From the NCBI GenBank assembly GCA_024682255.1, contig GCA_024682255.1_4716.1: a stretch of 64,000 nucleotides of DNA, one strand, 5' to 3'. Below the pieces are notes generated by a model. That model ran no database searches. It had not been told where the DNA came from and worked only from the letters and a program-made list of their open reading frames with translations. Shown piece after piece: positions 1-64,000 of this stretch. Position 1 is the stretch's first letter; each line of letters begins with the position of its first letter. The stretch is from a phage. Both the position numbers and the translations under genes were made by a program.

Positions 1-78
1 CAGAAGAAACAACCACATCTGAGGAAACGACGACCAACACAACGTCAGAAGACGACACTTCAGGTGACATTGTTTAAA
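1..78 (+). CDS. C-terminal end of a gene starting upstream of the window (partial); Thr/Glu/Asp-rich tail
   Basis: Frame 3 is open from the window edge to TAA at 76-78 (EETTTSEETTTNTTSEDDTSGDIV*), followed by a hairpin at 110-143. Too short to evaluate on its own. Confidence 0.3.
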
Positions 79-109
79 CGGATGTAAAAAAAAAATAACA
101 CATAGTTAA

Positions 110-143
110 CCTTCTCCCCAACCCGATGAGGGAAGGGGAGAAG
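110..143 (-). terminator. Intrinsic terminator hairpin between convergent genes
   Basis: Arms ccttctcccc / ggggagaagg are perfectly complementary. An A10 run at 87-96 on the plus strand becomes a U-tract immediately 3' of the hairpin on the minus-strand RNA, giving a classic rho-independent terminator for the gene at 162-437. Confidence 0.7.
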
Positions 144-161
144 GGCTATGCGCTATTTAAT

Positions 162-437
162 TTATTTCGAGGTTAACCACGATTCAATTGTGGTGAGTTT
201 GCTTCTCAGTACGCGCCAACTAGGGTGTGGTGGGATCACAGCGCCTTTGTCGATTACGGTTAGCTGAACCTGGTACTTCTGTTGCATACGTGCTACCGTG
301 TCGCTTATCGAGAGGAAAAGCTGGTAACGTTCATATGCCGTCAGTTCACTGTCCTGTTGAACTGCGTTGGCCGCTAACGTAATTTCGCGTAAGTCCTTTG
401 CATCCACAGAGACGGTAATGAGTTTATATTGACTCAT
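162..437 (-). CDS. hypothetical protein (91 aa)
   Basis: ATG start at 437 with AAGGAAA Shine-Dalgarno-like site upstream; stop at 162. Confidence 0.6.
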   Translation of the reverse strand: MSQYKLITVSVDAKDLREITLAANAVQQDSELTAYERYQLFLSISDTVARMQQKYQVQLTVIDKGAVIPPHPSWRVLRSKLTTIESWLTSK

Positions 438-456
438 ACGGTTTCCTTATCAACTA

Positions 457-478
457 GGGTATTGCAAATACAATACCC
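457..478 (-). terminator. Stem-loop downstream of the 852-aa gene
   Basis: Perfect 8-bp inverted repeat gggtattg / caataccc with a 6-nt loop, directly after the stop at 499. Confidence 0.45.
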
Positions 479-498
479 GTCGTCGGACGATAAGTTAA

Positions 499-3057
499 TT
501 ACTGCTCATCACGTTCCAGCAGATACTCGGAAGCGGTAATACCGTTTACCGTACGTACTGCTTTCAGACGAGTATCATCACTCAGAATCACAGTAACAGA
601 TTGTAGACCTTTTACTTTGGTTTCGAAGGTCTTGAATACCTGATCCAGCATACGAGCAATGCTTGGGTTGGTTGCAGCCGATGCGTGAGTGTAACCGCTC
701 TGGTTCAGCTTCAGAATCTTGGCGTTGGTCGGTACGCGAACAACAACATGCGGACGCATCGCGAACACGCTGTGATTAAACCAGTAAGCATCGTTGCTAT
801 CTTCGTCGGTAACGATGTCCGGATTAACACGCATATCCTCGATAGCCGCATCCGCCAAACGACGTTCGATTTCGTCAGCATCCAGAGAGCCATCTTTCTC
901 CAGTTCTGCACGATACTCGCTCATGGCAACCAGATGACGTTCACGATTCGCTGCGGATTTTTCGTGAGCTGCTTTCAGGTAGTCATGCATGTTGTACAGT
1001 TCAGCCATGGAAAGACGAATGTTCCACTGACCTTCGCCATCACGATTGCAGTAGAGACACTTCAGCATGTTGACCCAGGTGTAGTAGCAATTGGAGAATT
1101 CATCTTCAATGAACTTCTGGTCCATTTTAAGATCGTGAATCAGCCAACCGGACAGTTCTCCGATATCATCAACGAAGCTAGAGATGGTGGTTTCAGAGAA
1201 GTTCTTCGGTACGATACGTTTGATCAGCTTATTGACGTCTTTGGTCATGCTATCGTTCAGGAAATGCCAAATACGCAGAGGAATGACATCTCGATACTGT
1301 TGCATGATCTGACGATAAGCTTTGATATCGTCGCTACGACCTTTATCAATAGACAACGCATCCAGGAATTCATGGATTGCATCCAGCTCTTTGTCGGTAT
1401 AGGTTCCCAGATAGGAATTGACGGTGGCCAGGAATGCTAATGCGTCGTTTTGGTTAACGTCGGTGTTGGTCTGCTGAATGATCGCCACTGCAGCTTTAGT
1501 TTCAGCATCCTCAACGCTTGACGCTGCGATTGCATCGGTGACGGTAAACAGTTTCATTTCGCGCTGCTCACCGACAACGATTGGCTCACGCTGAACCGGC
1601 TTGTTAAGACTAACACGAACAACTTCTGCTTGCGCGATACGATCCAGTTTTGCCATTTCCTGCTCTGCCATACGACGAGCGGTTGGATCTGATTCAAGTT
1701 CGATGTATTCCACTTCTTCCTCCGTGAGGGATGTAATGTCAACAATGGTTTCATGAAGAATTCCGTTTTCGTCGATACGTGCTCGACGAGCGAAGTGCCT
1801 GAAGTCATACAACGTCGGCCAACGACTATTAGGTGCGTAGTCTTTGGCTTTCAGACGCATCTGCATAAATTCATCATGTTGAACAACACGACCGTAACGC
1901 TTAGCATCTTCGGTCGCATCAATTGGATTAACGGTCTTTGTTGCCGTAGCGGAACGAGCCGTACGAACCGGTTCCGGTTTCACCTGCGCCGGTTCAGGTT
2001 GAACGGGTTTCTGCTGTCCAGCCTTAACATGCCATTCTGGCTCTTCGTACTGTTCAGCAAATTGCTCAGCCGCTGCAAAGATATCGTTGATACCACCAAT
2101 ATCTCCTTCAGGATTTGTCGAGTAAATCCGTGGTTGTGGTGCCTCGTAACGCGGCGCTGTAGCAGCAGGTGCATCATCAACGATAGGATCGTCATCACCA
2201 ACATCATACAAACGGTTGAACGCACAATCCTTCGAATCGATGTACGATGGCGCTTGTGGTTGAACAACCGTCGGCCGAGGTTGTGCGCCGTATCCTGGCG
2301 TTGTTGGAGCCATACCACGCATAACTGCCGGATTAGGCCGGTATTGCGGTTGCGGATAGGTTCCACCATACATGGCGTACGCTGGCTGTTGTGGTTGACC
2401 GTACCCGCCACTAACCATCGCGCTTGCTTGCGGACCACGATAAGTCATCCCCATCTGCATCACCTGCTGCTTCAAACCACGTGACTTCTGAGCGATTTGC
2501 GCCAGGCTCCCACTTTTATTCAGCTGCGTGTACTTATTCGCGGCTTCCGGGTTAATGCGTGATAATTCAATCGCGCGATAATATTCCGGGTACTGATTCG
2601 GTTCAAAGAGCCACGTTACAAGATGATACAGCGCAACTGTGCTCACGGCAGCAGAGACGATCTGGTCGTCGGACGCGTTCTGTGGCATCGGGTTGATGTA
2701 AGAGAACACGTTCCAACAACAGTCTTCAACAAGCGATTCCATCATCATGTCGTTATTGGTATAACGTGCGACGAACTCGGTTTGTATTTTGTCTTGCTGA
2801 GCGAAGTCTTTCAGGACATTAAAGATGGCTTGACGGATTTTGACGATCGTCGCTTCTTGGGTGATGAAGTTATAGTTCTGCTGATATGAGGGTTGTTGGT
2901 ATTGTGGTGGTTGATAGGCGTTATTCGGGTATGCGCCGTACGGCGATTGCTGATACTGTTGCTGACGAACCTGTTCAGCCGTATAATTAACCGTGCTCGT
3001 ATAAGGGTTTTCGCTATAGCCCATTTGTTGATACATGTTGTTACTGCCGTTATACAT
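499..3057 (-). CDS. hypothetical large protein (852 aa) with Gln/Tyr/Pro-rich low-complexity N-terminal region
   Basis: ATG at 3057 with AAAGGAT upstream. The first ~250 aa are compositionally biased (repeated YQQ, PQ, GY motifs). No recognisable catalytic motif. Confidence 0.8.
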   Translation of the reverse strand: MYNGSNNMYQQMGYSENPYTSTVNYTAEQVRQQQYQQSPYGAYPNNAYQPPQYQQPSYQQNYNFITQEATIVKIRQAIFNVLKDFAQQDKIQTEFVARYTNNDMMMESLVEDCCWNVFSYINPMPQNASDDQIVSAAVSTVALYHLVTWLFEPNQYPEYYRAIELSRINPEAANKYTQLNKSGSLAQIAQKSRGLKQQVMQMGMTYRGPQASAMVSGGYGQPQQPAYAMYGGTYPQPQYRPNPAVMRGMAPTTPGYGAQPRPTVVQPQAPSYIDSKDCAFNRLYDVGDDDPIVDDAPAATAPRYEAPQPRIYSTNPEGDIGGINDIFAAAEQFAEQYEEPEWHVKAGQQKPVQPEPAQVKPEPVRTARSATATKTVNPIDATEDAKRYGRVVQHDEFMQMRLKAKDYAPNSRWPTLYDFRHFARRARIDENGILHETIVDITSLTEEEVEYIELESDPTARRMAEQEMAKLDRIAQAEVVRVSLNKPVQREPIVVGEQREMKLFTVTDAIAASSVEDAETKAAVAIIQQTNTDVNQNDALAFLATVNSYLGTYTDKELDAIHEFLDALSIDKGRSDDIKAYRQIMQQYRDVIPLRIWHFLNDSMTKDVNKLIKRIVPKNFSETTISSFVDDIGELSGWLIHDLKMDQKFIEDEFSNCYYTWVNMLKCLYCNRDGEGQWNIRLSMAELYNMHDYLKAAHEKSAANRERHLVAMSEYRAELEKDGSLDADEIERRLADAAIEDMRVNPDIVTDEDSNDAYWFNHSVFAMRPHVVVRVPTNAKILKLNQSGYTHASAATNPSIARMLDQVFKTFETKVKGLQSVTVILSDDTRLKAVRTVNGITASEYLLERDEQ

Positions 3058-3091
3058 TTCTTACGATCCTTTTTATTTATTCGGTTAGGTG

Positions 3092-4888
3092 TCAATCGAT
3101 TATGTCGTGATCGTTAATTTCTACAATTTCTTCATCGAATCGACCGACGTCTTTCTTCAAGCCTGCATTGGTTGCTGCAACGTCATTTGCGATTTGTGGG
3201 GTAATGATTAACCGACCGCGTTCGTCGATAGGTGCGTACATACTGAACTTCTGACGTCCGGTTGGTTCGGAGTGTGGAAGATTCAGATAGCTTGCGCAGA
3301 ACGGGATGGAACCACTAACCAAACGACTCTCGTCAGCCAATGCAGCACCGCCTGCGTTTTGGCTCTGGAGAACAACATGCGTGCTCACTTTGAACAGCAT
3401 GCAATCACCAGGTGACTGAATCGATGTTGCCACTTTCTCACGTTTATCACGATTGCTCTGGATATTGAGAATCGCTTCCGTTGCAACTTGATTTCGCAAC
3501 GCTTTCTGTACATCGCGATTGGTCATCTCTTTACGGTTGTTCTGTCGTTTACCACGTTCTGTGGTTTTAAGATGGAACCCCAGTTTAAAGATGCTCTTAC
3601 GCACATCCTCCATGACATATTCCAACACCATCAATTCCTTACCGAACATCGTCGTGGTATCAACACGACTCATTTCGATAGTAACATTGTCGATCAGATA
3701 CGCCATAAATTCGTAGAAGTCGTCGCAAGGAATATTTTCCTGTTTGAACTTCTTCTGCTGAATCTCGTCAACGTAAAGATCGAGACTGTCGATGTGGTGG
3801 TTTACATCACGCAACAAACGCGCATCCGCATTGTTGTTATTAAAGATAATCAAACCGAGTAATGTACGCCAATGGTCTGGCGCATTCGCGAACTCTTCAA
3901 CCGGATAATCTTCCGGAAAACGATCGTAATAACGGTCGATGAGATACAAGAATGCACCGACAAGGCCAAGAACAATACGTTCCGTGCCTCCGCGTCTTAC
4001 AGCAATTTGAATATCAGGATGTTTGTAACGTACAGCGCTAGCGCTACGACTTTTACCGCTTTTGCTGATACTAAAGCCTTTAGGAATAACCCCCATGGTG
4101 CGATAGATTACCCATTGGTCACGCGGAAAATCGCGTTCAGCAAGGTTCCGTCCGGTTACGGCTTCGACACCCGCAAAACGTCGGAAACACTCACCCACCC
4201 CATACTTCGCAAAGAGATAGTGACCCAGTGTGGTTACGCTGGTGTGGTTGATGTTGTCACCGTTCACTTTACTTTGTTTGGTAAGATGATAGATTTGCGA
4301 CCAGGGTAATGACAGGTAATGACGATAATCGATACCGGTCGGTGTATCATTGCTCAGGAACTGATACGGTGTACGTTTAACCGTGATTTTGTCACGCGGA
4401 AGCATGATGAATGCCATGTCTTTCGTGTAACTGATTACAGGGTCAGCGAGCACCGCGCTGAGAATGAAGTTCGCACCACGTAGACGCATTTTACCACCCT
4501 GACCTACCGCGGGTAATAGGAGAGGATGTCGGATAATGCAGTAGTCCTTTCCGGGTTCACGACGGTCACCTGATTCCATCGCGCCGTACCAGCGGAATTC
4601 TAGCATCACCATAAACACATCGGAAGGCGCAAGGTCGAAGGTCAGCTTACCGCTATCCTTCCCTTTGGTTTTCTTTCCTCCGCTTAAGTAGTGGAACTGT
4701 TCGCGGGCCATACAGCGACGCAGGCCATGATACACCAGATCCTTAGGTAAACTATCTTTGCTGTTCCGCCAAAGACGATCAACATAGGACTCAACATCTT
4801 GCATCTTATCGACGACGATGTTGCGTGCTATCTTCTCGTTCATCTTCGGTGCAAGCTCAGCGACAGCTTTGCAGAATCTAGGATCCAT
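3092..4888 (-). CDS. hypothetical protein (598 aa)
   Basis: The ORF track starts at a GTG at 4891; the adjacent ATG at 4886-4888 with AAAGGAG five nt upstream is the more likely start. Confidence 0.8.
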   Translation of the reverse strand: MDPRFCKAVAELAPKMNEKIARNIVVDKMQDVESYVDRLWRNSKDSLPKDLVYHGLRRCMAREQFHYLSGGKKTKGKDSGKLTFDLAPSDVFMVMLEFRWYGAMESGDRREPGKDYCIIRHPLLLPAVGQGGKMRLRGANFILSAVLADPVISYTKDMAFIMLPRDKITVKRTPYQFLSNDTPTGIDYRHYLSLPWSQIYHLTKQSKVNGDNINHTSVTTLGHYLFAKYGVGECFRRFAGVEAVTGRNLAERDFPRDQWVIYRTMGVIPKGFSISKSGKSRSASAVRYKHPDIQIAVRRGGTERIVLGLVGAFLYLIDRYYDRFPEDYPVEEFANAPDHWRTLLGLIIFNNNNADARLLRDVNHHIDSLDLYVDEIQQKKFKQENIPCDDFYEFMAYLIDNVTIEMSRVDTTTMFGKELMVLEYVMEDVRKSIFKLGFHLKTTERGKRQNNRKEMTNRDVQKALRNQVATEAILNIQSNRDKREKVATSIQSPGDCMLFKVSTHVVLQSQNAGGAALADESRLVSGSIPFCASYLNLPHSEPTGRQKFSMYAPIDERGRLIITPQIANDVAATNAGLKKDVGRFDEEIVEINDHDIID

Positions 4889-4927
4889 CACACACTCCTT
4901 TCAGAAAGTTGCTTAAGCAGATTAAAG

Positions 4928-6364
4928 TTACTTTTTCGATGCCGCTTTCTCAAGAATCTTGAAAAAGGTCATACCTATACCGACAACGGCCGCAGTTATA
5001 CTCGCAGCGGCTTTCCAAACATCGACGTTACGTTGACGTCGCGCTTCTTCCGCCTCACGTTGTCTTTTTGCCTCTTCATCTCGACGACGTAGCTCGGCCG
5101 TGAATTCATCATGCTTACGTTTCGCGTCCTCATCTCGGCGACGCATTTCAGCGATAAATTCATCGTGCTTTCGTTTTGCTTCCTCATCACGACGTTTTAA
5201 ATCAGCTTGATAATCTTCGTGTATTTGTCTACGTAGATCATCTTGACGTTTCATTTCGGCTTGGTGTTGTTCCATCCTACGTTTTTGTTCGTCTTTAAGC
5301 TGATCGAGTTCGGCTTTATGTTGTTCATCACGCAGCTTTGCGTCGGCGCGATGCGCCTCGTGCATCTGTGCGATAACTGCCTTGTGTTCATCCGCCATAC
5401 GTCGCATTTCAGCCATCACCCCTTTAAGGGTTTCTTCTGATGCCTTACGTTCGTAGCTACGTTGGTCGAAATCATTTTTGTAGGCTTCTTTTTGGACGGG
5501 GTCGCGCCAATGCAATGCCGATTCACGTGTCGGAAAAACATTGTACTTCCACATCTCTTTTTCCAAATCTTCGACCGGTACGAAGATGGAGTCATTATTC
5601 CCGAAGGTAACCAACATACCTGGCGCGCCTGCTCCATTCGTTGGTTTTATTTCGAACGCTTTCCCCAGCACGTTAACCCATAAGCTATACGGATTATGAA
5701 AGTCGGGTGGCGTCCAATGGATAGTGAGTTGTGTTCCGAGAATCCGGAAACCCTCTGTTTTTCCCGTCAAGCTCCGCGCGCACGTTGCGATGTAGGGGTG
5801 ATCAATCCCTTTCGTAACGTGGTCTGCGCTTTTGTATTCTCCTTTAACTTTTACGATTGCCACGTTGATTTGCGCGACATAAGCGGGTTGATTAAAGTTC
5901 AACGTGTTGAGGTCAATTTGACATATCTCATCCAGCGTATCGTACCAGTCTTGCTGGTCTAATAGACGCGGCATTTTCTCTGTGTTAACAATACGACGGA
6001 TATGCGGTTTCCTTATCGCGTAACCTGTGCCGTTTTTAACACGGAGTATATCCCGACGTCTACCCGCGTAGACGAAGTTTCTGAATGCACCATTCGCATT
6101 AGATACGTCATGGCTGTCAACTATTACAGGACTACGAAATTTTGAACGTCGTACGATCCTGAATGTATTGCCGTCCTCAACCCTACCAGGAATGTACTGG
6201 AACATATTGTCGGAGGTGATAACCAACACGGTATGGCCAGATTCATTAATACATGCCCATCCTAATTCCAGGTCATATAACGGTTCAGCATAACCGTCAA
6301 TGCGATAAGCGTGCGTACCATCCCACGGTTCGAACGCGGTATCACATATTGGCATGGAGGGCAT
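4928..6364 (-). CDS. hypothetical protein with tandem charged coiled-coil repeats and a C-terminal transmembrane anchor
   Basis: ATG at 6362-6364 with GGAGG upstream (the track's TTG at 6370 is probably not the start). Near the C-terminus the 18-aa unit RRDE[ED]AKRKHDEF[IT]AE[ML]R occurs twice in tandem with a third partial copy, followed by hydrophobic AAASITAAVVGIGMTFF. Confidence 0.8.
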   Translation of the reverse strand: MPSMPICDTAFEPWDGTHAYRIDGYAEPLYDLELGWACINESGHTVLVITSDNMFQYIPGRVEDGNTFRIVRRSKFRSPVIVDSHDVSNANGAFRNFVYAGRRRDILRVKNGTGYAIRKPHIRRIVNTEKMPRLLDQQDWYDTLDEICQIDLNTLNFNQPAYVAQINVAIVKVKGEYKSADHVTKGIDHPYIATCARSLTGKTEGFRILGTQLTIHWTPPDFHNPYSLWVNVLGKAFEIKPTNGAGAPGMLVTFGNNDSIFVPVEDLEKEMWKYNVFPTRESALHWRDPVQKEAYKNDFDQRSYERKASEETLKGVMAEMRRMADEHKAVIAQMHEAHRADAKLRDEQHKAELDQLKDEQKRRMEQHQAEMKRQDDLRRQIHEDYQADLKRRDEEAKRKHDEFIAEMRRRDEDAKRKHDEFTAELRRRDEEAKRQREAEEARRQRNVDVWKAAASITAAVVGIGMTFFKILEKAASKK

Positions 6365-6572
6365 CGTCAACCTCCATCTGATTGAAAACTATCACGCATA
6401 ACGCATTTCCCTTTTCTTGTTCTTATCAATCCGACAGCCGACGGTTTCAGCATCGTTCCTAGCGCGAGAACGACCTTACGTGTTGTCTATGCCTTATTCA
6501 TCGCAGGCGTCTGTCACCTAGGTAATGTAAGCGTCAAATTTTTTCTATTCGCAACGATAAACGGCATAGAAA

Positions 6573-6603
6573 CCTCCCCCAACCCTTACGGGCTGAGGGA
6601 GGC
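6573..6603 (-). terminator. GC-rich hairpin of the dispersed family, downstream of the 740-aa gene
   Basis: cctccc...gggagg arms 100 bp past the stop at 6702; preceded on the plus strand by catag, which is TATG on the minus strand after the hairpin. Confidence 0.55.
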
Positions 6604-6701
6604 TGACTTATGTATCACGGTGCCGGATGAATGTCCGGTGCAATGAAACCATCCGCAACGTTGTCGTCAAGAATATCATCCAACGAAGCAGCTACGGTAG
6701 T

Positions 6702-8924
6702 TCAGTTGGTCTGAACCGGCAGCTTGATGTTTTCAGTGTAGACCTTACGCAGGTTCACAACGTTAATCAGACCCAGCAGCGGGCAGTTGTTAACGAAGCG
6801 GCAGCGCGGCTGAACCATGGTTTCTTTAGAAACCTGACCGTTACGGGTAACCTGAGCAACAGATACCAGTTCCGGTACATACAGGAACATACCGAAGGTC
6901 AGCGGATCCGGAGAACCCTGGATACCACGAGACAGGGTCACGAAGATCTTATCGCGCAGCATGACGTTCGGGTTATCTACAACCACGAAGTTGAAGCTTA
7001 CACCAACGGTACGGAAATCACCATCGGTCTGCAGGAACTGCGGGATGTAGTTGTCAGTTGCTACTACGCAACGCGGTTTCTCATCAGCGTTGGAAGACAG
7101 CAGCTGCAGAGCTGGCTGATAACCAGACTCGGAGTACATGCGGTATGCCATTTCACGAATCACGTTCATGATCGCAGCAGACACTTCAGCACGACGTTCT
7201 GCAGTGGTGGTACCCTGAACAGATTTCTCCAGGTCCAGATTGATTTCTTCGAACCACGGACGGATCAGGTAACGACCGAAACCTTCGATCTGGATGTCGC
7301 CGAACTGACGGAAGCGAGAGGTCGCAACCGCTTTCAGTGCGTCTTTGTAGCTGAACAGTTTCTCAACCATCAGGTTGTCGAAACGTGCGTTAGCAGCTTG
7401 GATCAGAACGTCCAGGTCAGCAGCGTTTTCTTCCCAATCCAGCGGACGAGGAATGGAGAACGGAGCCAGCAGGCCGATTGCGTAACGTTCTTGCTTCATG
7501 TTGAAGTCAAGGTGCTTACCACGCTCACGACGGTTGCTGTTGTTACGGCGGATACGCAGTTCGTAACCAACCAGTTTGAAGCTCAGGTCTTCAGCCAGTT
7601 GTTTGAACTCTTCGCTCTTACGCGGTTGTTCGATGTTGTCCTGATCAACCAGGCGATACAGTTCAGCGTTAGCGCCGTTAACACGCAGACCGGCTTTCTC
7701 TACGTTGGAAGAACCGTAAACTTCGATTGCCAGCTGAGCAGCGGATTTCGCATCGATGATGTCCTGCAGCGCTTCGGCTTTCGCGCCTTTAACGTCAACG
7801 GTGTTCTCATCAACGAAGATGGAGTGGGTGTCGAACGCCAGGGTCATTTTGCGGAAGTCGCCTTCCAGGGATTTCTGGAAACCGTTGGTGATCAGACCAG
7901 ATACGTCGAACGGTACGTAAGAGGTTTTGCTGTGCTTGGTAGATTTGATTTCCACCAGGATTTTGGTCAGCGTGATCTGGGCGTCCAGTGCGTCGGTGTT
8001 GTCGCTGTAACCGTTAGCCAGGATGCTATCGTCTTCAGCAATACCGATCATGTCGATCAGTTTATCAACAGCCAGGTAAGACGTTTTATAAGTTACGCCT
8101 TTAATTTCGATGTCACGCGGAGCAACGATAGTTTTGTCAACGAAGTACTGTGCGTTAGCATCGTCAGCACGATAGATCGGATGCAGATCGGTCACGTCGT
8201 TGGACAGAACGTCGTTGTACATGAACGCATCCAGCAGCGGACGACGTACCCAATCAGCCGGAGTACCGTCAGCGTTACGACGCAGGTGGTTGAACACCAG
8301 CGGACGACGGAAAGATACGTCGTAACCGATCTGGTTCGGAGCCAGAACGATGGTGTTATACAGTTCGTTACCCATGCGGCTCAGACGAGAAGCCTTCACG
8401 TTGAACACAACGGAGTACGGCATCATGTCACGCAGTTCTTTCTGGTCGTAGGACAGCTGAACCAGTTCTTCAGATTCGCAACCGCAGGAATCAGCAGCCA
8501 TCATGACGAAGTTAGAGCTGTCAACTTCACGGCCAGACGGAGTGGTGCTGATGTTCATGGAACGTGCTTGTTTAGCATATTCCACCGGGTTACCATGAGC
8601 CAGCATGATCAGTGCTGCTGCACGAGCCTGCTGTGCGTTCATGGTGAACAGCTGTTCTTCAATACGCTGCTTCTCTTCCGGAGTGGTGGTTTCGAAGCCC
8701 AGCATGGACAGAACCGGTTCTTCGGCTTTACGGATGTCGCTGCTGAAGCTCTTAACATCCATTTCGTTAACCAGTTTGTCCATGGATTTGAAATCAACCT
8801 TAGAAGCAGATTCCATAGACAGGAAGGTGTTCTCCAGACCTTTGTCTGCTGGTTTGCTACCATTAGCGGTCAGGAACTGGCGAGTGGCCGCGACCTGTTG
8901 GCTAAGAAGGGTTTTATCATTCAT
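6702..8924 (-). CDS. abundant virion structural protein, putative major capsid protein (740 aa)
   Basis: ATG at 8924 with AAGGATA upstream. Strong codon bias (CGT, CTG, GAA, AAC preferred) indicates high expression, and the length matches jumbo-phage major capsid proteins. No fold-diagnostic motif is readable, so tail sheath or another abundant protein cannot be excluded. Confidence 0.45.
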   Translation of the reverse strand: MNDKTLLSQQVAATRQFLTANGSKPADKGLENTFLSMESASKVDFKSMDKLVNEMDVKSFSSDIRKAEEPVLSMLGFETTTPEEKQRIEEQLFTMNAQQARAAALIMLAHGNPVEYAKQARSMNISTTPSGREVDSSNFVMMAADSCGCESEELVQLSYDQKELRDMMPYSVVFNVKASRLSRMGNELYNTIVLAPNQIGYDVSFRRPLVFNHLRRNADGTPADWVRRPLLDAFMYNDVLSNDVTDLHPIYRADDANAQYFVDKTIVAPRDIEIKGVTYKTSYLAVDKLIDMIGIAEDDSILANGYSDNTDALDAQITLTKILVEIKSTKHSKTSYVPFDVSGLITNGFQKSLEGDFRKMTLAFDTHSIFVDENTVDVKGAKAEALQDIIDAKSAAQLAIEVYGSSNVEKAGLRVNGANAELYRLVDQDNIEQPRKSEEFKQLAEDLSFKLVGYELRIRRNNSNRRERGKHLDFNMKQERYAIGLLAPFSIPRPLDWEENAADLDVLIQAANARFDNLMVEKLFSYKDALKAVATSRFRQFGDIQIEGFGRYLIRPWFEEINLDLEKSVQGTTTAERRAEVSAAIMNVIREMAYRMYSESGYQPALQLLSSNADEKPRCVVATDNYIPQFLQTDGDFRTVGVSFNFVVVDNPNVMLRDKIFVTLSRGIQGSPDPLTFGMFLYVPELVSVAQVTRNGQVSKETMVQPRCRFVNNCPLLGLINVVNLRKVYTENIKLPVQTN

Positions 8925-9073
8925 TGAAAGTATCCTTTACAGAATTAACTTATATAAGTCGGTCGATAGACCATAGCGTACACGCGTGCATGCGCCACTA
9001 TAGTATCAGTAAACACTTACCGTTATTGAGGTCGTGATACAACACTAAAAATGCCGCATAACTTTTCCCTACG

Positions 9074-9694
9074 TCACAAACGACGCAGGCGATAATGGAT
9101 GGAACGATTGGTGCAATATGAACGGAACAGCGGCAATTGCGCAACTTCCGCAAGACTCATATTAATTCGCAGGTGTTCAATAACGGCGCTGTAGTTATCA
9201 GCAATACGATCGCTCAATAACTCTTCTGCCAATAAAGGAAGACAATCGACAACAATCGCGATCACATCCTCATTAACATAACGCACCCGAACACTCAACG
9301 GACGTTTGTCTGGGCTGTAAGTTGGATCCGCCAAACGACGTTCAATATCACGCGGATAGCTCGTCAGTAAATGGTAATAACCATTGTCATAACGATTGAT
9401 GTACTCACACAGCACATCAACATTCTTCTCTGGCGGCAAACCTGTTTCGTCATAGTGATACGCAAACATACCACCAAGCAGGTTGTTAAGATGAACCGCA
9501 GGGTTCGCTTGTTCGTGTTCTTTCGTGATGAAGAAAGGCACGTTCTGGGCTGCGAAATAAAAACCTACATCATTGGGCGATAGTATGCCGAAAAGACTTT
9601 TAGGATCCAATAACACCTGTAAGTCGTCACGCGCATTTCGAATAATCGCGTGTTCTACCCAATTCGGAACGACGAGATATCGGAGTTCCTTCAT
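9074..9694 (-). CDS. hypothetical protein (206 aa)
   Basis: ATG at 9694; divergent from the helicase-like gene starting 40 bp away. Confidence 0.75.
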   Translation of the reverse strand: MKELRYLVVPNWVEHAIIRNARDDLQVLLDPKSLFGILSPNDVGFYFAAQNVPFFITKEHEQANPAVHLNNLLGGMFAYHYDETGLPPEKNVDVLCEYINRYDNGYYHLLTSYPRDIERRLADPTYSPDKRPLSVRVRYVNEDVIAIVVDCLPLLAEELLSDRIADNYSAVIEHLRINMSLAEVAQLPLFRSYCTNRSIHYRLRRL

Positions 9695-9733
9695 TATGAT
9701 TACCTCTTTGCAAGTATCGAAAGGATTGAGTCG

Positions 9734-11344
9734 ATGGACCCAAAACAGATAGCCATTAAGATTATTACGTTACTGTTTCGTAATGCACAATTGAACCATC
9801 CCGATCCCAGTACGATCGAACATGTTAAATCCGTCTTAGATAAAGTCGAACCCCCGAAAAACCATCTCGCTACAGACGTAGATAGAGAGGTTTTCAACAA
9901 CCTGATGAATACCATTCATTGGATGTTGGAACAACCATTATCGGAACCTTTCGATAAACAACAGTTGTTACAAAGGATACGTTTAGATTGCCTTGAACAA
10001 AGCAACCTTTACGAGATTCTTGCCGACGGACTGTACGATATCGAAGACGACGCTCATATCAGTAAGGTCTGTTCACTCTATTACAACGAATTACGTAATC
10101 TGATTACCCGTCGTCGTGTTTTCGAAACCTTTAGAAACACGTACATGGATATCAGTAACGGGCGACTTGGGGATAAAGAATTTTTCGATGCGATGGCGAA
10201 TTTGAAATTATCGCTAGACAGTATCGAAATGGATACCGAAAATCCCGAAGAGATGTCGTGTATGATTGACGGCTTTATCGCTGACAGTGAAGACGATATC
10301 GAGAAAGTTGAACGTATGTTCGTCAAAGCGATGGAACGTAACAGTCCTGAAGGTGGGTTTGTAACCGGCTGGCAAGGTTTTAATAAAATGTTGGGGTCGG
10401 TCGGCGTTTTACGTCGCGGTACCTTAGGACTGATTGGTGCAATGCAGCACCGGAACAAGTCAGGCGTGTTGTTAAAACTGTTCACACATCTGGCATTGTA
10501 CAATAAACCCCATTTCTTTTTTCCGGAGCGAGCAAAGAAAGCATTACTGATTCATTTGTCGACAGAAAACGAAGTGGAAGAAAACACGCTTCAGATATAC
10601 AAGAACATGCGAGAACAGGAAACGGGCGAATATGTCGATATTCGTAAGATTGACCCTCGCGAGGCATCACGTTATGTGTTGAAGGTGTTCAACGATGCGG
10701 GTTTCTCTGTTTGTATGCGTCGTGTTGATGGGATGAGTTATAAACAACTCGCTAATCTCATCGACCATTTCGAACGCATGGGTTATGAAGTCATGGCGTT
10801 GTTCATTGACTATCTGAAAATGTTCTCATCGGAAGGGTTGGATAGAAATGGGCCGACCGGCGCATGGCTCCAAGAACTCTTCAACAAAGTCCGTAACCTC
10901 TGCAGCGTTAAACGTATTTTAGGTATGACCGTACACCAGCTGTCATCCGATGCGAAGATGCGTGCACGTGATGGTAACGATGAAGAGTTCGTTGACCAGG
11001 TCGCAGGCTTAAGTTACTGGGATGGCTGTAAAGGGATTGACCGTGAGATTGACCTTGAAGTGATTGTTGATATCGTTAAGGAACCCGGCAAACGTCAAAG
11101 CTGGCAGGTCTTTGCATTAGGGAAAGACCGTCAACCGGATAACGGTTCAACGAAACCTGAAGACAAACATTTCGCGATGCCATTCCAAACCATCGGGATG
11201 CTTCCTGATGATTACGGTAAGAAAGCGGTATATTGCCGCAAGGTTGGCGGACAACCTGTCTCCGAGGGAGGTAAAGGTCCGTGGAACAAGTTCGATGAAA
11301 ACGCAGCACCGAGTAATGAATTACAATTTGATTTAGAATTTTAA
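9734..11344 (+). CDS. DnaB-family (RecA-fold) helicase-like protein with non-canonical Walker A
   Basis: The track's start at 9650 is GTG and overlaps the divergent gene; the first in-frame ATG at 9734 has AAGGA upstream. The translation has VMALFIDYLKMF (compare DnaB LIMIDYLQLM), then VHQLSSDAKMRARDG and a segment resembling the DnaB H3/H4 region. The P-loop reads GAMQHRNKSG rather than GxxxxGK[ST]. Confidence 0.6.
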   Translation: MDPKQIAIKIITLLFRNAQLNHPDPSTIEHVKSVLDKVEPPKNHLATDVDREVFNNLMNTIHWMLEQPLSEPFDKQQLLQRIRLDCLEQSNLYEILADGLYDIEDDAHISKVCSLYYNELRNLITRRRVFETFRNTYMDISNGRLGDKEFFDAMANLKLSLDSIEMDTENPEEMSCMIDGFIADSEDDIEKVERMFVKAMERNSPEGGFVTGWQGFNKMLGSVGVLRRGTLGLIGAMQHRNKSGVLLKLFTHLALYNKPHFFFPERAKKALLIHLSTENEVEENTLQIYKNMREQETGEYVDIRKIDPREASRYVLKVFNDAGFSVCMRRVDGMSYKQLANLIDHFERMGYEVMALFIDYLKMFSSEGLDRNGPTGAWLQELFNKVRNLCSVKRILGMTVHQLSSDAKMRARDGNDEEFVDQVAGLSYWDGCKGIDREIDLEVIVDIVKEPGKRQSWQVFALGKDRQPDNGSTKPEDKHFAMPFQTIGMLPDDYGKKAVYCRKVGGQPVSEGGKGPWNKFDENAAPSNELQFDLEF

Positions 11345-11371
11345 ACGCAAAAAAAAAAAGATTGTACGGTT

Positions 11372-11403
11372 CCCTCCTCCAACCCGTAAGGGAAGGAGGA
11401 GGG
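11372..11403 (-). terminator. Hairpin of the dispersed family between convergent genes
   Basis: ccctcctcc aacccgtaa ggaaggagggaggg, with an A11 run at 11348-11358 on the plus strand (U-tract on the minus strand). Confidence 0.6.
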
Positions 11404-11419
11404 GTTATGACCGCTTTGA

Positions 11420-11746
11420 TTAACTTATTGTCATGAATTCATTAGGTGAAAATTTCCAGCCGTTCTCAGTGAGAAGCGTGTTGAGTTTCGCTGCAACGAT
11501 AAGCCATGCGTGCATGGCTGTTACATCGTATTGGCGGTTCACTCGACGTTGGTTTTCGATATTGATTTGCTCCTGTTCAGTGATGTTTGGATAAAGTGCG
11601 ATAGCGCTAGGTTTACCCAGCGCGCTAGTCATCACCGCCGTACATTCACTGATAATGTTGTTTAAGTGGTAGTTATACACCGTTCCACGCATGACGCGAT
11701 GACGGCATTCGATAATAGCGTCGTAAATGATTTCTCGAGTAATCAT
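11420..11746 (-). CDS. hypothetical protein (108 aa)
   Basis: ATG at 11746; compact spacing with the next gene. Confidence 0.7.
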   Translation of the reverse strand: MITREIIYDAIIECRHRVMRGTVYNYHLNNIISECTAVMTSALGKPSAIALYPNITEQEQINIENQRRVNRQYDVTAMHAWLIVAAKLNTLLTENGWKFSPNEFMTIS

Positions 11747-11752
11747 GATAAT

Positions 11753-12154
11753 TTAAAACATACGGTCGTTTTTAGCACGGGCGTTCATTACCAGATCGTA
11801 GATGCCTGCGGTTCGTAAGCACTCTTCGTAGTAACGATGTGCGCCTTCATCAGCCATCCATGATAACCCTCGGCTATCCGCAACAATAACCAGTTTATTA
11901 TTGTTGAACGCACACACCACACGGTAGGTCGCGTTGTTATTCGGATCGCGAGTGATAAGTTCGTAGACGCCGTTAACAGGTTTACTGAATTCACCGTTTA
12001 ACGGGATGAGTTCTGTAGTACCTTCAGCAAACGTTACGTTGATCGGTGATGGATCTTTGGCGATAACAGTATATTCCACATTGTGTTCTTCACTGGTCAT
12101 GATACCGAAGTAAGAACTCACAGGGGAACGTGGTACACTAAGAATATTAAACAT
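11753..12154 (-). CDS. hypothetical protein (133 aa)
   Basis: ATG at 12154 with AAGAGGA upstream. Confidence 0.75.
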   Translation of the reverse strand: MFNILSVPRSPVSSYFGIMTSEEHNVEYTVIAKDPSPINVTFAEGTTELIPLNGEFSKPVNGVYELITRDPNNNATYRVVCAFNNNKLVIVADSRGLSWMADEGAHRYYEECLRTAGIYDLVMNARAKNDRMF

Positions 12155-12223
12155 AGATGTTGTCCTCTTAATTGGATTTAGATTGTTGAGTATGTGATTG
12201 GAAATGAAAACGTTGTTTCGGTT

Positions 12224-12793
12224 TTAGACGATGAGTGACCAGGTGGTAAGCACCCCGCTTGCGAATTCGAGCTTAAGACGTTTACCGATAAGTTGTTGTT
12301 GGATCATCTTCTCGGTGATACGTCGATCATGCTGAACCGCTTTATCAAACGCTTCTTTCGCTTCAGCTTGGTAGAAGTTCGTTTCTTCGTTTTCGTCGAT
12401 CTCTTCGAGAGCATCATCGTCGATGTCAGCAAGTTTCACTCGACCGTTTTCATCAGGTTGTTCTGCAGGTTCATTGTCATACGGCGTGTCTTTTGTTGGT
12501 GCGACACGATGTTGCAACTCGACCTGTGTTAACATGATCTCCATCTCACCATCGATAGGAATGATTTCATCGGCGCTGCCGTTTTCGGTCAGCTCTCGAC
12601 TTTCCAGTAATGTCGTCGTAACAGAGAACACCTCTTCAACAGGAACCTCATCATCGTCGATGGTGTTAACCGTGTTGCTGGTAACTTCGGCAACGACCAT
12701 CAAATCAAATGCGTGAGGATCGCCTGGCATTTTGATTCCTGGAAGTTTGTTGAGGTACCAAGGATCAAGAATCATGATTTCTGGATTAAACAT
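12224..12793 (-). CDS. hypothetical acidic protein (189 aa)
   Basis: ATG at 12793 with AAAGGTAA upstream; Asp/Glu-rich (DDDALEEIDENEE). Confidence 0.75.
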   Translation of the reverse strand: MFNPEIMILDPWYLNKLPGIKMPGDPHAFDLMVVAEVTSNTVNTIDDDEVPVEEVFSVTTTLLESRELTENGSADEIIPIDGEMEIMLTQVELQHRVAPTKDTPYDNEPAEQPDENGRVKLADIDDDALEEIDENEETNFYQAEAKEAFDKAVQHDRRITEKMIQQQLIGKRLKLEFASGVLTTWSLIV

Positions 12794-12869
12794 CGTATTT
12801 TACCTTTCTATGTTAGGTGGATTGCGGATAGAAGAATCAATGCATAAACTAATTTAAGTTTGTTAAGGT

Positions 12870-13772
12870 TTACTTAGTCTTCGAGTTACAAGGACTGACA
12901 TGTTGTTGTACTCGTTGAATTGTATCGTAGTACGGGTTAGATTGGTTGAACATGTTGTTGTGTGGATGATAGCCGTATGGTGCATTTTGCCTTGTTGATG
13001 AGAAACCTTGTTGAGAAGGACGATTTGAATTAACCGCGAGTACGTAGTAAACCAAATTTTGACGGTCGAACGTTCCTTCGTTTTTGAAGGTGTCGGCGTA
13101 GGCTTTTACCGCTGGAGCGAGCCTATCACCATCAGCGGTAATAATTGTACCGTCTGGGTAAACTTCACGAACGACGCACCATGTTCCGATAAGAACGTCT
13201 TTGGGTGGCGTATTGCCGTATCCGGTTGTAACGGTAAGGTAAGTATCGAACCCTTCAGAACAACAAGGATGACGATAGATAGGTCCTGTCATTTCCGTTC
13301 TATCGGTATCATCGCATTTCTCTATTGAGAACGATGATGTGTCGGTTTTGAAATTGTCAAATTCTTTCTTTAAGTCGATTACAGGTTCTTTCGTATAGTA
13401 CTTCTTGATTGCTTTGACGTAAAGATCAGGAACGGTTGTCAGCATTCCGTTATACCTGATTCTCAGGTTTTCGAGTAATCCAAAGATGCTCGCGCATGCC
13501 TGTTCGCGAGGTTTTGTAAGATAAGAGATCCCCCCAGGAACGCTGGGATCTTTGAGAAAGAAGATTGCGTTATTGTCGTTGTGTGACACATTAAAGAAAA
13601 CGATTGATTCGATATATACGGAGCATAGGCTATCGTTGGCGTCGTCAGATAACACCCAGATGCACTCATCGGTCGTCTTGTTTAAAAGTTCTGTTTTGTC
13701 CACCAAACGTTGTTTCATTGCGAGGAAATGTGCCTGTTGTTCAGCGGATAATTCACGATAAATAGTGGTCAT
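12870..13772 (-). CDS. hypothetical protein (300 aa), paralog of the gene at 13858-14632
   Basis: ATG at 13772 with AAGGAG upstream. Shares PIYRHPCCSEGFDTYLTVTTGYG...REVYPDGTIIT with PIYIHPECHTTYDRYLTITGGVA...REIYPDGRIVT in the neighbour. Confidence 0.8.
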   Translation of the reverse strand: MTTIYRELSAEQQAHFLAMKQRLVDKTELLNKTTDECIWVLSDDANDSLCSVYIESIVFFNVSHNDNNAIFFLKDPSVPGGISYLTKPREQACASIFGLLENLRIRYNGMLTTVPDLYVKAIKKYYTKEPVIDLKKEFDNFKTDTSSFSIEKCDDTDRTEMTGPIYRHPCCSEGFDTYLTVTTGYGNTPPKDVLIGTWCVVREVYPDGTIITADGDRLAPAVKAYADTFKNEGTFDRQNLVYYVLAVNSNRPSQQGFSSTRQNAPYGYHPHNNMFNQSNPYYDTIQRVQQHVSPCNSKTK

Positions 13773-13857
13773 GCTCGGCTCCTTGATTACGATAAGGATG
13801 ATTGTGGTTTTGTGATGCTGGTAGGGCTCCTTTGTTTAGGGCCCTACCAATATTGGG

Positions 13858-14632
13858 TTACTCAGGATCGGCGTAGAAATGATGGGGATAGCCGGAGTAC
13901 GATCCTGCGTTACCAGTTATGAATTCTTTCTGGGAATCGACGACGAGTGCGTAGAACTGTCGGGAATTTGTTAGCGTTGAGAAATAAGCGGAAAGGACTT
14001 TTTCATTCAACGCATCGCAAGGTAGACAGGTGCGCCCGCAAAACGTAACGATACGGCCGTCAGGATAGATCTCACGAATCATTCTCCACTCACCGATATC
14101 CACTGGTGATGGCGCTGCTACACCACCTGTTATCGTTAAGTAACGATCGTACGTGGTATGGCATTCAGGATGAATATAGATCGGCTTGTTCGTTTCGACA
14201 GGTTCCGAAGTATCTCGACGACTAAGGAGTTCAACAACTTCAAGATAAATCGTTGGTAGATCGCGGAGAATACCGGTGTTACGACGTTTCTTTGTGATTC
14301 GCGGACGAATCTCGTTAAGAGCGTATTCGAGCTTACGTTCAGCTTCGTACGCATCGAGTTTTATTAGGTGGCCCGGTTCATCGGAATGATCCTGAGTTAT
14401 GTAAACGAAATACGTGTTGTCTTTTGCAGCGCGAAAGATTCGAGCGACCTTAAATGTTTCTACAGTGCGATAACCAAGGCGCGATTGATTTTCCACAGGA
14501 GAAAATATCCAATGTCGTCCTTCGTCCGCCCCAACAATTTCGTTGAAACTATCCGTTTGTTCTGGGACCTGGTAGTCAGCCATTAATGTATCAAGAGCGT
14601 CGTCAGCCAGTTTGGTGTAAATATCTGTCATG
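13858..14632 (-). CDS. hypothetical protein (258 aa), paralog of the gene at 12870-13772
   Basis: The track's ORF runs to 14817 across the intergenic hairpin; the ATG at 14632 (MTDIYTKLADD) has GAGGAT upstream and is the more plausible start. Confidence 0.75.
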
Positions 14633-14687
14633 TTTGTATCCTCGGTTGTTAAGAGAAATTTACAATGATAACAGTAACCGTTGTTAT

Positions 14688-14717
14688 CACCTAGGTAATG
14701 TAGTCGCGAAATAAACT
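14688..14717 (-). promoter_or_regulatory. Conserved leader motif CCTAGGTAATGTAGTCG[C/T]GAAATAAACTG, copy 2 of 3
   Basis: Near-identical to 53449-53473 and partly to 6515-6529; in each case it lies between an upstream hairpin and the next minus-strand start codon. Confidence 0.45.
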
Positions 14718-14735
14718 GGATTAGACAGCATAGAA

Positions 14736-14767
14736 CCCTCTCCCAACCCGTAAGGGAAGGGAGAGGG
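14736..14767 (-). terminator. Hairpin of the dispersed family (core type ccctctccc aacccgtaa gggaagggagaggg)
   Basis: A 12-bp stem with a symmetric AA/AA internal loop and a four-nucleotide loop, sitting between the stop at 14774 and the next gene; catag precedes it on the plus strand. Confidence 0.6.
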
Positions 14768-14773
14768 AATATA

Positions 14774-15407
14774 TCACCAATGATCGAAGGAACCAGGAGT
14801 GTTACGAACGATCTCAACTTGGAAGGTTATTGGTGTTGATGGCAATGAAACATATTCGCGTTGCGATAGCGGGACGTTGTCTTCTCGCTCATCGATGCGA
14901 GCGGAACCTGTCAGAAATTGGAACATAGCGACTTGAAGCTCATCGGTGAAACGGAGGTACTCACCGATGTGTGGTGTTGCATCATATCGAATAAGTACGT
15001 TGCCAAACCGTCGTGCGATATTTGGAGTATCTGTGAACGAAACAGGGAAATCCAAAGTCATTCCCATCGTTTCACCCGGCTTCATTTTCCGAATCGACGC
15101 AATTGGCACGTCGAAGATATTCCATTCTTCTTTCATCGTGTCTGGAAACACACCGCGATACAAGATGGTCTTTTGATGACGATGAACGGGTTGTAAACGG
15201 TCAACCAATATTTTCAAAGGTTTAAGTTCTTCAGCCAACTCATAATCTGCTTGGATGTTCCACTTTGCCGCAAGTTCCATTAGGTTGGGATACGCGCTAT
15301 ATTTATTGACGATAGTCCAGTTAACATTACGCAAATCAATAGGAAGGAATTTGATAATTTCCTTGTTGAATATCCATTGGTTTAATTTCTTAATCTCCGA
15401 AAGCATG
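14774..15407 (-). CDS. hypothetical protein (about 211 aa)
   Basis: Start taken at the ATG at 15405-15407 (MLSEIKK), just after the stop of the upstream gene at 15423; the track's longer ORF would overlap that gene. Confidence 0.6.
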
Positions 15408-15422
15408 ACGTACTCACTACAG

Positions 15423-16790
15423 CTAAACGGTTGGACGAACGGTGTTGTCTTTTTCTGGTGCAAGCCATAACGTGACCGTACCATGGCATGTCCACTGTGG
15501 TTCACGTACAGAAGAACCTGCCATCGTAACAGCACAATCGGTACGCATGATAACCCCGTATGCTTCGCAGAGATTGTTATCCTGCATCCACACAACTTTA
15601 GCAGGCATGCCGGGATACAACAAATCCATGTTTGCGTATTCCCACACCAACTGCATTGTTCTACCGCGTAATCCAGCAGTATTACTTAATTCACGCCATC
15701 GGTTATCGGTTACGCGTCCCATCCCTTTCGCCACCTTCACGTTATCGCTACGTTCTTCAGTTACGTACTCGCTAACGTTTACGGTACGACTGATTATCGT
15801 ATCACCCCCTTTTGATAATGTCATTCCCTGACTCATCTGACTTGCCGAAACAAAACGCCCGCCCGCATTACCTAACAACGAAGCCGCGTTATTGATGTCG
15901 CTTACCGACGCCCCTCTCGTACAGGCAATTTCCACGTATTTGTCACGATTGATCCAGGTCTTGTCCATGCCCGGAAACATATCGGCAGGATAGTTGTAAA
16001 AGATAGCCGTGCGCCGACCGTCAGAGAAACGGGTTTCGTCATAGAGAGGATAAATATACAGATACGGAGATTGGTAATAACAACCGACGTCCGCTGAATA
16101 AATACCGACCTGGTTCTGGATTTTATCTACGAGATCCATTGCGTTGGTACCATGCGGAAGAATAAGCAACTTGAACAGGTTGTCGTTATTCGGTGCAACA
16201 ATATCCACACCCTGCATTTTGAATCCGGTGTCGGCTTCAACCGCAGAAAGTATCTTGCTGAATTCGAGTCGTAACACATCCAGAACTTTCGACCCAGTAT
16301 AGTTTTCACCGGTTTCTGATTGCATGAAGCTTTCAAGAACAGGATCGAACAGTTGAAATTGAAGATCGACCATTTGTTCGTAGTCTTTCTTCGAAGAATC
16401 GGTTGCGGTACGTTCGTCGTTAGCAGACATACGACTGTCTACGGTTGTTAAACAAACCGCTCGGTAGACGTAAGCTTGCGCAGCATCGTCTACGGTTTGG
16501 CGTTGTCCACGCATCAGACTGTACGCCTGCACGATGATGCGCATTTTAAGTTGTTGTTGGTACGGTAGAATGTATTTTCCGTAACTGCCTGGCGGGAACT
16601 TTACAGAGATATAAAGTTCATCTCCTGCGTTACGTTCATAGTCTCGATACGTGTGGACTTGAGTCACTAAAGGAACAGACACCGTCATTGACGGCGTGAT
16701 TAATTCCGCGGTGACTTTATACGCAACAGCAACTGCTTCCTGCGCAAATGTACCGATATACCGTCCTAACGGCGTCTGTTTGTAATCCAT
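15423..16790 (-). CDS. hypothetical protein (455 aa)
   Basis: ATG at 16790; tightly packed with its neighbours as in an operon. Confidence 0.8.
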   Translation of the reverse strand: MDYKQTPLGRYIGTFAQEAVAVAYKVTAELITPSMTVSVPLVTQVHTYRDYERNAGDELYISVKFPPGSYGKYILPYQQQLKMRIIVQAYSLMRGQRQTVDDAAQAYVYRAVCLTTVDSRMSANDERTATDSSKKDYEQMVDLQFQLFDPVLESFMQSETGENYTGSKVLDVLRLEFSKILSAVEADTGFKMQGVDIVAPNNDNLFKLLILPHGTNAMDLVDKIQNQVGIYSADVGCYYQSPYLYIYPLYDETRFSDGRRTAIFYNYPADMFPGMDKTWINRDKYVEIACTRGASVSDINNAASLLGNAGGRFVSASQMSQGMTLSKGGDTIISRTVNVSEYVTEERSDNVKVAKGMGRVTDNRWRELSNTAGLRGRTMQLVWEYANMDLLYPGMPAKVVWMQDNNLCEAYGVIMRTDCAVTMAGSSVREPQWTCHGTVTLWLAPEKDNTVRPTV

Positions 16791-16792
16791 GT

Positions 16793-17398
16793 TTAACGAC
16801 CCCGTTGCTGTTGTTGAATGATGAATTCTTCGATCTTCGTACCACGGAATTCACTGTGACGAACCGCCTGCAGTTGCTCTTCAACGGTTGGGCCTGCATT
16901 GAGACCACCACGACGTGCGCGGTTGATGCCGATTTTACGACGCTGACCGATTTCACGTAAACGTGAAGATAATCCGCTCATTTCGGTTGGGTCTTTAATG
17001 CGACCGCGTGCAACGTTCCACAGACCACCCATGAACTCTTCGAGGATACGGCTGGCTTCGAGAGACGGTACGCGTGCGTTAGGATCGTTTTCGAGATTGT
17101 ATTTAACGTATTCCGTGTGTTCCAGAAGAAGCATGAACATCTTCATGGCGTTCACGTCAGGATTTGCAATACGCATAGGGACACCGCGAGAATGTTTTTC
17201 AGCAGCCTGCGGTACAGTGAGCTGTGCGGGCACCTCTTCGTTCATGGCCATATCGTCGATTTCTGCGACCCCTGAAGAGTAGACACCGCTGACTTCGTTG
17301 GTGTAGTTATCCACCATGAATTTACGGGGAATCCAGAATTCGAATTTACGTTCAAATAGACGTTTGGTTGGGGTATCTTTAACGTGTTGTAGACTCAT
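16793..17398 (-). CDS. hypothetical protein (201 aa)
   Basis: ATG at 17398 overlapping the stop of the upstream gene. Confidence 0.75.
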   Translation of the reverse strand: MSLQHVKDTPTKRLFERKFEFWIPRKFMVDNYTNEVSGVYSSGVAEIDDMAMNEEVPAQLTVPQAAEKHSRGVPMRIANPDVNAMKMFMLLLEHTEYVKYNLENDPNARVPSLEASRILEEFMGGLWNVARGRIKDPTEMSGLSSRLREIGQRRKIGINRARRGGLNAGPTVEEQLQAVRHSEFRGTKIEEFIIQQQQRGR

Positions 17399-18711
17399 GG
17401 TTCAATAGCTCCTGCTCGTAACAGCATAATAACGAACGGTGTGAAATAATAACGATCTAGCGGAGAAAGCAACGGTATTGCGTCAACCATCTGTTTCAGT
17501 GCTGGATGGCTGATCGCTTTCTCATCGACCATATCACGTACCATACTCTCAATAATCGTCATTGGGGCTTGATTGCGGTAGAAAGCCTCTGTGAAAACAT
17601 AGTACGGATCGTCCGCTACCGATGGAAACAACGGAACGCCATCATACTCCATCGATGTAAGGTTGGTCACCAACGGGTTTGTCGGTGGTGTGTTTTCAGG
17701 TACAGCCAACTCTTTACCGACGTCTTCACCGAGCGACGTGGTCGCAGGCCACATACAGAACCGCGCACCACTAAAACGAATCCCACCTGCAGCTGGGTAT
17801 TGATAGAAACGCTTCGTTGACAACAGTGTGAATTTCACCGTTAGCCGTGCTTCGTCTTCCTGACGTCCGTCCATGACCCATTCAAAGACAGAAATCGCAT
17901 TCGCTTCCTGGCTGTCGTCTACGTTAAGGCGTCCGAAGTTCCATGATGGTTTTCCTTCAAGCGACGACCATAATTTCGTAAACGCGTTAACGCACCAGGG
18001 GTCGTAGGTTGCAGCATCTTGACCAGGAACAAGCAGTGTGTTTAATTCACGGCTGTAGAATTCATGGTAATACGCGTGACAAAGTCCTAGTGCACGACGG
18101 AGATAATCATACTTACGATTGTATTTCTCCGTTGCCATTACGGGATGTTTTCCGTGCTTTAACTGGTCTTGGTCGTACAGCGTATCCTCAACGATTTTCG
18201 CTTCCAGTTCGATAAGCTGTTTTTCGTCAAGAATACGCTGGAAGGAAATATCGCATTCGTAAGCCGGTGCTAAGCTGATGTTCTTCGGCGTGATTCGGGT
18301 GATCGTGTAAACCGCAATACGATGATCGAGACCGGAGATTAACAGCATGTTACCTAAAAGAGGAACCGATACCGCCGGAAGTATACATGTACCCTCTGAT
18401 TGAAAACGTGCGGTACCGTTGTCGTACGACGGCGTCAATGACGACATTAACTTGATAGGGTAATGTCTGATGCGACGGTACTGCTGTTCAGCGATGTCGC
18501 GGTTAGCCTGAAAACTGCTTTGTTCATCGTCGCGACCGAGAATCTGTTCGTAATAATCGCATTCTACGGAATAACCGGATGCGTAATTCACTAACCCGAT
18601 TTGACTATTGTATTGCTCATCCACCACCGCAGAACGATAAACATCGTCGCGAGCCTTCGCGGGTTGTTGGGGGTTGATGATGGGTTTCGCGGGCTTCTTA
18701 GCGAGCGCCAT
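17395..18711 (-). CDS. hypothetical protein (438 aa)
   Basis: ATG at 18711. Confidence 0.8.
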   Translation of the reverse strand: MALAKKPAKPIINPQQPAKARDDVYRSAVVDEQYNSQIGLVNYASGYSVECDYYEQILGRDDEQSSFQANRDIAEQQYRRIRHYPIKLMSSLTPSYDNGTARFQSEGTCILPAVSVPLLGNMLLISGLDHRIAVYTITRITPKNISLAPAYECDISFQRILDEKQLIELEAKIVEDTLYDQDQLKHGKHPVMATEKYNRKYDYLRRALGLCHAYYHEFYSRELNTLLVPGQDAATYDPWCVNAFTKLWSSLEGKPSWNFGRLNVDDSQEANAISVFEWVMDGRQEDEARLTVKFTLLSTKRFYQYPAAGGIRFSGARFCMWPATTSLGEDVGKELAVPENTPPTNPLVTNLTSMEYDGVPLFPSVADDPYYVFTEAFYRNQAPMTIIESMVRDMVDEKAISHPALKQMVDAIPLLSPLDRYYFTPFVIMLLRAGAIEP

Positions 18712-20263
18712 AGCGTTTCACTCCTACGATGGTACCGACAAGAATTCTCGGTACGAATAAACTACGATGTTTGAACCATGAAGCGGTTGTTGGGATACGT
18801 TTGATGGCTTCGATAAGCCCGATTAGCGTATAGCACCCCCGACTGTTCTTCTTAGGCCAGTACTTTTTATCTAAACCTAATACCGCAAACAGTTCATCCA
18901 CCAGATTGGGATAACAACACAACGCTTCAAGTGTTTCAACCTGTAACTGACTTAAATCTAACAGTATTGCTAGACGAACGTGGTAATCACTCCGTAAGTC
19001 TAACGGATCTTTCGCTTCAAGATCACCAACGTCGGTTAATGCCCACGCGTCTCTTGCGTAGCGGTATTTACCCTTCCAAACCTCAAGGAAAAAAGGAGAC
19101 TGGTAGTGGCATTTTGACCATTCAGGGTACTCACGGAACCACCGAACAAGATCGGGATGGAATTCACCTTCTTCAGCTAACGAGTCCAACGTCACCAACA
19201 GGTTAGGTTGTTCAGGATCGATAGCAAGCAGCGCGGTGAAAAGCGTGCTTGATGGAAGTTCGGTTTCCATGCTCGATGGAGGCAACCATTCATCCAAATC
19301 GGGATACCGATACGCTTGAAGCGATGCACCTTGTTCCGGCAAGAACGAATCACGAAGAATGTCCTGATACTGCACCACCATACCACCACGACGTGCACGG
19401 GATTTATCGCGCACCGAGAGGCTTGGTTTGTAAAGGTACTCTTCGGGGAGTATCTGTTGATGTACTTGAACAGGATACCGTGCTACGATGTGTGTTGGTG
19501 TGTCGTACGTGTAACGGTAAGAGAAGGTTGCGTTGTACGAAGAACTGTTCTCATTCTTCTCGGGTTTTGGTGCGTCGGTGAAATCAAATTGACCAGAGAT
19601 CTCTTCTTGCATTTCCCTGATAACCAATTTAACGCTCTTACCGTCACCGGCAACTGTCGTCATGGTGGTTGCACGGTTGTCGAACCCGTCTCTAAGGTAT
19701 TCGCTGAACTTATCCCCGTAACCCGCTAATGCTTCTCGGTGTGTGTGAATAACTTTTAACAGCATGAGAAACTGTGTTGGGATCGCATAGCTGTATTCAG
19801 CGCTAAGAAAGGCAGCGACGTGCTGGCTTGTCAGCAAACGTTTCATGTCGTACCACCAACGTTCGGCAGTGACCTGATCTTCGAACCGTTTGGTGATCTG
19901 CATGGTTGCAACCATCGTACTGTAAACAGGTACCAGCGATACGCCAAGGTTACGGTCTTCGAATACGGGAAGACTGTTTCGTTTGTAAACAGTATCGTAC
20001 ATAGACGCCTGTTCTTCAGGGACAATGTTAAGTTCAATTTGGATAAACCCGTCAGCAGGCCCTTTTACATCCTGATCAACAACTTGCGGCGGTTGCTCGT
20101 TCGCAGCGCTCATTTTAGCGTGAAGCGCTTCCCCTCGAAAAAGAATGTTCTCCCGACTATAATCCCACCCGCAAAGCTCGCTGATCTGCCGTAACACCGC
20201 GATTGCAACCGGACGTGTTACCGTCGCGTATACGTCATTGATTTTTCGATCAAGTTTAGGCAT
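18698..20263 (-). CDS. hypothetical protein (about 521 aa)
   Basis: The track's start at 20290 is GTG; the ATG at 20261-20263 with GAGGA upstream overlaps the stop of the next gene and is the likely start. Confidence 0.75.
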   Translation of the reverse strand: MPKLDRKINDVYATVTRPVAIAVLRQISELCGWDYSRENILFRGEALHAKMSAANEQPPQVVDQDVKGPADGFIQIELNIVPEEQASMYDTVYKRNSLPVFEDRNLGVSLVPVYSTMVATMQITKRFEDQVTAERWWYDMKRLLTSQHVAAFLSAEYSYAIPTQFLMLLKVIHTHREALAGYGDKFSEYLRDGFDNRATTMTTVAGDGKSVKLVIREMQEEISGQFDFTDAPKPEKNENSSSYNATFSYRYTYDTPTHIVARYPVQVHQQILPEEYLYKPSLSVRDKSRARRGGMVVQYQDILRDSFLPEQGASLQAYRYPDLDEWLPPSSMETELPSSTLFTALLAIDPEQPNLLVTLDSLAEEGEFHPDLVRWFREYPEWSKCHYQSPFFLEVWKGKYRYARDAWALTDVGDLEAKDPLDLRSDYHVRLAILLDLSQLQVETLEALCCYPNLVDELFAVLGLDKKYWPKKNSRGCYTLIGLIEAIKRIPTTASWFKHRSLFVPRILVGTIVGVKRYGAR

Positions 20264-20639
20264 CGGTGTCGTCCTCGCTAATTTCCTCACCTCCTTGTTG
20301 TCGATATCCGGTATAATGAATCAGACTGCTCTGTAGAAGCTCTTTAACGAGCCCTAGACGCGTTTTATCTGTTTCATTGGACGTTTCCATTAATGTTTCT
20401 ATTTCGTTGTTTAAAACAGCGTATAGCGCTTCTAACGGCAATCCTTGGATGATTGGTTTGTTGGTACCTTCCGGTAGTGCCGCAACAGGAATCTGCACGA
20501 CGGTTTCATGTGCGGTATGTGGGTTGATACGGCAAATATACATACCGGGTACTGAATGTCGCGGGCACGCCGCTACCAAGCATGTCTGTTGCTGCGCACC
20601 GTTAAGTGCGAGTGAAAGAAATTTTGCTTCACGTGTCAT
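20256..20639 (-). CDS. hypothetical protein (127 aa)
   Basis: ATG at 20639. Confidence 0.7.
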   Translation of the reverse strand: MTREAKFLSLALNGAQQQTCLVAACPRHSVPGMYICRINPHTAHETVVQIPVAALPEGTNKPIIQGLPLEALYAVLNNEIETLMETSNETDKTRLGLVKELLQSSLIHYTGYRQQGGEEISEDDTDA

Positions 20640-20690
20640 CGCAGATTCCTGTTTGAAAGATAAGATATCACATGATGGTCGACAGCATAA

Positions 20691-20712
20691 AGCCCACCCC
20701 GAAGGGCGGGCT
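20691..20712 (-). terminator. Intrinsic terminator of the 1128-aa gene
   Basis: On the minus-strand RNA this reads AGCCCGCCC-UUCG-GGGUGGGCU followed by UUUAUGCUG. The stem contains a G-U wobble on the minus-strand RNA but an A-C mismatch on the plus strand, so it is strand-specific. Confidence 0.65.
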
Positions 20713-20727
20713 GTTTATGCTTACGGA

Positions 20728-23700
20728 TTACTTGTAGGCACCGCAATGGGCTTTGATGAGGAAAAGCACTGCTTGCATCGGTTTATTGAACTGTTGCCAT
20801 AACGTCAATGCAGGATGGAACAACCAATCTTCCAGGCCGAGAACAATACCGTAGTTAACGACATTATTAACGTCGTTCTCAATGTTGAGTTCGCTGTCCA
20901 GGAATTTATCGATTGAACGCAGGGTCTGCATGGCATTGTCAGCAATAAGCCAAGCTTCATGCGCTTCACGAGCCGCACGCAGCACTGCTTCCAGTTCGCT
21001 GATAGTAGCTACCGGTAATTCCTCACTGGTAAGGTCGTCAGAAACCGTAAACTGGCGATTGATACCGGTGTAGATCCACTGCATCAGTTTCGCTGCTTCC
21101 TCGTTCGGGTTGTTACGCGTTGTCGCATAAGTCGCGCTCACCTTCACGATGTGCGTTTCACCAAGATACGCTTTGGAACCAACGCCTTTACGATCGCTGT
21201 TTTTCCACGGTTGTACGGTAGCGACCATGAGCTTATCCCATTTCTGAATAGGAATACGCTTCAGACCAACAACCGATCCAGCGGATGTTTCGGACTGGTT
21301 GCTCTTCCGCACTTCGCTGAGTTCACGATCGATAGCAACGATTAATTCGCGTGTCATGTTACCAAGCATTTTGATTTCACCCAACGCAGCGATGAGCTTC
21401 TTCACGTCGGTAACAGGTTCACCACCGATGGTAAGATGACGGATGAAACGTTTCAGAATAATCCGTTCTGCTGCTGGGTTACCACGACGCGCTTTAGCCA
21501 ATGCTTGCTGCGTTTCGGCGAACAGCTTATCCCATGGAGCCGTAGCAGCAGTATAGTAACGATGATTGGTTTCGATCCAATTACCGATACGGTTGACCGC
21601 ACTCTTAACGGTATCCATGAATCCTTCCATCGCAATTTCGGTAGCTTCGACGTTACCCTGGAAGTTATCAGGACCGATCTCACGTGCCGCTACCAGAATA
21701 CCTTCCACAGCACTCACCGCATGGCGACCGATAGCCAGATTTCGCTGTGCTTCTTCAGCACGCTCAACGAATTCCACCACCGCAGGATCATCAACGATTT
21801 CCGCCTCAGCAACAACACGTGTACCGGCATCGCCTTCCAGCGTCTCGATCGTTACAACAGGATCGTTTTCACCAGCAACATCCTGGTACTCTTCCTGTTT
21901 AAGATCACCGTTATCTGCCGCAGCGATAGCGTTCATTATGCGGATGGTGACCTCACCAAGTTCTTGCGAAACGAATCCATAAACGGTGCAAGCAGTCGTT
22001 GCGAAGTTCATCAATGTGCGCGTACGCTGCGTGATGTAACGTGCGCCGGATTCGTTTTCCAGTTTATCGAGATCCCGGATTAACTGCTCGGCTGTTTCTT
22101 GAAGCTGTGTTACCGCCTTCAAGAGATCTTCGTCGAACAGTTTCTTCGATGCATCAACTAACATATCAGCATTGACGTTGGATGGTACCGTATCGCCTTG
22201 CTGTTTCATCTCGCTCAGCTCATCGCGGAACTTACGGATACCTTCTAAAGCGTCGTCAACGGAATATCCGAATGCCTTAACGCCCGCCATTCCGAGAGCT
22301 GCTTTCATATCGCCAGGATGTTGAACTTGCTCGCCTTCCTTGCTGTTCTTTAACTCATCGAAATATTGACGTGATGCGTCCGCAATACGCTTGCTGTCTT
22401 TTACTGCGTTAACGATCTTATCAACCGATTTCGAATCGTTTGCAAGTAACGTGTCAAGCTTGTTCCATGCAACATCAACTTTCTTCCCGTTGTTAGCCTC
22501 GCCCGGCGGTGGAAGCAGCTTCATCACTGGTGTTGTGCGTTGTTCTTTGGTGAGCTTACCAGCTTTCTCTTCGATTTTCTTTTTATTAACACCGAAAAGT
22601 TTTCTTAGGCGCGCCACGATGGCTTTTAAGAACTTCACAACCGCTTCGTAAACCGATTTCAGGATCTGTTTAAAGCGACCGGGTTTCTTGTCACCGTCTT
22701 CCAGATTAAGATCGCTGTTCAGTGCGACATCAAGCTGTTTGTACGATTCCATGATGTATTCGTCTTTGATTTCAGGACGAATCTCGAAGCTTTCCATCGG
22801 ACCTTCAGCCGGACGGAATTCCATTTTCAGTTCGCCTTGCAGGGTAGGGTCGACAATGGCGATCGCTTCACCCTGACCATCAGCGTTAAAGCGTTCAGCG
22901 TAACGAGTACGGCGAACAATAACACTCTTATCCCCATCAAGACGACGTACCACCATGGTACCAGGAATGTATGGTTGTTCTGTTTCAATGACGGTTACAT
23001 CTGCTTCACCTTCGCCGAGAATAACAGATGCACGCTGTTCAACAACAGGAACATCTAATACACCACGGGCTTCCAGCTCTTGATGAATTTCGAACGACTC
23101 TTGTTTCAGATCTTCATCTTCTTCGTTTTCGTCGTCTTCATCATCGTCACCTTTGGTGTTTTCATCACCTTTGGTGGCTGTGGTGTCGGTAGCATCAGCA
23201 TCAGCGTCGGTGTTGGTAGCGTCTTCGGTCGCAGGTTCGGTGGTGTTGTCCTCCGTGGACGACCCGTCAGTGTTATCGACGTCAACATCACCTTGCAGTT
23301 CTGTTTCCTGAGCAACTGCTTCGGCTTTCTGCTCGCCGGTATTACCGTCATTAGCGTCGACAACAGGTTGTTCGTCAGCGACGGTATCTTCAACCTTTTC
23401 TACTTTCTCCACGACACGTTTAATCACGGTGACTTTGATGGGTTCTTCCGTTGTTTTGGTTTCTGGCGTCACCTCGGCTGCCGCAGCCGCTGTTTCAGCA
23501 ACAGGTTCTGCTTTTTCCGGTTCGACGACATTACCTTTAACGCCTTCGGTGGTTTCTGCAGGTTGCGCTGCCTGTTCGATTTGTGCCGGATTGGTTGGAT
23601 CGATGGCGTTAGCTGCATCCTGAATCTTGTTCTTCAGGTTGTCGCGGTCGGCGTTAACGGTCGGGTCATTGGTCACTTTCGGTGCCGGTGTTTCGGTCGG

Positions 23701-24114
23701 TGCGTTTGCCGGATACGGGTTCTTCGGCTCTTCGCCAGGTGCGGTCGGTACCGCGATCAGAACGAACGGTTGAACATCGTTACCGTCTTCCATGGTCACG
23801 CCGCCGTTGCTCGGTGTGAAACGAATTCGCAAGCTACCATCAATAGGACGGGTCACAATAACAGCACGTACGACATCTTCACCGTTTTCATCCGTGCTAC
23901 GAATCACACGAACAGCGTCATCAACAGTAGCCCCTTCCTCGAGCGTATCTGATTCGATCGTCGCTTCGATGCTGTCTGGCCGTGCCGCTGTAGGTAATGC
24001 GATCACTTGCTCTTCTTTATCAGTAGAAAGCGTTGCTTTGACTTCGATAGGTGTATCGCCGCTTTCCAGGTTAAGATGCGACTTACGCATCAGATCAGCT
24101 AACGATTTTTTCAT
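20728..24114 (-). CDS. hypothetical large protein (1128 aa) with acidic low-complexity stretches
   Basis: ATG at 24114. Contains TKGDENTKGDDDEDDENEEDEDLKQ and Ala/Glu/Thr/Pro-rich segments. By position it leads the paralog cluster. Confidence 0.8.
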   Translation of the reverse strand: MKKSLADLMRKSHLNLESGDTPIEVKATLSTDKEEQVIALPTAARPDSIEATIESDTLEEGATVDDAVRVIRSTDENGEDVVRAVIVTRPIDGSLRIRFTPSNGGVTMEDGNDVQPFVLIAVPTAPGEEPKNPYPANAPTETPAPKVTNDPTVNADRDNLKNKIQDAANAIDPTNPAQIEQAAQPAETTEGVKGNVVEPEKAEPVAETAAAAAEVTPETKTTEEPIKVTVIKRVVEKVEKVEDTVADEQPVVDANDGNTGEQKAEAVAQETELQGDVDVDNTDGSSTEDNTTEPATEDATNTDADADATDTTATKGDENTKGDDDEDDENEEDEDLKQESFEIHQELEARGVLDVPVVEQRASVILGEGEADVTVIETEQPYIPGTMVVRRLDGDKSVIVRRTRYAERFNADGQGEAIAIVDPTLQGELKMEFRPAEGPMESFEIRPEIKDEYIMESYKQLDVALNSDLNLEDGDKKPGRFKQILKSVYEAVVKFLKAIVARLRKLFGVNKKKIEEKAGKLTKEQRTTPVMKLLPPPGEANNGKKVDVAWNKLDTLLANDSKSVDKIVNAVKDSKRIADASRQYFDELKNSKEGEQVQHPGDMKAALGMAGVKAFGYSVDDALEGIRKFRDELSEMKQQGDTVPSNVNADMLVDASKKLFDEDLLKAVTQLQETAEQLIRDLDKLENESGARYITQRTRTLMNFATTACTVYGFVSQELGEVTIRIMNAIAAADNGDLKQEEYQDVAGENDPVVTIETLEGDAGTRVVAEAEIVDDPAVVEFVERAEEAQRNLAIGRHAVSAVEGILVAAREIGPDNFQGNVEATEIAMEGFMDTVKSAVNRIGNWIETNHRYYTAATAPWDKLFAETQQALAKARRGNPAAERIILKRFIRHLTIGGEPVTDVKKLIAALGEIKMLGNMTRELIVAIDRELSEVRKSNQSETSAGSVVGLKRIPIQKWDKLMVATVQPWKNSDRKGVGSKAYLGETHIVKVSATYATTRNNPNEEAAKLMQWIYTGINRQFTVSDDLTSEELPVATISELEAVLRAAREAHEAWLIADNAMQTLRSIDKFLDSELNIENDVNNVVNYGIVLGLEDWLFHPALTLWQQFNKPMQAVLFLIKAHCGAYK

Positions 24115-24129
24115 AAAGCGTTATTCCTC

Positions 24130-25236
24130 TTAAAAGTAATATTTCAGCGCCTCGCGAGAGACATCAAGCATAGCCGCCGTTGAATTCGTAAAGAACTCGG
24201 CATAGCCCACAAGCGGCACCTTGATCCACGCGGTATACGCTGTAAGGTATCGAGAAAGGGCTACCATAGCATCATCAGAAGCAGTAGTAACTGACAACTG
24301 ACCTTGTTGACGATAAACGTCGTTAAGTTTTGCTTGTAGATTCCCTGCGATTTCGAGTAACTCGTTGGCGTACTTTTTACGATGGTAACTAACCAGCAAA
24401 TCAACACCCGTATTTACAGACTCGAGTAGCACACCAACTTGTTCTAATGTTGGCATTGTAACCACCATATCCCGTTCAACGGACGGTACATCCTGGACTT
24501 CAAACCGTGCGGATTGAATAGCAAGGGATTGTTGAATTGGACCAGAACCTGAGGCGGTAACCTGATCGAGTCGCAGCACACGGTTGCCCAGTAACGTTAC
24601 GTTGACGAGTCTCGATTCGTTCAGCGTACTGTAGACTTTATGCAATAACGTGTACGCATCACGGTTAATCACATCGATTAATGCGGTATCCGTCTGTTTT
24701 AAGATAATGTCGAGCGCTCTATCTAACGTATTAGCGAACTGCTTGAAATCATCACGGAATGACGAAGACAAGAGATATTCAGCGATTGCTAAATTCTGCT
24801 TGTATAACGTATTCCCGGTCGTGAAATCGAACCCAAAACTGTTTCCATACCGTAGGTGCGGAGCCAGCGTTGACGAAGCTTCGAAGCTTTGCGCGATGGG
24901 TTTACGACCAACGGCTTTTGTGTAATGACGACGGATGTTACTGAGTTCAAGTTGTAGTGCGCGACTACGATCGATAAACCGTGCGATAAACGCGGTGATG
25001 TTTCGCAACGTTGTCCAGATTGCATCGATGATAGCTTTGATGATTTTCATCGCAAGCTGATCGTACGATTCCATTGTGAGGAGATCAGCACTTTCTGTGG
25101 TATAACCGGTCGTCGGAATACCGCCTGCTTGCTGATAAATAAGCTGGTGAATTTGTCGTTGCGTTGCTGTCTCTGGCACAGGTAATGTTTTTAACAAGCT
25201 TAACGCTTGAATCTGTCCATCATAGGTCTGCAGCAT
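24130..25236 (-). CDS. hypothetical protein, member of a tandem paralog family (possible virion internal protein)
   Basis: The track's start at 25287 overlaps the upstream gene; the in-frame ATG at 25236 with GAGGAAA is used. Shares a hydrophobic helix-like core with the next three genes. Confidence 0.6.
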   Translation of the reverse strand: MLQTYDGQIQALSLLKTLPVPETATQRQIHQLIYQQAGGIPTTGYTTESADLLTMESYDQLAMKIIKAIIDAIWTTLRNITAFIARFIDRSRALQLELSNIRRHYTKAVGRKPIAQSFEASSTLAPHLRYGNSFGFDFTTGNTLYKQNLAIAEYLLSSSFRDDFKQFANTLDRALDIILKQTDTALIDVINRDAYTLLHKVYSTLNESRLVNVTLLGNRVLRLDQVTASGSGPIQQSLAIQSARFEVQDVPSVERDMVVTMPTLEQVGVLLESVNTGVDLLVSYHRKKYANELLEIAGNLQAKLNDVYRQQGQLSVTTASDDAMVALSRYLTAYTAWIKVPLVGYAEFFTNSTAAMLDVSREALKYYF

Positions 25237-26521
25237 TGCTGGTTTCCTCAAGTTCGAGATGCGCATCAAGATAATCATTAAGACCATCGATGACGTCGCA
25301 GACAGTTAACAGGAATCGGGCAAAAGCGACCGCCTGGAAGCCGACGACGTTACGCGCGATACCTACACGTTGAACGATAGCGGATGCGGCGGTATCGTTG
25401 TTGTCCATCTGTTGTAGCAAACGCTCGTAAGGTTGAATCCATTCGTCCTGGTCGGCAAGGCTTGCTTCAAGACAACGCTTAAATTCTAACTGTCGCAGCG
25501 TAGACCATAACGTACTTAATGCGTTGATGATTGCGTTGGTTCCGTCGATAACATCGTTTAACGGCAAGAAACGGAATCCGTCTTTTGCTGATTGGAAAGA
25601 TACGGCTTCCCACACAACGCTGAACTGCGTTCCTGTTGCGTCTTCGATGTTGTGTAATTTAAGATAGGAAGCACCAACAGGTACGTCAACGACCAGATCG
25701 TCTGTTCCGGTAGGCGTTAACGGCTTCTCGCATAACGCATCGTTGATGACTTCGAGGATATTCTCCCAACAGGCTTCGTTTTCTGCAGCGATACCTTCTT
25801 TGTTATCCGCTGATGGTGCTTTTAGTAGCTGCATTAATAACGGATCAAGTTGACGATGCCATGCTGCGAGGATTCCTGTGTTCGTTACGATGTTTTCTGC
25901 GGTTTGTCGTAAATCAGCAATACTGCTTACCGCACCGCCTTTCGGATGAAGATACCGCCAGTTATAAGGAAAGTTCTCCCAGAATGCGTTATCTTCATTA
26001 ACGTCGTATTCGGAAATATTTTTCAACGCAGTCGCTTTCTTTAATAACGGCTTCACCTGACGAACGAATCGACGATAACAACGATTGCAGATATCGATCG
26101 CGTAGCGGTACAATTCGTTCATGTAAAGCCATAACGCTCGGGTTGCTTCTTTTGCGGTCTTGTCAAAACTTTCCATGTTCAGGCTCATTCCGCTGGAAGT
26201 TTCCTCTTCCAGACCCTCGATGATGTGGTTTGGGTCCATTCCCATTCCAGCTGCTGCGGTCGATGCGATATGTTTGATGGTGCTGATATCGCGTTCTTCA
26301 ACTTCAGCCATGTTTGGGACAATATCCAGCCTGAGTTTATTTAATGTTTGAAGGTGTTGTTCACCTTCTTTCATCACCGTGTTTGTTTCGTCGATTGAGT
26401 GAAACTGATTCTCAATATTACCGGCATCGAGAATATTGCCAGCGATACCGAACGATTCTACAGGTTCATCATCAATCCCTTGAAACAACGATGTCATGGG
26501 TTGTTGTAACACGTTTTCCAT
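25220..26521 (-). CDS. hypothetical protein, tandem paralog family member (433 aa)
   Basis: ATG at 26521 with AGGAG upstream. Core ISTIKHIASTAAAGMGMD...ATRALWLYMNELYRYAIDI aligns with the neighbours. Confidence 0.8.
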   Translation of the reverse strand: MENVLQQPMTSLFQGIDDEPVESFGIAGNILDAGNIENQFHSIDETNTVMKEGEQHLQTLNKLRLDIVPNMAEVEERDISTIKHIASTAAAGMGMDPNHIIEGLEEETSSGMSLNMESFDKTAKEATRALWLYMNELYRYAIDICNRCYRRFVRQVKPLLKKATALKNISEYDVNEDNAFWENFPYNWRYLHPKGGAVSSIADLRQTAENIVTNTGILAAWHRQLDPLLMQLLKAPSADNKEGIAAENEACWENILEVINDALCEKPLTPTGTDDLVVDVPVGASYLKLHNIEDATGTQFSVVWEAVSFQSAKDGFRFLPLNDVIDGTNAIINALSTLWSTLRQLEFKRCLEASLADQDEWIQPYERLLQQMDNNDTAASAIVQRVGIARNVVGFQAVAFARFLLTVCDVIDGLNDYLDAHLELEETSNAADL

Positions 26522-26628
26522 TTGGGACTCCTACGTAGGAAAATCTTGGCGGGTGATCATGTCCGCCATTTACCTTCTGAACCGTTGATTCAGAAGTCAA
26601 AAGATAACCGGATACCAACGCCATAAAA

Positions 26629-26660
26629 CCTTCCTCCAACCCAACAGGGAAGGAGGAAGG
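26629..26660 (-). terminator. Hairpin of the dispersed family (ccttcctcc variant)
   Basis: Arms ccttcctcc / ggaggaagg carry compensatory changes relative to the core type. Confidence 0.55.
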
Positions 26661-26670
26661 GATATGGTGA

Positions 26671-27960
26671 TTATGCTTTTTCGGTTACAGCATCGAAATA
26701 TTTCGCTGCGGCAAATACAGCATCTGCATATTGACGGTTAGCAACACGGAGAATCTTAGCTGCTAATACCGCGCTCAATCGCGCCATTTCAGAAATGGCG
26801 CTTATATAAGGGCGAACGGTTTCACGATCTGCTTCCGGTAGATTGTCGAGCATACCGTCCCATTTAGTTTTAATTTTCATACCGTTTAGTTTAGCGGTAC
26901 GTTCGACAGTACTCGTTAAACTTTCTGTCTGGCGAAAATACGCGGGGTCAACGACACGAAACGCGTTAAGATACGAAGTCAGTGCGGCTTTCAATTCGTC
27001 GTCGTTATTGAAAATGTTCGCGTTTTCGATACTACCGGTCGCGGTTTCTTCAACTTCGATCTGAATATTCTTCACGAGCGCGCAGGCCTTAATGGTATCT
27101 TTCTCAGCCAAAAGAGCGTCAAGACCTTTAACAACATATCGTTTCCCACCGCTTTCTGGTATTTTGAGTCCTTTTAACGCAGGCTTGATGGCGTAAATAT
27201 AATCGTCCAGAATATCGGCAAGTGTCGTCAAATCGGTTAGTTTATTAACTTTCTTGTTAATGTCGTCAGTTTGGAGTAGTAAAAAAGCGGATGCTTGTGT
27301 GGATGCCGCTAACTGCTCAATATGTTTACGAACCTCCAACGCGTTAACCATTTTTGCGTTAGGGAACATGCTAATCATATTCCCGGTCGGTTTATTTAGT
27401 TGTTTGATGTGACGCTCGCCTTTATTTACAGCGGTTGCAACATCGGTAATTTTTTTATACGCTACCGCAAGGTTTTTGAAAAGCAGCTGAATCAGTTTAC
27501 ATAGCTGTTCAGCCATGTTCGCAATGATTACCCAAACTGCGTATAACGCTTGCGCAGCGCGTTCTTTAAAGCCTTCCAGCACAATAGCTTGCCCTTCCAC
27601 CAAACGATCGTCAGCTTGGAACATGTCTTCATCAGACATCCCCAGGTTAGCTGCTGACGTCGAAGCAATCTGACGGATAAGGGCGACGTCGCTCGCACGT
27701 GCTTCCGAGATCGTTGGTGCGATCATGTACGCTGTATCTTCCAGCGTTGCTGAGGTACGCACTGCAATTTCAGCCAGTTCGCTGGATTCATCGATCGTCT
27801 CGTCGGTGCGTCGAATCACCAACTCAACTTCGTCCTCTTCGATTTCCGCGTTAGGATCATTTTGCTCCGTCGGAATTGCCGCAAGAAGATCTTCGGCGCT
27901 GAGCAATGCGAGTTCGAATGCGTTTTTATTGACGTTATCGAAAAGAGAGATGCGGGCCAT
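26671..27960 (-). CDS. hypothetical protein, tandem paralog family member (429 aa)
   Basis: ATG at 27960 with AAGGAA upstream. Core TISEARASDVALIRQIASTSAANLGM...EGFKERAAQALYAVWVIIANMAEQL. Confidence 0.8.
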   Translation of the reverse strand: MARISLFDNVNKNAFELALLSAEDLLAAIPTEQNDPNAEIEEDEVELVIRRTDETIDESSELAEIAVRTSATLEDTAYMIAPTISEARASDVALIRQIASTSAANLGMSDEDMFQADDRLVEGQAIVLEGFKERAAQALYAVWVIIANMAEQLCKLIQLLFKNLAVAYKKITDVATAVNKGERHIKQLNKPTGNMISMFPNAKMVNALEVRKHIEQLAASTQASAFLLLQTDDINKKVNKLTDLTTLADILDDYIYAIKPALKGLKIPESGGKRYVVKGLDALLAEKDTIKACALVKNIQIEVEETATGSIENANIFNNDDELKAALTSYLNAFRVVDPAYFRQTESLTSTVERTAKLNGMKIKTKWDGMLDNLPEADRETVRPYISAISEMARLSAVLAAKILRVANRQYADAVFAAAKYFDAVTEKA

Positions 27961-27969
27961 GTTAGTTCC

Positions 27970-29286
27970 TTAACCTTTGGTATAAGCTTTAACGAGAGTG
28001 TTGATAAATGAAGTCAGTGCGCGAAGATACTGGTAAGCGAACTGGTTTTGAATACGGTTCTCTTTACCGCAAAGCAGAATCGCGCGCTTAACGAGCTTAG
28101 GATAGATCTCGATGTACGGTTGGTAGCTCGCATCAAAATTCTGCTCGTTGAAGCGTTTCATGGTGATTTCCTGGATGCGCTCCATGGTGCGAATTTTATT
28201 GCGAGAGAACATCTCAGAGAAAGCACGTCCGCGTTTTGTTACCATCAACAGATCTTTCGCGAACGTCAGTTGTCGAACGCTACGCAAATCGTCAGGTGTT
28301 GGTAGGACGTACGTTTCTGGATCGCTATCCCATTCAACATCTTCAACGACAATATCCAAGTCGAGGTAACGTTTAACCGCATCGATGATGTTGTCTTTTG
28401 ATGCGTCGAATTCTTTCAAGAAGACTGCGCCGTTGATGTAACGAATGCGTTTTCCGGAAACCGTTGGGGTGATAACGTCAGTACCTTCCACGGAACCGCG
28501 ATTTTCCAGTGTCGATTTGACAGCGTGCAAGAAAGACAGATAATCAACAGGAAGTTTTTCAACCTTATCTAAATGGAAGTCGATGATGTTTAATCCTAAC
28601 CCATCAATAACCGAATGACCATCCGATTTAAGGAACATCTGATTGAAGGTATCGATGTTGCTTTTCAGCGTGTCTACACCACCGACTTTGTTACGGTTAG
28701 GGAAAAGTGTCCGCCACTCCGCTTTAAACGCAACTTCTTTATTTTCCTCGTATTTGCCTTTAGGCATTTGTTCGAGGGCTGCAACGGCTTTCTGAAAATT
28801 GCGCGTCTCGTCGTAAACAAGACGGGTCAGCTTCTCGAAGGCTGCTGCCAAGGTCAGGGCAATATCAACAATGATATCCCAGATCTTTTTCATGGCTTTT
28901 ACAACGGTGTCCTTAAACCCTTCAACAACCAAAGCTTCTCCAACCTCAACACGATCGGTTGGCGTCAGCAATGCTTCGGAGGGTAGACCCAGAGCAATCG
29001 ACGCGGATTCTTGCACGTTACGAACTAATGCAACGTCACTGTAGTTAGCCGATTCGATAGTCGGAGCAACATCAAAACTGATTTCCCGTAATGCGGCAAC
29101 AGCAGGGAAAGCACGATCAAGTGCATCTTCATGTTCGTCGATTGTCGCCAAACGTAATTCAACGCCATCGGCATCGATGACATCGACTGTAGGCTCCACA
29201 GCAAGCGCCTCAGCAACAATAGGATCTTTTTCAAACGCCTCAAGGCTAATATCGCCTTGGGTCGCAAATAACGGTATGTGTACCAT
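27970..29286 (-). CDS. hypothetical protein, tandem paralog family member (about 438 aa)
   Basis: The track's start at 29310 is TTG; the ATG at 29284-29286 is used. Core TIESANYSDVALVRNVQESASIALGL...EGFKDTVVKAMKKIWDIIVDIALTL. Confidence 0.75.
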   Translation of the reverse strand: MVHIPLFATQGDISLEAFEKDPIVAEALAVEPTVDVIDADGVELRLATIDEHEDALDRAFPAVAALREISFDVAPTIESANYSDVALVRNVQESASIALGLPSEALLTPTDRVEVGEALVVEGFKDTVVKAMKKIWDIIVDIALTLAAAFEKLTRLVYDETRNFQKAVAALEQMPKGKYEENKEVAFKAEWRTLFPNRNKVGGVDTLKSNIDTFNQMFLKSDGHSVIDGLGLNIIDFHLDKVEKLPVDYLSFLHAVKSTLENRGSVEGTDVITPTVSGKRIRYINGAVFLKEFDASKDNIIDAVKRYLDLDIVVEDVEWDSDPETYVLPTPDDLRSVRQLTFAKDLLMVTKRGRAFSEMFSRNKIRTMERIQEITMKRFNEQNFDASYQPYIEIYPKLVKRAILLCGKENRIQNQFAYQYLRALTSFINTLVKAYTKG

Positions 29287-29334
29287 GTGTTGTCTCCAGT
29301 AATGATTCAAAAGATAAACCTGGACGGCATAGAA

Positions 29335-29366
29335 CCCTCTCCCAACCCGTCAGGGAAGGGAGAGGG
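29335..29366 (-). terminator. Hairpin of the dispersed family (core type, loop cccgtcaggg)
   Basis: ccctctccc / gggagaggg arms, preceded by catag on the plus strand. Confidence 0.6.
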
Positions 29367-29388
29367 AATATGTCAGTTTATTAACTGA

Positions 29389-30717
29389 TTACTGCTGTGC
29401 TGCGTCAGCCGGTTTCTCAGCCGCCTGGCCGCCGTACTCTTTCAGCATTTTAGCAACACCATCCAGGACAGCGTTACCTGCCTGAACACCGTATTTCATC
29501 AGACCAGTCTGCGGGTTCACGTAGCAGGAACGTGCGTCTTTCAGTGCAGACAGTACAGCTTGAACACGCTGTTTTTCCTGAGCGGAAACTTCGCCTTTCT
29601 TAGACAGATCGGCTTCCATATCGTCACCGAATTTAACAGCGTCTTTGAAGCCCTGGGATTTCTTACCGATGTTGCCTTTCAGCGCCAGCAGTTTGTCAGC
29701 CAGTACTTCAACACCGCTAACCGCAGCGGCCAGCTGATTCGGAGATAGAACTTTAGCCTCTTGCTGCAGCGCAGTAATGGCGTTAGCACCGCGTTCCCAG
29801 GTTACTTTCCCATCTGTGGTTTTGAATCCCCAATCGTTCGGACCTTTAACGTCAGCGATTGCTGGTGCGTTCAGTTTATCAGTGTATTCGGTGTGGGACT
29901 TAGATTTGACTAACCCAACGAATTTATCAGCACGATCGTCAGCAGCCTTCATTGCTTTCTCGAAGGTGTCAGTGATTTTAGTCGCCGCGGTAACCAGATC
30001 AAGGCCGCCGATATAACCTGTAGCGCTACCCAGTAAAACTTTATCGTTCTTCGGAGTACCTTTACGTTTGGCGATCATTTCTTTCAGTTTAGCAGCACGT
30101 GCTTTCAGTTTGGTCGCGCCGTCGAAGATACGATCCATGAACTTCACGAAGGTTTCCCAGGAAGTTTTCAGGAAGTTCTTGATGGTTGCCCACAGTTTCT
30201 GCCACCATTTTTGTTCTTCCAGGAAGATCATGTTGGTCGCATCGTAACGGGAAGCGGAACCACCGAAGCTTTCGAAGGACGGCATGGTTTCCGGCATTTT
30301 GAAACCGATAGTACCACACAGACGTTTCAGATTACGCATGTGTTCCTGAGCGGTCTGTGCAGACATACCGCCGTCTTTCAGGTAGCTTTCGGTTGCAACA
30401 ACGGTTTCCGTCAGTTCGTCCATGGCTTCATCCATGGCTTCTGCGGTTTCGTCGTCTTTTGCAATTTCGATAACAACAGCATCAACCTGCTCGATATCAC
30501 CACGAACTTCGATAGCCAGTTCGGTTTCAGCTGCGGTATCTTCAGCGATTTCAGCACGTTCGGTCAGCTCAGCCACAACGGTTTCATCCGCTGGTGCAGC
30601 ATCAGCTGCCGGTTCTGCTTCAACGGTTGCCGCTGCATCCGGATCGATCTCAGCAGCCAGTTGAACCAGCTGTGCGTTAGATGGATTTGCGACAAGACGA
30701 TCAAAAATAGAAGGCAT
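29389..30717 (-). CDS. hypothetical highly expressed protein (442 aa), possibly related to the paralog family
   Basis: ATG at 30717 with AAGGAAA upstream; strong codon bias; acidic Ala/Glu-rich N-terminal region. Confidence 0.75.
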   Translation of the reverse strand: MPSIFDRLVANPSNAQLVQLAAEIDPDAAATVEAEPAADAAPADETVVAELTERAEIAEDTAAETELAIEVRGDIEQVDAVVIEIAKDDETAEAMDEAMDELTETVVATESYLKDGGMSAQTAQEHMRNLKRLCGTIGFKMPETMPSFESFGGSASRYDATNMIFLEEQKWWQKLWATIKNFLKTSWETFVKFMDRIFDGATKLKARAAKLKEMIAKRKGTPKNDKVLLGSATGYIGGLDLVTAATKITDTFEKAMKAADDRADKFVGLVKSKSHTEYTDKLNAPAIADVKGPNDWGFKTTDGKVTWERGANAITALQQEAKVLSPNQLAAAVSGVEVLADKLLALKGNIGKKSQGFKDAVKFGDDMEADLSKKGEVSAQEKQRVQAVLSALKDARSCYVNPQTGLMKYGVQAGNAVLDGVAKMLKEYGGQAAEKPADAAQQ

Positions 30718-30781
30718 AATTTGTTTCCTTTACAATAAATTGCACATTAGCTAATGTGGCTTAAGCGAACCGTTAGTCCAC

Positions 30782-31312
30782 TTAAAAGCCCTTAAAACCC
30801 GGTGCCATAGGTTGCCCAAACACCGCATTCAAAGTACATATGATGTCTTGGATGCCATTGTCCCAATGGAGCCAAGTACGCACCATCTCTTCGTCTGACA
30901 ACGTGATATAACTCATAAGTTTACCGCTGCTTTCCAGACGTTGGTGCGAACTTAACGACTGACGATCTGACCAGTTATCAATCAATTGACCCGCAATCTG
31001 AACGTTCGTGTCTCGTCTACCCGTGTGAATGAACCGTAGTGTATCACGGATAAACTCCAGACTGGTGAAGTTCAGATTTGGGTTATGGCTGTTCATTTCC
31101 ACCCAATCGGTGATAGGGTACATCAAACGATAAAGGGTAGAAAGAACCTGACGTTCATATTTCCAGTCATCGAGAGGAGTACCGTCGACCAGACGCTGAT
31201 ACAAACTAACAACGTCACGATCGTAGTTCTCCTGACGTTTTACACCGTTAACCGGGAATCCAAAGAACCCGGTACCGTATAACGTTAAAGGGACGTCACG
31301 AAGTGCATTCAT
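30782..31312 (-). CDS. hypothetical protein (176 aa)
   Basis: ATG at 31312 overlapping the upstream stop. Confidence 0.7.
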   Translation of the reverse strand: MNALRDVPLTLYGTGFFGFPVNGVKRQENYDRDVVSLYQRLVDGTPLDDWKYERQVLSTLYRLMYPITDWVEMNSHNPNLNFTSLEFIRDTLRFIHTGRRDTNVQIAGQLIDNWSDRQSLSSHQRLESSGKLMSYITLSDEEMVRTWLHWDNGIQDIICTLNAVFGQPMAPGFKGF

Positions 31313-32211
31313 ACAGCCGCCTCTTCTTGTCGTTTAATATCATAACGAAGTTTCTTCAGTCGCTCTTCGTGATATTCGATCTGCTGCTGGATTTTTGGAT
31401 CGTTGCCTGCATTCTGCTGTTTTTGCTTCAGTGACAAAATCCAATATTCCAACGCTTGGGCTTCTTCTTTGGCTGCTTGTAACGACGCTTCTTCACGTTC
31501 GCTGCGCCAGATACGGAAACGGTAAACAAGCGTGTCGGTTACATCACCGTTAGCCCACGAGCCCAGACGCATCGGGTCGGTATTACCCGCATTGTACAGT
31601 CCGTTACCAACACCGTCTTCATCAGAAACCACAACATCCGGGATTTTATCCAACCCCGCAAGGATCTGTTGTTTCTGTCCGCACAGCACTTCGGTGGCGA
31701 CAGCAAAACCGTACATGTTGGCGGTCAGGTAAGCGATCTCGTTTTTAGTGAAGAATTCACCAAGCGCTTTATCACCACCCGGCATGCTTTCGCAGATGAC
31801 TGCTGCACGAAGCAGTGTGCGAGAATAGCTAACGTAGAAGCCCAGTGCTTCAACAAGACGTACCAGAGCGGCTTCTTTGAAACTTAGACCGTCGGCAGCA
31901 ACATCGATTTCCAGGTTTTTGTTAACACGTTTAACGATTTCTGGAATCAGGTCAACAGCATTACGTAGCGCTAAGTGAACGTTTTCTACCCAGCTTCCAG
32001 AGCGAACGCGGGTTAAACGCTGGTGCAGATCCTTATCAGCAAGTTTCCATAAGGCGCTTTCACCCTTTTGGAGAAGCGAAGCGGATGTCTCGTAGTAAGG
32101 AATCGCGGTGTTGTTGATTTCGTCACGGATTGATTCAAGTGCGTCAGCAACACCGGTGCGTTTAAAAAGCGGCTTCAAACCGCGAATGAATTCTTTAAAA
32201 TCGATTGCCAT
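31309..32211 (-). CDS. hypothetical protein (300 aa)
   Basis: ATG at 32211. Confidence 0.75.
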   Translation of the reverse strand: MAIDFKEFIRGLKPLFKRTGVADALESIRDEINNTAIPYYETSASLLQKGESALWKLADKDLHQRLTRVRSGSWVENVHLALRNAVDLIPEIVKRVNKNLEIDVAADGLSFKEAALVRLVEALGFYVSYSRTLLRAAVICESMPGGDKALGEFFTKNEIAYLTANMYGFAVATEVLCGQKQQILAGLDKIPDVVVSDEDGVGNGLYNAGNTDPMRLGSWANGDVTDTLVYRFRIWRSEREEASLQAAKEEAQALEYWILSLKQKQQNAGNDPKIQQQIEYHEERLKKLRYDIKRQEEAAV

Positions 32212-32250
32212 GAGTGAGCACCTATGCTATTTCGAAACAGGTTGCGTGTA

Positions 32251-33357
32251 TTAACGAATCTGTGGGACGTTTCCGGTACGGAGCGCCTGGAGGATCGTCA
32301 GAAGATCGGAACCCGAGGTTGACGAACTGTTGGATTTTTCCAGTTGCTTGAAGCTTACGGTGGTCCCTTGATCCAAGCTGTGGAAATAGAAGGTCACCAT
32401 CTCTTCAGCTTCGTCGATGATGATCAACTGCATTGCGAGGGCTTCAGCCATGACTTTCTGACGTGTGGTATAGTCAGATAAACGACGTCCGATCTTACGC
32501 TCGATGGCTTCCTGGTTAGCCTTAGAGATGATATAGGTGGAGGCGATGGCTCCAGAAGAAGGGATCTTTGTGCTCGCTGCAGCTTTTGCGGCATTGATGC
32601 GTGCAGCATTAACAGCCTTGCGGATACCCTCTTTATCCATGCGTGAGATTTGTTTGTGTTCGCGAACCAGATCGCTAAGCAGGATCATATCGCTCCAGAA
32701 AGACAGCTCACCGGCCATCATGCGATGCCAACGTGCTCGCCAGGTGTTCTGTGGACCACCGATCGCTAAAATCGACGCAAGCACTTCCGCTGGTGAACTT
32801 GCGATACGCATGCTGATATTCAGCGGCATTTTCATCGTTGCTTGACCATCGGTCAGCGTCACGGTTAAGAACTTGCCGGTGACCGCGTTCGCATCTTTGT
32901 TCAGCAATTCGATCGCAGCGTCGCTGGCTCCAACATCGGCGATATTTTTTTGTTTCCCCTGCAGGTTGAATCCTTTGTCATCAAGGAAAACAAGGCTTTT
33001 GCTATCCGCGCTTTCCAGCGCTAATTTAACAGCCTTATCCATCAGGTTAACGTTACGGTTTGGGTTCACACGACCCAGCGTTTTATCGACACTGATATTA
33101 CCCACCTGCATGATGGTGTTCAACGCCAGTAAATAGAACCCGGTATACATGTTTTCAGCGGTGCGCATGCAGTTGCCTAACGCATTGCGTGCGTCGCTAT
33201 AATACAACTCACGTTCAAAGATCAACGGCGCGATAACGCGTGAAGGTTGTGAGAGTTCAACCAGCGAACCTGGTTGGATAAGTTTATTAACTTCGTAGAC
33301 TTTAGCGATACCGGACGCAACAACGTTAACAGCGTCGGCAATTTCTGATGCTACCAT
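32251..33357 (-). CDS. hypothetical protein (368 aa)
   Basis: ATG at 33357 with AAGGAT upstream; divergent from the plus-strand gene at 33392. Confidence 0.8.
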   Translation of the reverse strand: MVASEIADAVNVVASGIAKVYEVNKLIQPGSLVELSQPSRVIAPLIFERELYYSDARNALGNCMRTAENMYTGFYLLALNTIMQVGNISVDKTLGRVNPNRNVNLMDKAVKLALESADSKSLVFLDDKGFNLQGKQKNIADVGASDAAIELLNKDANAVTGKFLTVTLTDGQATMKMPLNISMRIASSPAEVLASILAIGGPQNTWRARWHRMMAGELSFWSDMILLSDLVREHKQISRMDKEGIRKAVNAARINAAKAAASTKIPSSGAIASTYIISKANQEAIERKIGRRLSDYTTRQKVMAEALAMQLIIIDEAEEMVTFYFHSLDQGTTVSFKQLEKSNSSSTSGSDLLTILQALRTGNVPQIR

Positions 33358-33391
33358 ATTGAAATCCTTATTTACAAATAAAGGAAAGAAA

Positions 33392-34597
33392 ATGTCTAAT
33401 TACTACGACCAAGCTATTCAAACCATTCAGGAGAATAATGCGTCGTTAACACCCGAAGCTGTGGAGGCAGCGGGCAATGCGGTGTTATTCACTGATTCGG
33501 ATTGGGCAATAGCGCGGAAGAATATTCGTACCAGTGTCGGTCAAGGGACATACGAGGACAGTATCGCCAGACGGTATCGGAATGTGTCACCTATTCCAGG
33601 GAACAGCCCGATTCCGATTAACCGCGATCATGCCGGTATTACCTTCTTTACACGACCTAATTTACATCTTACCGACGCGAACTTAAAACGAGATCGACGT
33701 TTGTGGTCGTTACGCACGGATAACCCTAACAGTATTCAGGCTGTTGTCCGCGACTACTTGGACCCTGTGGGTGCCAGAAAGCGGAACCATCGAGGACGTG
33801 CCATCGTCGATGAGCGCAATCCATTCATAAGTATACTGACGGACAACCTGACGGATATCAGCGGTTTCAATGACATGGAAATGCAGGTCTATCAAGGCAA
33901 ACCGGGATTACGCCAAGAAACCGTTGTGATGGCTGACGGCTCAGTGGATATGTTTCAACCCTATAACCTGAACGCGACGTTCAAGAACATCATGGGTAAC
34001 CCCATCATGTTCCTTCATTATATTTGGTTGATTTACATCGCTGGTGTGCATAATGGCGAACTGACGCCAAGCCCTCAGGCCATCATTGATAATGAAATGG
34101 ATTACTGGACAAGATGTTATCGCATCATCCTGGATCCAACTGGGATGTATGTTCGTTATATCTTCGCACCGACCGCGATGTTTCCTGTCGGGTTACCGAT
34201 CGGTAATATGGCCAACTACAGCATCGATAAACCCTTCACGCAAGATAACGAACGTATCACTATCCCATACCAAGCGGTTGGTAACAACGCATTCGATGAA
34301 ATTCTGAAGGATGAATTCAATCGCCTTGTCCTGATGTTCTATTACGGTGAGAACGATACCCGTACGTTCCTTGAAGATGAGGAGTTGGTACCTATCTCAC
34401 CCTATGAGCGTCGAATCATGTCATATCGTGTCGATATGTATCCATTTATTCATCCGTTGACCTCAGAGCTTCTTTGGTTCGTACCCGCTGATGATTACAA
34501 CGAATTCTATCTGGATCTTGAGCCGTCGGCGTTACCACCGGATACGTTCAGTCGCGATCTTGTCCGAACCACCATTCCGCAAAATTACGAGGGATAA
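33392..34597 (+). CDS. hypothetical protein (401 aa)
   Basis: The track's start at 33359 is TTG; the ATG at 33392 (MSNYYDQ) with AAGGAAAGAAA upstream is used. Confidence 0.75.
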   Translation: MSNYYDQAIQTIQENNASLTPEAVEAAGNAVLFTDSDWAIARKNIRTSVGQGTYEDSIARRYRNVSPIPGNSPIPINRDHAGITFFTRPNLHLTDANLKRDRRLWSLRTDNPNSIQAVVRDYLDPVGARKRNHRGRAIVDERNPFISILTDNLTDISGFNDMEMQVYQGKPGLRQETVVMADGSVDMFQPYNLNATFKNIMGNPIMFLHYIWLIYIAGVHNGELTPSPQAIIDNEMDYWTRCYRIILDPTGMYVRYIFAPTAMFPVGLPIGNMANYSIDKPFTQDNERITIPYQAVGNNAFDEILKDEFNRLVLMFYYGENDTRTFLEDEELVPISPYERRIMSYRVDMYPFIHPLTSELLWFVPADDYNEFYLDLEPSALPPDTFSRDLVRTTIPQNYEG

Positions 34598-34600
34598 TAA

Positions 34601-37594
34601 ATGAGCGTAACCAACAAAGATCTTGCTGAACAGCTCAATCGCTATATGCTTTCACCTATTGAAATGCAGGCTGTTGCAAGCGATATGATCCGTTTGGCCT
34701 CTGATGGCGAGTTAACCCTGGTTGACCCCAGCTGTCCGTTTGTTTATCTGCTGGAGGTTGCAACAGCAACGGCTGCGAACCAGAACGCGCGGGATGAGTC
34801 CCGTGTTCGCGAACTGTATCCGAAGCTTGCAACGAACTGGAACCAGCTCTATCGTTGGATGTATGATGAGTCGTACGTCGGACGTTTCGCAATGCCGGGT
34901 AAAACGGAAATCATTTATTCGTTAGGGTATCAGGAAATCCTCGATCGTGCGGTAGAAATTCCAAACAACGCCACCTCCGATGATTTAAGCCGTTCTTACA
35001 GCCGTAAGTTAGTGATACCACGTACGACGGCGTTTACGGTAGCCGGAATGGATTTCGGATTGCATTATCCCATCGAAATCCAGGTGCAAGCGCACGACCA
35101 GATCCGTGTCGTTTATAACACTGATAACATCAGCCCGCTGCAAACCTTGGAGAGTAACCAAGTTGAGTACGGGGTTGTTCGTGTAAAAGCGGGTAAAGTG
35201 TTGGTGATGCGTATCCCGCTGTTCCAGTTTAAAACGCTGGTAAAAGATGTACCGTTTAACAGCGTTCACGGGATGAACAGCAGCATTACCTTCGAAGATC
35301 AGTTTTACCACTGTCGTGCGTACATGTCGTCGGATAACGATACCTGGACGGAGATAGCGACAACACACAGTCAGCAGATCTACGATCCGTTAACACCAAC
35401 TATCGCGTTACAAGTAGAAGGGAACAAACTTAACTGGCGTGTTCCTGAAATTTATTTGTCTCAAGGTACGATGGATAAAAGCACCATTCGACTCGAGGTG
35501 TTGACGACGAAAGGGAAAATCAGCGTCGACCCGTCTGATTACGACGTGACCGATTGGAAAGATAACTACATCGATTTGTCACCAAAAGCCGAACAGAAAT
35601 ACAGTGCTCCACTAAGCGCGTTCAACATTAAAGGGATTTATAGCGAAGGGGCATTGTCGGGTGGACGATCTGCGTTAACGTTCGAGGAACAACGTGAACG
35701 TGTTATGGCGGGCGTGAACAAAACCAAGGTGCCGATCACAGGAACGCAGGTAGAGCTGGTGCTTCAAGATGCGGGTTATGGGATGGTGACCACCATCGAT
35801 AACGTAACCAATCGTTCGTTCCTGGCAACCCGAGATTTACCGCAATTGAGCGACAGCGTGCCGCAAGCCGGTTCGTTGATGGGGTCTTTCTATACGTCAG
35901 CTGCAGCATTGGTGAAAAGTAAGTTTGTCGCTGATAACGGCGATCGTATTACGATTAAACCGGATTGCTTGTATCGTGACAGTAACGGAAGTATCGCACT
36001 GTTGTCGGACGATGAAATTGACCGTATTAATGCAGGCAACTCCGATGCGAAGTTGAACGCGGTAAACAACGCCATGTTGTTTTACAGTCCGTTTCATTAC
36101 GTATTAGACGCAACAAGCGATTTCGACATCCATGCTTATTACCTGGATGCCCCTAAGATCGGCACACAAGCATTCCTCGACGCGAACGAGACAATCCCGT
36201 TAACCGCTATGGTGACCGGATACCGTCTGGATCGTATCGCTGAAGGATATCGTCTAAGCCTCATTGTAGAAGGTAACGACGCATGGAAGGCGCTCGACGA
36301 TAAAAACGTGCATATCCAGCTGGGGTTCAATCCGCGGGGTGAGGGTGATTATGCGACGATGTTGGCGTCACCGACAACCGATGAACAAGGTCGTCGTTTG
36401 TTCACCTTCGATATCACCACGAATTATGATTTTACGCGGATCCTGGCCGATGATTCCACGGCGTATGAACCGTATATCGCATTGACCTCTTTCTCGATGT
36501 ATGAATCGACACCGCGGGATTATTGGGCATCACTGCAGCAGTACCTGGAAATATTCCATGTGGTGACGGATTACGCACCGGAAGATGTCGACGGTATTTT
36601 ACACAGTGCTTCCGATAATTACCTGGTTAAGAAACTCACGCTTCAAAATGGGTATTGTTTCTACCGTGAACGTCTCACCGCAACCTTTGGTTATGATCTG
36701 GACGGTCTTTGGATGCGCTCTCGTACGGTGGCCTCGGAGATTACGTATAAACGTTACACCGAGAACATCCCGTGGGTGTATGATGAAGATATTCCAGCGA
36801 CGGATGAGACCGGTTCGGTTATCATCGAGCAAGGTGATGATGGTACGTTGTCGGTTAAATATCTACATCGTAAAGGTGACCCGAAATTAAACAGTGATGG
36901 AAGCCAAGCCTATCGTTATCTGAAAGGCGACATCATGAAAGATAATTACGGTAATCCGATCCCTGTCGATGAACGTGAAGTTCTGCGTAACCTGGACATG
37001 TTCTTTATTGATGCGTCGTATCTGCTCGCGAACGATACGGACGTGATTGACTATCGTAACACGATTCCTACTCAGCTTATCGAGTGGATCCAGAACGATA
37101 TCAGCACGTTCAAGAATTTCTGTTATGAGGAAACAGCGATTTCACTGTATCCTAAGCAATCGCTGGGGTATGTGGATGTTATTGTGGAAAACGGATTGGA
37201 AACAACGCTTCCTGCTGCCTTATCGTTCAACGTGACGCTTTACTTACCGGCTAAGCAATACGCAGACTTGGATCTACGTCAAGTCCTTCAAGCGATGGTA
37301 TCGAAAGTCATCAATGAATGTTTAACATCCCGTACAGTGGCTAAAGCAGAAATGATCGCGATGATTCGTGAGGAGGGTGGCGACGACATCCTGAACGTTG
37401 AAATCGATGATTTTGGACCAGGTAAGAACCTCAGTGTTTATACCGCGAAGAACGATGGTGTTCGTTGTGCGGTGAAGAAAGAGCTTTATGTTAAAGCGGA
37501 TGGTATCTTGTCCGTACGCGAAGCGATTGATGTGAATTTTGTGAAACACGCACAAAGCAACAGTTCAGCGCTAGCGGAAGGCCTTCGTGTCTAA
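34601..37594 (+). CDS. hypothetical large protein (997 aa), probably structural
   Basis: ATG at 34601 with GAGGGATAATAA upstream; 4 bp after the previous stop. Confidence 0.8.
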   Translation: MSVTNKDLAEQLNRYMLSPIEMQAVASDMIRLASDGELTLVDPSCPFVYLLEVATATAANQNARDESRVRELYPKLATNWNQLYRWMYDESYVGRFAMPGKTEIIYSLGYQEILDRAVEIPNNATSDDLSRSYSRKLVIPRTTAFTVAGMDFGLHYPIEIQVQAHDQIRVVYNTDNISPLQTLESNQVEYGVVRVKAGKVLVMRIPLFQFKTLVKDVPFNSVHGMNSSITFEDQFYHCRAYMSSDNDTWTEIATTHSQQIYDPLTPTIALQVEGNKLNWRVPEIYLSQGTMDKSTIRLEVLTTKGKISVDPSDYDVTDWKDNYIDLSPKAEQKYSAPLSAFNIKGIYSEGALSGGRSALTFEEQRERVMAGVNKTKVPITGTQVELVLQDAGYGMVTTIDNVTNRSFLATRDLPQLSDSVPQAGSLMGSFYTSAAALVKSKFVADNGDRITIKPDCLYRDSNGSIALLSDDEIDRINAGNSDAKLNAVNNAMLFYSPFHYVLDATSDFDIHAYYLDAPKIGTQAFLDANETIPLTAMVTGYRLDRIAEGYRLSLIVEGNDAWKALDDKNVHIQLGFNPRGEGDYATMLASPTTDEQGRRLFTFDITTNYDFTRILADDSTAYEPYIALTSFSMYESTPRDYWASLQQYLEIFHVVTDYAPEDVDGILHSASDNYLVKKLTLQNGYCFYRERLTATFGYDLDGLWMRSRTVASEITYKRYTENIPWVYDEDIPATDETGSVIIEQGDDGTLSVKYLHRKGDPKLNSDGSQAYRYLKGDIMKDNYGNPIPVDEREVLRNLDMFFIDASYLLANDTDVIDYRNTIPTQLIEWIQNDISTFKNFCYEETAISLYPKQSLGYVDVIVENGLETTLPAALSFNVTLYLPAKQYADLDLRQVLQAMVSKVINECLTSRTVAKAEMIAMIREEGGDDILNVEIDDFGPGKNLSVYTAKNDGVRCAVKKELYVKADGILSVREAIDVNFVKHAQSNSSALAEGLRV

Positions 37595-37616
37595 AACAAA
37601 ATAGCATGAGCATAAC

Positions 37617-37648
37617 CCTCCTCCAACCCAACAGGGAAGGAGGAGGGA
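37617..37648. terminator. Bidirectional hairpin between convergent genes (ccctcctcc variant)
   Basis: Lies between the plus-strand stop at 37594 and the minus-strand stop at 37657. Confidence 0.6.
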
Positions 37649-37656
37649 ATATGCTG

Positions 37657-40600
37657 TTATCTTACGTTATTGCTATTCTGCTGTTCGCTGAACCAACCAT
37701 ACACCTTGAGATCGGTACCGTATTTCAATGCGATATACGCATTCAGCGCAGCACAGAACAAAGACGCGAATGCCCATATCAGCGAAGGATCAACATCTTC
37801 CGTTACCACCTGGAGAGTATTATCCGGTTCCCATGATGGAGAACTGTCCATGAACGTTGCGTACCATCCCCGCCGTTGTTCTTCGGTGGTAAAGTCGCTA
37901 TGAGGTTCCAACGCTTCTTTTGCCAGACGTCGATATTCGAACATATGCGTTGCTAAAGCCGATGAGTTACCAGATTCGCCTTCATAGTTCGGATCCACCG
38001 CATAACAGAGTTCTGTTGAATCTAACAAAGCAACCGCCTGTGTGATGCTGTCGGCAGTACCTGCACCATAGAGCTCGATAGACCGCGAAAGCTTTTCACA
38101 GAACGTATTTAACGCGGCAGGATTGGACACCTGAAGGTCAAGGCCTAATGTCCACGGATAGTTACTGAACACACCCGTGAACCGCGGCATAACACCCAAC
38201 AGATGCTGACCGATTACGGCACGGTTATAAACAGCCCGGTTATAGACTTGAAACGCAGCCTCCAAGGCTTGGTTATAATGACGACGAAGTTCATCACGTG
38301 AGTTGCGGAATCTGTTTGCCGCAAGACTCGTGGCTGCGACGCTACAAACATCGTAATTGGTGGACGAAAGCACAACCTCGTTAAGATCGAACGCTTCCTG
38401 TTTCAATGTTCCGCTAACAGCCGCCGCTTCGCTGTTCGCTTTATCGACAACAGTACTCAAGGCGTTGATGTAACGTTTAGCTCGGACTTCCAGCCACTGT
38501 GCGATGCCGAGAATATCCACCGCAGCTTTAGCAAGATCGCGTGCATTCACGATTTCGTTCTTCAACGCCCCTAAACCTTTATTCTCAGGCGAAGAGGCTT
38601 GTTGGCGAATCATGCTGTTCAACATGGTAAGCAGATTATCCAACTCATGTCCACTGACCTTGTTACGCGCATCGGTAATCGGCCCTTGCAGGAATTTACG
38701 GCAACCGTCGTTGTATCGAATCAGTTTATCCACATCGATAGATTCGTTCGTGGATTCCTTGAACTGATCCTTCAATTCTTCACGGTAGTCGTGGATTTCA
38801 CTTGCGAGATTGTCGATAGTGATACCATCATGTCCAAGAAGAACTTTATCGAAGTTACCTTTCTCGAATGCCAGAGCAAGACCTTCACGAATCTTAGCGA
38901 GTTTATCTTGATCGAGTTCACGCCCGTTCGATAGCTCTTTCACTTCCGAACTGATTAGTGCCGCAACGTTACCCAGATTGTCGGTAACGCCTTTGAACGC
39001 TCCCGACCAGATCGTTCCTGCTTCAGCGTATTTCGCAATGGTCTGAATACCGACGGTGTGCAACGACGCTAAACGTTTCTTCGTGCCTTCGGTAAGCAGA
39101 GCGTCTTTAGCTCGTGTAAGCTGACTGTTATTGGCTTCCGCCTGCTGAATCGCTGCTTTCGCACTTCCATTACGCCAGCTCTTAACCAGCCAATCGACCA
39201 AACGTTTTAGAATGTTGACGGTGTATTCCATCGTCCGCCGTAACGTTTCCCACGCGCTTTCTGCGGTATAGATGCCGTACCCTTCCATCTTCAACGCTTT
39301 CAAGCTTGTTTGACGTGCCAACCATTCTACCGTTGCAGAACAAACGTTTACTAATGCTTCTAGGTAGTTGTAATAGACGTCTGTTGCAGCCGTTTCGTTG
39401 AGCTTTGAATGCAGATAAAACTGATCGTAAAGTTCGTCGTCATCGCCGAAGGCATCGTAGTTCCACAGCTCAGTATCGCAGCCTGTGCCGCAGAAGACGT
39501 CTGCTGTTGTAAACTCTTTAAGCGCTTTAGCCGCATCATTCGTCAGGAATTTACCTGTTTCAACTACATCATCGACGTTAAGCTTGGGGAGTTCATCGGT
39601 AACTGGCTCTTGCAACATTAACGTGTTGAAGAATGCGCTGTACTTGTATCCGAGCCATTTTGGATAACTGCTTTCAGGTATCGTAGACAACGGCTTGATT
39701 TTCTTGGCTTCAGCCAGCGTGTCTTTTGCAACCTGATATTGGTTTTCCCCAGCCTTGATGCGTCGTAACGCTTTTTCTTCCAACTGCTGGAGTTTGGCAT
39801 GCCGTGCTTGTGCTGGAGCTTCAACGAGTTTTTGTACCGACTGCATTGCTGAAATCGCTTCTTTTAATACGATCATCGGCATACGAACTTTGCCGTCGTC
39901 AAAACTAAGAGCACGAGCGACACGCTTACTTACGACAGGTTTGTCGTGGATATTTCGTTCCACCCACGATTTGTTTGCGTAAGTTTGAGCGATTTGCTGT
40001 TGGATATTTTCAAGGTATTTCCAGCTTTTGGATGCCTTGCTATCCAAAAGCGGATTCGGTCCCTTCTTATCGAAAAGTTTCAGAATCGGATCAAAGAAAC
40101 CTTCCTGTACAAGATCGATACGTGTATATCCGTCAGCCGCTTCGATTTCTTCTTGGGTTTTATCCCAAAGCTCTTCGCTACGGATAGCAGTAGCGGTTTC
40201 AGATACCGACATAACAAGCTCAGCAACAGCTTCAGCGTAAGTCAGTACGGTACGCACACATTGCACTAACATGCGCTGGTAAACGATACGTGCGTTTTGC
40301 AGACGTGCGATAACCGCTAAATATCCGATGTTGTCAAGATTTTCATCGGCTTGAGCGGATTCAACGCGTTCTAACAGTTGTTTAACTAGCGCCGCTGTTT
40401 CTGGGTAATCGTTCACGACGTCACGCATGATTCGTGATGCGAAAACCGCGGTACCTAAAACGGTGAGAAGTGTTTTACCGTCCCATTCTTTCGGTGCTGC
40501 TACCGATTCAGTAGGGATGAGATTTCCCGCTTGGTCGAAGTACGGCATAAGGACATTGATATCAGTCGACGGAACAGCAGTAACTGCGTTGTACTCTTCA

Positions 40601-41262
40601 TCCGCGCCATCGTTGCCAGACGGCTGTAAAGCAAGTGCTTGCTCAAGGATTTTGCGGTCAACGGCATAAAGCGCCGACAGAGCTTGCGTTACCGCAACCA
40701 GATCAACAATCGGTGACCAGAGCTGTGCGAGCTTACCTTCGTATTTCTGTACAGCGATAGCAAGGTCTTCTTTTACGTCTGGATGATCGATCAAACCACC
40801 CAACGTTTCATGGATGGCAGAAAAACGTTCAGAATGTGCCTGAGTCAATGCGGTAAAATCGTCAACGTAAGACGCATTTTCTTCAAGGCGTGTAAGTTCC
40901 TGCTCCAGAAGATCTTTTACCTGCGTGGTAGAGGCGTTTCTCAACTGTTCCCCGATAATCGCGATGGCTTTATCGACAACACGGCAGGCTTCATTGAAAC
41001 CGGTTGTTGAAGGTAACTCGGTCCATAATGCCAGCGGCTTACCTTCCATTGCGTCAGGAAGGGAATATGACAGCATTGTTAGTTGTTGACGTGATACCTG
41101 TTTGTCACGATGCAATGTTTCTTTCAACGCCAGAAGCTCATCAAGACCCACACTGCTAGGGATCGTGGGATGTGATACAGCGTTGATATTTTCTGTCAAT
41201 GACTCAAGAACCAATAAACCATTTTCAGCGGAAGATAACCCTGCTTTAAGGTATTTGTTCAT
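37657..41262 (-). CDS. hypothetical very large protein (1201 aa), probably virion-associated
   Basis: ATG at 41262 with GGAG upstream; predicted mostly helical. No catalytic motif recognised. Confidence 0.8.
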   Translation of the reverse strand: MNKYLKAGLSSAENGLLVLESLTENINAVSHPTIPSSVGLDELLALKETLHRDKQVSRQQLTMLSYSLPDAMEGKPLALWTELPSTTGFNEACRVVDKAIAIIGEQLRNASTTQVKDLLEQELTRLEENASYVDDFTALTQAHSERFSAIHETLGGLIDHPDVKEDLAIAVQKYEGKLAQLWSPIVDLVAVTQALSALYAVDRKILEQALALQPSGNDGADEEYNAVTAVPSTDINVLMPYFDQAGNLIPTESVAAPKEWDGKTLLTVLGTAVFASRIMRDVVNDYPETAALVKQLLERVESAQADENLDNIGYLAVIARLQNARIVYQRMLVQCVRTVLTYAEAVAELVMSVSETATAIRSEELWDKTQEEIEAADGYTRIDLVQEGFFDPILKLFDKKGPNPLLDSKASKSWKYLENIQQQIAQTYANKSWVERNIHDKPVVSKRVARALSFDDGKVRMPMIVLKEAISAMQSVQKLVEAPAQARHAKLQQLEEKALRRIKAGENQYQVAKDTLAEAKKIKPLSTIPESSYPKWLGYKYSAFFNTLMLQEPVTDELPKLNVDDVVETGKFLTNDAAKALKEFTTADVFCGTGCDTELWNYDAFGDDDELYDQFYLHSKLNETAATDVYYNYLEALVNVCSATVEWLARQTSLKALKMEGYGIYTAESAWETLRRTMEYTVNILKRLVDWLVKSWRNGSAKAAIQQAEANNSQLTRAKDALLTEGTKKRLASLHTVGIQTIAKYAEAGTIWSGAFKGVTDNLGNVAALISSEVKELSNGRELDQDKLAKIREGLALAFEKGNFDKVLLGHDGITIDNLASEIHDYREELKDQFKESTNESIDVDKLIRYNDGCRKFLQGPITDARNKVSGHELDNLLTMLNSMIRQQASSPENKGLGALKNEIVNARDLAKAAVDILGIAQWLEVRAKRYINALSTVVDKANSEAAAVSGTLKQEAFDLNEVVLSSTNYDVCSVAATSLAANRFRNSRDELRRHYNQALEAAFQVYNRAVYNRAVIGQHLLGVMPRFTGVFSNYPWTLGLDLQVSNPAALNTFCEKLSRSIELYGAGTADSITQAVALLDSTELCYAVDPNYEGESGNSSALATHMFEYRRLAKEALEPHSDFTTEEQRRGWYATFMDSSPSWEPDNTLQVVTEDVDPSLIWAFASLFCAALNAYIALKYGTDLKVYGWFSEQQNSNNVR

Positions 41263-41277
41263 AAAACACTCCGTTGA

Positions 41278-41308
41278 CCTAGGTGGAGGTTATTGGCCTC
41301 CACCTAGG
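41278..41308 (-). terminator. Hairpin with 12-bp perfect stem
   Basis: cctaggtggagg-ttattgg-cctccacctagg, between the stop at 41344 and the next start at 41262. Confidence 0.55.
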
Positions 41309-41343
41309 GTTGAACAACGCGTACGGTTATACGGTACGCACGA

Positions 41344-44139
41344 TTACGCTAATTTACCGAAACCGGCTTTCTGTAGTTTCTCGTTGATCAGTTTTGCTTC
41401 CGCGAAAACATAATCACGATACGCAGTCACTAACCCGTCCACCCGTGAGCGCAAGGCTTCTTCGAAGCTATACCACGCAGCGATTTCACGAATCTGTGCG
41501 TTGATATAATCAACGGTTGAGCGAAGCTCGGTTGCGTTTTCTTGCGGGATGGCTTTCACCTGGCGAGCAACGTCATTTAAACGACGGAACTGTGTTTCGA
41601 TTTCTTTAAACTTACTGTCCGCAAGTTTGCTGAATTCGTCACCGGAACGGGTGAATAACAGATAGCTGTTGCCGTCAAGTGCGGTTGCTAACTGCTGAAG
41701 TACGTTGGTGTCCGGATACACAGGAGTACCGCTTTGCAGTACTTTCTCACCGAATTCCGCGAAGTCCTTCGGTGGTAAGTGTGCAGACGTTGTCAACTCG
41801 TTGAAACGGAAAGTCAGCGAATTATCATACAGCATCCGGTACGCTTCCATACCCTGTTTCATGGTACCGGCCAGGTTAGCCAGACGCGGAGCAATCTCGC
41901 CTTCTTTAGCGCGTTTCTGGTCTTCTAACGCCCCTTCGAGTTCTTTACACTGGTCGTTCAGATACACGATACGATCGGGACGCAGACGACGCATCTCACG
42001 AAGAATAGTATCCAGCTTACCTTCCTGGAAATAACCTAACGTTAAAGACGTACACGCTTGCTGAAGACGATCGAACACCGGTAAGGTCACCATCTCCTTA
42101 CGGATACCATCAACAATCGCAGAAACAGCCGAAAGTTTCTGTTCTGTCGTTAATGGAACATCAGAGACCGACTTGCTGGGCGCACCAACAACGTTACGCA
42201 TTGCGTCGGTATCCTCGGTTTTATCAACCTCTTTACGAACATGCTCATCAGGAACATAAACGTTCGCGTTACGTTTCGCCTGCTTGATGGCGTCGTTGGC
42301 CGCTTTTTCGGTGGCCGCTACGCTATCGGCACGTTTCTTCAAGAGTTCAATAATCCAGAGCAACAGACGACGAATCGCTGTATAGGCGGTCGTGATGATG
42401 ACACCGATAACAGCCATCTTCATGATACCGAACGATTCCATGGTCGGCTCTAACGCCTGGTCCGGCATATACCGTTCACGCAGCTCCAGATAGATCTGCT
42501 CATCTGGTTTGCTGACCTCACCACGATGTGAAGTCCGATAGATGGCTTCGTCAATCTCAACAAGATCTTTGCGTGCCTGGCGATCGGATTCTGTTAAGTA
42601 AGCACAACCGGATACGTCGTCTTCGAAGCTTAAGAATTTGAAAAAGTCGCTGACATCGACGTTGACCTTCTTCGCTTCATTGTCAACGTTAATGAAATCC
42701 GTTTTACGAGACTGCTGTTGAATCTTAATATCCTTTATCGGTTTAAGCGCTTTGTCTTTTAATGCCTGCATGATCTGTTTCCAGCTGGCATCGCGTTCAA
42801 GAACAAGGAAATAGTTCTTGAGTTCGAATGCGCGATAGCGGGCAACAAGTTGTTCTACCTGAACATGAGCGAGTTGTACGTCCATCAGCCAACGCGACAT
42901 TGCCGAGATCAAACGGCTATAAGCAAGCAGCGTCTGATACGTCAGCTTCATGTGTTTCTCGTACAGCTCAATATCGCCGTCTTGAATATCAGCCGTTGGG
43001 TTCATTTCCTTCGTTGCTTTGAAGATTTGTTCGGCTTCATTTAACGTTTGTTCGAATTTGACTTCATTAAACGTGTCAAACGGTTCGGCCAACTCTACCA
43101 TTCGATCGTGAAGTTCACGAACCCAGGCTTCTTTATTGTTGCGAATAGCTGCGTCATCGTGAAGTTCAGTTTGATGTTTCTGTACCCATTCTTCGACGAT
43201 ATCAGCGGCGGCAACAATTCCTGTACCATCGGAAACTAACGGAACAACTCCAGCAAGTACGCCTACACATGCTGGGGTTTTCCAATAATCGTTCAAAGCG
43301 TTTCTGAATTCAACGATGGATTGTACGTTTGGTACTGTGTCCAAAAACGTACTGCCGTTACGGCTCATTGTCGTTACGATATCAGCGAATTCCTTCTGCT
43401 TAGCGGTAACAAAAGGAACCAGGACCATAAGCCATTCAGCAACCGATTTCGCTTTTTCTTTCAGGTTCTTGTCAGCGATTTCTTTAAGGTTTATCGCACC
43501 ACCGTAACCTGCAAGCTCTTTATATACGTCGCTAAGGGTCATCTGTTTATCCAACATTTCTTTGAAACGTGGATAATCAGCACCTAACGCATCGATAATA
43601 TCGTTGATTACGTCATCGGTTGTTGCAATAAACTTCTTCGTATCAACGTTTGAATATTTCCAGACGTACCGTACGGCTTTCTTGATTCCCGCAAAGATAA
43701 ACGCCCAAATACGCTTGATGAGTTCCCAGACTTTCTTCGCACCGTCGACAAACAGTTTAGAGACCTTGGCAACGAATCCTTCCTGTACCAACTCAACGCC
43801 GTTCCGTGATGGGATTTCGGTGAAGAAAGCATCTGGCAGTTGTTTCGGGAATGCGTCACCAAGACGCATACGCAGTTCCGGTACATCAGCACGAGAAATG
43901 CCGCGTGTTACTAACTGTTCGTGAAGACGAACGTTTTCTTCGCCAGAGGTCACGAATTCGTCAACATCGAAGGAGACCATTGCTTCCTGATCTTCGGTGG
44001 TAACGACGCTTGAACCGTCGCTGGTTTGGATGTCCTCGTCAGGGAACGCCATGAGCATACCGTGACGCATTTCAACCACTCCGTAATCGGTTGCTAAACC
44101 GAATTCGTTGTGATCGGGGGTAATAACCGGGATACTCAT
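41344..44139 (-). CDS. hypothetical large protein (931 aa) with one internal hydrophobic segment
   Basis: ATG at 44139 overlapping the upstream stop; hydrophobic MAVIGVIITTAYTAIRRLLLWIIELL in mid-protein. Confidence 0.8.
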   Translation of the reverse strand: MSIPVITPDHNEFGLATDYGVVEMRHGMLMAFPDEDIQTSDGSSVVTTEDQEAMVSFDVDEFVTSGEENVRLHEQLVTRGISRADVPELRMRLGDAFPKQLPDAFFTEIPSRNGVELVQEGFVAKVSKLFVDGAKKVWELIKRIWAFIFAGIKKAVRYVWKYSNVDTKKFIATTDDVINDIIDALGADYPRFKEMLDKQMTLSDVYKELAGYGGAINLKEIADKNLKEKAKSVAEWLMVLVPFVTAKQKEFADIVTTMSRNGSTFLDTVPNVQSIVEFRNALNDYWKTPACVGVLAGVVPLVSDGTGIVAAADIVEEWVQKHQTELHDDAAIRNNKEAWVRELHDRMVELAEPFDTFNEVKFEQTLNEAEQIFKATKEMNPTADIQDGDIELYEKHMKLTYQTLLAYSRLISAMSRWLMDVQLAHVQVEQLVARYRAFELKNYFLVLERDASWKQIMQALKDKALKPIKDIKIQQQSRKTDFINVDNEAKKVNVDVSDFFKFLSFEDDVSGCAYLTESDRQARKDLVEIDEAIYRTSHRGEVSKPDEQIYLELRERYMPDQALEPTMESFGIMKMAVIGVIITTAYTAIRRLLLWIIELLKKRADSVAATEKAANDAIKQAKRNANVYVPDEHVRKEVDKTEDTDAMRNVVGAPSKSVSDVPLTTEQKLSAVSAIVDGIRKEMVTLPVFDRLQQACTSLTLGYFQEGKLDTILREMRRLRPDRIVYLNDQCKELEGALEDQKRAKEGEIAPRLANLAGTMKQGMEAYRMLYDNSLTFRFNELTTSAHLPPKDFAEFGEKVLQSGTPVYPDTNVLQQLATALDGNSYLLFTRSGDEFSKLADSKFKEIETQFRRLNDVARQVKAIPQENATELRSTVDYINAQIREIAAWYSFEEALRSRVDGLVTAYRDYVFAEAKLINEKLQKAGFGKLA

Positions 44140-44576
44140 GCATTCTCTCCTTGCAGTGCGTTAGCGAAAGCTGTTGCAAGTTGTGCGACCAGTTTCGGGT
44201 CAACGCCTTCGATAACGTCAGGCAGCCCTGCGGTTTCTTGGTCACGAACAGCGGAGGCTAATAACAGCATGGTTTCAGGTGCAGTTGGCTCATGCACCAT
44301 GCGGTAACGCAGGCACCAGAAGTAGCGAGCAACGTCTAACGCATCAGCTAACCCGATAACCAGTACCTTGTTCAGCTTATCCAGCCCTTCACGGATTTTA
44401 GGGAGATGTTCGCGAACGAAAATGCTATCTGCGGTCAGATCTTCTTTTTCAGCGAATACGGGCATGCTGTAACCAGCAATGTAACCAGCGGCAATACTTA
44501 ACGCACGGGTCTGTTGTTCGGCCGGGAAATCACGAACCAGGTCTTTCAGCTGAACGGCGAAATCAGAAATATTCAT
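44136..44576 (-). CDS. hypothetical protein (146 aa)
   Basis: ATG at 44576 with AAAGGAA upstream. Confidence 0.75.
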   Translation of the reverse strand: MNISDFAVQLKDLVRDFPAEQQTRALSIAAGYIAGYSMPVFAEKEDLTADSIFVREHLPKIREGLDKLNKVLVIGLADALDVARYFWCLRYRMVHEPTAPETMLLLASAVRDQETAGLPDVIEGVDPKLVAQLATAFANALQGENA

Positions 44577-44608
44577 GTTAAATTCCTTTATAGTAAAAAT
44601 AGAAGAGA

Positions 44609-45919
44609 TTAGGCGATAATGGAATCAAGAGTCGCTGCGGTTTTGAACAGATCGCTGTTCATTGTAGAAGAAAGGGCTTGCTGAATTTCTTCCTGTTTAA
44701 CCGCCTTACGAACCCCAGGACGAAGGGCGATAGTCACCATTTGCATGAACGTACGGTTGTTGTTCATTTCTTTCAGTGTATCATCGATTGTTTTAATCGT
44801 GTCTAGCGTAGTTGAACGGATATCGTTAGGGAGATCGCGATCTTTCAGGCGTATAATCAGATCCTGTTTGATCTTACGGAATCGTTCCATATCGTTATCG
44901 TAAATGTTGTATGTTGGATCTAACCAAACTGCAAGCGCCATAGCGGCAACAAATATTGCCATACCGAGAATATTAACCGAGGTGAAGCTGATTGCAATCA
45001 GAATAGCCACGGCGGCATCTTTAATGAAGGAGAGCCAGAACATCGTTTTGGACTTCATGGAGTCTTTGCTATAATACCGATACATTTTAGCAAGCCCGCT
45101 AACGAGATACTCCCCACCACCATGACGTGTAGCGAACTGATCAGCCATGAATTCGGAAGCAACGTCGGTATATCGTCCAGCGTTGTTTACATTTCGTAAT
45201 TGCATCGCTTTGTTAGATACGTAAACCGTGTACCAGACACTACCATCGTCTGAATCACTGATTTTGTCTACGTCGACGTTGGTATCCAGCGTTTTGTTTA
45301 ACGCTTTCGCCAGTTCGATACGTTTTACCTTATCGGTTGTCCCCAACAGTTCACGCTGCACGGTCATGATTGAGGCTTCGACACGAACCGTTTCCGACAA
45401 TGTTTCGAGGAAAGTAAACGCATGACCGATTTCATGCAGCATTATGGCCGCTTTTTCTTCCGGAAGAAAGGGTTCTGTCGCTGCTAGCAGTTCATACGTG
45501 ATGGCAGAACGAATCTTCAACTCCTCAAAGATACCGTAAACACGACCTTTTTCTAAATCGACGTAACCGACAGGCGTATCTTTAATCTTCTTAAGGAGCG
45601 TAACACCATCAGCACCACGCATCCATAACCGATGATAGTCTGCCAAGATCGTGTTGTTTGTCGAAATATCCGGCGGGTACACGTAGGCATTCATCTGGCC
45701 CATTTTCACGTCGACCGAGAATTCGATGTTCAACCCCGTATAGCGTTTAACCATCTCGGTTAAACGACCGTCCTTGAAAACGTTTAAAACATCTTTTTTA
45801 TCCAGTCCCTGTTTGCTTCTGAAGAACTCGGTCATTTCCTTGAACAAGGAACCATCCTGAAACTTGATGGCTTCCATCGTTAATTCGTCATGACCATACA
45901 CGCGTTGTAGTAATGACAT
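44609..45919 (-). CDS. putative membrane-associated zinc metallopeptidase (HEXXH motif)
   Basis: ATG at 45919. The translation contains AAIMLHEIGHAF (HEIGH zincin signature) and, further C-terminal, a run of about 45 hydrophobic residues consistent with two transmembrane helices. Confidence 0.5.
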   Translation of the reverse strand: MSLLQRVYGHDELTMEAIKFQDGSLFKEMTEFFRSKQGLDKKDVLNVFKDGRLTEMVKRYTGLNIEFSVDVKMGQMNAYVYPPDISTNNTILADYHRLWMRGADGVTLLKKIKDTPVGYVDLEKGRVYGIFEELKIRSAITYELLAATEPFLPEEKAAIMLHEIGHAFTFLETLSETVRVEASIMTVQRELLGTTDKVKRIELAKALNKTLDTNVDVDKISDSDDGSVWYTVYVSNKAMQLRNVNNAGRYTDVASEFMADQFATRHGGGEYLVSGLAKMYRYYSKDSMKSKTMFWLSFIKDAAVAILIAISFTSVNILGMAIFVAAMALAVWLDPTYNIYDNDMERFRKIKQDLIIRLKDRDLPNDIRSTTLDTIKTIDDTLKEMNNNRTFMQMVTIALRPGVRKAVKQEEIQQALSSTMNSDLFKTAATLDSIIA

Positions 45920-45930
45920 TGTACACTCTC

Positions 45931-45948
45931 TAAATTTACGTAAATTTA
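45931..45948. promoter_or_regulatory. 18-bp perfect palindrome in a divergent intergenic region
   Basis: taaatttacgtaaattta equals its own reverse complement; it sits 12 nt upstream of the metallopeptidase start codon, overlapping its leader. Confidence 0.5.
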
Positions 45949-46140
45949 AGGGCTAATGGATCGGCTGGCCGCACCAATCACAATGTGTCCGCTGCTATGC
46001 AACGGCATTCATAGAAATACCTTTTGACGGTAACATCACCCATCACACCCCAAGCAATAAGAGTGGTCGGTTAAAAACAACAGAACGTGGGGATGATATA
46101 GAAAATCACCTTTTAACACTTATTACGAGTTTATCAAGCC

Positions 46141-47640
46141 ATGAGCGAACAAGAACGAAAACCTAAGAAGAAACTGCTCGGTATTCAATGTCGACACATC
46201 AGCTATAACGAAGCGAACGATGGCAGCAAGAACGACCTCATGATCGCAAAAGAGATCATGTTCTTTGATGATAATACGCAAGCGACGAACCTTCGCTTCT
46301 TCGAGAATTACAAACGTCCGTTTTGGGTGACGGTAGAGAGTAAACGTAAGAACAAATATAAAAAGGAAAGCGAGAAGCTCTCGCACGTACGTCGCTATGA
46401 TGTCCGTCAAAGTGAACTGGTTGAAAAGATCAGTTCGGTGCTTTATAAAAGACGTGCTGATGATAACACCCGTTTACAGCAGCTTGCACGGAGTCCATAC
46501 CTCTATGGAACGGACGTTAGCGCTAGCTGTTATTTAAAAACCCAATACAATACAAAATGGCCGGAATACGTCGATAAATTACCCGCTTCCATCGCCTGTT
46601 TCGATATCGAAACCGACGTTGTCCATGGACACGGTAAGATCGTCTGTATGTCTATTACAATGGGATACAATGCGATCCTTTGCTATACCAAGGACTTCGT
46701 TGGTCATATTCCGAATGCGATTGAGAAAACCCATGAGAAGATTCGATATTACCTGGCCGAACGTCTAAACACCAAAGAAGATCCGCACGCATTTGAAAAA
46801 TATCAGTACGATGTGCGAATCGTAGAAAGTCCGGCACAAGCGGTCATCCAATGCATGCAGAAGGTTCACGAATGGCAGCCGGATTATCTCCTTGGCTGGA
46901 ATATCGCGTTCGATATTCCGCGCATGCTCCAGGCACTGAACGAAGAAGGGTATCGTCCCGAGGATGTTTTCTCCGATCCCCGTGTACCACCTAAGTATCG
47001 TATTGCTCGCTGGGTACCACCGAAGACCGACAAGGTATCTGCTTCAGGGCGTAAAACCAACCTTACCCTTGAGCAAACCTGGCCGATGTTTTATACGATG
47101 GCTACGTATCAGGTTATGGATGCGATGTGTGGTTATAAGTTCGTTCGTTTAGGAAGACCGGATGAGGGACGTTATTCACTCGATGCGGTATTAGAGCGAA
47201 ATAAATGCCATACGAAATTAAAAGCAATTCCTGGTACAGAAGGGTTCACAGAGCTTGCGTGGCACGAAGAGATGCAAACGAACCATCAAATCGACTACGG
47301 TGTATATAACCTTTGGGATAACCAAGGCATCGAGGCGTTGGACCAGAAAACAAAAGACTATTCGATGACCATCCCTATCCGTTTAGCGGCGTCGGATTTG
47401 AAAGATTTCAGTTCTAACCCTAAACGTATCTGCGATAAACTTTTCTTCGTTTATCTTAACCGTGGGGAAGTCATGGGCTGCACTGCCGACGACATGACCC
47501 AGGAAGAAGATAAGTGGGTTATCTCACGAACCGGACATATCGTCACATTGCCGTGCGATCTCATGGCGGACAACGGCATCCATCTCTTCTGGGATATGCC
47601 GAACCTGAGAAGTTATATTAGATTATTTGTTGCGGATTAA
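46141..47640 (+). CDS. DNA polymerase N-terminal/3'-5' exonuclease domain protein (499 aa as annotated; the C-terminus may be spliced)
   Basis: ATG at 46141. Exo I ACFDIETD, Exo II GWNIAFDIP and Exo III YGVYNLWD are present at family-B-like spacing. No polymerase motifs A, B or C are present, consistent with a split polymerase. Confidence 0.6.
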   Translation: MSEQERKPKKKLLGIQCRHISYNEANDGSKNDLMIAKEIMFFDDNTQATNLRFFENYKRPFWVTVESKRKNKYKKESEKLSHVRRYDVRQSELVEKISSVLYKRRADDNTRLQQLARSPYLYGTDVSASCYLKTQYNTKWPEYVDKLPASIACFDIETDVVHGHGKIVCMSITMGYNAILCYTKDFVGHIPNAIEKTHEKIRYYLAERLNTKEDPHAFEKYQYDVRIVESPAQAVIQCMQKVHEWQPDYLLGWNIAFDIPRMLQALNEEGYRPEDVFSDPRVPPKYRIARWVPPKTDKVSASGRKTNLTLEQTWPMFYTMATYQVMDAMCGYKFVRLGRPDEGRYSLDAVLERNKCHTKLKAIPGTEGFTELAWHEEMQTNHQIDYGVYNLWDNQGIEALDQKTKDYSMTIPIRLAASDLKDFSSNPKRICDKLFFVYLNRGEVMGCTADDMTQEEDKWVISRTGHIVTLPCDLMADNGIHLFWDMPNLRSYIRLFVAD

Positions 47641-47707
47641 GAAATAAATCGGTTAAGTTTTACCTCCTTTCTCGATAAGTATGATACTAAGCGAGCAAGG
47701 AGTTGAT

Positions 47708-48814
47708 ATGTCGAGTAGTTATGAGTATCCAAAGATTACTGAATGTGTTGTTTCCGAAGAAGGTATCTTCGACCTCGATATGAAGCCGTTACCACTTACC
47801 GTGGAAGATGGAATATCGTACGTCAAACTTGACTGGTACCGTGGTCCCGGTCTGTATGACGCAGGTCTTGTGGTAATGCGTAAACTGCATGCTATCAACA
47901 TATACGAAGATCTGTTAGACGAAGCACATTCGTTGTATATCGATGGGAACCCAGAAAACATCAAACGTGAGAACTTGCTTTATCGTTTCAAGAACGGTAA
48001 GTTGGAACACAAGGGTTATCCGGGCTATTACTACGTCCCTTTCTTTACACACTACGTGATAAACGAGCAAGGCGAAGTGATCAGTCTTTTAACCGGGCAA
48101 AAGAAATCATGGACACGGTCGAAAGGGGATCCGAAACGAAATAAGCGTGCTGGGTACTTATATCAGCGCGTCGTTAATGATAATGGTTTCACAGCCCAAA
48201 TGTTTCAACATCGTGCGATGGGTTACGTGTTCCTGGAATACGGTGCCGACGTGATGACAAAGATCATCAACCACATAAACGGCATCAAATGGGATAATCG
48301 TCCATGCAACATTGAATGGACAACCTATTCTGAGAACAACAAGCATGCGATTGATAGCGGTCTTCGTACAGAAGGCTTACATCCTGTTAAGGTTAAGGAT
48401 TACAACACCGGTGAGGTTAGGGTATTCCCAACAATCGCTGCGTGCTGTGCTGCTTATCCATGCTTGGAACGTAAACGTGTTTGGTATTGGATGACGCGTA
48501 AAACGAAATTCATGCCAGCCTGCAATCTGTATTTCAAAGAAGTCGATGATGATACTCCGTGGCCAGATTGGCAAATCGGACAGCACCGTCGTCTTCAGGA
48601 ATACGATATGGGCCACCCTATCGCAGCTATCGATAAGCAAACCGGTAAACGTTATGTGTTTGCATCAATTGCTCACGCACAACGAGAGACGGGTGTTTCT
48701 AACGTGACTATCACGAAGTACTGTCGTAATAGACTTACAGAAGGTCGTTCTCCATTCATCTTCCGCTATTTTGAAGATGTTAGTTCGATGCCTGTAGGCC
48801 TTAACGACGCTTAA
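47708..48814 (+). CDS. HNH homing endonuclease
   Basis: ATG at 47708 with AAGGAG seven nt upstream (an alternative ATG at 47681 exists). HNH motif INHINGIKWDNRPCNIEWTTYSENNKHA and a C-terminal helix-turn-helix-like segment GKRYVFASIAHAQRETGVSNVTITKYC typical of phage homing endonucleases. Confidence 0.8.
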   Translation: MSSSYEYPKITECVVSEEGIFDLDMKPLPLTVEDGISYVKLDWYRGPGLYDAGLVVMRKLHAINIYEDLLDEAHSLYIDGNPENIKRENLLYRFKNGKLEHKGYPGYYYVPFFTHYVINEQGEVISLLTGQKKSWTRSKGDPKRNKRAGYLYQRVVNDNGFTAQMFQHRAMGYVFLEYGADVMTKIINHINGIKWDNRPCNIEWTTYSENNKHAIDSGLRTEGLHPVKVKDYNTGEVRVFPTIAACCAAYPCLERKRVWYWMTRKTKFMPACNLYFKEVDDDTPWPDWQIGQHRRLQEYDMGHPIAAIDKQTGKRYVFASIAHAQRETGVSNVTITKYCRNRLTEGRSPFIFRYFEDVSSMPVGLNDA

Positions 48815-48899
48815 CCGATTTTAGGTCCCGGTGGGGATAACGCCCCCACCGGATTCCCGTTAATTGCTGGAACCCCCTAAAGCCTTTCGACCACAGCGG

Positions 48900-49200
48900 A
48901 TTCTGAAAAGAAAAACGCGATGGTTAGAAAACAGAAAGGATGTTCGTAAGGAAGCGATAAATGGGCAATCAGCAGCGAAGCTTCTAAGGGCGTGCGTTAG
49001 CAATAAGACCTAAGAAGAACGTTCAACGACTATCCGGTCGCGCGGAGTAAGGGACAAGCGTCCCCAAACACGGGAGGGGTGCGAAAGCATTCCATGATAT
49101 AGTCTGCTCCTAAGTGAAAGCTTAGGCGGGTGGCACACACCGGCATAAGAGTTGCGTCTTATGTGGACAATGGCTTGACATCTCCTCGTCCTACCCGAAT
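48900..49200 (+). ncRNA. putative group I intron catalytic core (boundaries approximate)
   Basis: Non-coding, GC-rich stretch after the endonuclease gene. P7-like pairing GACUA (49028-49032) with UAGUC (49100-49104), a candidate P8 hairpin gggac-aagc-gtccc (49051-49064) between them, and a P9-like hairpin cctaag-tgaaag-cttagg (49109-49126) directly after, in the canonical order. Confidence 0.45.
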
Positions 49201-49475
49201 GGGCAGATCCTGTTGAATCTATCCAGAGCATGTGTTTTTCGTGAGCTCTCACGCATTGAGGGCGTCTCTGACTATCAATTCAGGAAGTTAGGTATCAACT
49301 TTATTACCGGAGGTAAAACGAACGCTGTAGACTTCTGTAGAATCGTTTATAAAGCACCGTCGATGTTTGAACTTTTAGAACATTTCGATGCGACGCGTCC
49401 AAAAGAGGAAGCACGGACCATCGAATGAATCAAGTATGTTGATCCTCGTTTAACAAAAAAGAAAACGCATGCGAA

Positions 49476-49513
49476 GCCCCTCCCCCTGGCGGAAGCCGGA
49501 GGGAGGGGTGGGG
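49476..49513. terminator. Bidirectional hairpin between convergent transcription units
   Basis: cccctcccc...gggagggg arms with a 15-nt loop, preceded by an A-rich stretch. Confidence 0.55.
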
Positions 49514-49514
49514 T

Positions 49515-50000
49515 TTATGTGTGTTCGTTGCCAACTTTCACTTTGTAATCAGCATCGGTTAAGAAAATAGACAGGAATCCATGTTCTTTGCAAATCTGAC
49601 TAAGGATGTCAGCAATGATTTCGTTGATCATCGGTTTGTTTGCAAGGGCATAGATGTACCCGGGTGTAAAAGAAAGTGCATGATTGATCATAGGCTCATG
49701 AGAAGCCAAGATAAGGATCACGTGATGCTTCCCATCGTCGGTAACGACCGCTTGCGTAGACACGAAGAAATCAGTGAAGCAGCAGCGATCACAGGCTTTA
49801 GGTATATACAAATCACCCAGAGCTTCGTCACGTGCTTTTACGTGTGTTTCAGGGGTAATGCTGCTAAGTTGATCTTCAGCGAGATCCAAGACATCCTCAA
49901 TCGTTTTAAGAATAGCGTTGCGGAAATCCTCGCGGTAGAATGGGATGATATCACGATCGTTCATGTAATCGCCGGATTCGATAGTAAAGTTGATGTTCAT
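49515..50000 (-). CDS. hypothetical small protein (161 aa), member 1 of a nine-gene array
   Basis: ATG at 50000 with AGGAG upstream. Confidence 0.75.
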   Translation of the reverse strand: MNINFTIESGDYMNDRDIIPFYREDFRNAILKTIEDVLDLAEDQLSSITPETHVKARDEALGDLYIPKACDRCCFTDFFVSTQAVVTDDGKHHVILILASHEPMINHALSFTPGYIYALANKPMINEIIADILSQICKEHGFLSIFLTDADYKVKVGNEHT

Positions 50001-50050
50001 TGAATGCTCCTAGTGGTTATGTCGATTGATTGATGTATTGATTTATGTTT

Positions 50051-50069
50051 GAAGGTGTTGTTCACCTTC
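50051..50069 (-). terminator. Hairpin gaaggtg-ttgtt-caccttc adjacent to a stop codon
   Basis: 7-bp stem immediately after the stop at 50071; part of the exact 25-nt repeat also found at 26344-26368. Confidence 0.5.
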
Positions 50070-50070
50070 G

Positions 50071-50511
50071 TTAGATATCATCATCCGTGGTGCCGTAGGA
50101 CATATGCTGAATTAATTTTCTCGGCTCGATGAAAATACGACATGTGATAAACACATCGGGATCGTATTGCTCCACGCAACGTCCGAAGGCTTGTTTTGCG
50201 GCTTGACGCACCGATGTTATTTCCTGATCGTTCATCGCATTATCGAATTCGATGTTGATCGTGATTTTATCGGGAAATAAATAGATAAAGTAATCGCCAC
50301 TGATACCACCATCATCAAAGTGACGTTCATTGTAACACTGGACGAGCTTACCTTCACGTTCTTTCTGATACCATCCAAGGATACTATTAAGACCTCTGTC
50401 CACGCATTCGAATGCTTGAGTAATAACATCCTCAACGACGGAGGCTGCCGTGGGACCATTGAATAGACGATCTAAGCGCTTTTTCATCGATTTGTCGGTT
50501 TTCATGTTCAT
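50071..50511 (-). CDS. hypothetical small protein (about 146 aa), array member 2
   Basis: The track's start at 50538 abuts the hairpin at 50543-50573 with no ribosome-binding site; the internal ATG at 50511 (MNMKTDK) with AGGAAAAG upstream is preferred. Start is uncertain. Confidence 0.6.
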   Translation of the reverse strand: MNMKTDKSMKKRLDRLFNGPTAASVVEDVITQAFECVDRGLNSILGWYQKEREGKLVQCYNERHFDDGGISGDYFIYLFPDKITINIEFDNAMNDQEITSVRQAAKQAFGRCVEQYDPDVFITCRIFIEPRKLIQHMSYGTTDDDI

Positions 50512-50542
50512 TGTTTCTTTTCCTGTTATAGTCAACATATAG

Positions 50543-50573
50543 CCCTTCCCCGGCCTTGACGGCTAGGGAAGGG
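50543..50573 (-). terminator. Hairpin of the dispersed family (cccttccc variant)
   Basis: cccttccc...gggaaggg arms; catatag precedes it on the plus strand. Confidence 0.5.
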
Positions 50574-50588
50574 TATGTTTACGTATAT

Positions 50589-50984
50589 TTACTCTTTGAC
50601 GTCAGTTGTCGTTTCGACATGCTTCTCACTACTGACGTACCAGAGCAGGTACGCTGGGAAAAGATTGACCTCTAAGCTAAATGGGATATTGTATTTCTCT
50701 TCCATTTTACAGAGATGTTCTTTAAGTAAATTTCTCGCGTCTCTGTCACCACGAACAGAGTGCCAGTCTAGTTCTTTGTTCTCCTTTACCAGGACCTCTA
50801 CGATGATACGTTGCTCGTGAACCTCGGTTTTCACAGTGAAAAGTAAATCGCTGCTATCAAAACGGGTAAAACGAATGTATGAACCTGGTGTTTTTTCTTG
50901 TTTAATAATATCGATCATGGTAGAAATGCGCGGATGATCGATGTTGTCGTTAACAGCTTTAACGATGGATTCTACAATGCTCAT
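50589..50984 (-). CDS. hypothetical small protein (131 aa), array member 3
   Basis: ATG at 50984 with AAGGAT upstream; AT-rich region upstream. Confidence 0.75.
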   Translation of the reverse strand: MSIVESIVKAVNDNIDHPRISTMIDIIKQEKTPGSYIRFTRFDSSDLLFTVKTEVHEQRIIVEVLVKENKELDWHSVRGDRDARNLLKEHLCKMEEKYNIPFSLEVNLFPAYLLWYVSSEKHVETTTDVKE

Positions 50985-51141
50985 TTTTTATCCTTAATGT
51001 TATCGATTTAGAAATATTACTTAATTACTGTTTTATTTATCGATGGTTGTTACCCATGATGGGAAAGCCGGATGGAAACAGAGCGTGAACGTAACCTTCG
51101 TATCGTATTTAATCGCTGAACTTTATCTTTGATAGACATGA

Positions 51142-51600
51142 TTACCCCTTAGCTCCTTCTTCGTCTGGAGAGTATTCCATCGTGTAGAATTCATAACCAT
51201 CGGAAAACTTGAGTGTTAATGTAATAGGGAAATCGCACGGCATAGCTGATTTCGTAAATGCGTTATTAGCAACATCAGCCAACCGACGTATAGCATCGGT
51301 CCCGCTGACGCTGAACGGTAGTTGTATGTTGATAAGGATACGACGCTTGTAAACATAGAAAACAACGGTACTGTCGAGATAAACGCTATGGAACGGTATT
51401 GTTGGGATGCGTTCCACAATGGTAAAATACGTCCCGTCATTATCGCTATGCCCCATCGACCAAATATCGGATTTGCGTAGATTTTGTTTGAGGGATTCGA
51501 TACTTCGAGTGACGGTCTCAGCAACAGGCGTGACGTAAGTGTCTCTATGCGAGTCGAAAAGTTCGTTGACGTTAGATTCGAATGAATACATTGTTGCCAT
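51142..51600 (-). CDS. hypothetical small protein (152 aa), array member 4
   Basis: ATG at 51600 with GAGGTAG upstream. Confidence 0.75.
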   Translation of the reverse strand: MATMYSFESNVNELFDSHRDTYVTPVAETVTRSIESLKQNLRKSDIWSMGHSDNDGTYFTIVERIPTIPFHSVYLDSTVVFYVYKRRILINIQLPFSVSGTDAIRRLADVANNAFTKSAMPCDFPITLTLKFSDGYEFYTMEYSPDEEGAKG

Positions 51601-51626
51601 TTTCTACCTCAATAGTTTAACCGGCA

Positions 51627-51652
51627 CGTGTCCCCACCTAACAAGGGACACG
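51627..51652 (-). terminator. Hairpin cgtgtccc-loop-gggacacg
   Basis: 8-bp stem between array members. Confidence 0.45.
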
Positions 51653-51666
51653 ATATCATCGATTAA

Positions 51667-52161
51667 TTACTCTTCTGTGTTTTCATTGTCAGGATCGTAG
51701 TGGAATTCGAACAGCCCTGAACCGTCGTGCCCGTTGATTGTTAGTATAACGGGCATATCGAATCCTCGGACGCGCGAATGAAAACACTGTGCTAATTTGA
51801 GTTTGGCGTATGCCACTATTTCATTGACGGCAATGCACGACTCACCTGTTATACTCAGTATAACGTCGATACTAACAATGTTGTCGTGCAACGCAAAACG
51901 CCAGCGATCGATACGATTATTATCTTTAGCAGGTGTCTCGTTTACGAGATAGACTTTATCGTCAACCGACAAAGCGGGACTCCAGCAACGTTCGTTTATT
52001 AAATTCGCCTGGAGTTTTAGTATCGTCTGATCAATAATATCCCAACACGCAACCAGCGTGGCGTCAGACACTGAATTGAGAAGGGTGAGTACTTTATCCT
52101 TTATTTTAAGTGCTTCCGCAGGACGCCCGCAAATACCATGCATTTCAACTTTCTTATTCAT
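51667..52161 (-). CDS. hypothetical small protein (about 164 aa), array member 5
   Basis: The track's start at 52167 is GTG; the ATG at 52159-52161 is used. Confidence 0.65.
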   Translation of the reverse strand: MNKKVEMHGICGRPAEALKIKDKVLTLLNSVSDATLVACWDIIDQTILKLQANLINERCWSPALSVDDKVYLVNETPAKDNNRIDRWRFALHDNIVSIDVILSITGESCIAVNEIVAYAKLKLAQCFHSRVRGFDMPVILTINGHDGSGLFEFHYDPDNENTEE

Positions 52162-52206
52162 ATTCACTTCTTTCTTAATCTAAATGTTAGTTGGGGGATG
52201 GGATGC

Positions 52207-52809
52207 TTACATGCTTTCTAGCATATTGACGATCATGGAACCCATACCGAAACTCGGTCTCTCACCGATATACTCAGCAAGTTGACGGTGTACGTCTTTT
52301 GGATTTCCTTCTTCACCGTCAGCATCGATGTAGACCGAAAAAGAAACCGAATCGGAATCCACGCTGATAACCAGACGACGTTCATTGCGTTCCTTGAGCG
52401 TGTCGACGATAGATGCTTTCAGTACCGGGATCGCATTCATCGCGTGCAAGATATCTCCATCAGGTCTCGCCAGATCGATCTTTTCTTTCAGGTCGATATT
52501 GATGTTGGTTACAATTGGGTTGAGGTCGACCTTGACATAATCGTTGGGATACATGCGAATAATCGCACGATCGATATCTGAACCGTAAAAGTCAACACGT
52601 GGCTTTAACACCTCTTTGTTTGGATCCATGTTTTCATCCATACCCGCCTGCAAGAAACGTTCTACGTTATCCAGTTCACGATAAACTGACGCTTCGATTT
52701 CTTTCAGATAGTTGGCTGCGGTTTCATGTTCTTTACGTAGCTCGTCTTTAAGGAGCTGTACGGTGGTTTCACTGGAACGAATGCTGTTCGCGAATTGGGT
52801 AATTGACAT
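52207..52809 (-). CDS. hypothetical small protein (about 200 aa), array member 6
   Basis: The track's start at 52839 is TTG; the ATG at 52807-52809 (MSITQF) with AAGGAA upstream is used. Confidence 0.65.
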   Translation of the reverse strand: MSITQFANSIRSSETTVQLLKDELRKEHETAANYLKEIEASVYRELDNVERFLQAGMDENMDPNKEVLKPRVDFYGSDIDRAIIRMYPNDYVKVDLNPIVTNINIDLKEKIDLARPDGDILHAMNAIPVLKASIVDTLKERNERRLVISVDSDSVSFSVYIDADGEEGNPKDVHRQLAEYIGERPSFGMGSMIVNMLESM

Positions 52810-52863
52810 ATCGAATTCCTTAAATTCTCTTGAGTTCAATTGATGATGAAAAGCTGTAAAAAA

Positions 52864-52881
52864 GGTGGGGCGAACCCCACC
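52864..52881 (-). terminator. Classic intrinsic terminator
   Basis: On the minus strand: GGUGGGG-UUCG-CCCCACC followed by UUUUUU, directly after the stop at 52907. Confidence 0.7.
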
Positions 52882-52906
52882 AAAACGTCAGACACACGCA
52901 GGAAAA

Positions 52907-53332
52907 TTAATTCAGTGACGCATATAAGGCATAACGACTGTAGATTTCAACCGCCGGTCCGTTATGCGTTAACAGACCATCCCGGTTGTAATACTGGAAA
53001 AATGAATAACGTTTGTCGAAGTGATAAACAAAAGCAATGTCTTTGCCGTCAAAACCTGTGATGCGTGGTCTGTTTTTATCTAGCAATGCTTTAACTTTTA
53101 ACAGTGTTGCCGCACGTGCTTTAACGTTAGGGATCAAGCCATCACAATCGATATAAACAGTGTAACCTGTTTCAGATGTTGCGACGGTCGTATTGCGATT
53201 GACGCGGAAGATTTTTGTTTCGTATGTACTATCTTCAAGAATTGGGTTTTGTTTTTCGTATTTTCGTTTACGCAGAAATTCTACAACGGTGATATAGTTA
53301 GCGGTAATATGCCCGGTTATAGCTTGTAACAT
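52907..53332 (-). CDS. hypothetical small protein (141 aa), array member 7
   Basis: ATG at 53332 with AAAGGATG upstream. Confidence 0.75.
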   Translation of the reverse strand: MLQAITGHITANYITVVEFLRKRKYEKQNPILEDSTYETKIFRVNRNTTVATSETGYTVYIDCDGLIPNVKARAATLLKVKALLDKNRPRITGFDGKDIAFVYHFDKRYSFFQYYNRDGLLTHNGPAVEIYSRYALYASLN

Positions 53333-53448
53333 CTCGACATCCTTTTATATTGGATTGATTGCAATTGTCTTAAATAGATGATAAGATATTTTGCTCTTAT
53401 CACTAAGGTAACGCTTACGCGTCGCGTTCATGATGCATGGCATCATGA

Positions 53449-53473
53449 AGGTAATGTAGTCGTGAAATAAACT
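53449..53473 (-). promoter_or_regulatory. Conserved leader motif, copy 3 of 3, with adjacent inverted repeat
   Basis: aggtaatgtagtcgtgaaataaact matches 14692-14716 at 20 of 21 positions; an inverted repeat ttcatgatg-catgg-catcatgaa lies at 53427-53449. Confidence 0.45.
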
Positions 53474-53504
53474 GCGTTAACACGAAATAAAAAACAGCAT
53501 AGAA

Positions 53505-53536
53505 CCCTCTCCCAACCCGTAAGGGAAGGGAGAGGG
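53505..53536 (-). terminator. Hairpin of the dispersed family (core type)
   Basis: Identical core to 14736-14767 and 60673-60704; an A-run and catag precede it on the plus strand. Confidence 0.6.
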
Positions 53537-53549
53537 AATATTAAAATTG

Positions 53550-54005
53550 TCACTTTATATTGAACGCTTTTCGCAACGCATTAAGAACTAAATTAATTTC
53601 TTGCGCTTGTAACTTTAATCCCTGTGCTGAGCCATCAAACCCAAGCCAACGCCATACAAGGCATTTTACAGGTTTGTTGCTATCGTCGATACTATATGTG
53701 ATCTCCAGTGTACTTTGATACGCGTAGTCACCATGTGTTTTCAGTGACTGATTGAAATAAATATCAAATGCTTCTTCTATAGCCTGTTTACCGCGATCGT
53801 TACAAACAAACGCGATGTATCCGTCGGAATATCCAACTTCCTCTGGATGTCCTTGGCAGGAGAAAATACTGATGGCGTCTTGCTGAGCAAGATTGAACAC
53901 CGTGAAGAAATCACCAAATAAAGGATCGAGATTTAATGCGTTGTTATCGATAAGGTTCCTTACCGCTTTACGGTATTCTCCCAGACTATTGTTCGCTGTA
54001 AACAT
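53550..54005 (-). CDS. hypothetical small protein (151 aa), array member 8
   Basis: ATG at 54005 with AAAGGTAA upstream. Confidence 0.75.
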   Translation of the reverse strand: MFTANNSLGEYRKAVRNLIDNNALNLDPLFGDFFTVFNLAQQDAISIFSCQGHPEEVGYSDGYIAFVCNDRGKQAIEEAFDIYFNQSLKTHGDYAYQSTLEITYSIDDSNKPVKCLVWRWLGFDGSAQGLKLQAQEINLVLNALRKAFNIK

Positions 54006-54015
54006 TCTTTTACCT

Positions 54016-54417
54016 TTAAATATCGTGGATAGCGGTGCCGTTTAGCCAACAATACAACTTAATGCGACACGGATAGCGATTCGTAGCCAAGAGCAGTTCA
54101 TCGCGTAAACGCTGGTAGATTTCATCCTGGTGTTCGCGATCAATGGGGTAATCGGCCCAACATTCGATCATGACGTCACCATTCGTCAGAATCGTCGTAC
54201 GCATCCTGTCCTGGATACGGCGGTCTTTCCCGGCATTAGGGAAATACATTCCTTCGGTACGAATAAGGTCGCCGCAGGGCATGACTAACCATTCGTTCGT
54301 TTTGCCGGTATTCTTATAATCCATTACAGCTTGCATTGCGGTGTCAACGCTAAAAGAAACATAATTCCAAACGGATGTCCAACGATAGATTGCGGGTTGT
54401 TCGAGTGTTTCGTTCAT
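54016..54417 (-). CDS. hypothetical small protein (133 aa), array member 9
   Basis: ATG at 54417. Confidence 0.7.
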   Translation of the reverse strand: MNETLEQPAIYRWTSVWNYVSFSVDTAMQAVMDYKNTGKTNEWLVMPCGDLIRTEGMYFPNAGKDRRIQDRMRTTILTNGDVMIECWADYPIDREHQDEIYQRLRDELLLATNRYPCRIKLYCWLNGTAIHDI

Positions 54418-54471
54418 GGAGTGCTTGTCCTATTTTTATTTTCTGCACAGGATAAATTCAACGGCATAAAG

Positions 54472-54510
54472 CCCTTCCCTGCCCTTATATGGGGCGGGAA
54501 GAGTTTATGA
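54472..54510 (-). terminator. Hairpin of the dispersed family (cccttccc variant with longer loop)
   Basis: cccttccctgccc-ttatat-ggggcgggaagag; cataa precedes it on the plus strand. Confidence 0.5.
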
Positions 54511-54631
54511 CCGCAATGAGAATCTCTCACGACAAGCTCACGACGATTATCGCATCACCCCGCGAGTGAGGGAGATCAGGATCACCTCCTACGTCGTAAC
54601 GACAGTAATCCCGTTAACGCCACCTTAGGCA

Positions 54632-55258
54632 TTATGCAAAGCGACGCATGTAACCTGCCAGATAGTTACGCGTATCGAAGTAAGCAATTTCAGGAATTGC
54701 GATGTTAAGGTCGATAGCGCGGATTTCAACTTGGCGACGGCTTTCATCATAGATCGCATCCATCAGACGCAGTACTGTCAGGAAAGCCATGCGGGTATGG
54801 TAGTCCAGCGGCATGTTGTCGATACCGCGATACAGATAACGGTTTGCGTTAAATGCCCCTTCGCTGTTATCTTTCCAGATCTTCAGAATATCAGCAAAGG
54901 CGGTGCGGAAAACCTCAGGATTATCCACATCCAGTAACGCACGGAAGGCAGACATTAAAGACCGCTGATGGCGGATCAACGACTGCGGCGTTTGCGGCAT
55001 GGTTGGACCCATTTCTTCCGCATATTTCTGGAACGGGGCAACCAGGGTTGCGGCACGAGAAGCCACGATAGAAACAGCAGGCGATTCTTTCACCGCTGGT
55101 TTCGCAGGCTTTTCTTCAACAACGGTTTCCTTCTTCTCAACAGCGACCGTTTCCGGCTGTGCTACAACATCACTAACCGGAGCATCTGCAACGGTGGTTT
55201 CTACCGCAGTAATCTCCTCGTCCATTTTTGCAGAACGTTGGTCTTTATTCTTGCTCAT
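54632..55258 (-). CDS. hypothetical protein (208 aa) with Ala/Glu/Val/Pro-rich N-terminal region
   Basis: ATG at 55258 with AAAGGAAA upstream. Confidence 0.75.
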   Translation of the reverse strand: MSKNKDQRSAKMDEEITAVETTVADAPVSDVVAQPETVAVEKKETVVEEKPAKPAVKESPAVSIVASRAATLVAPFQKYAEEMGPTMPQTPQSLIRHQRSLMSAFRALLDVDNPEVFRTAFADILKIWKDNSEGAFNANRYLYRGIDNMPLDYHTRMAFLTVLRLMDAIYDESRRQVEIRAIDLNIAIPEIAYFDTRNYLAGYMRRFA

Positions 55259-55283
55259 GTTTATTTCCTTTTGTTTAACAAGG

Positions 55284-56585
55284 TTAACTAATATAAAGTT
55301 CAGGATCGTAAGGCGCTAACGATACACTGGCGTTATGCATTGCTTTCATCATAGTGTTCATGAAAACGTTGTTTACACCGGTGATCTCTGCCCCGATCGC
55401 ATCTGGGGTTGGAGCCATCGCGTTACCGCAACAGGTAGCACAGTATTCCAATGGGCCTGCTTTACAACGTTGAGGATCACGTAACTTGATGGTCTGTCCT
55501 TCCAAGGAAGCGAGTAATTCAGCATCAATAAGTTTAAGCGCCGCGCCGTCGATCATGTAACGGCCGACAAGCAGCTTATCTTTGATGTGGTCGCGGTTTA
55601 CCGTGAACAGAATATGTTCGTGGGTACCACAGTCGTCCATCGTGATTTTAAGGTTCTGTGTCGCACGTTGCGATTCTTTCGCCGTCTGTCCAGCTAAAGC
55701 GGTCAACGCACCACGTGAGAACGAACCAGCACGTGCGCTGTTGTTGTACTCCGCCCAATGGTCGACACGCATCCCTTCAGCCAGGCTGTGTGTGATAACG
55801 TTACGTTTACCGGGGTCAACGAAGTCGGCTTCAACCCCCATCATGATGTGCGTTTTCTTTCGAGTATTACCGAAACTCTTGCCTGGGTTAATATAGAACC
55901 CTTCCGATTCATCGCCCTTAAAGGATTCCTTATCCATTTTGGTTAGCGTGGCTTCGAGTTTGATCAGTTCTTCAGGCGTGAACTTACCTTCCTCTTGTAA
56001 GCGTGCTAACTCTTTATCGCGATAGGCAATAATATCATCATCGACCGTTAACGCTTTATCGCTCATCGATGGGACAATTAAACGGTTGATAGCGGTTAAC
56101 GCACTGATATTGTTGGTGAATTTCTTCACTTCGCTTGCGTACAGCGGGCCAATAGGACGTTCGTTAGGATCGGGTATTCCCTCTTCGGGATCGTCAGCTA
56201 CGCGTGGCGCAATCAGTGACTCCAGTGTGCCGCTGGTCAACCGTCCTGCCTGGTATTCAATCTGAATACCGAAAGCATCATAAAGGACGTACATATTGAA
56301 CAGAGCTTCGCCGAAGGTTGTGGTGGTTGTGTTCTTAACCGACGGTAGATCGCCAGGTGCGAGCTCCAATGGCTCCCAGAAACTCAACAAGGGTTTTGTT
56401 GGCTCGGTTTCCCATTGGTGTTCTTCACCGTCGATGGTAACCGTAACGACGTTACCTTGACGACGTAATTTAGGCTGATACTTCTCAGCGCCGCCTTCCG
56501 TAAAAGCAAATGCGTCGTTAATCCATTCAAGATAACGGTAGTGCCCTTCACGCATCGCGTAAAGGAAATATTCACGAGGTGTCAT
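55284..56585 (-). CDS. multisubunit RNA polymerase beta-prime subunit, C-terminal fragment (bridge helix and trigger-loop region)
   Basis: ATG at 56585 with AAAGGAG upstream. The translation contains TMDDCGTHEHILF (bacterial beta-prime EDDCGTHEG), a preceding bridge-helix-like SRGALTALAGQTAKESQRATQNL, and a downstream CATCCG / AIGAEITG segment paralleling CAHCYG / GEAIGVIAAQSIGEPGTQ. The NADFDGD catalytic motif is absent, so the subunit is split. Confidence 0.8.
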   Translation of the reverse strand: MTPREYFLYAMREGHYRYLEWINDAFAFTEGGAEKYQPKLRRQGNVVTVTIDGEEHQWETEPTKPLLSFWEPLELAPGDLPSVKNTTTTTFGEALFNMYVLYDAFGIQIEYQAGRLTSGTLESLIAPRVADDPEEGIPDPNERPIGPLYASEVKKFTNNISALTAINRLIVPSMSDKALTVDDDIIAYRDKELARLQEEGKFTPEELIKLEATLTKMDKESFKGDESEGFYINPGKSFGNTRKKTHIMMGVEADFVDPGKRNVITHSLAEGMRVDHWAEYNNSARAGSFSRGALTALAGQTAKESQRATQNLKITMDDCGTHEHILFTVNRDHIKDKLLVGRYMIDGAALKLIDAELLASLEGQTIKLRDPQRCKAGPLEYCATCCGNAMAPTPDAIGAEITGVNNVFMNTMMKAMHNASVSLAPYDPELYIS

Positions 56586-56598
56586 GTAACAACTCCTT

Positions 56599-57471
56599 TT
56601 AAACCCGGGTCAGGTCACCGTGACGTGAAACGAACTCTGATAACGCTCGGGTTGCTTCTTTGGATTCTTCAGCCATCGGGAAGTTTGCGGTAATAAGTTC
56701 TCGTAAGACAGGGACGAGTTCGTTATCTTCGAGATCAGAAGCTAAAGCGAATGCAATCAGTTCTTGGGTGTATGCATACGGTTGCTGACGTAATGCAGTA
56801 AGCTGATCCCGACACTGCGACATTAGCAGGTCCAGTGGAACCGCTATCGTACCCCCTTCATCAATATACTGGCTGAACACCGGTGGGAACGCATCGCTGA
56901 TGACACGAATACGTCGACGAATATGATCCGGAATCTGGACGTTTTCTTCGTCGACGACGTTTTCGCTATCTTTCTCCAGCTTCTTGGTCAGTACCTGTTG
57001 AATGCGTGGGAGTAAGCTTGAATGTACGAAACCGATTAATGGGGTTACATTCGCAGCATCGACGCCGTAAATGTGACGCGTACATTCTGCTAACGCTTCA
57101 GCTGCGGTGTAGTCTTCATCTTCAACGATAGCAAGTAGAAAAGCGGTATCGTCGTGTGTTTCCAGGTCTAATAACGTAGACGCTAGCGCATGAAGATATT
57201 TCAGGCTATCCAGCGATAGCTGTCCTTCGTTAATTCGGATCCCGAAGGCAAGCAATTGTTGTTTATAAAGTTCGATACATCCGTTTGTTAAAATGATGTC
57301 TAATTCGTTTAAATCGTATTGTTCCCCAGCACCTGACAACATCGTACTGCAGAACGTTTCCAGTTGTTCACATTTAAAATCTTGGTATAAACGATGCGTG
57401 CAGTGCTGTAACAGCGTACGCCTTGTTTCAGGGATCTTACCTTCTAACAAAGCCAAGACGGAATCAATCAT
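56599..57471 (-). CDS. hypothetical protein (about 290 aa)
   Basis: The track's start at 57477 is GTG; the ATG at 57469-57471 with GGAG upstream is used. Confidence 0.7.
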   Translation of the reverse strand: MIDSVLALLEGKIPETRRTLLQHCTHRLYQDFKCEQLETFCSTMLSGAGEQYDLNELDIILTNGCIELYKQQLLAFGIRINEGQLSLDSLKYLHALASTLLDLETHDDTAFLLAIVEDEDYTAAEALAECTRHIYGVDAANVTPLIGFVHSSLLPRIQQVLTKKLEKDSENVVDEENVQIPDHIRRRIRVISDAFPPVFSQYIDEGGTIAVPLDLLMSQCRDQLTALRQQPYAYTQELIAFALASDLEDNELVPVLRELITANFPMAEESKEATRALSEFVSRHGDLTRV

Positions 57472-57567
57472 ATCCACTCCGATGCGGTAAATGTCTACTA
57501 GCTCTCATAATCTATTGAAGAAACTACCAGCTTACGCCAACTTAGATTAATCAGGAGTAACCATCCC

Positions 57568-58041
57568 ATGCCAGTTTCATCCAAACCAAGAAAAAAATCC
57601 GTAGGAAACCCTAAAGCTCAGGAAACAACAGCAATTCGTTGGGACGAGTTACGTGAACCTATCGAAAACTGCGAATTGTTATTAGGTACCCTGGGTGCGG
57701 CTATTTACCAAGCGACGCAGCCCTGTCGTTTACGATTAACCCAAAACAAACGTGATGAGTTCGTTGCGTTATCAACAAGCACGAATAAAGATCTGACCGA
57801 ACTTCAAACCGAATTGACGACGATCAAGAACTCCATTACGCCGATGTACGGTAAAGAAGTTGATGAACAAAGTATTCTGTTACAGTACAACTACGGGATG
57901 TCGTTAATGAACATCCTGGAACGCGCATCCGATATTCTGCGTCCTGACGTTGCACGCCTGAGCCAACTGCGTGTTGAAGGGATGGAGAACCAGATCCGAT
58001 TCGCTAACAGCGTTAAATCTCAAGGAGCCACCGAAGCATGA
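57568..58041 (+). CDS. hypothetical protein (157 aa)
   Basis: ATG at 57568; divergent from the gene at 56599-57471; the stop overlaps the next start (ATGA). Confidence 0.7.
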   Translation: MPVSSKPRKKSVGNPKAQETTAIRWDELREPIENCELLLGTLGAAIYQATQPCRLRLTQNKRDEFVALSTSTNKDLTELQTELTTIKNSITPMYGKEVDEQSILLQYNYGMSLMNILERASDILRPDVARLSQLRVEGMENQIRFANSVKSQGATEA

Positions 58042-59723
58042 GCGAACAAGAAAAAGAAGTCGTGACGAATCAGGAAGCCGTTGAGCGTTCAGAGTCGTCT
58101 GTTGAAACAACGATTCCGGCAAGTTCCGAGCCTGTTGGTTCCGTACAGCAGGAAAGTAAAGACGAAGTCAACACTACTAAAGAAGATGTAGTGGCTCCAG
58201 AAGCAACCCGTGAAGAAGAACCGTCACATCCACCGCTAATCGATTTCTCGAAGGCGACGATACGTTTCCAATGCGAAGACATTCGTCCTAAGAGTCCGAA
58301 GAAAACAAAACGTCAGCCGTTGGTGTTACCGTTATATTCTCCGCGTGTGCAGACAACGTATTACCGGGAATACATCAACGAAGCAATGGATACCGTGCAA
58401 GCCATTGTCGCTCAACGCGGTAAACCGACAGACGAACAGTTTGATAAATTCAGTAAAGCGGTGGTGCAATCGGTTGCTGATGGACAATATCATCCGCGTG
58501 GTCCAGCTCACGATCGCGCGTTGGAACGTAAAGGCAGTCAGTGGACTAACGTACCCGTAGACTCATCGGGTGTTGGTCGCGTTATTCCTGGCATTCCGCA
58601 ACCGAACCATATTCCTGATGATGTCGAAGCGCCGCTGACAGGAACCGATGCGATCTATTTTGCTATCCGTAATACGAAATCAGGCGCACCTGCGGTAATG
58701 CCGTTATGGCATAGCGGTATTAAGCTGCAGTTCAATCCGCCGTCAAATGAACGTGTTGCAATTATGCACGAACGTATTGCACGCGATAAAATCCTGGGTG
58801 GTCGTGATAGCACCGGTTTCCTGTTTTCGGCAACCTCGATTATCACCATGAAGCACGCAATCGAATTAGCGTTAGAATGCTGTTACATGGCCAACGTACC
58901 GAACCTGGATATCCAGCGTTTGAAAGACATTATTCCGGTTACCGATGTTCCGGCGTTGTTGTTGAACGTGCTGGTAACCATGTATCCGTACGGGTATCCT
59001 TACGTACAGACCTGCTATCAGAATCCAGAAACCTGCGACTATCGTGTCGAAGATACCGTAAGCTTTGCGAAGCTCTATCAAGTTGACAACAGCGCAATTA
59101 CCAAACGTATGCGACAGATCATGACCGAAGGTCCGGTCATGACAGATGAACTTTTGCGTGAGTATGCGAACGAGCTGGGTGAAACGAACTCCCGTACGCT
59201 GGATCTGTCCGACAACGGTTCTGTTATCATTGAACTCGAAGTACCGAAGATCTCACGACAAATCGCCATGGGTGAACGTTGGTTAAGCGATACGCTGGAA
59301 GATCTGCGTGATATTCTATCGCGTCCGTCGATGACCGAAGAAGAGCGTGATCGTGTTATTCGTGAACGTCAGTTCTATAGCTGGATGCGTCAGTATGATG
59401 CGTGGATCAAATCGATGCATGTGTCGGTAAACGGTACCATGCGTCGTGTAAGCGATGCAGATACGGCAACGGTATTAGCACAGCTGTCTCGTGACAGCGA
59501 CCTTCGTGAACGCTATATCGATGGGCTGATGCAATTCATCGGTGATTCGACGATTGCGCTCGCAGCGATGCCTGCCTGGAAATGTCCGAAATGTAATGCC
59601 GATATTGCTGACAATCTGCGTGACCAGAAATACTACGATCTGATTGCTTTGGATGTACCCCAGCTTTTTTTTACCCTAAACTCCGTCCAATCTCTTCAGG
59701 AGGGGATGGACGCGGTATTCTAA
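58038..59723 (+). CDS. hypothetical protein (561 aa) with C-terminal CxxC element
   Basis: ATG at 58038 with AAGGAG upstream; WKCPKCN near the C-terminus. Confidence 0.8.
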   Translation: MSEQEKEVVTNQEAVERSESSVETTIPASSEPVGSVQQESKDEVNTTKEDVVAPEATREEEPSHPPLIDFSKATIRFQCEDIRPKSPKKTKRQPLVLPLYSPRVQTTYYREYINEAMDTVQAIVAQRGKPTDEQFDKFSKAVVQSVADGQYHPRGPAHDRALERKGSQWTNVPVDSSGVGRVIPGIPQPNHIPDDVEAPLTGTDAIYFAIRNTKSGAPAVMPLWHSGIKLQFNPPSNERVAIMHERIARDKILGGRDSTGFLFSATSIITMKHAIELALECCYMANVPNLDIQRLKDIIPVTDVPALLLNVLVTMYPYGYPYVQTCYQNPETCDYRVEDTVSFAKLYQVDNSAITKRMRQIMTEGPVMTDELLREYANELGETNSRTLDLSDNGSVIIELEVPKISRQIAMGERWLSDTLEDLRDILSRPSMTEEERDRVIRERQFYSWMRQYDAWIKSMHVSVNGTMRRVSDADTATVLAQLSRDSDLRERYIDGLMQFIGDSTIALAAMPAWKCPKCNADIADNLRDQKYYDLIALDVPQLFFTLNSVQSLQEGMDAVF

Positions 59724-59815
59724 TCGATCCGCGATACGGGTTACATGACGGACAACTTGTTCGTAATGATGAAAAAATCTGGGAATTGCTGTTAGCGCGT
59801 AAAGGCGATGGTGGC

Positions 59816-60145
59816 ATGAAACTGAACATCGAAATGGGTATAGCGTACGATACCATGTTTGGTTTGTACGACCGCGTTAACGAATGGACACCGTTGAAAT
59901 GGGTGGCTCAGCATCCCGCTGAAGATCCCTGGGACAGATTAGGGATTAAACCCTTAATCGAGGATTATGTTCGATTCGGTATTAAAGAGTTCATGACGCT
60001 GGATGCGTTTTTAAAAGCACCGTATCCTTACGCGCAAACGGTACTCAAAATCGCACAAGACGAACTGCGGAAACGTAGTGCGGTACTGGACGACGATGAG
60101 GACAAGTTACGACGAGAAGAAGAACGTTTACGAAACGGAAAATAA
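59816..60145 (+). CDS. hypothetical small protein (about 109 aa)
   Basis: The track's start at 59786 is TTG; the first in-frame ATG is at 59816. Start uncertain. The stop lies 1 nt before the next start. Confidence 0.5.
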   Translation: MKLNIEMGIAYDTMFGLYDRVNEWTPLKWVAQHPAEDPWDRLGIKPLIEDYVRFGIKEFMTLDAFLKAPYPYAQTVLKIAQDELRKRSAVLDDDEDKLRREEERLRNGK

Positions 60146-60146
60146 A

Positions 60147-60656
60147 ATGGCGAGATTTACCAGTTTGATTGGGTTGGATATTTGGGAAACACCGGCTGAC
60201 GTTCGGGTTATTCCTGTTAACACCGTCGGTGTGATGGGACGTGGTCTTGCTAAGCAGGCAGCCGATCGTGTGCCCGGTCTTCTTGAAGCGTACCGTAAGC
60301 AATGTCAAGATGGGTTTAAGGTGGGAGAAGTCGTGTCATATCAACACGGTGATAACGATCAACTCACTTACGTGCTGTTTCCATCAAAATCGGATTGGCG
60401 TGAAAGAACACGACGCGAGTATATCGTTAACGGTTTACTGGCGTTAAAAGCGTGGTTATTGGAGCTTCAGTTCGAAAGAGACGGCTTCTCATATCGGCGT
60501 CCGGCTGAACCGCTGATCGTTGCAATTCCTCCGGTTGGTTCTGGCTGCGGTAATATCGGCTACGGACAATCCGAAACAATCCAGCCTCAATGGGTACGCG
60601 CACAAATCAAACAGTATCTTGCCACCGTGCCAAACGTTCATTTCTACTTGTTCTAA
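60147..60656 (+). CDS. macro-domain-like (ADP-ribose binding or processing) protein
   Basis: ATG at 60147. DVRVIPVNTVGVMGRGLAKQAADR resembles the macro-domain VNAAN...GGGV...A motif, and LIVAIPPVGSGCGNIGYG resembles the hAhPxIGTGxxG motif. Confidence 0.5.
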   Translation: MARFTSLIGLDIWETPADVRVIPVNTVGVMGRGLAKQAADRVPGLLEAYRKQCQDGFKVGEVVSYQHGDNDQLTYVLFPSKSDWRERTRREYIVNGLLALKAWLLELQFERDGFSYRRPAEPLIVAIPPVGSGCGNIGYGQSETIQPQWVRAQIKQYLATVPNVHFYLF

Positions 60657-60672
60657 TGTAAAGGTAACATAA

Positions 60673-60704
60673 CCCTCTCCCAACCCGTAAGGGAAGGGAG
60701 AGGG
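60673..60704. terminator. Bidirectional hairpin of the dispersed family (core type) between convergent genes
   Basis: Lies between the plus-strand stop at 60656 and the minus-strand stop at 60722. Confidence 0.6.
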
Positions 60705-60721
60705 CTTATGCTGTTATGCTG

Positions 60722-61096
60722 TTAATCTTCGTTCCAGATGGCATCTTCCGGTGGAACAATAGGATCTTTCTTCGGCATTGATGGCACTTCATGACGATGC
60801 TTACGGAACTGCCTATCAATAACCTCACGAAGCCGGTACGCATCAACCCATGTTGATTTATTGAACAGCTCCAACGTCACAGTTAGCCGTGTTCTCGACA
60901 TTGAATAGCTTTTCTTTGCAATCAAATTGGGATAATTCAGTTGAGCGAACCACGCACGTATTTGTGCTTCGGTAAAAGCGATGCTGTAATAACTAAGTTT
61001 ACCGTCATTAAAATCGTGCGCGTGGGTGTAGCGTCCAGCGTAACGCCAGACAAGATGCACATTCAGATCGATCCATGGTGGGGTGGTATCAGCCAT
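60722..61096 (-). CDS. hypothetical protein (124 aa)
   Basis: ATG at 61096 with GAGGGTAA upstream. Confidence 0.7.
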   Translation of the reverse strand: MADTTPPWIDLNVHLVWRYAGRYTHAHDFNDGKLSYYSIAFTEAQIRAWFAQLNYPNLIAKKSYSMSRTRLTVTLELFNKSTWVDAYRLREVIDRQFRKHRHEVPSMPKKDPIVPPEDAIWNED

Positions 61097-61105
61097 GTGT
61101 TACCC

Positions 61106-61675
61106 TCAACGATTCTTCATCACTTTACCTAGGCTTTCGATATTATCCCAAAAGCGATTTTTACTTGGCGCATCACCGACGATAACCGACATCAAATCAC
61201 GACGTTCACGACTGATGATGCCTTGTGATTTCCAGATCACCATCGTCCAGCAAGCTGCCAGAACGAACAGATGGTTAATGCTTGGTTTGGTTTGCGCAAT
61301 GAACGCAAGCCATGCCCAGATACCGGTGTATACTATCGTCACTAAAAAGAGCGAGATTGTTGCAACGACAACAACGAAGTTTTGGACAGCGGGTTGATTC
61401 GCGTTATCATGAATAGCGGTAAGATCAGGAAGGTTACCTTCAACTGAACTCGTTTCATCGATTTCCAATTCTTCGATTTCTTTTCGTGTGTCAGGAGCTA
61501 ATCCAGCATCATCGAGATGCTTTTTTAACCGCTGTATGCTTAATCGTTGACCGACAGGAATGTTGATGTTGTCGTAACTATTAAGCGCATCGACCAGGGA
61601 GCGTCCGTCAACGAGAACCAAGCTCGCGGTACCCATCGTTTGCGGTTTTATTTTGTAAAGGTCTTTTACTTTCAT
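61106..61675 (-). CDS. hypothetical membrane protein (189 aa, two predicted transmembrane helices)
   Basis: ATG at 61675 with GGAGGTG upstream; hydrophobic VVVVATISLFLVTIVYTGIWAWLAFI and LFVLAACWTMVIW. Confidence 0.7.
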   Translation of the reverse strand: MKVKDLYKIKPQTMGTASLVLVDGRSLVDALNSYDNINIPVGQRLSIQRLKKHLDDAGLAPDTRKEIEELEIDETSSVEGNLPDLTAIHDNANQPAVQNFVVVVATISLFLVTIVYTGIWAWLAFIAQTKPSINHLFVLAACWTMVIWKSQGIISRERRDLMSVIVGDAPSKNRFWDNIESLGKVMKNR

Positions 61676-61696
61676 GTAGACACCACCTCCAACGTG

Positions 61697-64000
61697 TTAA
61701 GCGTCCGGCGTAAAATCAAAAGGAATGTCCGTACGAATGATATCATAACGTTTTCCGAGGAAATAGAACTCTTCGGGAACCTGGCCTGGAATGATGCTAT
61801 CACCGATGAACTGCGGATACGCCCAGATGTACTGGGTGAGTCCTTCGAACATATCCAGGTTATTTGCGTGGTTGCCCATGATACGTTTCCAGAGTTCGCG
61901 TTTATACGGCGTTTTAACATCGAACCCATAAAGCGGTGCGAGGTCTTCACCAGGAACAAATCCCAGGTAATAGTGGATCTGACTAACTGGGAAACCAAGG
62001 GTATCTCGCGGAATGGTGATCGCTTGCTCAGCCTTGGTGACATGCGTCTCAATAATCCAGTCATAGCACTCTGAATAGAACCGATCGAATTTCTCTGGAT
62101 TATACCACGCTTTGGGAAGATTGAGTTTCTCCGTGAACGCGTTCGACATGATCGTCGGCAAGAACGGAAGAACGCCGGTTTTGATCTGCGTGTATTTCGA
62201 TTTTACCCGGTTAACGAGATTCCAGCAACTGTATCCTAACTGTTCGTTACAAAACTCAACATAGAGATCGTAGTCACCACCGGATAACGGGTTGTTAATA
62301 TCACCGATGTCTGCGGCGTATTTGTTGGGATATCGGTTATTGAAAGCCAGTTTGGTTTGGTAGTCGTAGATACACGGTTTGTTGTTCGCTGTATTGATCC
62401 ACCACCAGGGTTCACCTACTTGTACACAAATGTCCTGGACATGAGGGTAAATGATATCAGCAAACGCGGTTAACACATCCCCTAACCACGTCATCGCCTG
62501 TTGGTTACATGGAGACAACAACCAAGACGGTGGCGTATATCCGGTTGCTGCGATGTTTCCTTCCCAATCCTGCTGCGCCCACTCGAACGGGCATGCGGTA
62601 CTCATCAATTCGTAACTTAAACTGATGGTGACGGAGAAATGGTGTTTTGCAGCATATGCGGCGAAAGCTTCATGCCACGCGATACAGGCCGGATTTAATA
62701 CATCCGTGGTGTTCACCAGTAACTTACCCGCACTTGGCGTCCAGACAGTATCGTAGAAATGCGACATCCCAACATAATGCACTAATTCATCTTGATACCC
62801 CGCATAAACCAGGTTCTCAAATACGCGCTCCGGCGTGATGTTGTAATGGTCATCATAAGCGGTTATCGCACGAAGTTCGTGTGGCGTACAGTGGTGGCGA
62901 CTAACCGTCATTTCCTGATACACCCCATCGATAGGAAGAATCTCGATGGTTAAACCGAGGTCGATTGGCGTTTCCAGATAGGTCGTTTCAGTCGCATCTT
63001 CCTTATAATGTCGAGAACTCATGCTGAACATCAACGACGTTACCGATTCGAGTTCGATGGGTTCGTCAGCATAGAACCCCGCCATTGCGTCATTGAAATC
63101 GATCGTCACGATTGCGCTTCTACCGTCTTCAGAGACATCGGTCGCATATCGGGTTAATGAGATATACTGACGGCTATCGTCTTTGTGTACGACGGTTAAA
63201 ACCGGCGGGTGTTCGGTATCTGCAAAGTTACGCTGATCGCCAGTAAACGTGACCTTCGCTTTAAAGATCAAACCGAGTAACGATGTCATGGGATCATACG
63301 CAATACATCCGTGATCCAGCGTATCCGTTGTCCGCCATTCTATCCCGACCAACCCGTTAGCGGTATGACATCGCATATACGCATTAAGTGTCATGTCCTC
63401 ACTGACAACCGCGAAGTTCTCTGTTGACTGACCGTTGATAATCCAATACATCGGTTGCCAGAGGTTACGCGTACCTTTTGCGTAGCGGTAGGTTGGTGCG
63501 CCTTTGGGGTTGCCATTATTAAGATGGAATACGGCAGTACCTTGATAATGGTCGTTCGTATTAATCGGAACACTGTAAGCATCGCCGAGGTCCGTACGTT
63601 CCACCTTCGTGACTGTCGCGTTTTCAAATAACCCACGTAGCGCGGGTAAACCGATATCTTCCGGCGCGTTTTCTCGACGAATCGCATCCGCGATGCGGTG
63701 GGCTAAGGCGGGGTAAATGACCTCACCCTGTTGTAGGTTTGCAAGACCTACAAAGCGATCGGGAGCGATACCAGCAATCAATAACTCGACATCACCCTTC
63801 GTTCTATCGTCGTTAAGATATTTCAGTCCGGTAAGGTCAAGATGCTGAATAAGCGACAACAGGTTGTATTTACGGTTTTCAACAGTTAGTACAAGATCGC
63901 CCGCCCAAACCAAACTTCCCTCATCCGCTGTTACTTTAACGGATTGTCGGCCCGTGGTAGACGTTGTTGTCGTTTTATTTAATTGTCCTTGTAGGAAGTC
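61697..64000 (-). CDS. hypothetical large protein, N-terminus outside the window (more than 768 aa)
   Basis: The track's start at 63913 is a TTG, and the same frame stays open with no stop to the window edge, so the gene continues upstream. Confidence 0.75.
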   Translation of the reverse strand, partial: DFLQGQLNKTTTTSTTGRQSVKVTADEGSLVWAGDLVLTVENRKYNLLSLIQHLDLTGLKYLNDDRTKGDVELLIAGIAPDRFVGLANLQQGEVIYPALAHRIADAIRRENAPEDIGLPALRGLFENATVTKVERTDLGDAYSVPINTNDHYQGTAVFHLNNGNPKGAPTYRYAKGTRNLWQPMYWIINGQSTENFAVVSEDMTLNAYMRCHTANGLVGIEWRTTDTLDHGCIAYDPMTSLLGLIFKAKVTFTGDQRNFADTEHPPVLTVVHKDDSRQYISLTRYATDVSEDGRSAIVTIDFNDAMAGFYADEPIELESVTSLMFSMSSRHYKEDATETTYLETPIDLGLTIEILPIDGVYQEMTVSRHHCTPHELRAITAYDDHYNITPERVFENLVYAGYQDELVHYVGMSHFYDTVWTPSAGKLLVNTTDVLNPACIAWHEAFAAYAAKHHFSVTISLSYELMSTACPFEWAQQDWEGNIAATGYTPPSWLLSPCNQQAMTWLGDVLTAFADIIYPHVQDICVQVGEPWWWINTANNKPCIYDYQTKLAFNNRYPNKYAADIGDINNPLSGGDYDLYVEFCNEQLGYSCWNLVNRVKSKYTQIKTGVLPFLPTIMSNAFTEKLNLPKAWYNPEKFDRFYSECYDWIIETHVTKAEQAITIPRDTLGFPVSQIHYYLGFVPGEDLAPLYGFDVKTPYKRELWKRIMGNHANNLDMFEGLTQYIWAYPQFIGDSIIPGQVPEEFYFLGKRYDIIRTDIPFDFTPDA

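Follow-up and report, generated by a model that had tools for sequence, protein, structure and literature searches.

Group I introns located in DNA polymerase genes are known from the Bacillus phages SPO1, SP82 and Bastille (I-HmuI, I-HmuII and I-BasI, respectively), as well as from the T7-like phages PhiI and W31 and the cyanophage Pf-WMP3 (I-TslI, I-PfoP3I), where they are of the IA2 type. Outside phages, the intron encoding I-PpoI in Physarum, which resides in eukaryotic nuclear rDNA, belongs to another subgroup and encodes a His-Cys box enzyme, carries its endonuclease ORF in the P1 loop; an ORF lying between the 5' splice site and the guide sequence means that P1 must form across a long loop. 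As for subgroup IA2, it is recognised by two extra helices, P7.1 and P7.2, which are joined by the linker G-U-A and separate P7 from the 3' strand of P3 (PMC3428280). In nucleus-forming jumbo phages, the gp210 intron of PhiPA3 interrupts the virion RNA polymerase beta-subunit gene (PMC11620839; bioRxiv 10.1101/2023.09.22.559000), and both a role of gp210 in competition against PhiKZ and its import into the phage nucleus have been shown (PMC11620839). Similar introns with highly divergent ORFs in related phages have also been reported, as worded in the title of reference 37 in PMC11620839.

In the window, namely the whole stretch of 64,000 nucleotides of phage DNA analysed here, positions 47638-49173 very probably correspond to a mobile group I intron of IA2 architecture, inserted into the gene for a PolB-like DNA polymerase in a Goslar-like, nucleus-forming jumbo phage; this intron and all the features described below lie on the + strand. 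A scan with the Rfam covariance model RF00028 (Intron_gpI, gathering score of 50 bits) returned a match at 48801-49126 with 68.7 bits (E 2.5e-15), covering model positions 1-253 of 253, which is far beyond chance, and no other Rfam family matched the 64-kb window at E <= 0.01. The candidate group I intron put forward in a sequence-only reading of this DNA, which had proposed this very scan as a check, is thereby borne out. The boundaries of the intron, 1536 nt in length, come from an uninterrupted allele (protein P0001, locus L002) of 583 aa and 98% identity found on a 237-kb metagenomic Goslar-like contig, which reads straight across the junction and lacks the entire interval 47638-49173, HNH gene included. 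The window exons align with this allele with 65 mismatches over 1752 nt and zero gaps, colinear over all 583 residues, and the sequence ...GCAGAC|CTTGAC... of the allele faces ...GCGGAT[intron]CTTGAC... in the window; since the bases flanking the insertion are different, its boundaries can be set in only one way. This comparison with relatives free of the insertion, a further check suggested earlier, proved decisive.

Exon 1 (46141-47637), an ORF of 499 codons colinear with the uninterrupted allele, ends in ...FVAD with U47637 as its last base, while exon 2 (49174-49428), of 84 codons plus a TGA stop, begins with LDISSSYPNGQ..., i.e. PolB motif A, and encodes a protein sequence identical to those of the uninterrupted allele and Goslar. 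Together they would encode a 583-aa protein with the junction ...FVAD|LDISSSYP..., the insertion falling between codons D499 and L500, one codon ahead of the catalytic Asp of motif A, and removal of the intron would restore an uninterrupted conserved reading frame. The TAA at 47638-47640, formerly read as the end of the polymerase gene, is indeed present but is formed by intron bases 1-3, where UAA provides an in-frame stop in the unspliced RNA; the last intron base is G49173 (omega-G). Similarly, of the 3' exon suggested at 49213-49428, the end at 49428 was right but the start was not, as exon 2 begins at 49174 and not at TTG 49213. The option that the host exons belong to a gene other than the polymerase is excluded, exon 1 plus exon 2 reproducing the uninterrupted 583-residue polymerase. 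Against phrog_3011 ('DNA polymerase'), the spliced product aligns with profile positions 5-570 of 576 (E 4.4e-178), and most of its homologues, at 560-600 aa, span 96-100% of the spliced query. With Pfam, DNA_pol_B_exo1 scores 16.4 bits on the host protein for a cut-off of 23, while the family profile aligns with RB69 gp43 (E 4e-4) along three colinear stretches including motif A (DLDvssaYP vs FDLTSLYPS), in which D501 stands opposite D411 of RB69 (alignment to RB69 residues 404-431); motifs B and C were not found in the 583-aa protein. Exon 2 appears to be translated in the frame of exon 1, and the codons that differ in it, 8 relative to the intron-less allele and 16 relative to Goslar, are all synonymous.

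At this very site, the phage Goslar has a homologous intron that is not annotated. In GenBank, Goslar is annotated with gp068 (499 aa) followed by gp069, a NUMOD1 protein, and nothing over exon 2; a polymerase gene ending at the same stop with an unrelated gene downstream, which the sequence-only reading would have held against an intron, is thus encountered in Goslar only superficially and only in the annotation, because the homologous intron is there. Identity between the window and Goslar collapses exactly inside 47638-49173, with the drop beginning at 47641, and the Goslar exons differ almost only synonymously from those of the window, such changes clustering at the junction. Related same-site introns, with or without an endonuclease gene, occur on four further metagenomic chimallivirus-like contigs, and an intron on a fifth, cut by the contig end, begins in the same way. 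With RF00028, the introns of Goslar (44.7 bits), L005 (37.9 bits), L007 (29.3 bits) and L003 (27.0 bits) score below threshold.

The HNH endonuclease gene previously proposed at 47708-48814 is confirmed and would be a homing endonuclease gene of 368 aa, with HNH_3 (33.4 bits, cut-off 24.8) and NUMOD1 (24.8 bits, cut-off 22.8) domains above the Pfam cut-offs, a match to the HNH endonucleases of phrog_59 (E 2.2e-22) and a Shine-Dalgarno-like AAGGAG at 47697-47702, read directly in the letters, 5 nt upstream of the ATG at 47708. A PDB search with the single endonuclease sequence gave no matches; a profile of four homologues matched I-HmuI (1U3E) with E 4.6e-6 over I-HmuI residues 10-105, making the protein I-HmuI-like. 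It shares 41% identity with Goslar gp069 over 335 aa, and weak tblastn matches (25-28% identity) were found in PhiPA3 and in ORF179 of PhiKZ.

Among the alternatives to a mobile intron, the one that survives best, though rather improbable, holds that the intron splices while its endonuclease is inactive or domesticated, for instance as a maturase or solely as a competition weapon, the element being inherited vertically in the absence of homing. The activity of the endonuclease is indeed a prediction from sequence, its first 27 residues in the window do not align with Goslar gp069, and HNH intron endonucleases can act beyond homing, as PhiPA3 gp210 does against PhiKZ (PMC11620839). Against this stand a full-length ORF belonging to a protein cluster of 133 members, an intact HNH motif (NHINGIKWDNRPCNIEWTTYSENNKH) and 59 invariant columns across four homologues, each 31-40% identical to the window endonuclease. 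In addition, among the listed members of one 90% protein cluster, the 499-aa and 583-aa forms of the polymerase, i.e. truncated and full-length, are both present on many contigs of ~237-259 kb, and a single site is used by two divergent versions of the intron and its endonuclease, the Goslar enzyme sharing only 41% identity with that of the window while the exon proteins hardly differ. Samples associated with E. coli/Salmonella contain at least three allelic states: introns with an endonuclease of either the window or the Goslar type, and alleles that lack the intron and have the target synonymously recoded in a manner of their own. The flanks are recoded, with the changes clustered around the insertion: synonymous differences affect 12 of the 24 codons within 12 codons of the junction vs 49 of the 560 elsewhere (p 6e-7), the clustering being also found in the other two allele pairs (p 6e-9 and 6e-12). 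Co-conversion, target immunity and P1 constraints are all possible causes of this recoding.

Regarding its structure, an intron with an intact catalytic core is what the Rfam alignment, the folds and the comparison of related introns suggest. In the Rfam alignment, the P3 strands UUCCCGU (48854-48860) and ACGGGAG (49070-49076) form seven standard pairs; P4 (48865-48870 with 48969-48974, region 48865-48974) encloses P5 (48875-48877 with 48963-48965) together with a P5a/b extension, P5a exhibiting compensatory changes among related introns, and the P6/P6a hairpin follows at 48975-49022. The guanosine-binding helix P7 is made of GACUA (49028-49032) and UAGUC (49100-49104), P8 is a 6-bp hairpin with a GAAA tetraloop (49077-49082/49087-49092), and P9 a hairpin with a GAAA loop (49109-49126). 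Both P7 strands as well as P9 had been picked out from the sequence and coincide with the Rfam alignment; the hairpin at 49051-49064, then labelled P8, does exist but is P7.2 because of its location between P7 and the 3' strand of P3. Indeed, sequence and fold delineate P7.1 (49034-49045) and the 5-bp hairpin P7.2 (GGGAC/GUCCC, 49051-49064), separated by a linker GUA (49047-49049) conserved in all aligned introns. The intron thereby appears to belong to IA2, an assignment made by the criterion stated in PMC3428280 and not with a subgroup-specific model. Towards the 3' end (49128-49173), folding gives a peripheral hairpin GGUG/CACC at about 49130-49142 and P9.2 at 49144-49163, followed by the GUGGACAA conserved in the alignment of six introns (49163-49170) and the terminal G at the splice junction (49173). 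P2, an 8-bp hairpin at 48829-48851 (48829-48836 with 48844-48851), comes from the fold of the mini-intron in which L1 was deleted (z -4.6), and the relatives also have hairpins at this place, of other sequence.

Covariation supports the predicted core P3-P9, including the P3/P7 pseudoknot. Across six related introns, 34 of the 67 core pairs are altered on both sides and still paired, a value reached by none of 500 shuffles, core pairing amounts to 69% vs 36-53% with the partners slid, and RNAalifold finds compensatory changes in 27 of 52 pairs. Pairs altered on both sides with pairing kept number six of eight in the main helix of P6, four of six in P8 (75% paired) and five of seven in P9; the paired fraction reaches 97% for P4, 89% for P5, 90% for P7 and 75-100% for P6 and P8, whereas MAFFT aligns P2, P3, P7.2 and P9.2 badly, with just ~47-52% of cells paired there. 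In P7, Goslar (GACCA/UGGUC, vs GACUA/UAGUC in the window), L007 and L010 have GACCA or GGCCA with UGGUC, i.e. a compensatory change from U-A to C-G.

At the 5' end, P1 is predicted by RNAduplex between GGAU|U (47634-47638) and the internal guide sequence GGUCC (48824-48828), the latter also from comparison with relatives and positioned about 1.2 kb downstream of the 5' splice site (GAU|UAA). This splice site, after U47637, would be marked by a U47637-G48825 wobble; a last exon U paired with a guide G, as predicted, goes along with a terminal intron G. The exon part of P1 is short, four pairs to which the first intron base adds a U-G, and G48824 may alternatively pair with C49174 of exon 2 to give a weak P10 of 2 bp. 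A predicted long-range helix, P1a, with 13 contiguous pairs between AAAUCGGUUAAGU (47646-47658) and GCUUAACCGAUUU (48809-48821), would close the loop holding the endonuclease gene, and is also present in the minimum free energy fold of the mini-intron; the gene is therefore predicted to sit in the P1 loop (L1), with its stop codon (48812-48814) inside the 3' strand of P1a. P1 plus P1a give a duplex of -18.6 kcal/mol vs -10.3 +/- 2.7 for shuffles, 2 of 300 being equally good; among relatives, P1a is strong in L010 (12/300), weak in Goslar (31/300) and L007 (49/300), and absent from L008 by the same duplex prediction. In five of the related introns, some of them without an ORF, the motif RGGUC(C/A) precedes the J3/4 element AAUUGC by 36-41 nt: in the ORF-less L011 and L010, the same guide lies 14 and 71 nt past the splice site and 37 nt before AAUUGC, and L009 has CGGUCC about 37 nt upstream of it, while L007 has AUGUCC instead and no AAUUGC. 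GAU|U at the 5' splice site and a terminal G are common to all six same-site introns, whereas the four intron-less alleles have GAC for GAU and GCA for GCG at the bases pairing with the guide; the U at -1 and G at -4 required by P1 are found only in intron-bearing alleles. [quoted passage not shown]

These features also bear on a very unlikely alternative, a decayed relic that no longer splices, leaving a 499-aa exonuclease part with either a separate C-terminal piece or a dead exon 2. The Goslar annotation, with its 499-aa gp068 and unannotated exon 2, would fit such a relic, and so would the short P1 and P10 and the related introns under the Rfam threshold; yet exon 2 has neither a start codon nor a Shine-Dalgarno at 49174, its first start (TTG 49213) would leave out motif A, and all its differences among three alleles are synonymous in the frame of exon 1. 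The intact core at 68.7 bits, the compensatory changes maintaining its helices and the restriction of U at -1 and G at -4 to intron-bearing alleles likewise speak against decay. Free-standing endonucleases adjoining introns are known, and the Rfam alignment begins at 48801 and its P1 hairpin (48805-48830) overlaps with the stop codon of the HNH gene, but a free-standing HNH gene outside an intron of only about 48800-49173, with the polymerase ORF truly ending at 47640 and the end of the HNH gene as 5' exon as in the raw Rfam alignment, is scarcely credible: that P1 is poor, with several non-standard pairs, because the model cannot span the 1.15-kb loop, the uninterrupted allele lacks the HNH gene along with the rest of the interval, the drop in identity to Goslar begins at 47641 and not at 48800, ORF-less relatives have their guide 14-71 nt past GAU|U, and the HNH ORF plus exon 2 make no known protein whereas exon 1 plus exon 2 make a full-length phrog_3011.

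The intron at 47638-49173 is then best described as real, functional-looking and mobile-looking, and it is from sequence that we infer the exact exon junction in the RNA, splicing, self-splicing and cleavage. The polymerase gene would be transcribed through the intron, and the exon end GGAU plus the first intron base would pair with the guide GGUCC ~1.19 kb downstream, with the 13-bp P1a at the base of the endonuclease-gene loop helping to join splice site and guide. Once the core P3-P9 is folded, as the Rfam match and covariation suggest, an exogenous guanosine bound in P7 would attack after U47637 and, following group I chemistry, the freed exon 1 would attack after G49173, joining GCGGAU to CUUGAC. 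The spliced mRNA would give the 583-aa polymerase, whose colinearity with the uninterrupted allele is observed, while translation of unspliced RNA would stop at the UAA opening the intron. From its own Shine-Dalgarno, the intron ORF would yield the I-HmuI-like HNH/NUMOD1 endonuclease, which in co-infections is expected to nick alleles free of the intron close to the site of insertion; repair from the intron-bearing genome would then transfer the intron along with adjoining exon sequence.

A more speculative possibility, which we regard as less likely than not, is that Goslar-like nucleus-forming phages compete during co-infection by means of the polymerase intron, which would be both an active weapon and a barrier. 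If so, each endonuclease would need import into the phage nucleus to nick the polymerase genes of rivals, in parallel to PhiPA3 gp210 acting on an RNA polymerase gene, and the recoded flanks would be the record of an arms race between cleavage and immunity. With transcription and splicing taking place in the phage nucleus, apart from translation, an ORF that is located in the P1 loop and whose stop codon falls within P1a could then be tolerated.

Compared with known systems, the closest parallel in virus family is PhiPA3, another nucleus-forming jumbo phage, whose putative group I introns (gp210 and gp65-66) likewise come directly after a conserved Asp of an essential polymerase and likewise involve an I-HmuI-like HNH nicking endonuclease (PMC11620839; bioRxiv 10.1101/2023.09.22.559000), but in an RNA and not a DNA polymerase gene and in another host bacterium. 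The I-HmuI-type introns of SPO1, SP82 and Bastille share an HNH endonuclease with NUMOD-type DNA-binding modules, as the match of the window family to 1U3E indicates, and the divergent ORFs in similar introns of related phages announced by the title of reference 37 in PMC11620839 recall the pattern seen between the window and Goslar. Those introns differ in residing in family A polymerase genes of phages of Gram-positive bacteria, whereas here the site is the family B motif A in a PolB-like gene of an E. coli chimallivirus; moreover, the window endonuclease is about twice as long (368 aa vs 174 aa for the I-HmuI chain) and is placed in the P1 loop. With PhiI, W31 and Pf-WMP3, the window shares the P7.1-GUA-P7.2 arrangement (49034-49064), the U-G at the 5' splice site, the terminal G and an HNH endonuclease, and several distinct insertion sites are used within the polymerase gene; in these phages, the polymerase is of family A and the ORF lies in or overlaps P6a to P7.2 (PMC3428280), while in the window it lies in L1 with only its last 6 nt overlapping a helix (P1a), and P2, missing from the Pf-WMP3 intron, is present. 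With the I-PpoI intron of Physarum, the likeness is one of layout only. All in all, this intron is a further example of an already known type of element.

The PolB-like DNA polymerase gene is interrupted by a group I intron of the IA2 type. A group I intron was already proposed as a candidate by the sequence-only reading, and this interpretation holds as a real and well-supported feature. When compared with Escherichia phage vB_EcoM_Goslar (genus Goslarvirus), a nucleus-forming jumbo phage of 237 kb that is widely used as an E. coli model, the region 46000-49600 aligns in two pieces (96.5% identity, 57% query coverage); near identity extends up to the TAA at 47638-47640, drops suddenly to ~55-60% over HNH gene and ribozyme alike, and resumes at about 49195-49205. 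With a trial spliced protein as query, 207 homologues were retrieved, the majority of 560-600 aa with 96-100% query coverage, the top match being a 583-aa protein (P0001, 98% identical) from a metagenomic contig of 237,273 bp, where the neighbouring genes are the same as in the window and the insertion is absent. The comparison with polymerase homologues suggested in the sequence-only reading thus had a direct counterpart: once joined, 46141-47637 and 49174-49428 make 1752 nt, i.e. 583 codons, colinear with this uninterrupted allele with 65 mismatches and 0 gaps. It is from this gap-free colinearity that the intron is placed at 47638-49173 (1536 nt), a predicted placement that is unambiguous because the flanking bases differ on two sides of each boundary, the uninterrupted allele reading GCAGAC^CTTGACATT (^ marking the site) and the window GCGGAT[TAAGAA...CAATGG]CTTGACATC. 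The intron-less allele of this type (locus L002) spans the site as ...TTCGTTGCAGAC^CTTGACATTAGCAGT... and its protein as ...IRLFVAD-LDISSSYPNGQ-ILLNL..., while the junction-spanning peptide of the predicted spliced product is LFVADLDISSSYPNGQ. An initial junction candidate, FVAD^ILLNL, derived from the Goslar identity resuming at ~49205, was rejected as 11 residues (LDISSSYPNGQ) were missing in the homologue alignment, which shifted the 3' splice site to G49173.

The spliced protein matches positions 5-570 of the 576 of phrog_3011 'DNA polymerase' (E 4.4e-178), and a 16-homologue profile shows three colinear segments of alignment with RB69 gp43 (E 4e-4), the last of which sets hvaDLDvssaYP opposite RB69 404-431 (...SFDLTSLYPS...). 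From this alignment, D501 would thus be the counterpart of RB69 D411, the catalytic Asp of motif A, and the intron would lie one codon upstream of it. The frame ending at 49428, previously put forward as a possible 3' exon, is borne out as exon 2 (49174-49428), since all differing codons among the window, Goslar and the uninterrupted allele are synonymous (8, 16 and 18 codons in the three comparisons). There is neither a start codon nor a ribosome-binding site in the sequence at 49174, and the first possible start for exon 2 alone, TTG at 49213, would lose motif A; exon 2 is predicted to be translated in the frame of exon 1. As for the polymerase family itself (spliced product 46141-49428, 583 aa), every homologue (560-600 aa) stops ~80 residues past motif A and, because the 583-aa product lacks the PolB motifs B and C, the remainder of the catalytic domain must come from elsewhere or have diverged strongly. 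The gene layout is the same in the Goslar record, namely gp068 'DNA polymerase' of 499 aa, gp069 'NUMOD1 domain protein', ~800 nt free of genes and then convergent minus-strand genes, with exon 2 left unannotated. The gene model of this essential replication enzyme in Goslar would be corrected from 499 aa to 583 aa including motif A; literature searches returned no description of an intron in a Goslar-type DNA polymerase gene and none is annotated in the public record.

Regarding the ribozyme, the group I intron model RF00028 is the sole Rfam family matched in the 64-kb window (48801-49126, plus strand, full model), with 68.7 bits (threshold, 50) and an E-value of 2.5e-15; no further Rfam match was obtained in the whole window even at E <= 0.01, and no second intron was found there. 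The ORFs and short motifs listed from sequence alone are all present, and the Rfam alignment confirms GACUA and UAGUC as the P7 strands as well as the hairpin 49109-49126 as P9. The hairpin 49051-49064, formerly taken for P8, sits instead between P7 and the 3' strand of P3, P8 being 49077-49092. Subgroup IA2 is recognised by P7.1 and P7.2 joined by G-U-A (PMC3428280), and in the window P7.1 (49034-49045) and P7.2 (49051-49064) are linked by a conserved GUA.

Introns occupy the identical codon boundary in Goslar (1762 nt) and in the relatives' loci L007 (2434 nt), L008 (1778 nt), L010 (380 nt) and L011 (372 nt), the latter two without ORF, and another in L009 has the same start (GAU^UGA) on a contig ending within the intron. 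All six introns with both ends defined, including that of the window, start as GAU^U(A/G)A and finish with a terminal G followed by (C/U)UNGAY. At the gathering threshold, Rfam gave no match in Goslar, L002, L003, L005 or L007, and sub-threshold core matches emerged with the E-value setting only (Goslar, 44.7 bits, E 1e-9; L005, 37.9; L007, 29.3; L003, 27.0 bits). The aligned introns have in common the J3/4-P4 element AAUUGCUGGAA (except L007, with ACUUGCG in the P4 region), GCAGCGAAG, GUUCAACGACUA and GAUAUAGUCU (with the variants GCUCAACGGCCA and GAGAUGGUCU, respectively, in L007), a P9 hairpin mostly with a GAAA loop, and GUGGACAA or a near variant preceding the 3' end. With the helices of the window as a structural template for the aligned introns, 34 of 67 pairs varied on both sides yet remained paired (0/500 shuffles as high), and 69% of cells were paired vs. 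36-53% with the 3' partners slid; independently, RNAalifold found compensatory changes in 27 of 52 pairs. In addition, a 408-nt mini-intron with the P1 loop replaced by GAAA folds with a z-score of -4.6, recovering P1a, P2, P6, P7.1, P7.2, P8, P9 and the 3' hairpins. Of note, the octamer GUGGACAA lies at 49163-49170, 3 nt before the terminal G, and is exact or near in 5 of 6 aligned introns; its GGAC is complementary to GUCC of the guide sequence, and RNAalifold pairs both when exon 1 is omitted, with no covariation and with mismatches in L008 and L011. It could compete with P1 as an alternative pairing, or serve as a P9.0-type or tertiary element.

The 368-aa product of 47708-48814 exhibits the Pfam domains HNH_3 and NUMOD1, both over cut-offs, and matches phrog_59 (E 2.2e-22). 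The single sequence gave no meaningful match in PDB, and the profile of its four-member family matched the I-HmuI structure 1U3E (E 4.6e-6). This endonuclease is 41% identical to Goslar gp069, its weaker relatives (25-31% identity) being chiefly from other jumbo phages, including PhiKZ ORF179 and PhiPA3; no second copy of its gene was found within the window. The position of the gene in the intron can be deduced from the guide sequence. In the ORF-less L011, GGUCC is the sole sequence pairable with the exon end, 14 nt past the splice site and 37 nt before AAUUGC; in L010, it is 71 nt past the splice site at the same 37-nt distance, and the same spacing is observed in the window (48824-48828), Goslar (L001 5924-5928) and L008, there downstream of the HNH gene. 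From this comparison of ORF-less and ORF-bearing introns, the endonuclease gene is predicted to be located within the P1 loop. For Goslar, a MAFFT-aligned guide candidate, AAUGUCCC (L001 5904), was dropped in favour of CAGGUCCCC (5924-5928), which agrees with the other introns in spacing and consensus. In the RNAduplex prediction, GGAU^U (47634-47638) pairs with GGUCC, and AAAUCGGUUAAGU (47646-47658) pairs with GCUUAACCGAUUU (48809-48821) in a 13-bp helix, P1a, whose 3' strand encompasses the HNH stop codon (48812-48814). The duplex energy reaches -18.6 kcal/mol vs. -10.3 +/- 2.7 for shuffles, 2/300 being equal or better. Equivalent helices with other sequences are predicted in L010 (12/300), Goslar (31/300) and L007 (49/300) but not in L008, and because it is weaker in relatives and absent in the latter, the P1a helix is only moderately supported. 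The local P1 hairpin drawn by Rfam at 48801-48831, with several non-standard pairs and overlapping the HNH stop codon, was discarded as an artefact misleading for the 5' splice site, because the model is unable to span the 1.15-kb P1 loop.

Several patterns are signs of mobility. In the allele distribution, the 499-aa exon 1 product (139 contigs) shares a 90% cluster with uninterrupted 583-aa forms, e.g. P0122 (71 contigs), and with other 499-aa members including Goslar gp068 (P0123, 51 contigs); both forms occur on ~237-259 kb contigs, many labelled E. coli or Salmonella. Exact copies of the exon 1 (46141-47637) and endonuclease (47708-48811) proteins are deposited under E. coli or Salmonella enterica, in isolate assemblies with contigs of 235-259 kb, which suggests that enterobacterial cultures often bring Goslar-like phages along; in complete E. 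coli RefSeq genomes, no match to 47300-49500 was obtained by megablast. Between the window and the intron-less allele, synonymous differences cluster within 12 codons of the junction (12/24 vs. 49/560 elsewhere, p 6e-7), as they do between the window and Goslar (p 6e-9) and between Goslar and the intron-less allele (p 6e-12). Before the site, ATCCGTCTATTCGTTGCAGAC is present in 4/4 intron-less alleles and ATT(A/C)GATTATTTGTTGCGGAT in both Goslar-group intron-bearing alleles, that is 6-7 synonymous differences in 21 nt, including the guide-pairing U -1 and G -4. Exact and degenerate 'empty site' patterns had no match in IMG/VR; in metagenomes, the degenerate pattern retrieved three intron-less alleles, none with window-type flanks on both sides. 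In one intron-less allele (L013; SKEV01002332.1, 1778-1818), the exon 1 flank is of the intron-less type and the exon 2 flank, CTCGATATATCTTCAAGCTA..., is near the Goslar type (L001 6401-6440; 2 differences in ~30 nt); it may be a recombinant, an intron-loss product or the ancestral target of a Goslar-type endonuclease. Altogether, the flank patterns fit co-conversion during homing, exon splicing constraints and/or target immunity, which are not separable here; splicing, endonuclease activity and homing are inferred.

Besides, the polymerase gene appears interrupted elsewhere in relatives, roughly 40% of the metagenomic homologues breaking off near VAD, ADLD or DWI. In L003 5480-6000 (metagenomic contig ERZ28616137 scaffold_6) and for P0014, P0022, P0069, P0098 and P0103, exon 1 ends with ...ADLD and exon 2 resumes from IVSTYP, which places the insertion 2 codons (6 nt) further downstream than in the window and directly after the catalytic Asp codon. 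The L003 insertion is without ORF and has a weak group I match (27 bits), and ADLD^IVSTYP seems to be a second site of insertion within motif A, independent of the first. In L005 5471-7500 (Logan SRR29149956_154), a group I core (37.9 bits, plus strand) lies directly 3' of exon 1, which seems to end later (FVADLDV...), and the core is separated from exon 2 (7493-7792) by a 320-aa HNH_3 gene read from the other strand (6081-7043), an unusual antisense orientation relative to its own intron; L006 has the same layout. In at least ten metagenomic homologues (P0064, P0080, P0091, P0097, P0105, P0108, P0109, P0111, P0116 and P0120), similarity is lost ~30 codons earlier, at ...DWI/GWV inside the conserved segment WIVTLP (around 47530-47550 in the window), some of these proteins extending by a few to ~25 unrelated residues; this loss suggests a third insertion hot spot. 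In the neighbourhood, no enrichment in sigma-70-like promoters or terminators was found in 45900-49600. A G+C-rich inverted repeat, GCCCCTCCCCCTGG...CCGGAGGGAGGGGT (49455-49512), lying between exon 2 and the convergent minus-strand gene ending at 49515, with one base different in Goslar and missed by a simple terminator scan, probably acts as a terminator in both directions. Seven small genes (131-210 aa) lie on the minus strand at 49515-53332, convergent with the polymerase gene; among them, the neighbours 51142-51600 and 51667-52167 show weak paralogy (21% identity, E 1e-6). In the intron-less phage L002, this block differs from that of the window and Goslar in gene number and sizes.

That a polymerase active site should host an IA2 intron encoding an HNH endonuclease is textbook biology. 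Intron-mediated interference competition has so far been shown with a single RNA polymerase intron, from a Pseudomonas phage (PMC11620839). Here, intron-less alleles and two intron variants with divergent endonucleases form a natural, genetically tractable allele set in E. coli phages, and could serve to test such competition, to ask where group I splicing occurs when a protein shell encloses transcription and how the endonuclease then reaches DNA. HNH-encoding IA2 introns at conserved DNA polymerase gene sites are of the classical kind known from SPO1/SP82/Bastille, PhiI/W31, Pf-WMP3 and phiL7, and RNA polymerase gene introns with I-HmuI-like endonucleases are already known in the nucleus-forming phage PhiPA3. 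Unlike the DNA polymerase introns described, the present one resides in a family B-like host gene, at a motif A site and with its ORF in L1 rather than P6a.

Follow-up and report, generated by a model that had tools for sequence, protein, structure and literature searches.

Which part of a multisubunit RNA polymerase is encoded by the open reading frame at 55,284-56,585, and to which of the polymerases of a phiKZ-like phage does it belong? The frame lies on the minus strand of a 64,000-nucleotide stretch of phage DNA, hereafter the window. A reading made earlier from the sequence alone had taken the product for a separately encoded, C-terminal β′ fragment of the split polymerase of a phiKZ-like jumbo phage, and had held that membership of the virion or the non-virion enzyme cannot be told from sequence. 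The separately encoded β′ fragment and the lineage are borne out, i.e., by PHROG 2962, by a BLASTP match to phiKZ gp80 and by 95-98% nucleotide identity to Escherichia phage Goslar. The other two points have to be revised: there is little doubt that, in this Goslar-like and nucleus-forming jumbo phage, the protein is the middle piece of β′ (Mid-β′, β′M) in the virion RNA polymerase (vRNAP). This subunit has already been described, and the finding is real and ordinary. It names the window as DNA of a Goslar-like chimallivirus and accounts for one of the five subunits of an injected polymerase, an enzyme that starts infection independently of the host RNA polymerase (RNAP); its value is for annotation, not novelty. 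The point of mechanistic interest is a trigger loop that would be split between two polypeptides at an insertion site.

The gene and its neighbors

The gene and the two that flank it are as follows.

54632..55258, minus strand: downstream gene, corresponding to the capsid decorator protein gp77 of Goslar; 25-nt gap to the next gene
55284..56585, minus strand: gene of the 433-residue protein, very probably Mid-β′ of the virion RNA polymerase; ATG-to-stop frame, 433 codons plus stop
56599..57477, minus strand: upstream gene, homolog of phiKZ gp79 and equivalent of Goslar gp079; PHROG 5038, BLASTP against gp79 E 7e-6

A ribosome-binding site, AAGGAG, falls inside the 13-nt gap between the Mid-β′ frame and the upstream gene, and with so short a gap the two genes are probably cotranscribed. 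In the gp79-like gene, the called GTG start precedes the one given in the Goslar annotation by 6 nt. In phiKZ, gp79 is annotated as a structural head protein, and the phiKZ arrangement of a divergent gp77 and the gp79-gp80 pair is kept around 55,284-56,585. Since the cryo-EM model of Goslar has gp77 as the capsid decorator, the Mid-β′ gene sits in a block of virion, or late, genes. A scan of 54,400-58,100 for σ70 promoters (4 found, 4.9 expected from shuffles) and intrinsic terminators (7 found, 4.0 expected) stayed at the level of shuffled sequence, and is uninformative because the phage uses its own polymerases.

Evidence for homology to β′

Is the protein related to β′ at all? Sequence families of phage proteins give a direct answer: PHROG 2962 ("RNA polymerase beta subunit") covers residues 1-432 on a profile of 433 positions with E 6e-106. 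Pfam, on the other hand, is unusable for classifying the protein, as a scan at E≤10 returned no families and, with them, no Rpb1/β′ family at its gathering threshold; homology to the cellular subunit becomes visible only through a family profile or a structure model. The PDB matches of a single-sequence phmmer search, namely chain 7S00_D of the AR9 non-virion RNAP and E. coli β′ 758-824, were marginal (E 3e-3), and a family profile was needed. A word-indexed search found 9 homologs only. The exhaustive HMMER search used in its place found 1,284 representatives at E≤1e-3, mostly of 415-455 aa; in 143 of the best 150 of these the length is 414-464 aa and the match runs end to end. From this set 105 sequences were taken for the family alignment and profile.

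Against the PDB this profile reaches bacterial β′ chains with E down to 1.5e-10, profile positions 93-391 corresponding to about 659-985 of the actinobacterial subunit. It also matches AR9 7S00_D (E 1.5e-8) and phiKZ gp74, 7OGP_D (E 1.7e-7, positions 316-422 on residues 284-394 of 677). An AlphaFold2 model built from the family alignment (pLDDT 93.4, pTM 0.82) had 243 Foldseek matches in the PDB (E≤1e-3); the 50 chains listed among these are without exception β′, RpoC2 or AR9 β′C, over about 360-430 aligned columns. Identity to cellular β′ is low, ∼17% in the structural alignments and ∼17-25% overall. The likeness, as measured by PHROG 2962, the PDB profile search and Foldseek, is far beyond chance, and it extends across the whole protein, beyond any single motif. 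Unrelated proteins, the outcome by which the sequence-only reading could have been refuted, did not come up as best matches: profile, Foldseek and hhalign all give β′ over the bridge helix and the first trigger-loop helix.

A few members of the family (P0012, P0026, P0058, P0069, and P0137) are longer, 544-604 aa. They bear an N-terminal extension of ∼145-155 aa without a PHROG match or, in the case of P0137, an internal insertion that matches PHROG 17560; none of the five is fused to another RNAP family.

Which part of β′ is present?

When the family was aligned with E. coli RpoC by hhalign, residues 261-417 fell on β′ 756-936 (of 1407). Together with the structure model and the family alignment, this places the following elements.

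56310..56585, minus strand: N-terminal ∼92 residues, two short helices and a small β-sheet (AlphaFold2 model and family alignment)
55659..55766, minus strand: bridge helix, residues 274-309, a single 36-residue helix in the model, aligned without gaps on E. coli β′ 769-804
55617..55637, minus strand: DDCGTHE, residues 317-323, read from the sequence
55431..55631, minus strand: four cysteines, C319, C374, C382, and C385, a putative second β′ zinc site (hhalign and invariance)
55335..55397, minus strand: first trigger-loop helix, residues 397-417 (helix in the model and hhalign)
55287..55334, minus strand: 16-residue C-terminal tail past the trigger-loop His417, at the conserved break point of the family

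The N-terminal segment is conserved in the family and lies outside the sequence-profile matches to cellular β′, which start at about profile position 93. The bridge helix, which the earlier reading had called bridge-helix-like, is confirmed, and its R291, T295, and G299 are invariant. The four cysteines correspond in the hhalign alignment to E. coli β′ C814, C888, C895, and C898, which are the known ligands of the second β′ zinc site, and each is present in 105/105 family sequences; zinc binding by the phage protein is thus predicted by analogy. At the end of the first trigger-loop helix, M413, K414, and H417 align with E. coli M932, R933, and H936, and the invariant H417 is the likely catalytic histidine. 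The complete list of invariant columns in the 105-sequence alignment is short: G250, R291, T295, G299, C319, C374, C382, C385, and H417.

Both ends of the protein are informative. The NADFDGD motif had been noted as missing, and a motif scan found none in the protein, nor any DxDGD in the six frames of the whole window. The protein belongs, then, to a stand-alone type of ∼430 aa, which starts after the DPBB/DFDGD domain and ends just past the first trigger-loop helix. As for the other end, the tail past H417 measures 16 aa here and 15-20 aa in 105/105 aligned members. The trigger-loop insertion domain of gp74 comprises residues 396-533, and E. coli SI3 comprises β′ 942-1129 (PMC7618050); given these positions, the 433-residue protein ends at the trigger-loop insertion site. 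The trigger-loop region mentioned in the earlier reading is therefore present as its first helix, while the remainder is absent: of the trigger loop the protein has one half, and the C-terminal regions of β′ are missing altogether. Indeed, regions a17-a20 were not found in it, the RpoC alignment ending at 936 of 1407 with 16 aa left.

Could it still be the β′ C-terminal fragment, running from the bridge helix to the β′ C-terminus with a complete trigger loop? The name has a history. The protein corresponds to the more C-terminal of the two β′ pieces recognized in the early phiKZ literature, and Thomas et al. 2016 still termed its SPN3US counterpart gp42 (431 aa) the "C-terminal" subunit in one passage. 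The same authors, however, designate gp42 as β′M and show that what follows a16, namely a17-a20, is provided by another virion protein, gp244 (240 aa), equivalent to phiKZ gp176; in Goslar, gp210 is the candidate for this C-β′. With the E. coli alignment stopping at H936 and that of gp74 at 394 of 677, and with so little sequence past the trigger-loop histidine, a C-terminal fragment is very unlikely. A middle piece, by contrast, agrees with the composition given in the review of Sokolova et al. 2020, in which the jumbo-phage vRNAP consists of N-β′, Mid-β′, C-β′, N-β, and C-β, without α or ω partners.

With regard to the upstream break, residue ∼140-147 of cyanobacterial RpoC2 corresponds to Mid-β′ profile position 246. 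Provided that large indels are absent, the split in cyanobacteria would be located ∼100 residues further downstream than that in the phages, and from these alignments the two breaks appear to match the review's "common split site" only approximately.

Virion or non-virion enzyme?

The window is collinear with Goslar, with 95.3-97.9% nucleotide identity in long blocks, 86.6-89.4% in shorter ones, and a few insertions or replacements; it is from a Goslar-like chimallivirus (Goslarvirus lineage, Chimalliviridae). The 433-residue protein shares 99.8% amino acid identity with Goslar gp78 (YP_009820763.1). The identical 433-aa sequence is also found on a contig of 238 kb with 321 member sequences, and a partial protein of 285 aa (P0002), 98% identical, comes from a Salmonella enterica serovar assembly at NCBI. 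Phages of the Goslar type are commoner in Salmonella and Escherichia sequencing data than the two phage-database records suggest.

The comparison with phiKZ-like polymerase subunits that the sequence-only reading had recommended discriminates clearly between the two enzymes. BLASTP aligns residues 1-419 with phiKZ gp80, a virion-RNAP subunit annotated as "structural head protein", at 31% identity and E 1e-49, and detects no similarity to the non-virion gp74 (E 3.7). Matches to "RNA polymerase beta subunit 3" of the SPN3US type span 100% of the protein. PHROG 3015, the β′C of the non-virion RNAP (nvRNAP), matches residues 261-389 only, on positions 212-343 of a 653-position profile; full-length homology of the β′C type, with insertion domain and β′ C-terminal region, was not found, the gp74 match stopping at 394 of 677. 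Orthology to gp80, the lack of a gp74 match in BLASTP and the gp79-gp80 synteny make the question answerable from sequence after all, and the answer is the virion enzyme.

Virion proteomics, the other check that had been proposed, points the same way. In the Goslar preprint the vRNAP is composed of gp78, gp196, gp205, gp207, and gp210, all detected in virions, gp78 by mass spectrometry; SPN3US gp42 and phiKZ gp80 have likewise been reported in virions. Mass spectrometry on a phage this close confirms the virion assignment made by orthology.

Might the protein instead serve the non-virion RNAP, the enzyme that transcribes middle and late genes in the phage nucleus? Two observations speak for it: profiles show a weak similarity to gp74 and to β′C of the AR9 nvRNAP, and an ortholog of phiKZ gp123, itself a non-virion subunit, lies within the same window (3,092-4,891). 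Yet nvRNAP β′C proteins are 631-677 aa long and unsplit, the end-to-end match to gp80 is on the scale of E 1e-50 as against 3.7 for gp74, and the vRNAP subunits listed for Goslar and detected in its virions include gp78. A role in the non-virion enzyme is thus improbable in the extreme, slightly more so than the C-terminal fragment considered above.

Partner subunits and the second polymerase

Where are the partners of Mid-β′ encoded? The earlier reading had placed them outside the window, and for the vRNAP itself this proved correct. The window spans roughly Goslar gp036-gp086, and gp196, gp205, gp207, and gp210 are beyond it, at about 204-212 kb and further along in Goslar. At about 204-212 kb lie gp207, a β-like protein of 1,448 aa, and gp210, which has 236 aa and belongs to PHROG 2926 ("virion structural protein"). 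A tblastn search of the 64-kb window with gp207 and gp210 gave no match, and one with phiKZ gp65-gp99 found no orthologs of gp68, gp71, gp73, or gp74. As RNAP subunits in the window, the PHROG family scan (26 ORFs, 24 of them among the window's 33 ORFs of at least 250 aa) and tblastn returned the 433-residue protein alone. The statement fails for the second polymerase, one subunit of which is encoded inside the window.

3092..4891, minus strand: ortholog of phiKZ gp123, non-virion RNAP subunit, 599 aa; matches PHIKZ123 (7OGP_E) over nearly its full length, E 5.8e-41

This gene was first seen as PHROG 2943 "polymerase" and corresponds to Goslar gp039, annotated just "polymerase". In phiKZ, GP123 is a β-like nvRNAP subunit that gives the β2 lobe (PMC7618050). 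The ortholog lies two genes from the major head protein, and in phiKZ gp123 is likewise near gp120.

As for C-β′, published genetics and proteomics, together with weak HHpred evidence, point to gp210 as the candidate; against PDB sequences gp210 had no match at E≤10. A literature search found no structure of a vRNAP.

Selection and the DDCGTHE string

How strongly is the gene constrained? Compared with Goslar, it shows 50 nucleotide differences, which amount to 48 synonymous codon differences and 1 non-synonymous, while for the adjacent gp79-like gene the respective counts are 26 and 19. This neighbor evolves much faster, and purifying constraint on the polymerase subunit is much the stronger of the two.

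The sole amino acid difference falls within DDCGTHE: H322 here, Q322 in Goslar (DDCGTQE). The string is present, as had been reported, but the weight placed on it is not justified, D-C-G alone being conserved in the family (D318 in 98/105 sequences, C319 in 105/105, G320 in 90/105). At position 322 most members have K, T, R, or Q, and the exact heptamer occurs in the query alone among the 105 sequences. Given this variability and the glutamine of Goslar, the complete agreement with the host β′ motif is coincidental and depends on a residue that varies. A recent capture of the string from E. coli rpoC was considered and rejected on the same grounds, and for the ∼17-25% identity to β′.

That the protein is what is left of a decayed polymerase and now serves the head only, in structure or ejection and without catalysis, might be argued from the ∼17% identity to cellular β′, the lack of a Pfam match and the "structural head protein" annotation of phiKZ gp80, but this can be all but set aside, being as improbable as the non-virion assignment, since the residues invariant in 105 diverse members are precisely the bridge-helix R, T, and G, the four cysteines and the trigger-loop histidine, purifying selection is strong (48:1), and the early transcription of phiKZ-type phages, which is independent of the host RNAP, is credited in the literature to the vRNAP.

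A proposed division of the trigger loop

Taken as Mid-β′ of the vRNAP, the protein can be fitted into a simple scheme. The literature describes a vRNAP of five subunits that is packaged in the head, enters the early-infection vesicle by injection along with the DNA, and is responsible for early transcription independent of the host RNAP. In SPN3US, amber mutants of gp241 have heads that lack all vRNAP subunits. By this scheme, Mid-β′ would assemble late in infection with four subunits encoded elsewhere: C-β′, N-β, C-β, and N-β′, the last of these with the catalytic DFDGD loop. The assembled enzyme would be packed into the head, injected with the DNA, and would then transcribe the early genes without the host polymerase. 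Mid-β′ would contribute the bridge helix, a site of four cysteines that probably binds zinc, and helix 1 of the trigger loop with its catalytic histidine. Its polypeptide would end where the trigger loop has its tip, a position taken by insertion domains in other RNAPs. From this end point it follows that the rest of the trigger loop, along with the clamp and hinge region at the C-terminus, would come in trans from a separate C-β′.

Is the trigger loop of the vRNAP really cut at its tip? We consider it rather probable, with less confidence than the identity of the subunit, that helix 1 and its histidine reside on Mid-β′, that helix 2, if any, resides on the ∼236-aa C-β′, and that the loop is assembled in trans. 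Among the 105 members aligned, out of a family of >1,000 representatives, the position of the break varies by no more than about 5 residues, and it coincides with the site of the insertions in E. coli (SI3) and in the phage type's own non-virion gp74 (396-533). A break after β′ a16 is already implicit in Thomas et al. 2016. As for its origin, the split may derive from an ancestral insertion or intron at this site, or it may be an adaptation to packaging and ejection in smaller pieces.

Other features of the window

The remainder of the window holds an interrupted gene and several departures from Goslar. The family-B DNA polymerase gene (46,141-49,386, plus strand) is interrupted: phiKZ gp82 aligns at 46,144-47,646 and at 49,174-49,386. 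Between the two pieces lie an HNH/NUMOD endonuclease ORF (47,681-48,814, PHROG 59), in a segment diverged from Goslar, and a group I intron (48,801-49,126; Rfam RF00028, 68.7 bits, E 2.5e-15).

Insertions or replacements with respect to Goslar occur at 12,847-15,423, 39,293-40,963, 50,592-51,155, and 53,546-54,015. Three ORFs, of 300, 319, and 273 aa, lie in the first, which measures ∼2.3 kb. In the second, part of a 1,201-aa ORF (37,657-41,262) is replaced; the Goslar counterpart of this ORF, gp064, has 930 aa. The last two hold one extra small ORF each. A sequence of ∼100-150 bp, at 49,657-49,816 in Goslar, occurs twice here, at 14,627-14,772 and 53,442-53,545, each time adjoining an insertion point, and it may be an intergenic or regulatory element, or a recombination hotspot. 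Finally, nine small ORFs (131-210 aa) at 49,515-54,417 on the minus strand, seven in Goslar (gp070-gp076), coincide with the lowest GC content of the window (0.42 versus ∼0.47) and may form a putative fast-evolving cassette of paralogous accessory genes.

Comparison with known systems

The nearest known system is Goslar, whose gp78 has equal length, neighbors, and strand arrangement, and differs in one residue (H322 versus Q322) and 48 synonymous codons. Further away, phiKZ gp80 (449 aa) and SPN3US gp42 (431 aa) are end-to-end homologs of the 433-residue protein, with the invariant Cys and His residues in common and a gp79-like gene upstream, although the identity is only about 30% and phiKZ has MEDCNTW where the window protein has MDDCGTHE.

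The non-virion enzymes offer a different picture. phiKZ gp74 and AR9 β′C (7OGP_D and 7S00_D) share with it the β′ region that begins ahead of the bridge helix and reaches the first trigger-loop helix (Foldseek E 4e-9), but they continue for ∼280 aa, with an insertion domain and the β′ C-terminal region, whereas the window protein ends at gp74 ∼394-410.

Among cellular polymerases, the bridge helix, the four-cysteine site and the first trigger-loop helix of E. coli RpoC align residue for residue over 756-936, and the gene of cyanobacterial RpoC2 likewise begins after the catalytic DPBB domain. Compared with bacterial β′ and RpoC2, the window protein is set apart by an identity of ∼17%, by the lack of a Pfam match, and by a second break, placed inside the trigger loop.

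What the first reader, a model, noticed from the sequence alone, without database searches (positions are those of the whole stretch)
59816..60656. Macro-domain-like protein with a small upstream partner gene: candidate ADP-ribose-processing or counter-defence module
The 169-aa protein has the two glycine-rich signature segments of macro domains. Phage macro-domain proteins could reverse ADP-ribosylation by host defences or degrade ADP-ribose-derived signals. The gene follows, 1 nt after its stop, a small unknown gene, and the pair is flanked by a divergent promoter region and a bidirectional terminator.
Basis: partly seen in the sequence, partly recalled or inferred. Interest (0 to 1): 0.55.

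Follow-up and report, generated by a model that had tools for sequence, protein, structure and literature searches.

The report
Phage anti-DarT macrodomain gene (AdfM)
The 169-aa protein is a real macrodomain, but it is a near-identical copy of the already published chimallivirus counter-defence enzyme AdfM, which strips DarT2-added ADP-ribose from phage DNA; the "small partner gene" is not its partner and most likely is the tail of a frameshift extension of the gene upstream.

Summary
The window comes from a Goslar-like nucleus-forming jumbo phage (Chimalliviridae). ORF 60147-60656 (169 aa) is a genuine macrodomain. It passes the Pfam Macro cut-off, and its best sequence and fold matches are DarG antitoxin macrodomains, with both catalytic residues kept (N25, K81). 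It is 97% identical to Goslar gp83 and 32% identical over its full length to phiKZ gp104. Both are named AdfM (anti-DarT factor macro) in Morgan et al., Cell Rep 2026. That paper shows that AdfM is imported into the phage nucleus and removes DarT2 ADP-ribose from DNA. The counter-defence idea is therefore right but already known.

The two-gene module is not supported. Relatives of the small ORF always follow core gene cg18 (phiKZ gp077 family), with or without a macro gene nearby. The gene upstream is co-directional, so there is no divergent promoter at the pair. The downstream hairpin is real but has no T-tract.

Noticed in passing: the small ORF lies in the -1 frame of cg18. That frame is open from an invariant TTT-TTY (Phe-Phe) slippery site in all 91 chimallivirus loci examined. 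The 92-nt "intergenic" stretch is coding and has no conserved start codon. This points to an apparently unreported, family-wide programmed -1 frameshift.

The parts
60147..60656 (+). adfM ortholog: 169-aa single-macrodomain protein (DarG2-like DNA ADP-ribosyl glycohydrolase), stop included
   Evidence: It is 97% identical to Goslar gp83. The N-terminus MA(R/E/N)F is shared with phiKZ gp104, PhiPA3 gp108, Psa21_123 and L008. In L008 an in-frame TAG lies 3 codons before the ATG. ATG 60147 is therefore the start, and the 186-aa RefSeq start (equivalent to ATG 60096) is over-extended.
60216..60251 (+). Glycine-rich loop 1, VNTVGVMGRGLA (residues 24-35); catalytic Asn25 codon at 60219-60221
   Evidence: N25 is invariant in alignments A3 and A4. 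It aligns with Taq DarG N22 and phiKZ AdfM N23. The N23A mutation reduces phiKZ AdfM activity.
60387..60389 (+). Codon of Lys81 in the FPSK motif, equivalent to the catalytic Lys80 of Taq DarG and K78 of phiKZ AdfM
   Evidence: The column is invariant in A3 and A4. The figure legend of PMC13309987 names N22/K80 and N23/K78 as the active-site residues.
60528..60560 (+). Glycine-rich loop 2, PPVGSGCGNIG (residues 128-138), followed by a lineage-specific insertion (residues ~136-146, low pLDDT)
60668..60710 (.). Strong hairpin between the convergent genes (macro on +, gp084-like on -); a possible bidirectional terminator or RNA-stability element; no T-tract
   Evidence: Annotated as a putative terminator in Goslar. 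The first arm is also present after the macro gene in L008, at the contig end.
59816..60145 (+). It is the distal two-thirds of a longer conserved coding frame, not an AdfM partner.
59666..59672 (+). Candidate -1 slippery heptamer T_TTT_TTT (codons L543-F544-F545 of cg18) within the T8 run 59665-59672
   Evidence: F544 and F545 are invariant in 13 of 13 cg18 proteins. The TTT-TTY pair is present in all 91 loci examined. The 24 nt around it are identical in the 47%-identity relative L008.
59672..60145 (+). The -1-frame extension ORF (157 codons plus stop, YPKLRP...RNGK*). It overlaps the last 17 codons of cg18, runs through the 92-nt 'intergenic' stretch, and ends 1 nt before the adfM ATG. The predicted fusion product is 702 aa.
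58038..59723 (+). Chimallivirus core gene cg18 (equivalent to Goslar gp081, phiKZ gp077, PhiPA3 gp074); 561 aa; C-terminal CxxC...FFTL region; function unknown; detected in Goslar virions
57568..58041 (+). First gene of the co-directional block (equivalent to Goslar gp080 / phiKZ gp078 position); overlaps the cg18 start by 4 nt
57478..57567 (.). The true divergent intergenic region, between the gp079-like gene (-) and the gp080-like gene (+)

Best explanation
ORF 60147-60656 encodes the AdfM (anti-DarT factor macro) ortholog of a Goslar-like chimallivirus. It is an orphan, single-domain, DarG2-type macrodomain.

Proposed mechanism:
1. Host DarTG2 systems release DarT2, which ADP-ribosylates thymidine in TNTC motifs of single-stranded phage DNA.
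2. A little DarT2 reaches the DNA despite the phage nucleus.
3. AdfM is made in the cytoplasm and imported through the PicA pathway.
4. AdfM hydrolyses the thymidine-ADP-ribose bond with its Asn25/Lys81 active site, so that replication and especially genome packaging can proceed.

Shown here: the macro fold, the closest similarity to DarG macrodomains, conservation of both catalytic residues, full-length orthology to phiKZ gp104 and Goslar gp83, purifying selection, and the chimallivirus context.

Taken from the literature for phiKZ and PhiPA3 only: the enzyme activity, rescue from DarT2 toxicity, and protection from DarTG2. Nuclear import was shown there for the phiKZ, PhiPA3 and Asesino proteins.

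Inferred for this protein: the same activity and localisation.

The gene is an accessory cargo appended to the 3' end of the conserved gp080-cg18 transcription unit in the Goslar lineage. The preceding small ORF belongs to cg18, not to a macro module.
For: - Identity of the phage: 95.6% nucleotide identity to Escherichia phage Goslar across the locus. The neighbours are chimallivirus core genes.
- Macro domain: Pfam above the gathering score.
- Best family hits are DarG: NCBIfam 8.6e-23 and PADLOC 4e-22, both covering only the macro part of the model.
- Best PDB sequence hits: Taq DarG 5m31 (5e-15), Mtb DarG 5m3i, and Thermosipho DarTG 7omu.
- Fold: AF2 model with pLDDT 86.4. The top Foldseek hits are 5m3e and 5m31 (E 5e-14, TM 0.79/0.88), then 5m3i, 7omu and TARG1; Poa1p and viral macros rank lower.
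- Catalytic residues: N25 and K81 are invariant and align with Taq DarG N22/K80 and phiKZ N23/K78.
- Orthology: BLASTP against phiKZ gp104 gives 1e-24 at 32% identity end to end. It is the only macro gene in the window. The best non-Goslar phage hits are PhiPA3 gp108 and the phiKZ-group gp104 proteins.
- Literature: Goslar gp83 (YP_009820768.1) is listed as an AdfM homolog in Fig. 1B of PMC13309987. The function of AdfM is demonstrated in that paper.
- Selection: pN/pS 0.14 against an 88%-identical relative.
Against: - Neither this protein nor Goslar gp83 has been assayed.
- Identity to the tested phiKZ and PhiPA3 enzymes is only about 32%.
- The Goslar lineage carries two insertions (residues ~108-122 and ~136-146; pLDDT 62 and below 50) next to the second phosphate-binding loop. 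These could alter substrate range or import.
- Nuclear import of AdfM is species-specific and depends on divergent surface regions, so localisation cannot be read from the sequence.
- The score against the full DarG model is far below its cut-off (81 against 250), because the DarT-binding domain is absent.
Confidence: 0.8

Rival explanations
1. It is a general ADP-ribose metabolite enzyme of the Poa1p type: an ADP-ribose-1''-phosphate phosphatase or O-acetyl-ADP-ribose deacetylase. It would clean up NAD-derived by-products (for example of tRNA repair) rather than act on DNA.
For: - The RefSeq note assigns cd02901 Macro_Poa1p_like.
- PHROG 335 is labelled 'phosphatase'.
- Some database names read 'O-acetyl-ADP-ribose deacetylase' or 'Appr-1-p processing'.
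- Poa1p structures are found by Foldseek at E ~6e-7.
Against: - DarG macrodomains score several orders of magnitude better than Poa1p in sequence and fold.
- The DarG/TARG1-type catalytic Lys is kept.
- The phiKZ ortholog acts on DarT2-modified DNA and its loss gives a DarTG2-specific phenotype.
- The labels are automatic annotations, not tests.
Confidence: 0.06
2. It reverses ADP-ribosylation of targets other than DarT2-modified thymidine, or in addition to it. Candidates are proteins or RNA modified by other host ADP-ribosyltransferase defences, or by the phage itself. The Goslar-specific loop insertions might enable this.
For: - TARG1, the next-closest fold, acts on protein glutamate-linked ADP-ribose as well as on DNA (established knowledge of TARG1).
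- There are lineage-specific insertions next to the substrate loop.
- Macrodomains are often promiscuous.
Against: - PMC13309987 states that the phage proteins align best with bacterial DarG2 macrodomains, which act on DNA ADP-ribosylation.
- No ADP-ribosyltransferase gene was seen near the locus.
- Nothing here points to a specific alternative target.
Confidence: 0.1
3. One reading: the small ORF and the macro gene form a dedicated two-gene counter-defence module with its own promoter and terminator.
For: - The stop-to-start spacing is 1 nt here and 2 nt in a relative whose macro protein is only 47% identical. The adjacency is therefore conserved within the Goslar lineage, and translational coupling is possible.
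Against: - Small-ORF homologs follow cg18 in Noxifer, which has no macro gene downstream, and in Psa21, where the macro gene is 40 kb away. They also follow cg18 in phiKZ, PhiPA3 and 9 further genera.
- AdfM of phiKZ works alone in vitro and in E. coli.
- The small ORF gives no hit in PADLOC, Pfam or NCBIfam.
- The upstream region is coding and co-directional.
Confidence: 0.04

Closest known systems
AdfM (anti-DarT factor macro): phiKZ gp104, PhiPA3 gp108, Asesino gp217, Goslar gp83 (Morgan et al., Cell Rep 2026, PMC13309987)
   Same: - Encoded by a chimallivirus.
- A single macrodomain of about 160-170 aa.
- Shared MA.F N-terminus.
- Catalytic Asn and Lys conserved.
- DarG2-like fold.
- 97% identical to Goslar gp83 and 32% identical to phiKZ gp104 over the full length.
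   Different: - Not the tested proteins. Only the phiKZ and PhiPA3 proteins have functional data, and Asesino has localisation only.
- Two Goslar-lineage insertions (residues ~108-122 and ~136-146).
- Different genomic position: it follows the cg18 block here, whereas it follows the gp099-102 virion block in phiKZ and PhiPA3.
DarG2 antitoxin of DarTG2 toxin-antitoxin systems (Thermus aquaticus, M. tuberculosis; PDB 5M31, 5M3E, 5M3I, 7OMU)
   Same: The macrodomain fold and active site (N22/K80 equivalents), and the best sequence and structure matches.
   Different: - No C-terminal DarT-binding domain. It matches only positions 7-146 of the 338-position model and scores 81 bits against a cut-off of 250.
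- No adjacent darT gene.
- Encoded by a phage as an orphan antitoxin.
TARG1 (C6orf130), human terminal ADP-ribose glycohydrolase
   Same: The same macrodomain subclass with a catalytic lysine. It is the next-best fold match (E ~1e-9, TM ~0.70/0.83). TARG1 also reverses DarT-type DNA ADP-ribosylation (PMC8501950, title and abstract).
   Different: 16-18% identity; a eukaryotic protein that also acts on protein substrates.
AdfN (orphan DarG1-like NADAR protein of T4-like phages), and AdfA/AdfB (small DarT-binding inhibitors)
   Same: The same strategy: a phage carries an orphan antitoxin-like factor against DarTG.
   Different: - AdfN has a NADAR fold and targets DarT1 (guanosine) modifications.
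- AdfA and AdfB are non-enzymatic binders.
- None is homologous to this protein.
Programmed -1 frameshift extensions of phage genes (lambda gpG/gpGT; P2 E/E+E', recalled from memory). This comparison applies to the small ORF, not to the macro gene.
   Same: - A slippery run shortly before the stop of the upstream gene. Here T_TTT_TTT lies 17 codons before the stop.
- A conserved -1 ORF of about 157 codons without its own conserved start.
- A minor long isoform would be expected.
   Different: - The upstream gene is a 561-aa chimallivirus core protein of unknown function, not a small tail-assembly chaperone next to a tape-measure gene.
- No stimulatory RNA structure was found.
- There is no experimental evidence yet.

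Membership tests
AdfM (chimallivirus anti-DarT factor macro) | Encoded in a chimallivirus (nucleus-forming jumbo phage) genome | tested here: met
   95.6% nucleotide identity to Goslar. It is flanked by core gene cg18 and vRNAP-subunit genes.
AdfM (chimallivirus anti-DarT factor macro) | Full-length homology to the characterised phiKZ gp104 / PhiPA3 gp108 | tested here: met
   BLASTP against phiKZ gp104: E 1e-24, 32% identity, residues 1-162 of 169. tblastn against PhiPA3 gp108: 5e-15 at 96% coverage. It is the only macro gene in the window. It is 97% identical to Goslar gp83, which the AdfM paper lists as a homolog.
AdfM (chimallivirus anti-DarT factor macro) | DarG2-like macrodomain fold | tested here: met
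   AF2 pLDDT 86.4. The top Foldseek hits are 5m3e, 5m31, 5m3i and 7omu.
AdfM (chimallivirus anti-DarT factor macro) | Catalytic Asn (phiKZ N23) and Lys (phiKZ K78) present | tested here: met
   N25 and K81 occupy invariant columns in A3 and A4.
AdfM (chimallivirus anti-DarT factor macro) | Removes DarT2-added ADP-ribose from ssDNA and neutralises DarT2 / protects the phage from DarTG2 | not testable with these tools
   Shown only for phiKZ, and for PhiPA3 by deletion phenotype, in PMC13309987.
AdfM (chimallivirus anti-DarT factor macro) | PicA-dependent import into the phage nucleus | not testable with these tools
   Nuclear localisation was shown for the phiKZ, PhiPA3 and Asesino proteins; dependence on PicA was shown for phiKZ gp104, and recognition is species-specific.
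DarG (type II antitoxin, NCBIfam NF048014) | Two-domain protein (macrodomain plus C-terminal DarT-binding domain) reaching the curated score | tested here: not met
   81.1 bits against a cut-off of 250. Only model positions 7-146 of 338 are matched, and the protein ends at residue 169.
DarG (type II antitoxin, NCBIfam NF048014) | Encoded next to a darT toxin gene | tested here: not met
   The neighbours are cg18 and its extension upstream, and two unannotated minus-strand ORFs downstream. PADLOC gave no DarT hit.
Macro domain (Pfam PF01661) | Score at or above the gathering threshold, covering the domain | tested here: met
   25.9 bits against 22. Residues 23-141 match profile positions 3-113 of 118.
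Poa1p-like ADP-ribose-1''-phosphate phosphatase | Closest similarity to Poa1p rather than to other macro subclasses | tested here: not met
   Poa1p structures rank 24th or lower (E ~6e-7, rmsd ~5 A), against DarG at 5e-14 and rmsd 2.1 A. The Poa1p catalytic residues were not examined.
Two-gene macro 'module' (small ORF plus macro) | Co-occurrence of the two genes across genomes | tested here: not met
   The adjacency occurs only in the Goslar lineage. The small-ORF family follows cg18 in 13 of 13 genera sampled, whether or not a macro gene is present.
Programmed -1 ribosomal frameshift (for the small ORF) | Slippery X_XXY_YYZ site in the 0 frame, plus a conserved -1 ORF lacking its own conserved start | tested here: met
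   T_TTT_TTT at 59666-59672. The -1 frame is open in 13 of 13 loci and 78 of 78 loci. The first canonical start lies at a median of codon 29, and the first ATG at codon 55. The window's ATG 59816 is ACC in L008.
Programmed -1 ribosomal frameshift (for the small ORF) | Demonstrated trans-frame protein product | not testable with these tools
   There is only an indirect hint. Goslar virion MS lists gp081 with 24 peptides and gp082 with 1 peptide, at about 0.14 of its molar signal.

The most novel reading that the evidence does not exclude
The 'small partner gene' is not a gene in its own right. It is the distal part of a ~157-codon C-terminal extension of chimallivirus core gene cg18 (phiKZ gp077 family; a virion-associated protein in Goslar). 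The extension is reached by a programmed -1 frameshift at the invariant Phe-Phe TTT-TTY site, or alternatively by a 1-nt transcriptional slippage on the T-run. The arrangement is conserved across the whole family and has apparently not been reported or annotated. In the Goslar lineage the accessory adfM gene has been inserted 1-2 nt after the stop of this extension, so AdfM translation may be partly coupled to it.
Probability: 0.7. Interest if true: 0.6.

Novelty: already known. Interest (0 to 1): 0.25.

Why it matters
For the finding itself there is little new. It confirms that Goslar-like coliphages carry the published anti-DarTG2 factor AdfM, and it corrects the start codon used in RefSeq. 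This is useful for predicting the host range of jumbo phages on DarTG2-positive E. coli or Salmonella.

The by-product could matter more. A core gene shared by all nucleus-forming phages appears to make two isoforms by a conserved frameshift. That would add a new essential-gene product to the chimallivirus proteome. It would also explain dozens of mis-annotated 'small hypothetical genes' and apparent intergenic gaps, for example the 218-nt gap before phiKZ gp076.4.

Tried and rejected
- **Two-gene module.** Rejected on synteny.
- **Promoter and terminator at the pair.** The consensus scan found no sigma-70-like site upstream and no intrinsic terminator. Only the hairpin stands.
- **Function of the small ORF and cg18.** Pfam, NCBIfam and PADLOC gave nothing for either; PHROGs gave only families of unknown function. 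PDB sequence searches gave no hit. A protein search with the 160-aa extension returned only 3 close relatives. The AF2 model from that shallow alignment had pLDDT 45 and was not used for fold search.
- **Pairwise comparisons.** BLASTP of the small ORF against PhiPA3 gp107 and Psa21_114, the genes upstream of AdfM in those phages, showed no relationship. cg18 against PhiPA3 gp106 showed none either.
- **Stimulatory RNA structure.** No consistent hairpin was found downstream of the slippery site across 13 genomes.
- **Locus search.** The search for related loci with the 13-sequence cg18 alignment failed because no stretch was conserved enough. A 6-sequence alignment worked.
- **Literature on a chimallivirus frameshift.** Three searches found nothing. 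The main text of the core-genome paper and the phiKZ Tn-seq preprint do not mention gp077 or gp104.
- **Faint hits.** The DUF7242 hit on the macro protein (E 0.002, below cut-off) and the YgiT zinc-finger hit on cg18 (below cut-off) were not pursued.
Full report
**1. What the window is**

The region 59700-60720 is 95.6% identical to Escherichia phage vB_EcoM_Goslar and matches no other phage record at the nucleotide level. Goslar is a nucleus-forming jumbo phage of the Chimalliviridae. The Goslar annotation shows the equivalents gp080 to gp083 on the + strand, then a hairpin and minus-strand genes. The rest of the window corresponds to Goslar gp035-gp086, which includes the major head protein, helicase, DNA polymerase and vRNAP subunits.

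**2. Checking the observation**

The coordinates are right. The 169-aa ORF starts at ATG 60147 and stops at 60654-60656. Both glycine-rich segments are present and sit in conserved columns.

The flanks are only half right:
- The upstream neighbour (58038-59723) is co-directional.
- The nearest divergent intergenic region is 57478-57567.
- No sigma-70-like site or canonical intrinsic terminator was found near the pair.
- A very stable hairpin does lie at 60668-60710, folding on both strands.

**3. The macro protein**

Sequence evidence:
- Pfam Macro passes its gathering score, 25.9 bits against 22.
- PHROG 335 matches at 1e-18.
- The best curated matches are all DarG: NCBIfam antitoxin_DarG at 8.6e-23 and PADLOC DarG at 4e-22. 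Both cover only the N-terminal macro part of the models.
- The best solved-structure sequences are the DarG macrodomains of Thermus aquaticus (5m31, 5e-15) and M. tuberculosis (5m3i), and Thermosipho DarTG (7omu).

Structural evidence. An AlphaFold2 model from a 13-sequence alignment has pLDDT 86.4 and the expected alternating beta/alpha order. Foldseek against the PDB ranks 5m3e and 5m31 first (E 5e-14, TM 0.79/0.88, rmsd 2.1 A). Next come 5m3i, 7omu and TARG1. Poa1p and viral nsP3 macrodomains come well behind.

Active site and orthology. In alignments with DarG and the phage homologs, Asn25 and Lys81 are invariant. They correspond to Taq DarG N22/K80. phiKZ gp104 finds only this ORF in the window.

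**4. It is already known**

A literature search returned Morgan et al., Cell Rep 2026 (PMC13309987). That paper names the chimallivirus macrodomain AdfM and finds it in about half of chimalliviruses. It reports the following:
- GFP-tagged AdfM from phiKZ, PhiPA3 and Asesino localises to the phage nucleus.
- phiKZ gp104 removes DarT2 ADP-ribose from a TNTC oligonucleotide, and the N23A mutation reduces this activity.
- phiKZ gp104 rescues E. coli from DarT2.
- phiKZ and PhiPA3 deletion mutants lose 3-6 logs of titre on DarTG2 hosts.
- In phiKZ the block falls mainly on genome packaging.

Its Fig. 1B alignment explicitly includes Goslar gp83, YP_009820768.1. The window protein is 97% identical to that protein. 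It is 32% identical to phiKZ gp104 over the whole length, with E 1e-24.

The earlier PNAS paper showed PicA-dependent, species-specific import of gp104. The recognition region lies in the divergent middle and C-terminal parts of the protein. This is where the Goslar lineage has its two insertions, at residues ~108-122 and ~136-146, both modelled with low pLDDT.

The best explanation is therefore an AdfM ortholog. It is not a full DarG: it lacks the DarT-binding domain and has no adjacent darT gene.

**5. Start codon**

All chimallivirus AdfMs begin MA(E/R/N)F. In the 47%-identity relative L008, a TAG lies three codons before the ATG. Large protein clusters were called at 169 aa. The RefSeq Goslar CDS is 186 aa and starts 51 nt earlier, inside the preceding ORF. 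It is most likely over-extended.

**6. The 'partner' gene**

The small ORF has no hit in Pfam, NCBIfam or PADLOC. Its only detectable relatives among the annotated phage records are Noxifer gp072 (tblastn 8e-7) and Psa21_83 (pairwise 4e-7). Each of these lies directly after the homolog of the 561-aa gene: Noxifer gp073 and Psa21_84.

That 561-aa gene corresponds to phiKZ gp077, PhiPA3 gp074 and core gene cg18. The pattern of macro genes does not track the small ORF:
- Noxifer has no macro gene downstream of it.
- In Psa21 the macro gene is 40 kb away.
- In phiKZ and PhiPA3 the macro gene follows the gp099-102 virion block.
- In SPN3US it sits somewhere else again.

Only in the Goslar lineage, down to 47% AdfM identity, is the macro gene appended 1-2 nt after the small ORF. 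The two genes are therefore neighbours by lineage-specific insertion, not a conserved module.

**7. Noticed while checking the small ORF: a candidate family-wide -1 frameshift**

The 'intergenic' stretch is coding:
- The 92 nt between the cg18 stop and ATG 59816 evolve like coding sequence in the small-ORF frame. Against an 88% relative, 8 of 13 substitution steps are synonymous, pN/pS is 0.17, and the other two frames contain stops.
- The stretch aligns collinearly at protein level with L008, where the window's ATG is a Thr codon.
- No canonical start codon is conserved.

The frame relationship is constant:
- The frame is -1 relative to cg18. It is open back to a T8 run at 59665-59672, read in frame 0 as CTT TTT TTT, which gives the heptamer T_TTT_TTT.
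- The same holds in 13 of 13 chimalliviruses from different genera. In the +1 frame, only 3 of 13 run past the stop.
- The two Phe residues are among only nine invariant columns of cg18.
- The slip-plus-overlap segment is the most conserved part of the locus in every pairwise comparison.

The scale test agrees. In 78 of 78 further IMG/VR loci (24-100% identity to phiKZ gp077), the -1 frame starting at the FF codons stays open for 404-512 nt beyond the 0-frame stop. The +1 frame never reaches 300 nt. The first Phe codon is always TTT, and 58 of 78 heptamers are canonical T_TTT_TTY. One of the two search patterns contained FF, so the presence of FF is partly selected for. Codon choice and frame openness are not.

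Seventy distinct -1 peptides share a consensus that begins right at the slip site (FFYp..Pe...Dp.gHV....FG...). The first canonical start lies at a median of codon 29 and the first ATG at codon 55. In phiKZ the 218-nt 'gap' before gp076.4 is exactly such start-less conserved coding sequence.

Published Goslar virion proteomics list gp081 with 24 peptides, at about 15-35 copies per virion, similar to the vRNAP subunits. They list gp082 with one peptide at about 0.14 of gp081's molar signal. gp083 was not found in the held text of the table, which was cut when stored. This fits a minor trans-frame isoform but does not prove it.

Caveats:
- I found no consistent stimulatory RNA structure.
- I found no paper mentioning such a frameshift.
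- Transcriptional slippage (a +1 U on the T-run) would give the same product.
- Independent initiation at ATG 59816 in this lineage cannot be excluded. A weak AAGG lies 10 nt upstream.

**8. Verdict**

- The macro and counter-defence interpretation is correct but already published.
- The module, promoter and partner claims are not supported.
- The macro finding itself has low interest.
- The cg18 frameshift candidate is the item worth following up.

Noticed in passing
window 59666-60145 (slippery site 59666-59672; -1 ORF 59672-60145), with cg18 at 58038-59723; also L005-L008 and L011-L097: Candidate programmed -1 frameshift that extends chimallivirus core gene cg18 (phiKZ gp077 family) by about 157 codons. 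An invariant TTT-TTY Phe-Phe site is present, and the -1 frame is open in all 91 loci examined. The -1 peptide is conserved from the slip site onward and has no conserved start codon. The 92-nt 'intergenic' stretch is coding (pN/pS 0.17). No report of this was found in the literature searched.
   Followed up: yes
window 60096-60146 (equivalent to Goslar NC_048170.1 92868-92918): The RefSeq CDS of Goslar gp083 (186 aa) starts at an upstream ATG that overlaps the preceding ORF by 50 nt. N-terminal conservation (MA.F) and an in-frame stop in relative L008 show that the 169-aa start at 60147 is the real one.
   Followed up: yes
L006 5537-5754 (phiKZ, between gp077 and gp076.4); likewise Special G, CR5 and Eowyn (L013, L014, L018): Apparent intergenic gaps of 116-218 nt downstream of cg18 homologs are open in the -1 frame and homologous to the N-terminal half of Psa21_83 and Noxifer gp072. 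The annotated small genes (for example phiKZ gp076.4) are truncated calls that start at internal Met or Val codons.
   Followed up: yes
window 58038-59723; Goslar virion MS (bioRxiv 10.64898/2026.04.21.720040, Table S4): The cg18 ortholog gp081 is detected in purified Goslar virions at about 15-35 copies, like the neighbouring virion-RNAP subunit gp078 and gp079. It is absent from the cryo-EM model. It has an acidic, probably disordered N-terminus and a C-terminal CxxC...FFTL region. It could be an internal or ejected protein.
   Followed up: partly
window 60668-60710 and L008 6540-6557: A GC-rich hairpin (CCCTCTCCC..GGGAGAGGG with an inner CCC/GGG stem) lies between the convergent genes. It has no U-tract on either strand. 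Its first arm recurs after the macro gene in a relative whose macro protein is only 47% identical, which suggests a conserved RNA element or a terminator for the phage RNA polymerases.
   Followed up: partly
window 61697-63913 (- strand): This 738-aa ORF carries DUF7941, NCTSP_N and a non-contractile-tail-sheath TIM-barrel domain (Pfam 1e-84). It is the equivalent of Goslar gp086, one of the DUF7941 proteins proposed in the Goslar structure preprint to act in host recognition. The ORF is 132 aa shorter than the annotated Goslar protein, and the start was not checked.
   Followed up: no
P0001, P0016 (protein clusters): Near-identical copies of the macro protein and the small ORF occur in assemblies labelled Salmonella enterica and Escherichia coli, one on a 243-kb contig, and in hundreds of sequencing runs. 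Goslar-like phages therefore seem common in enterobacterial samples.
   Followed up: no
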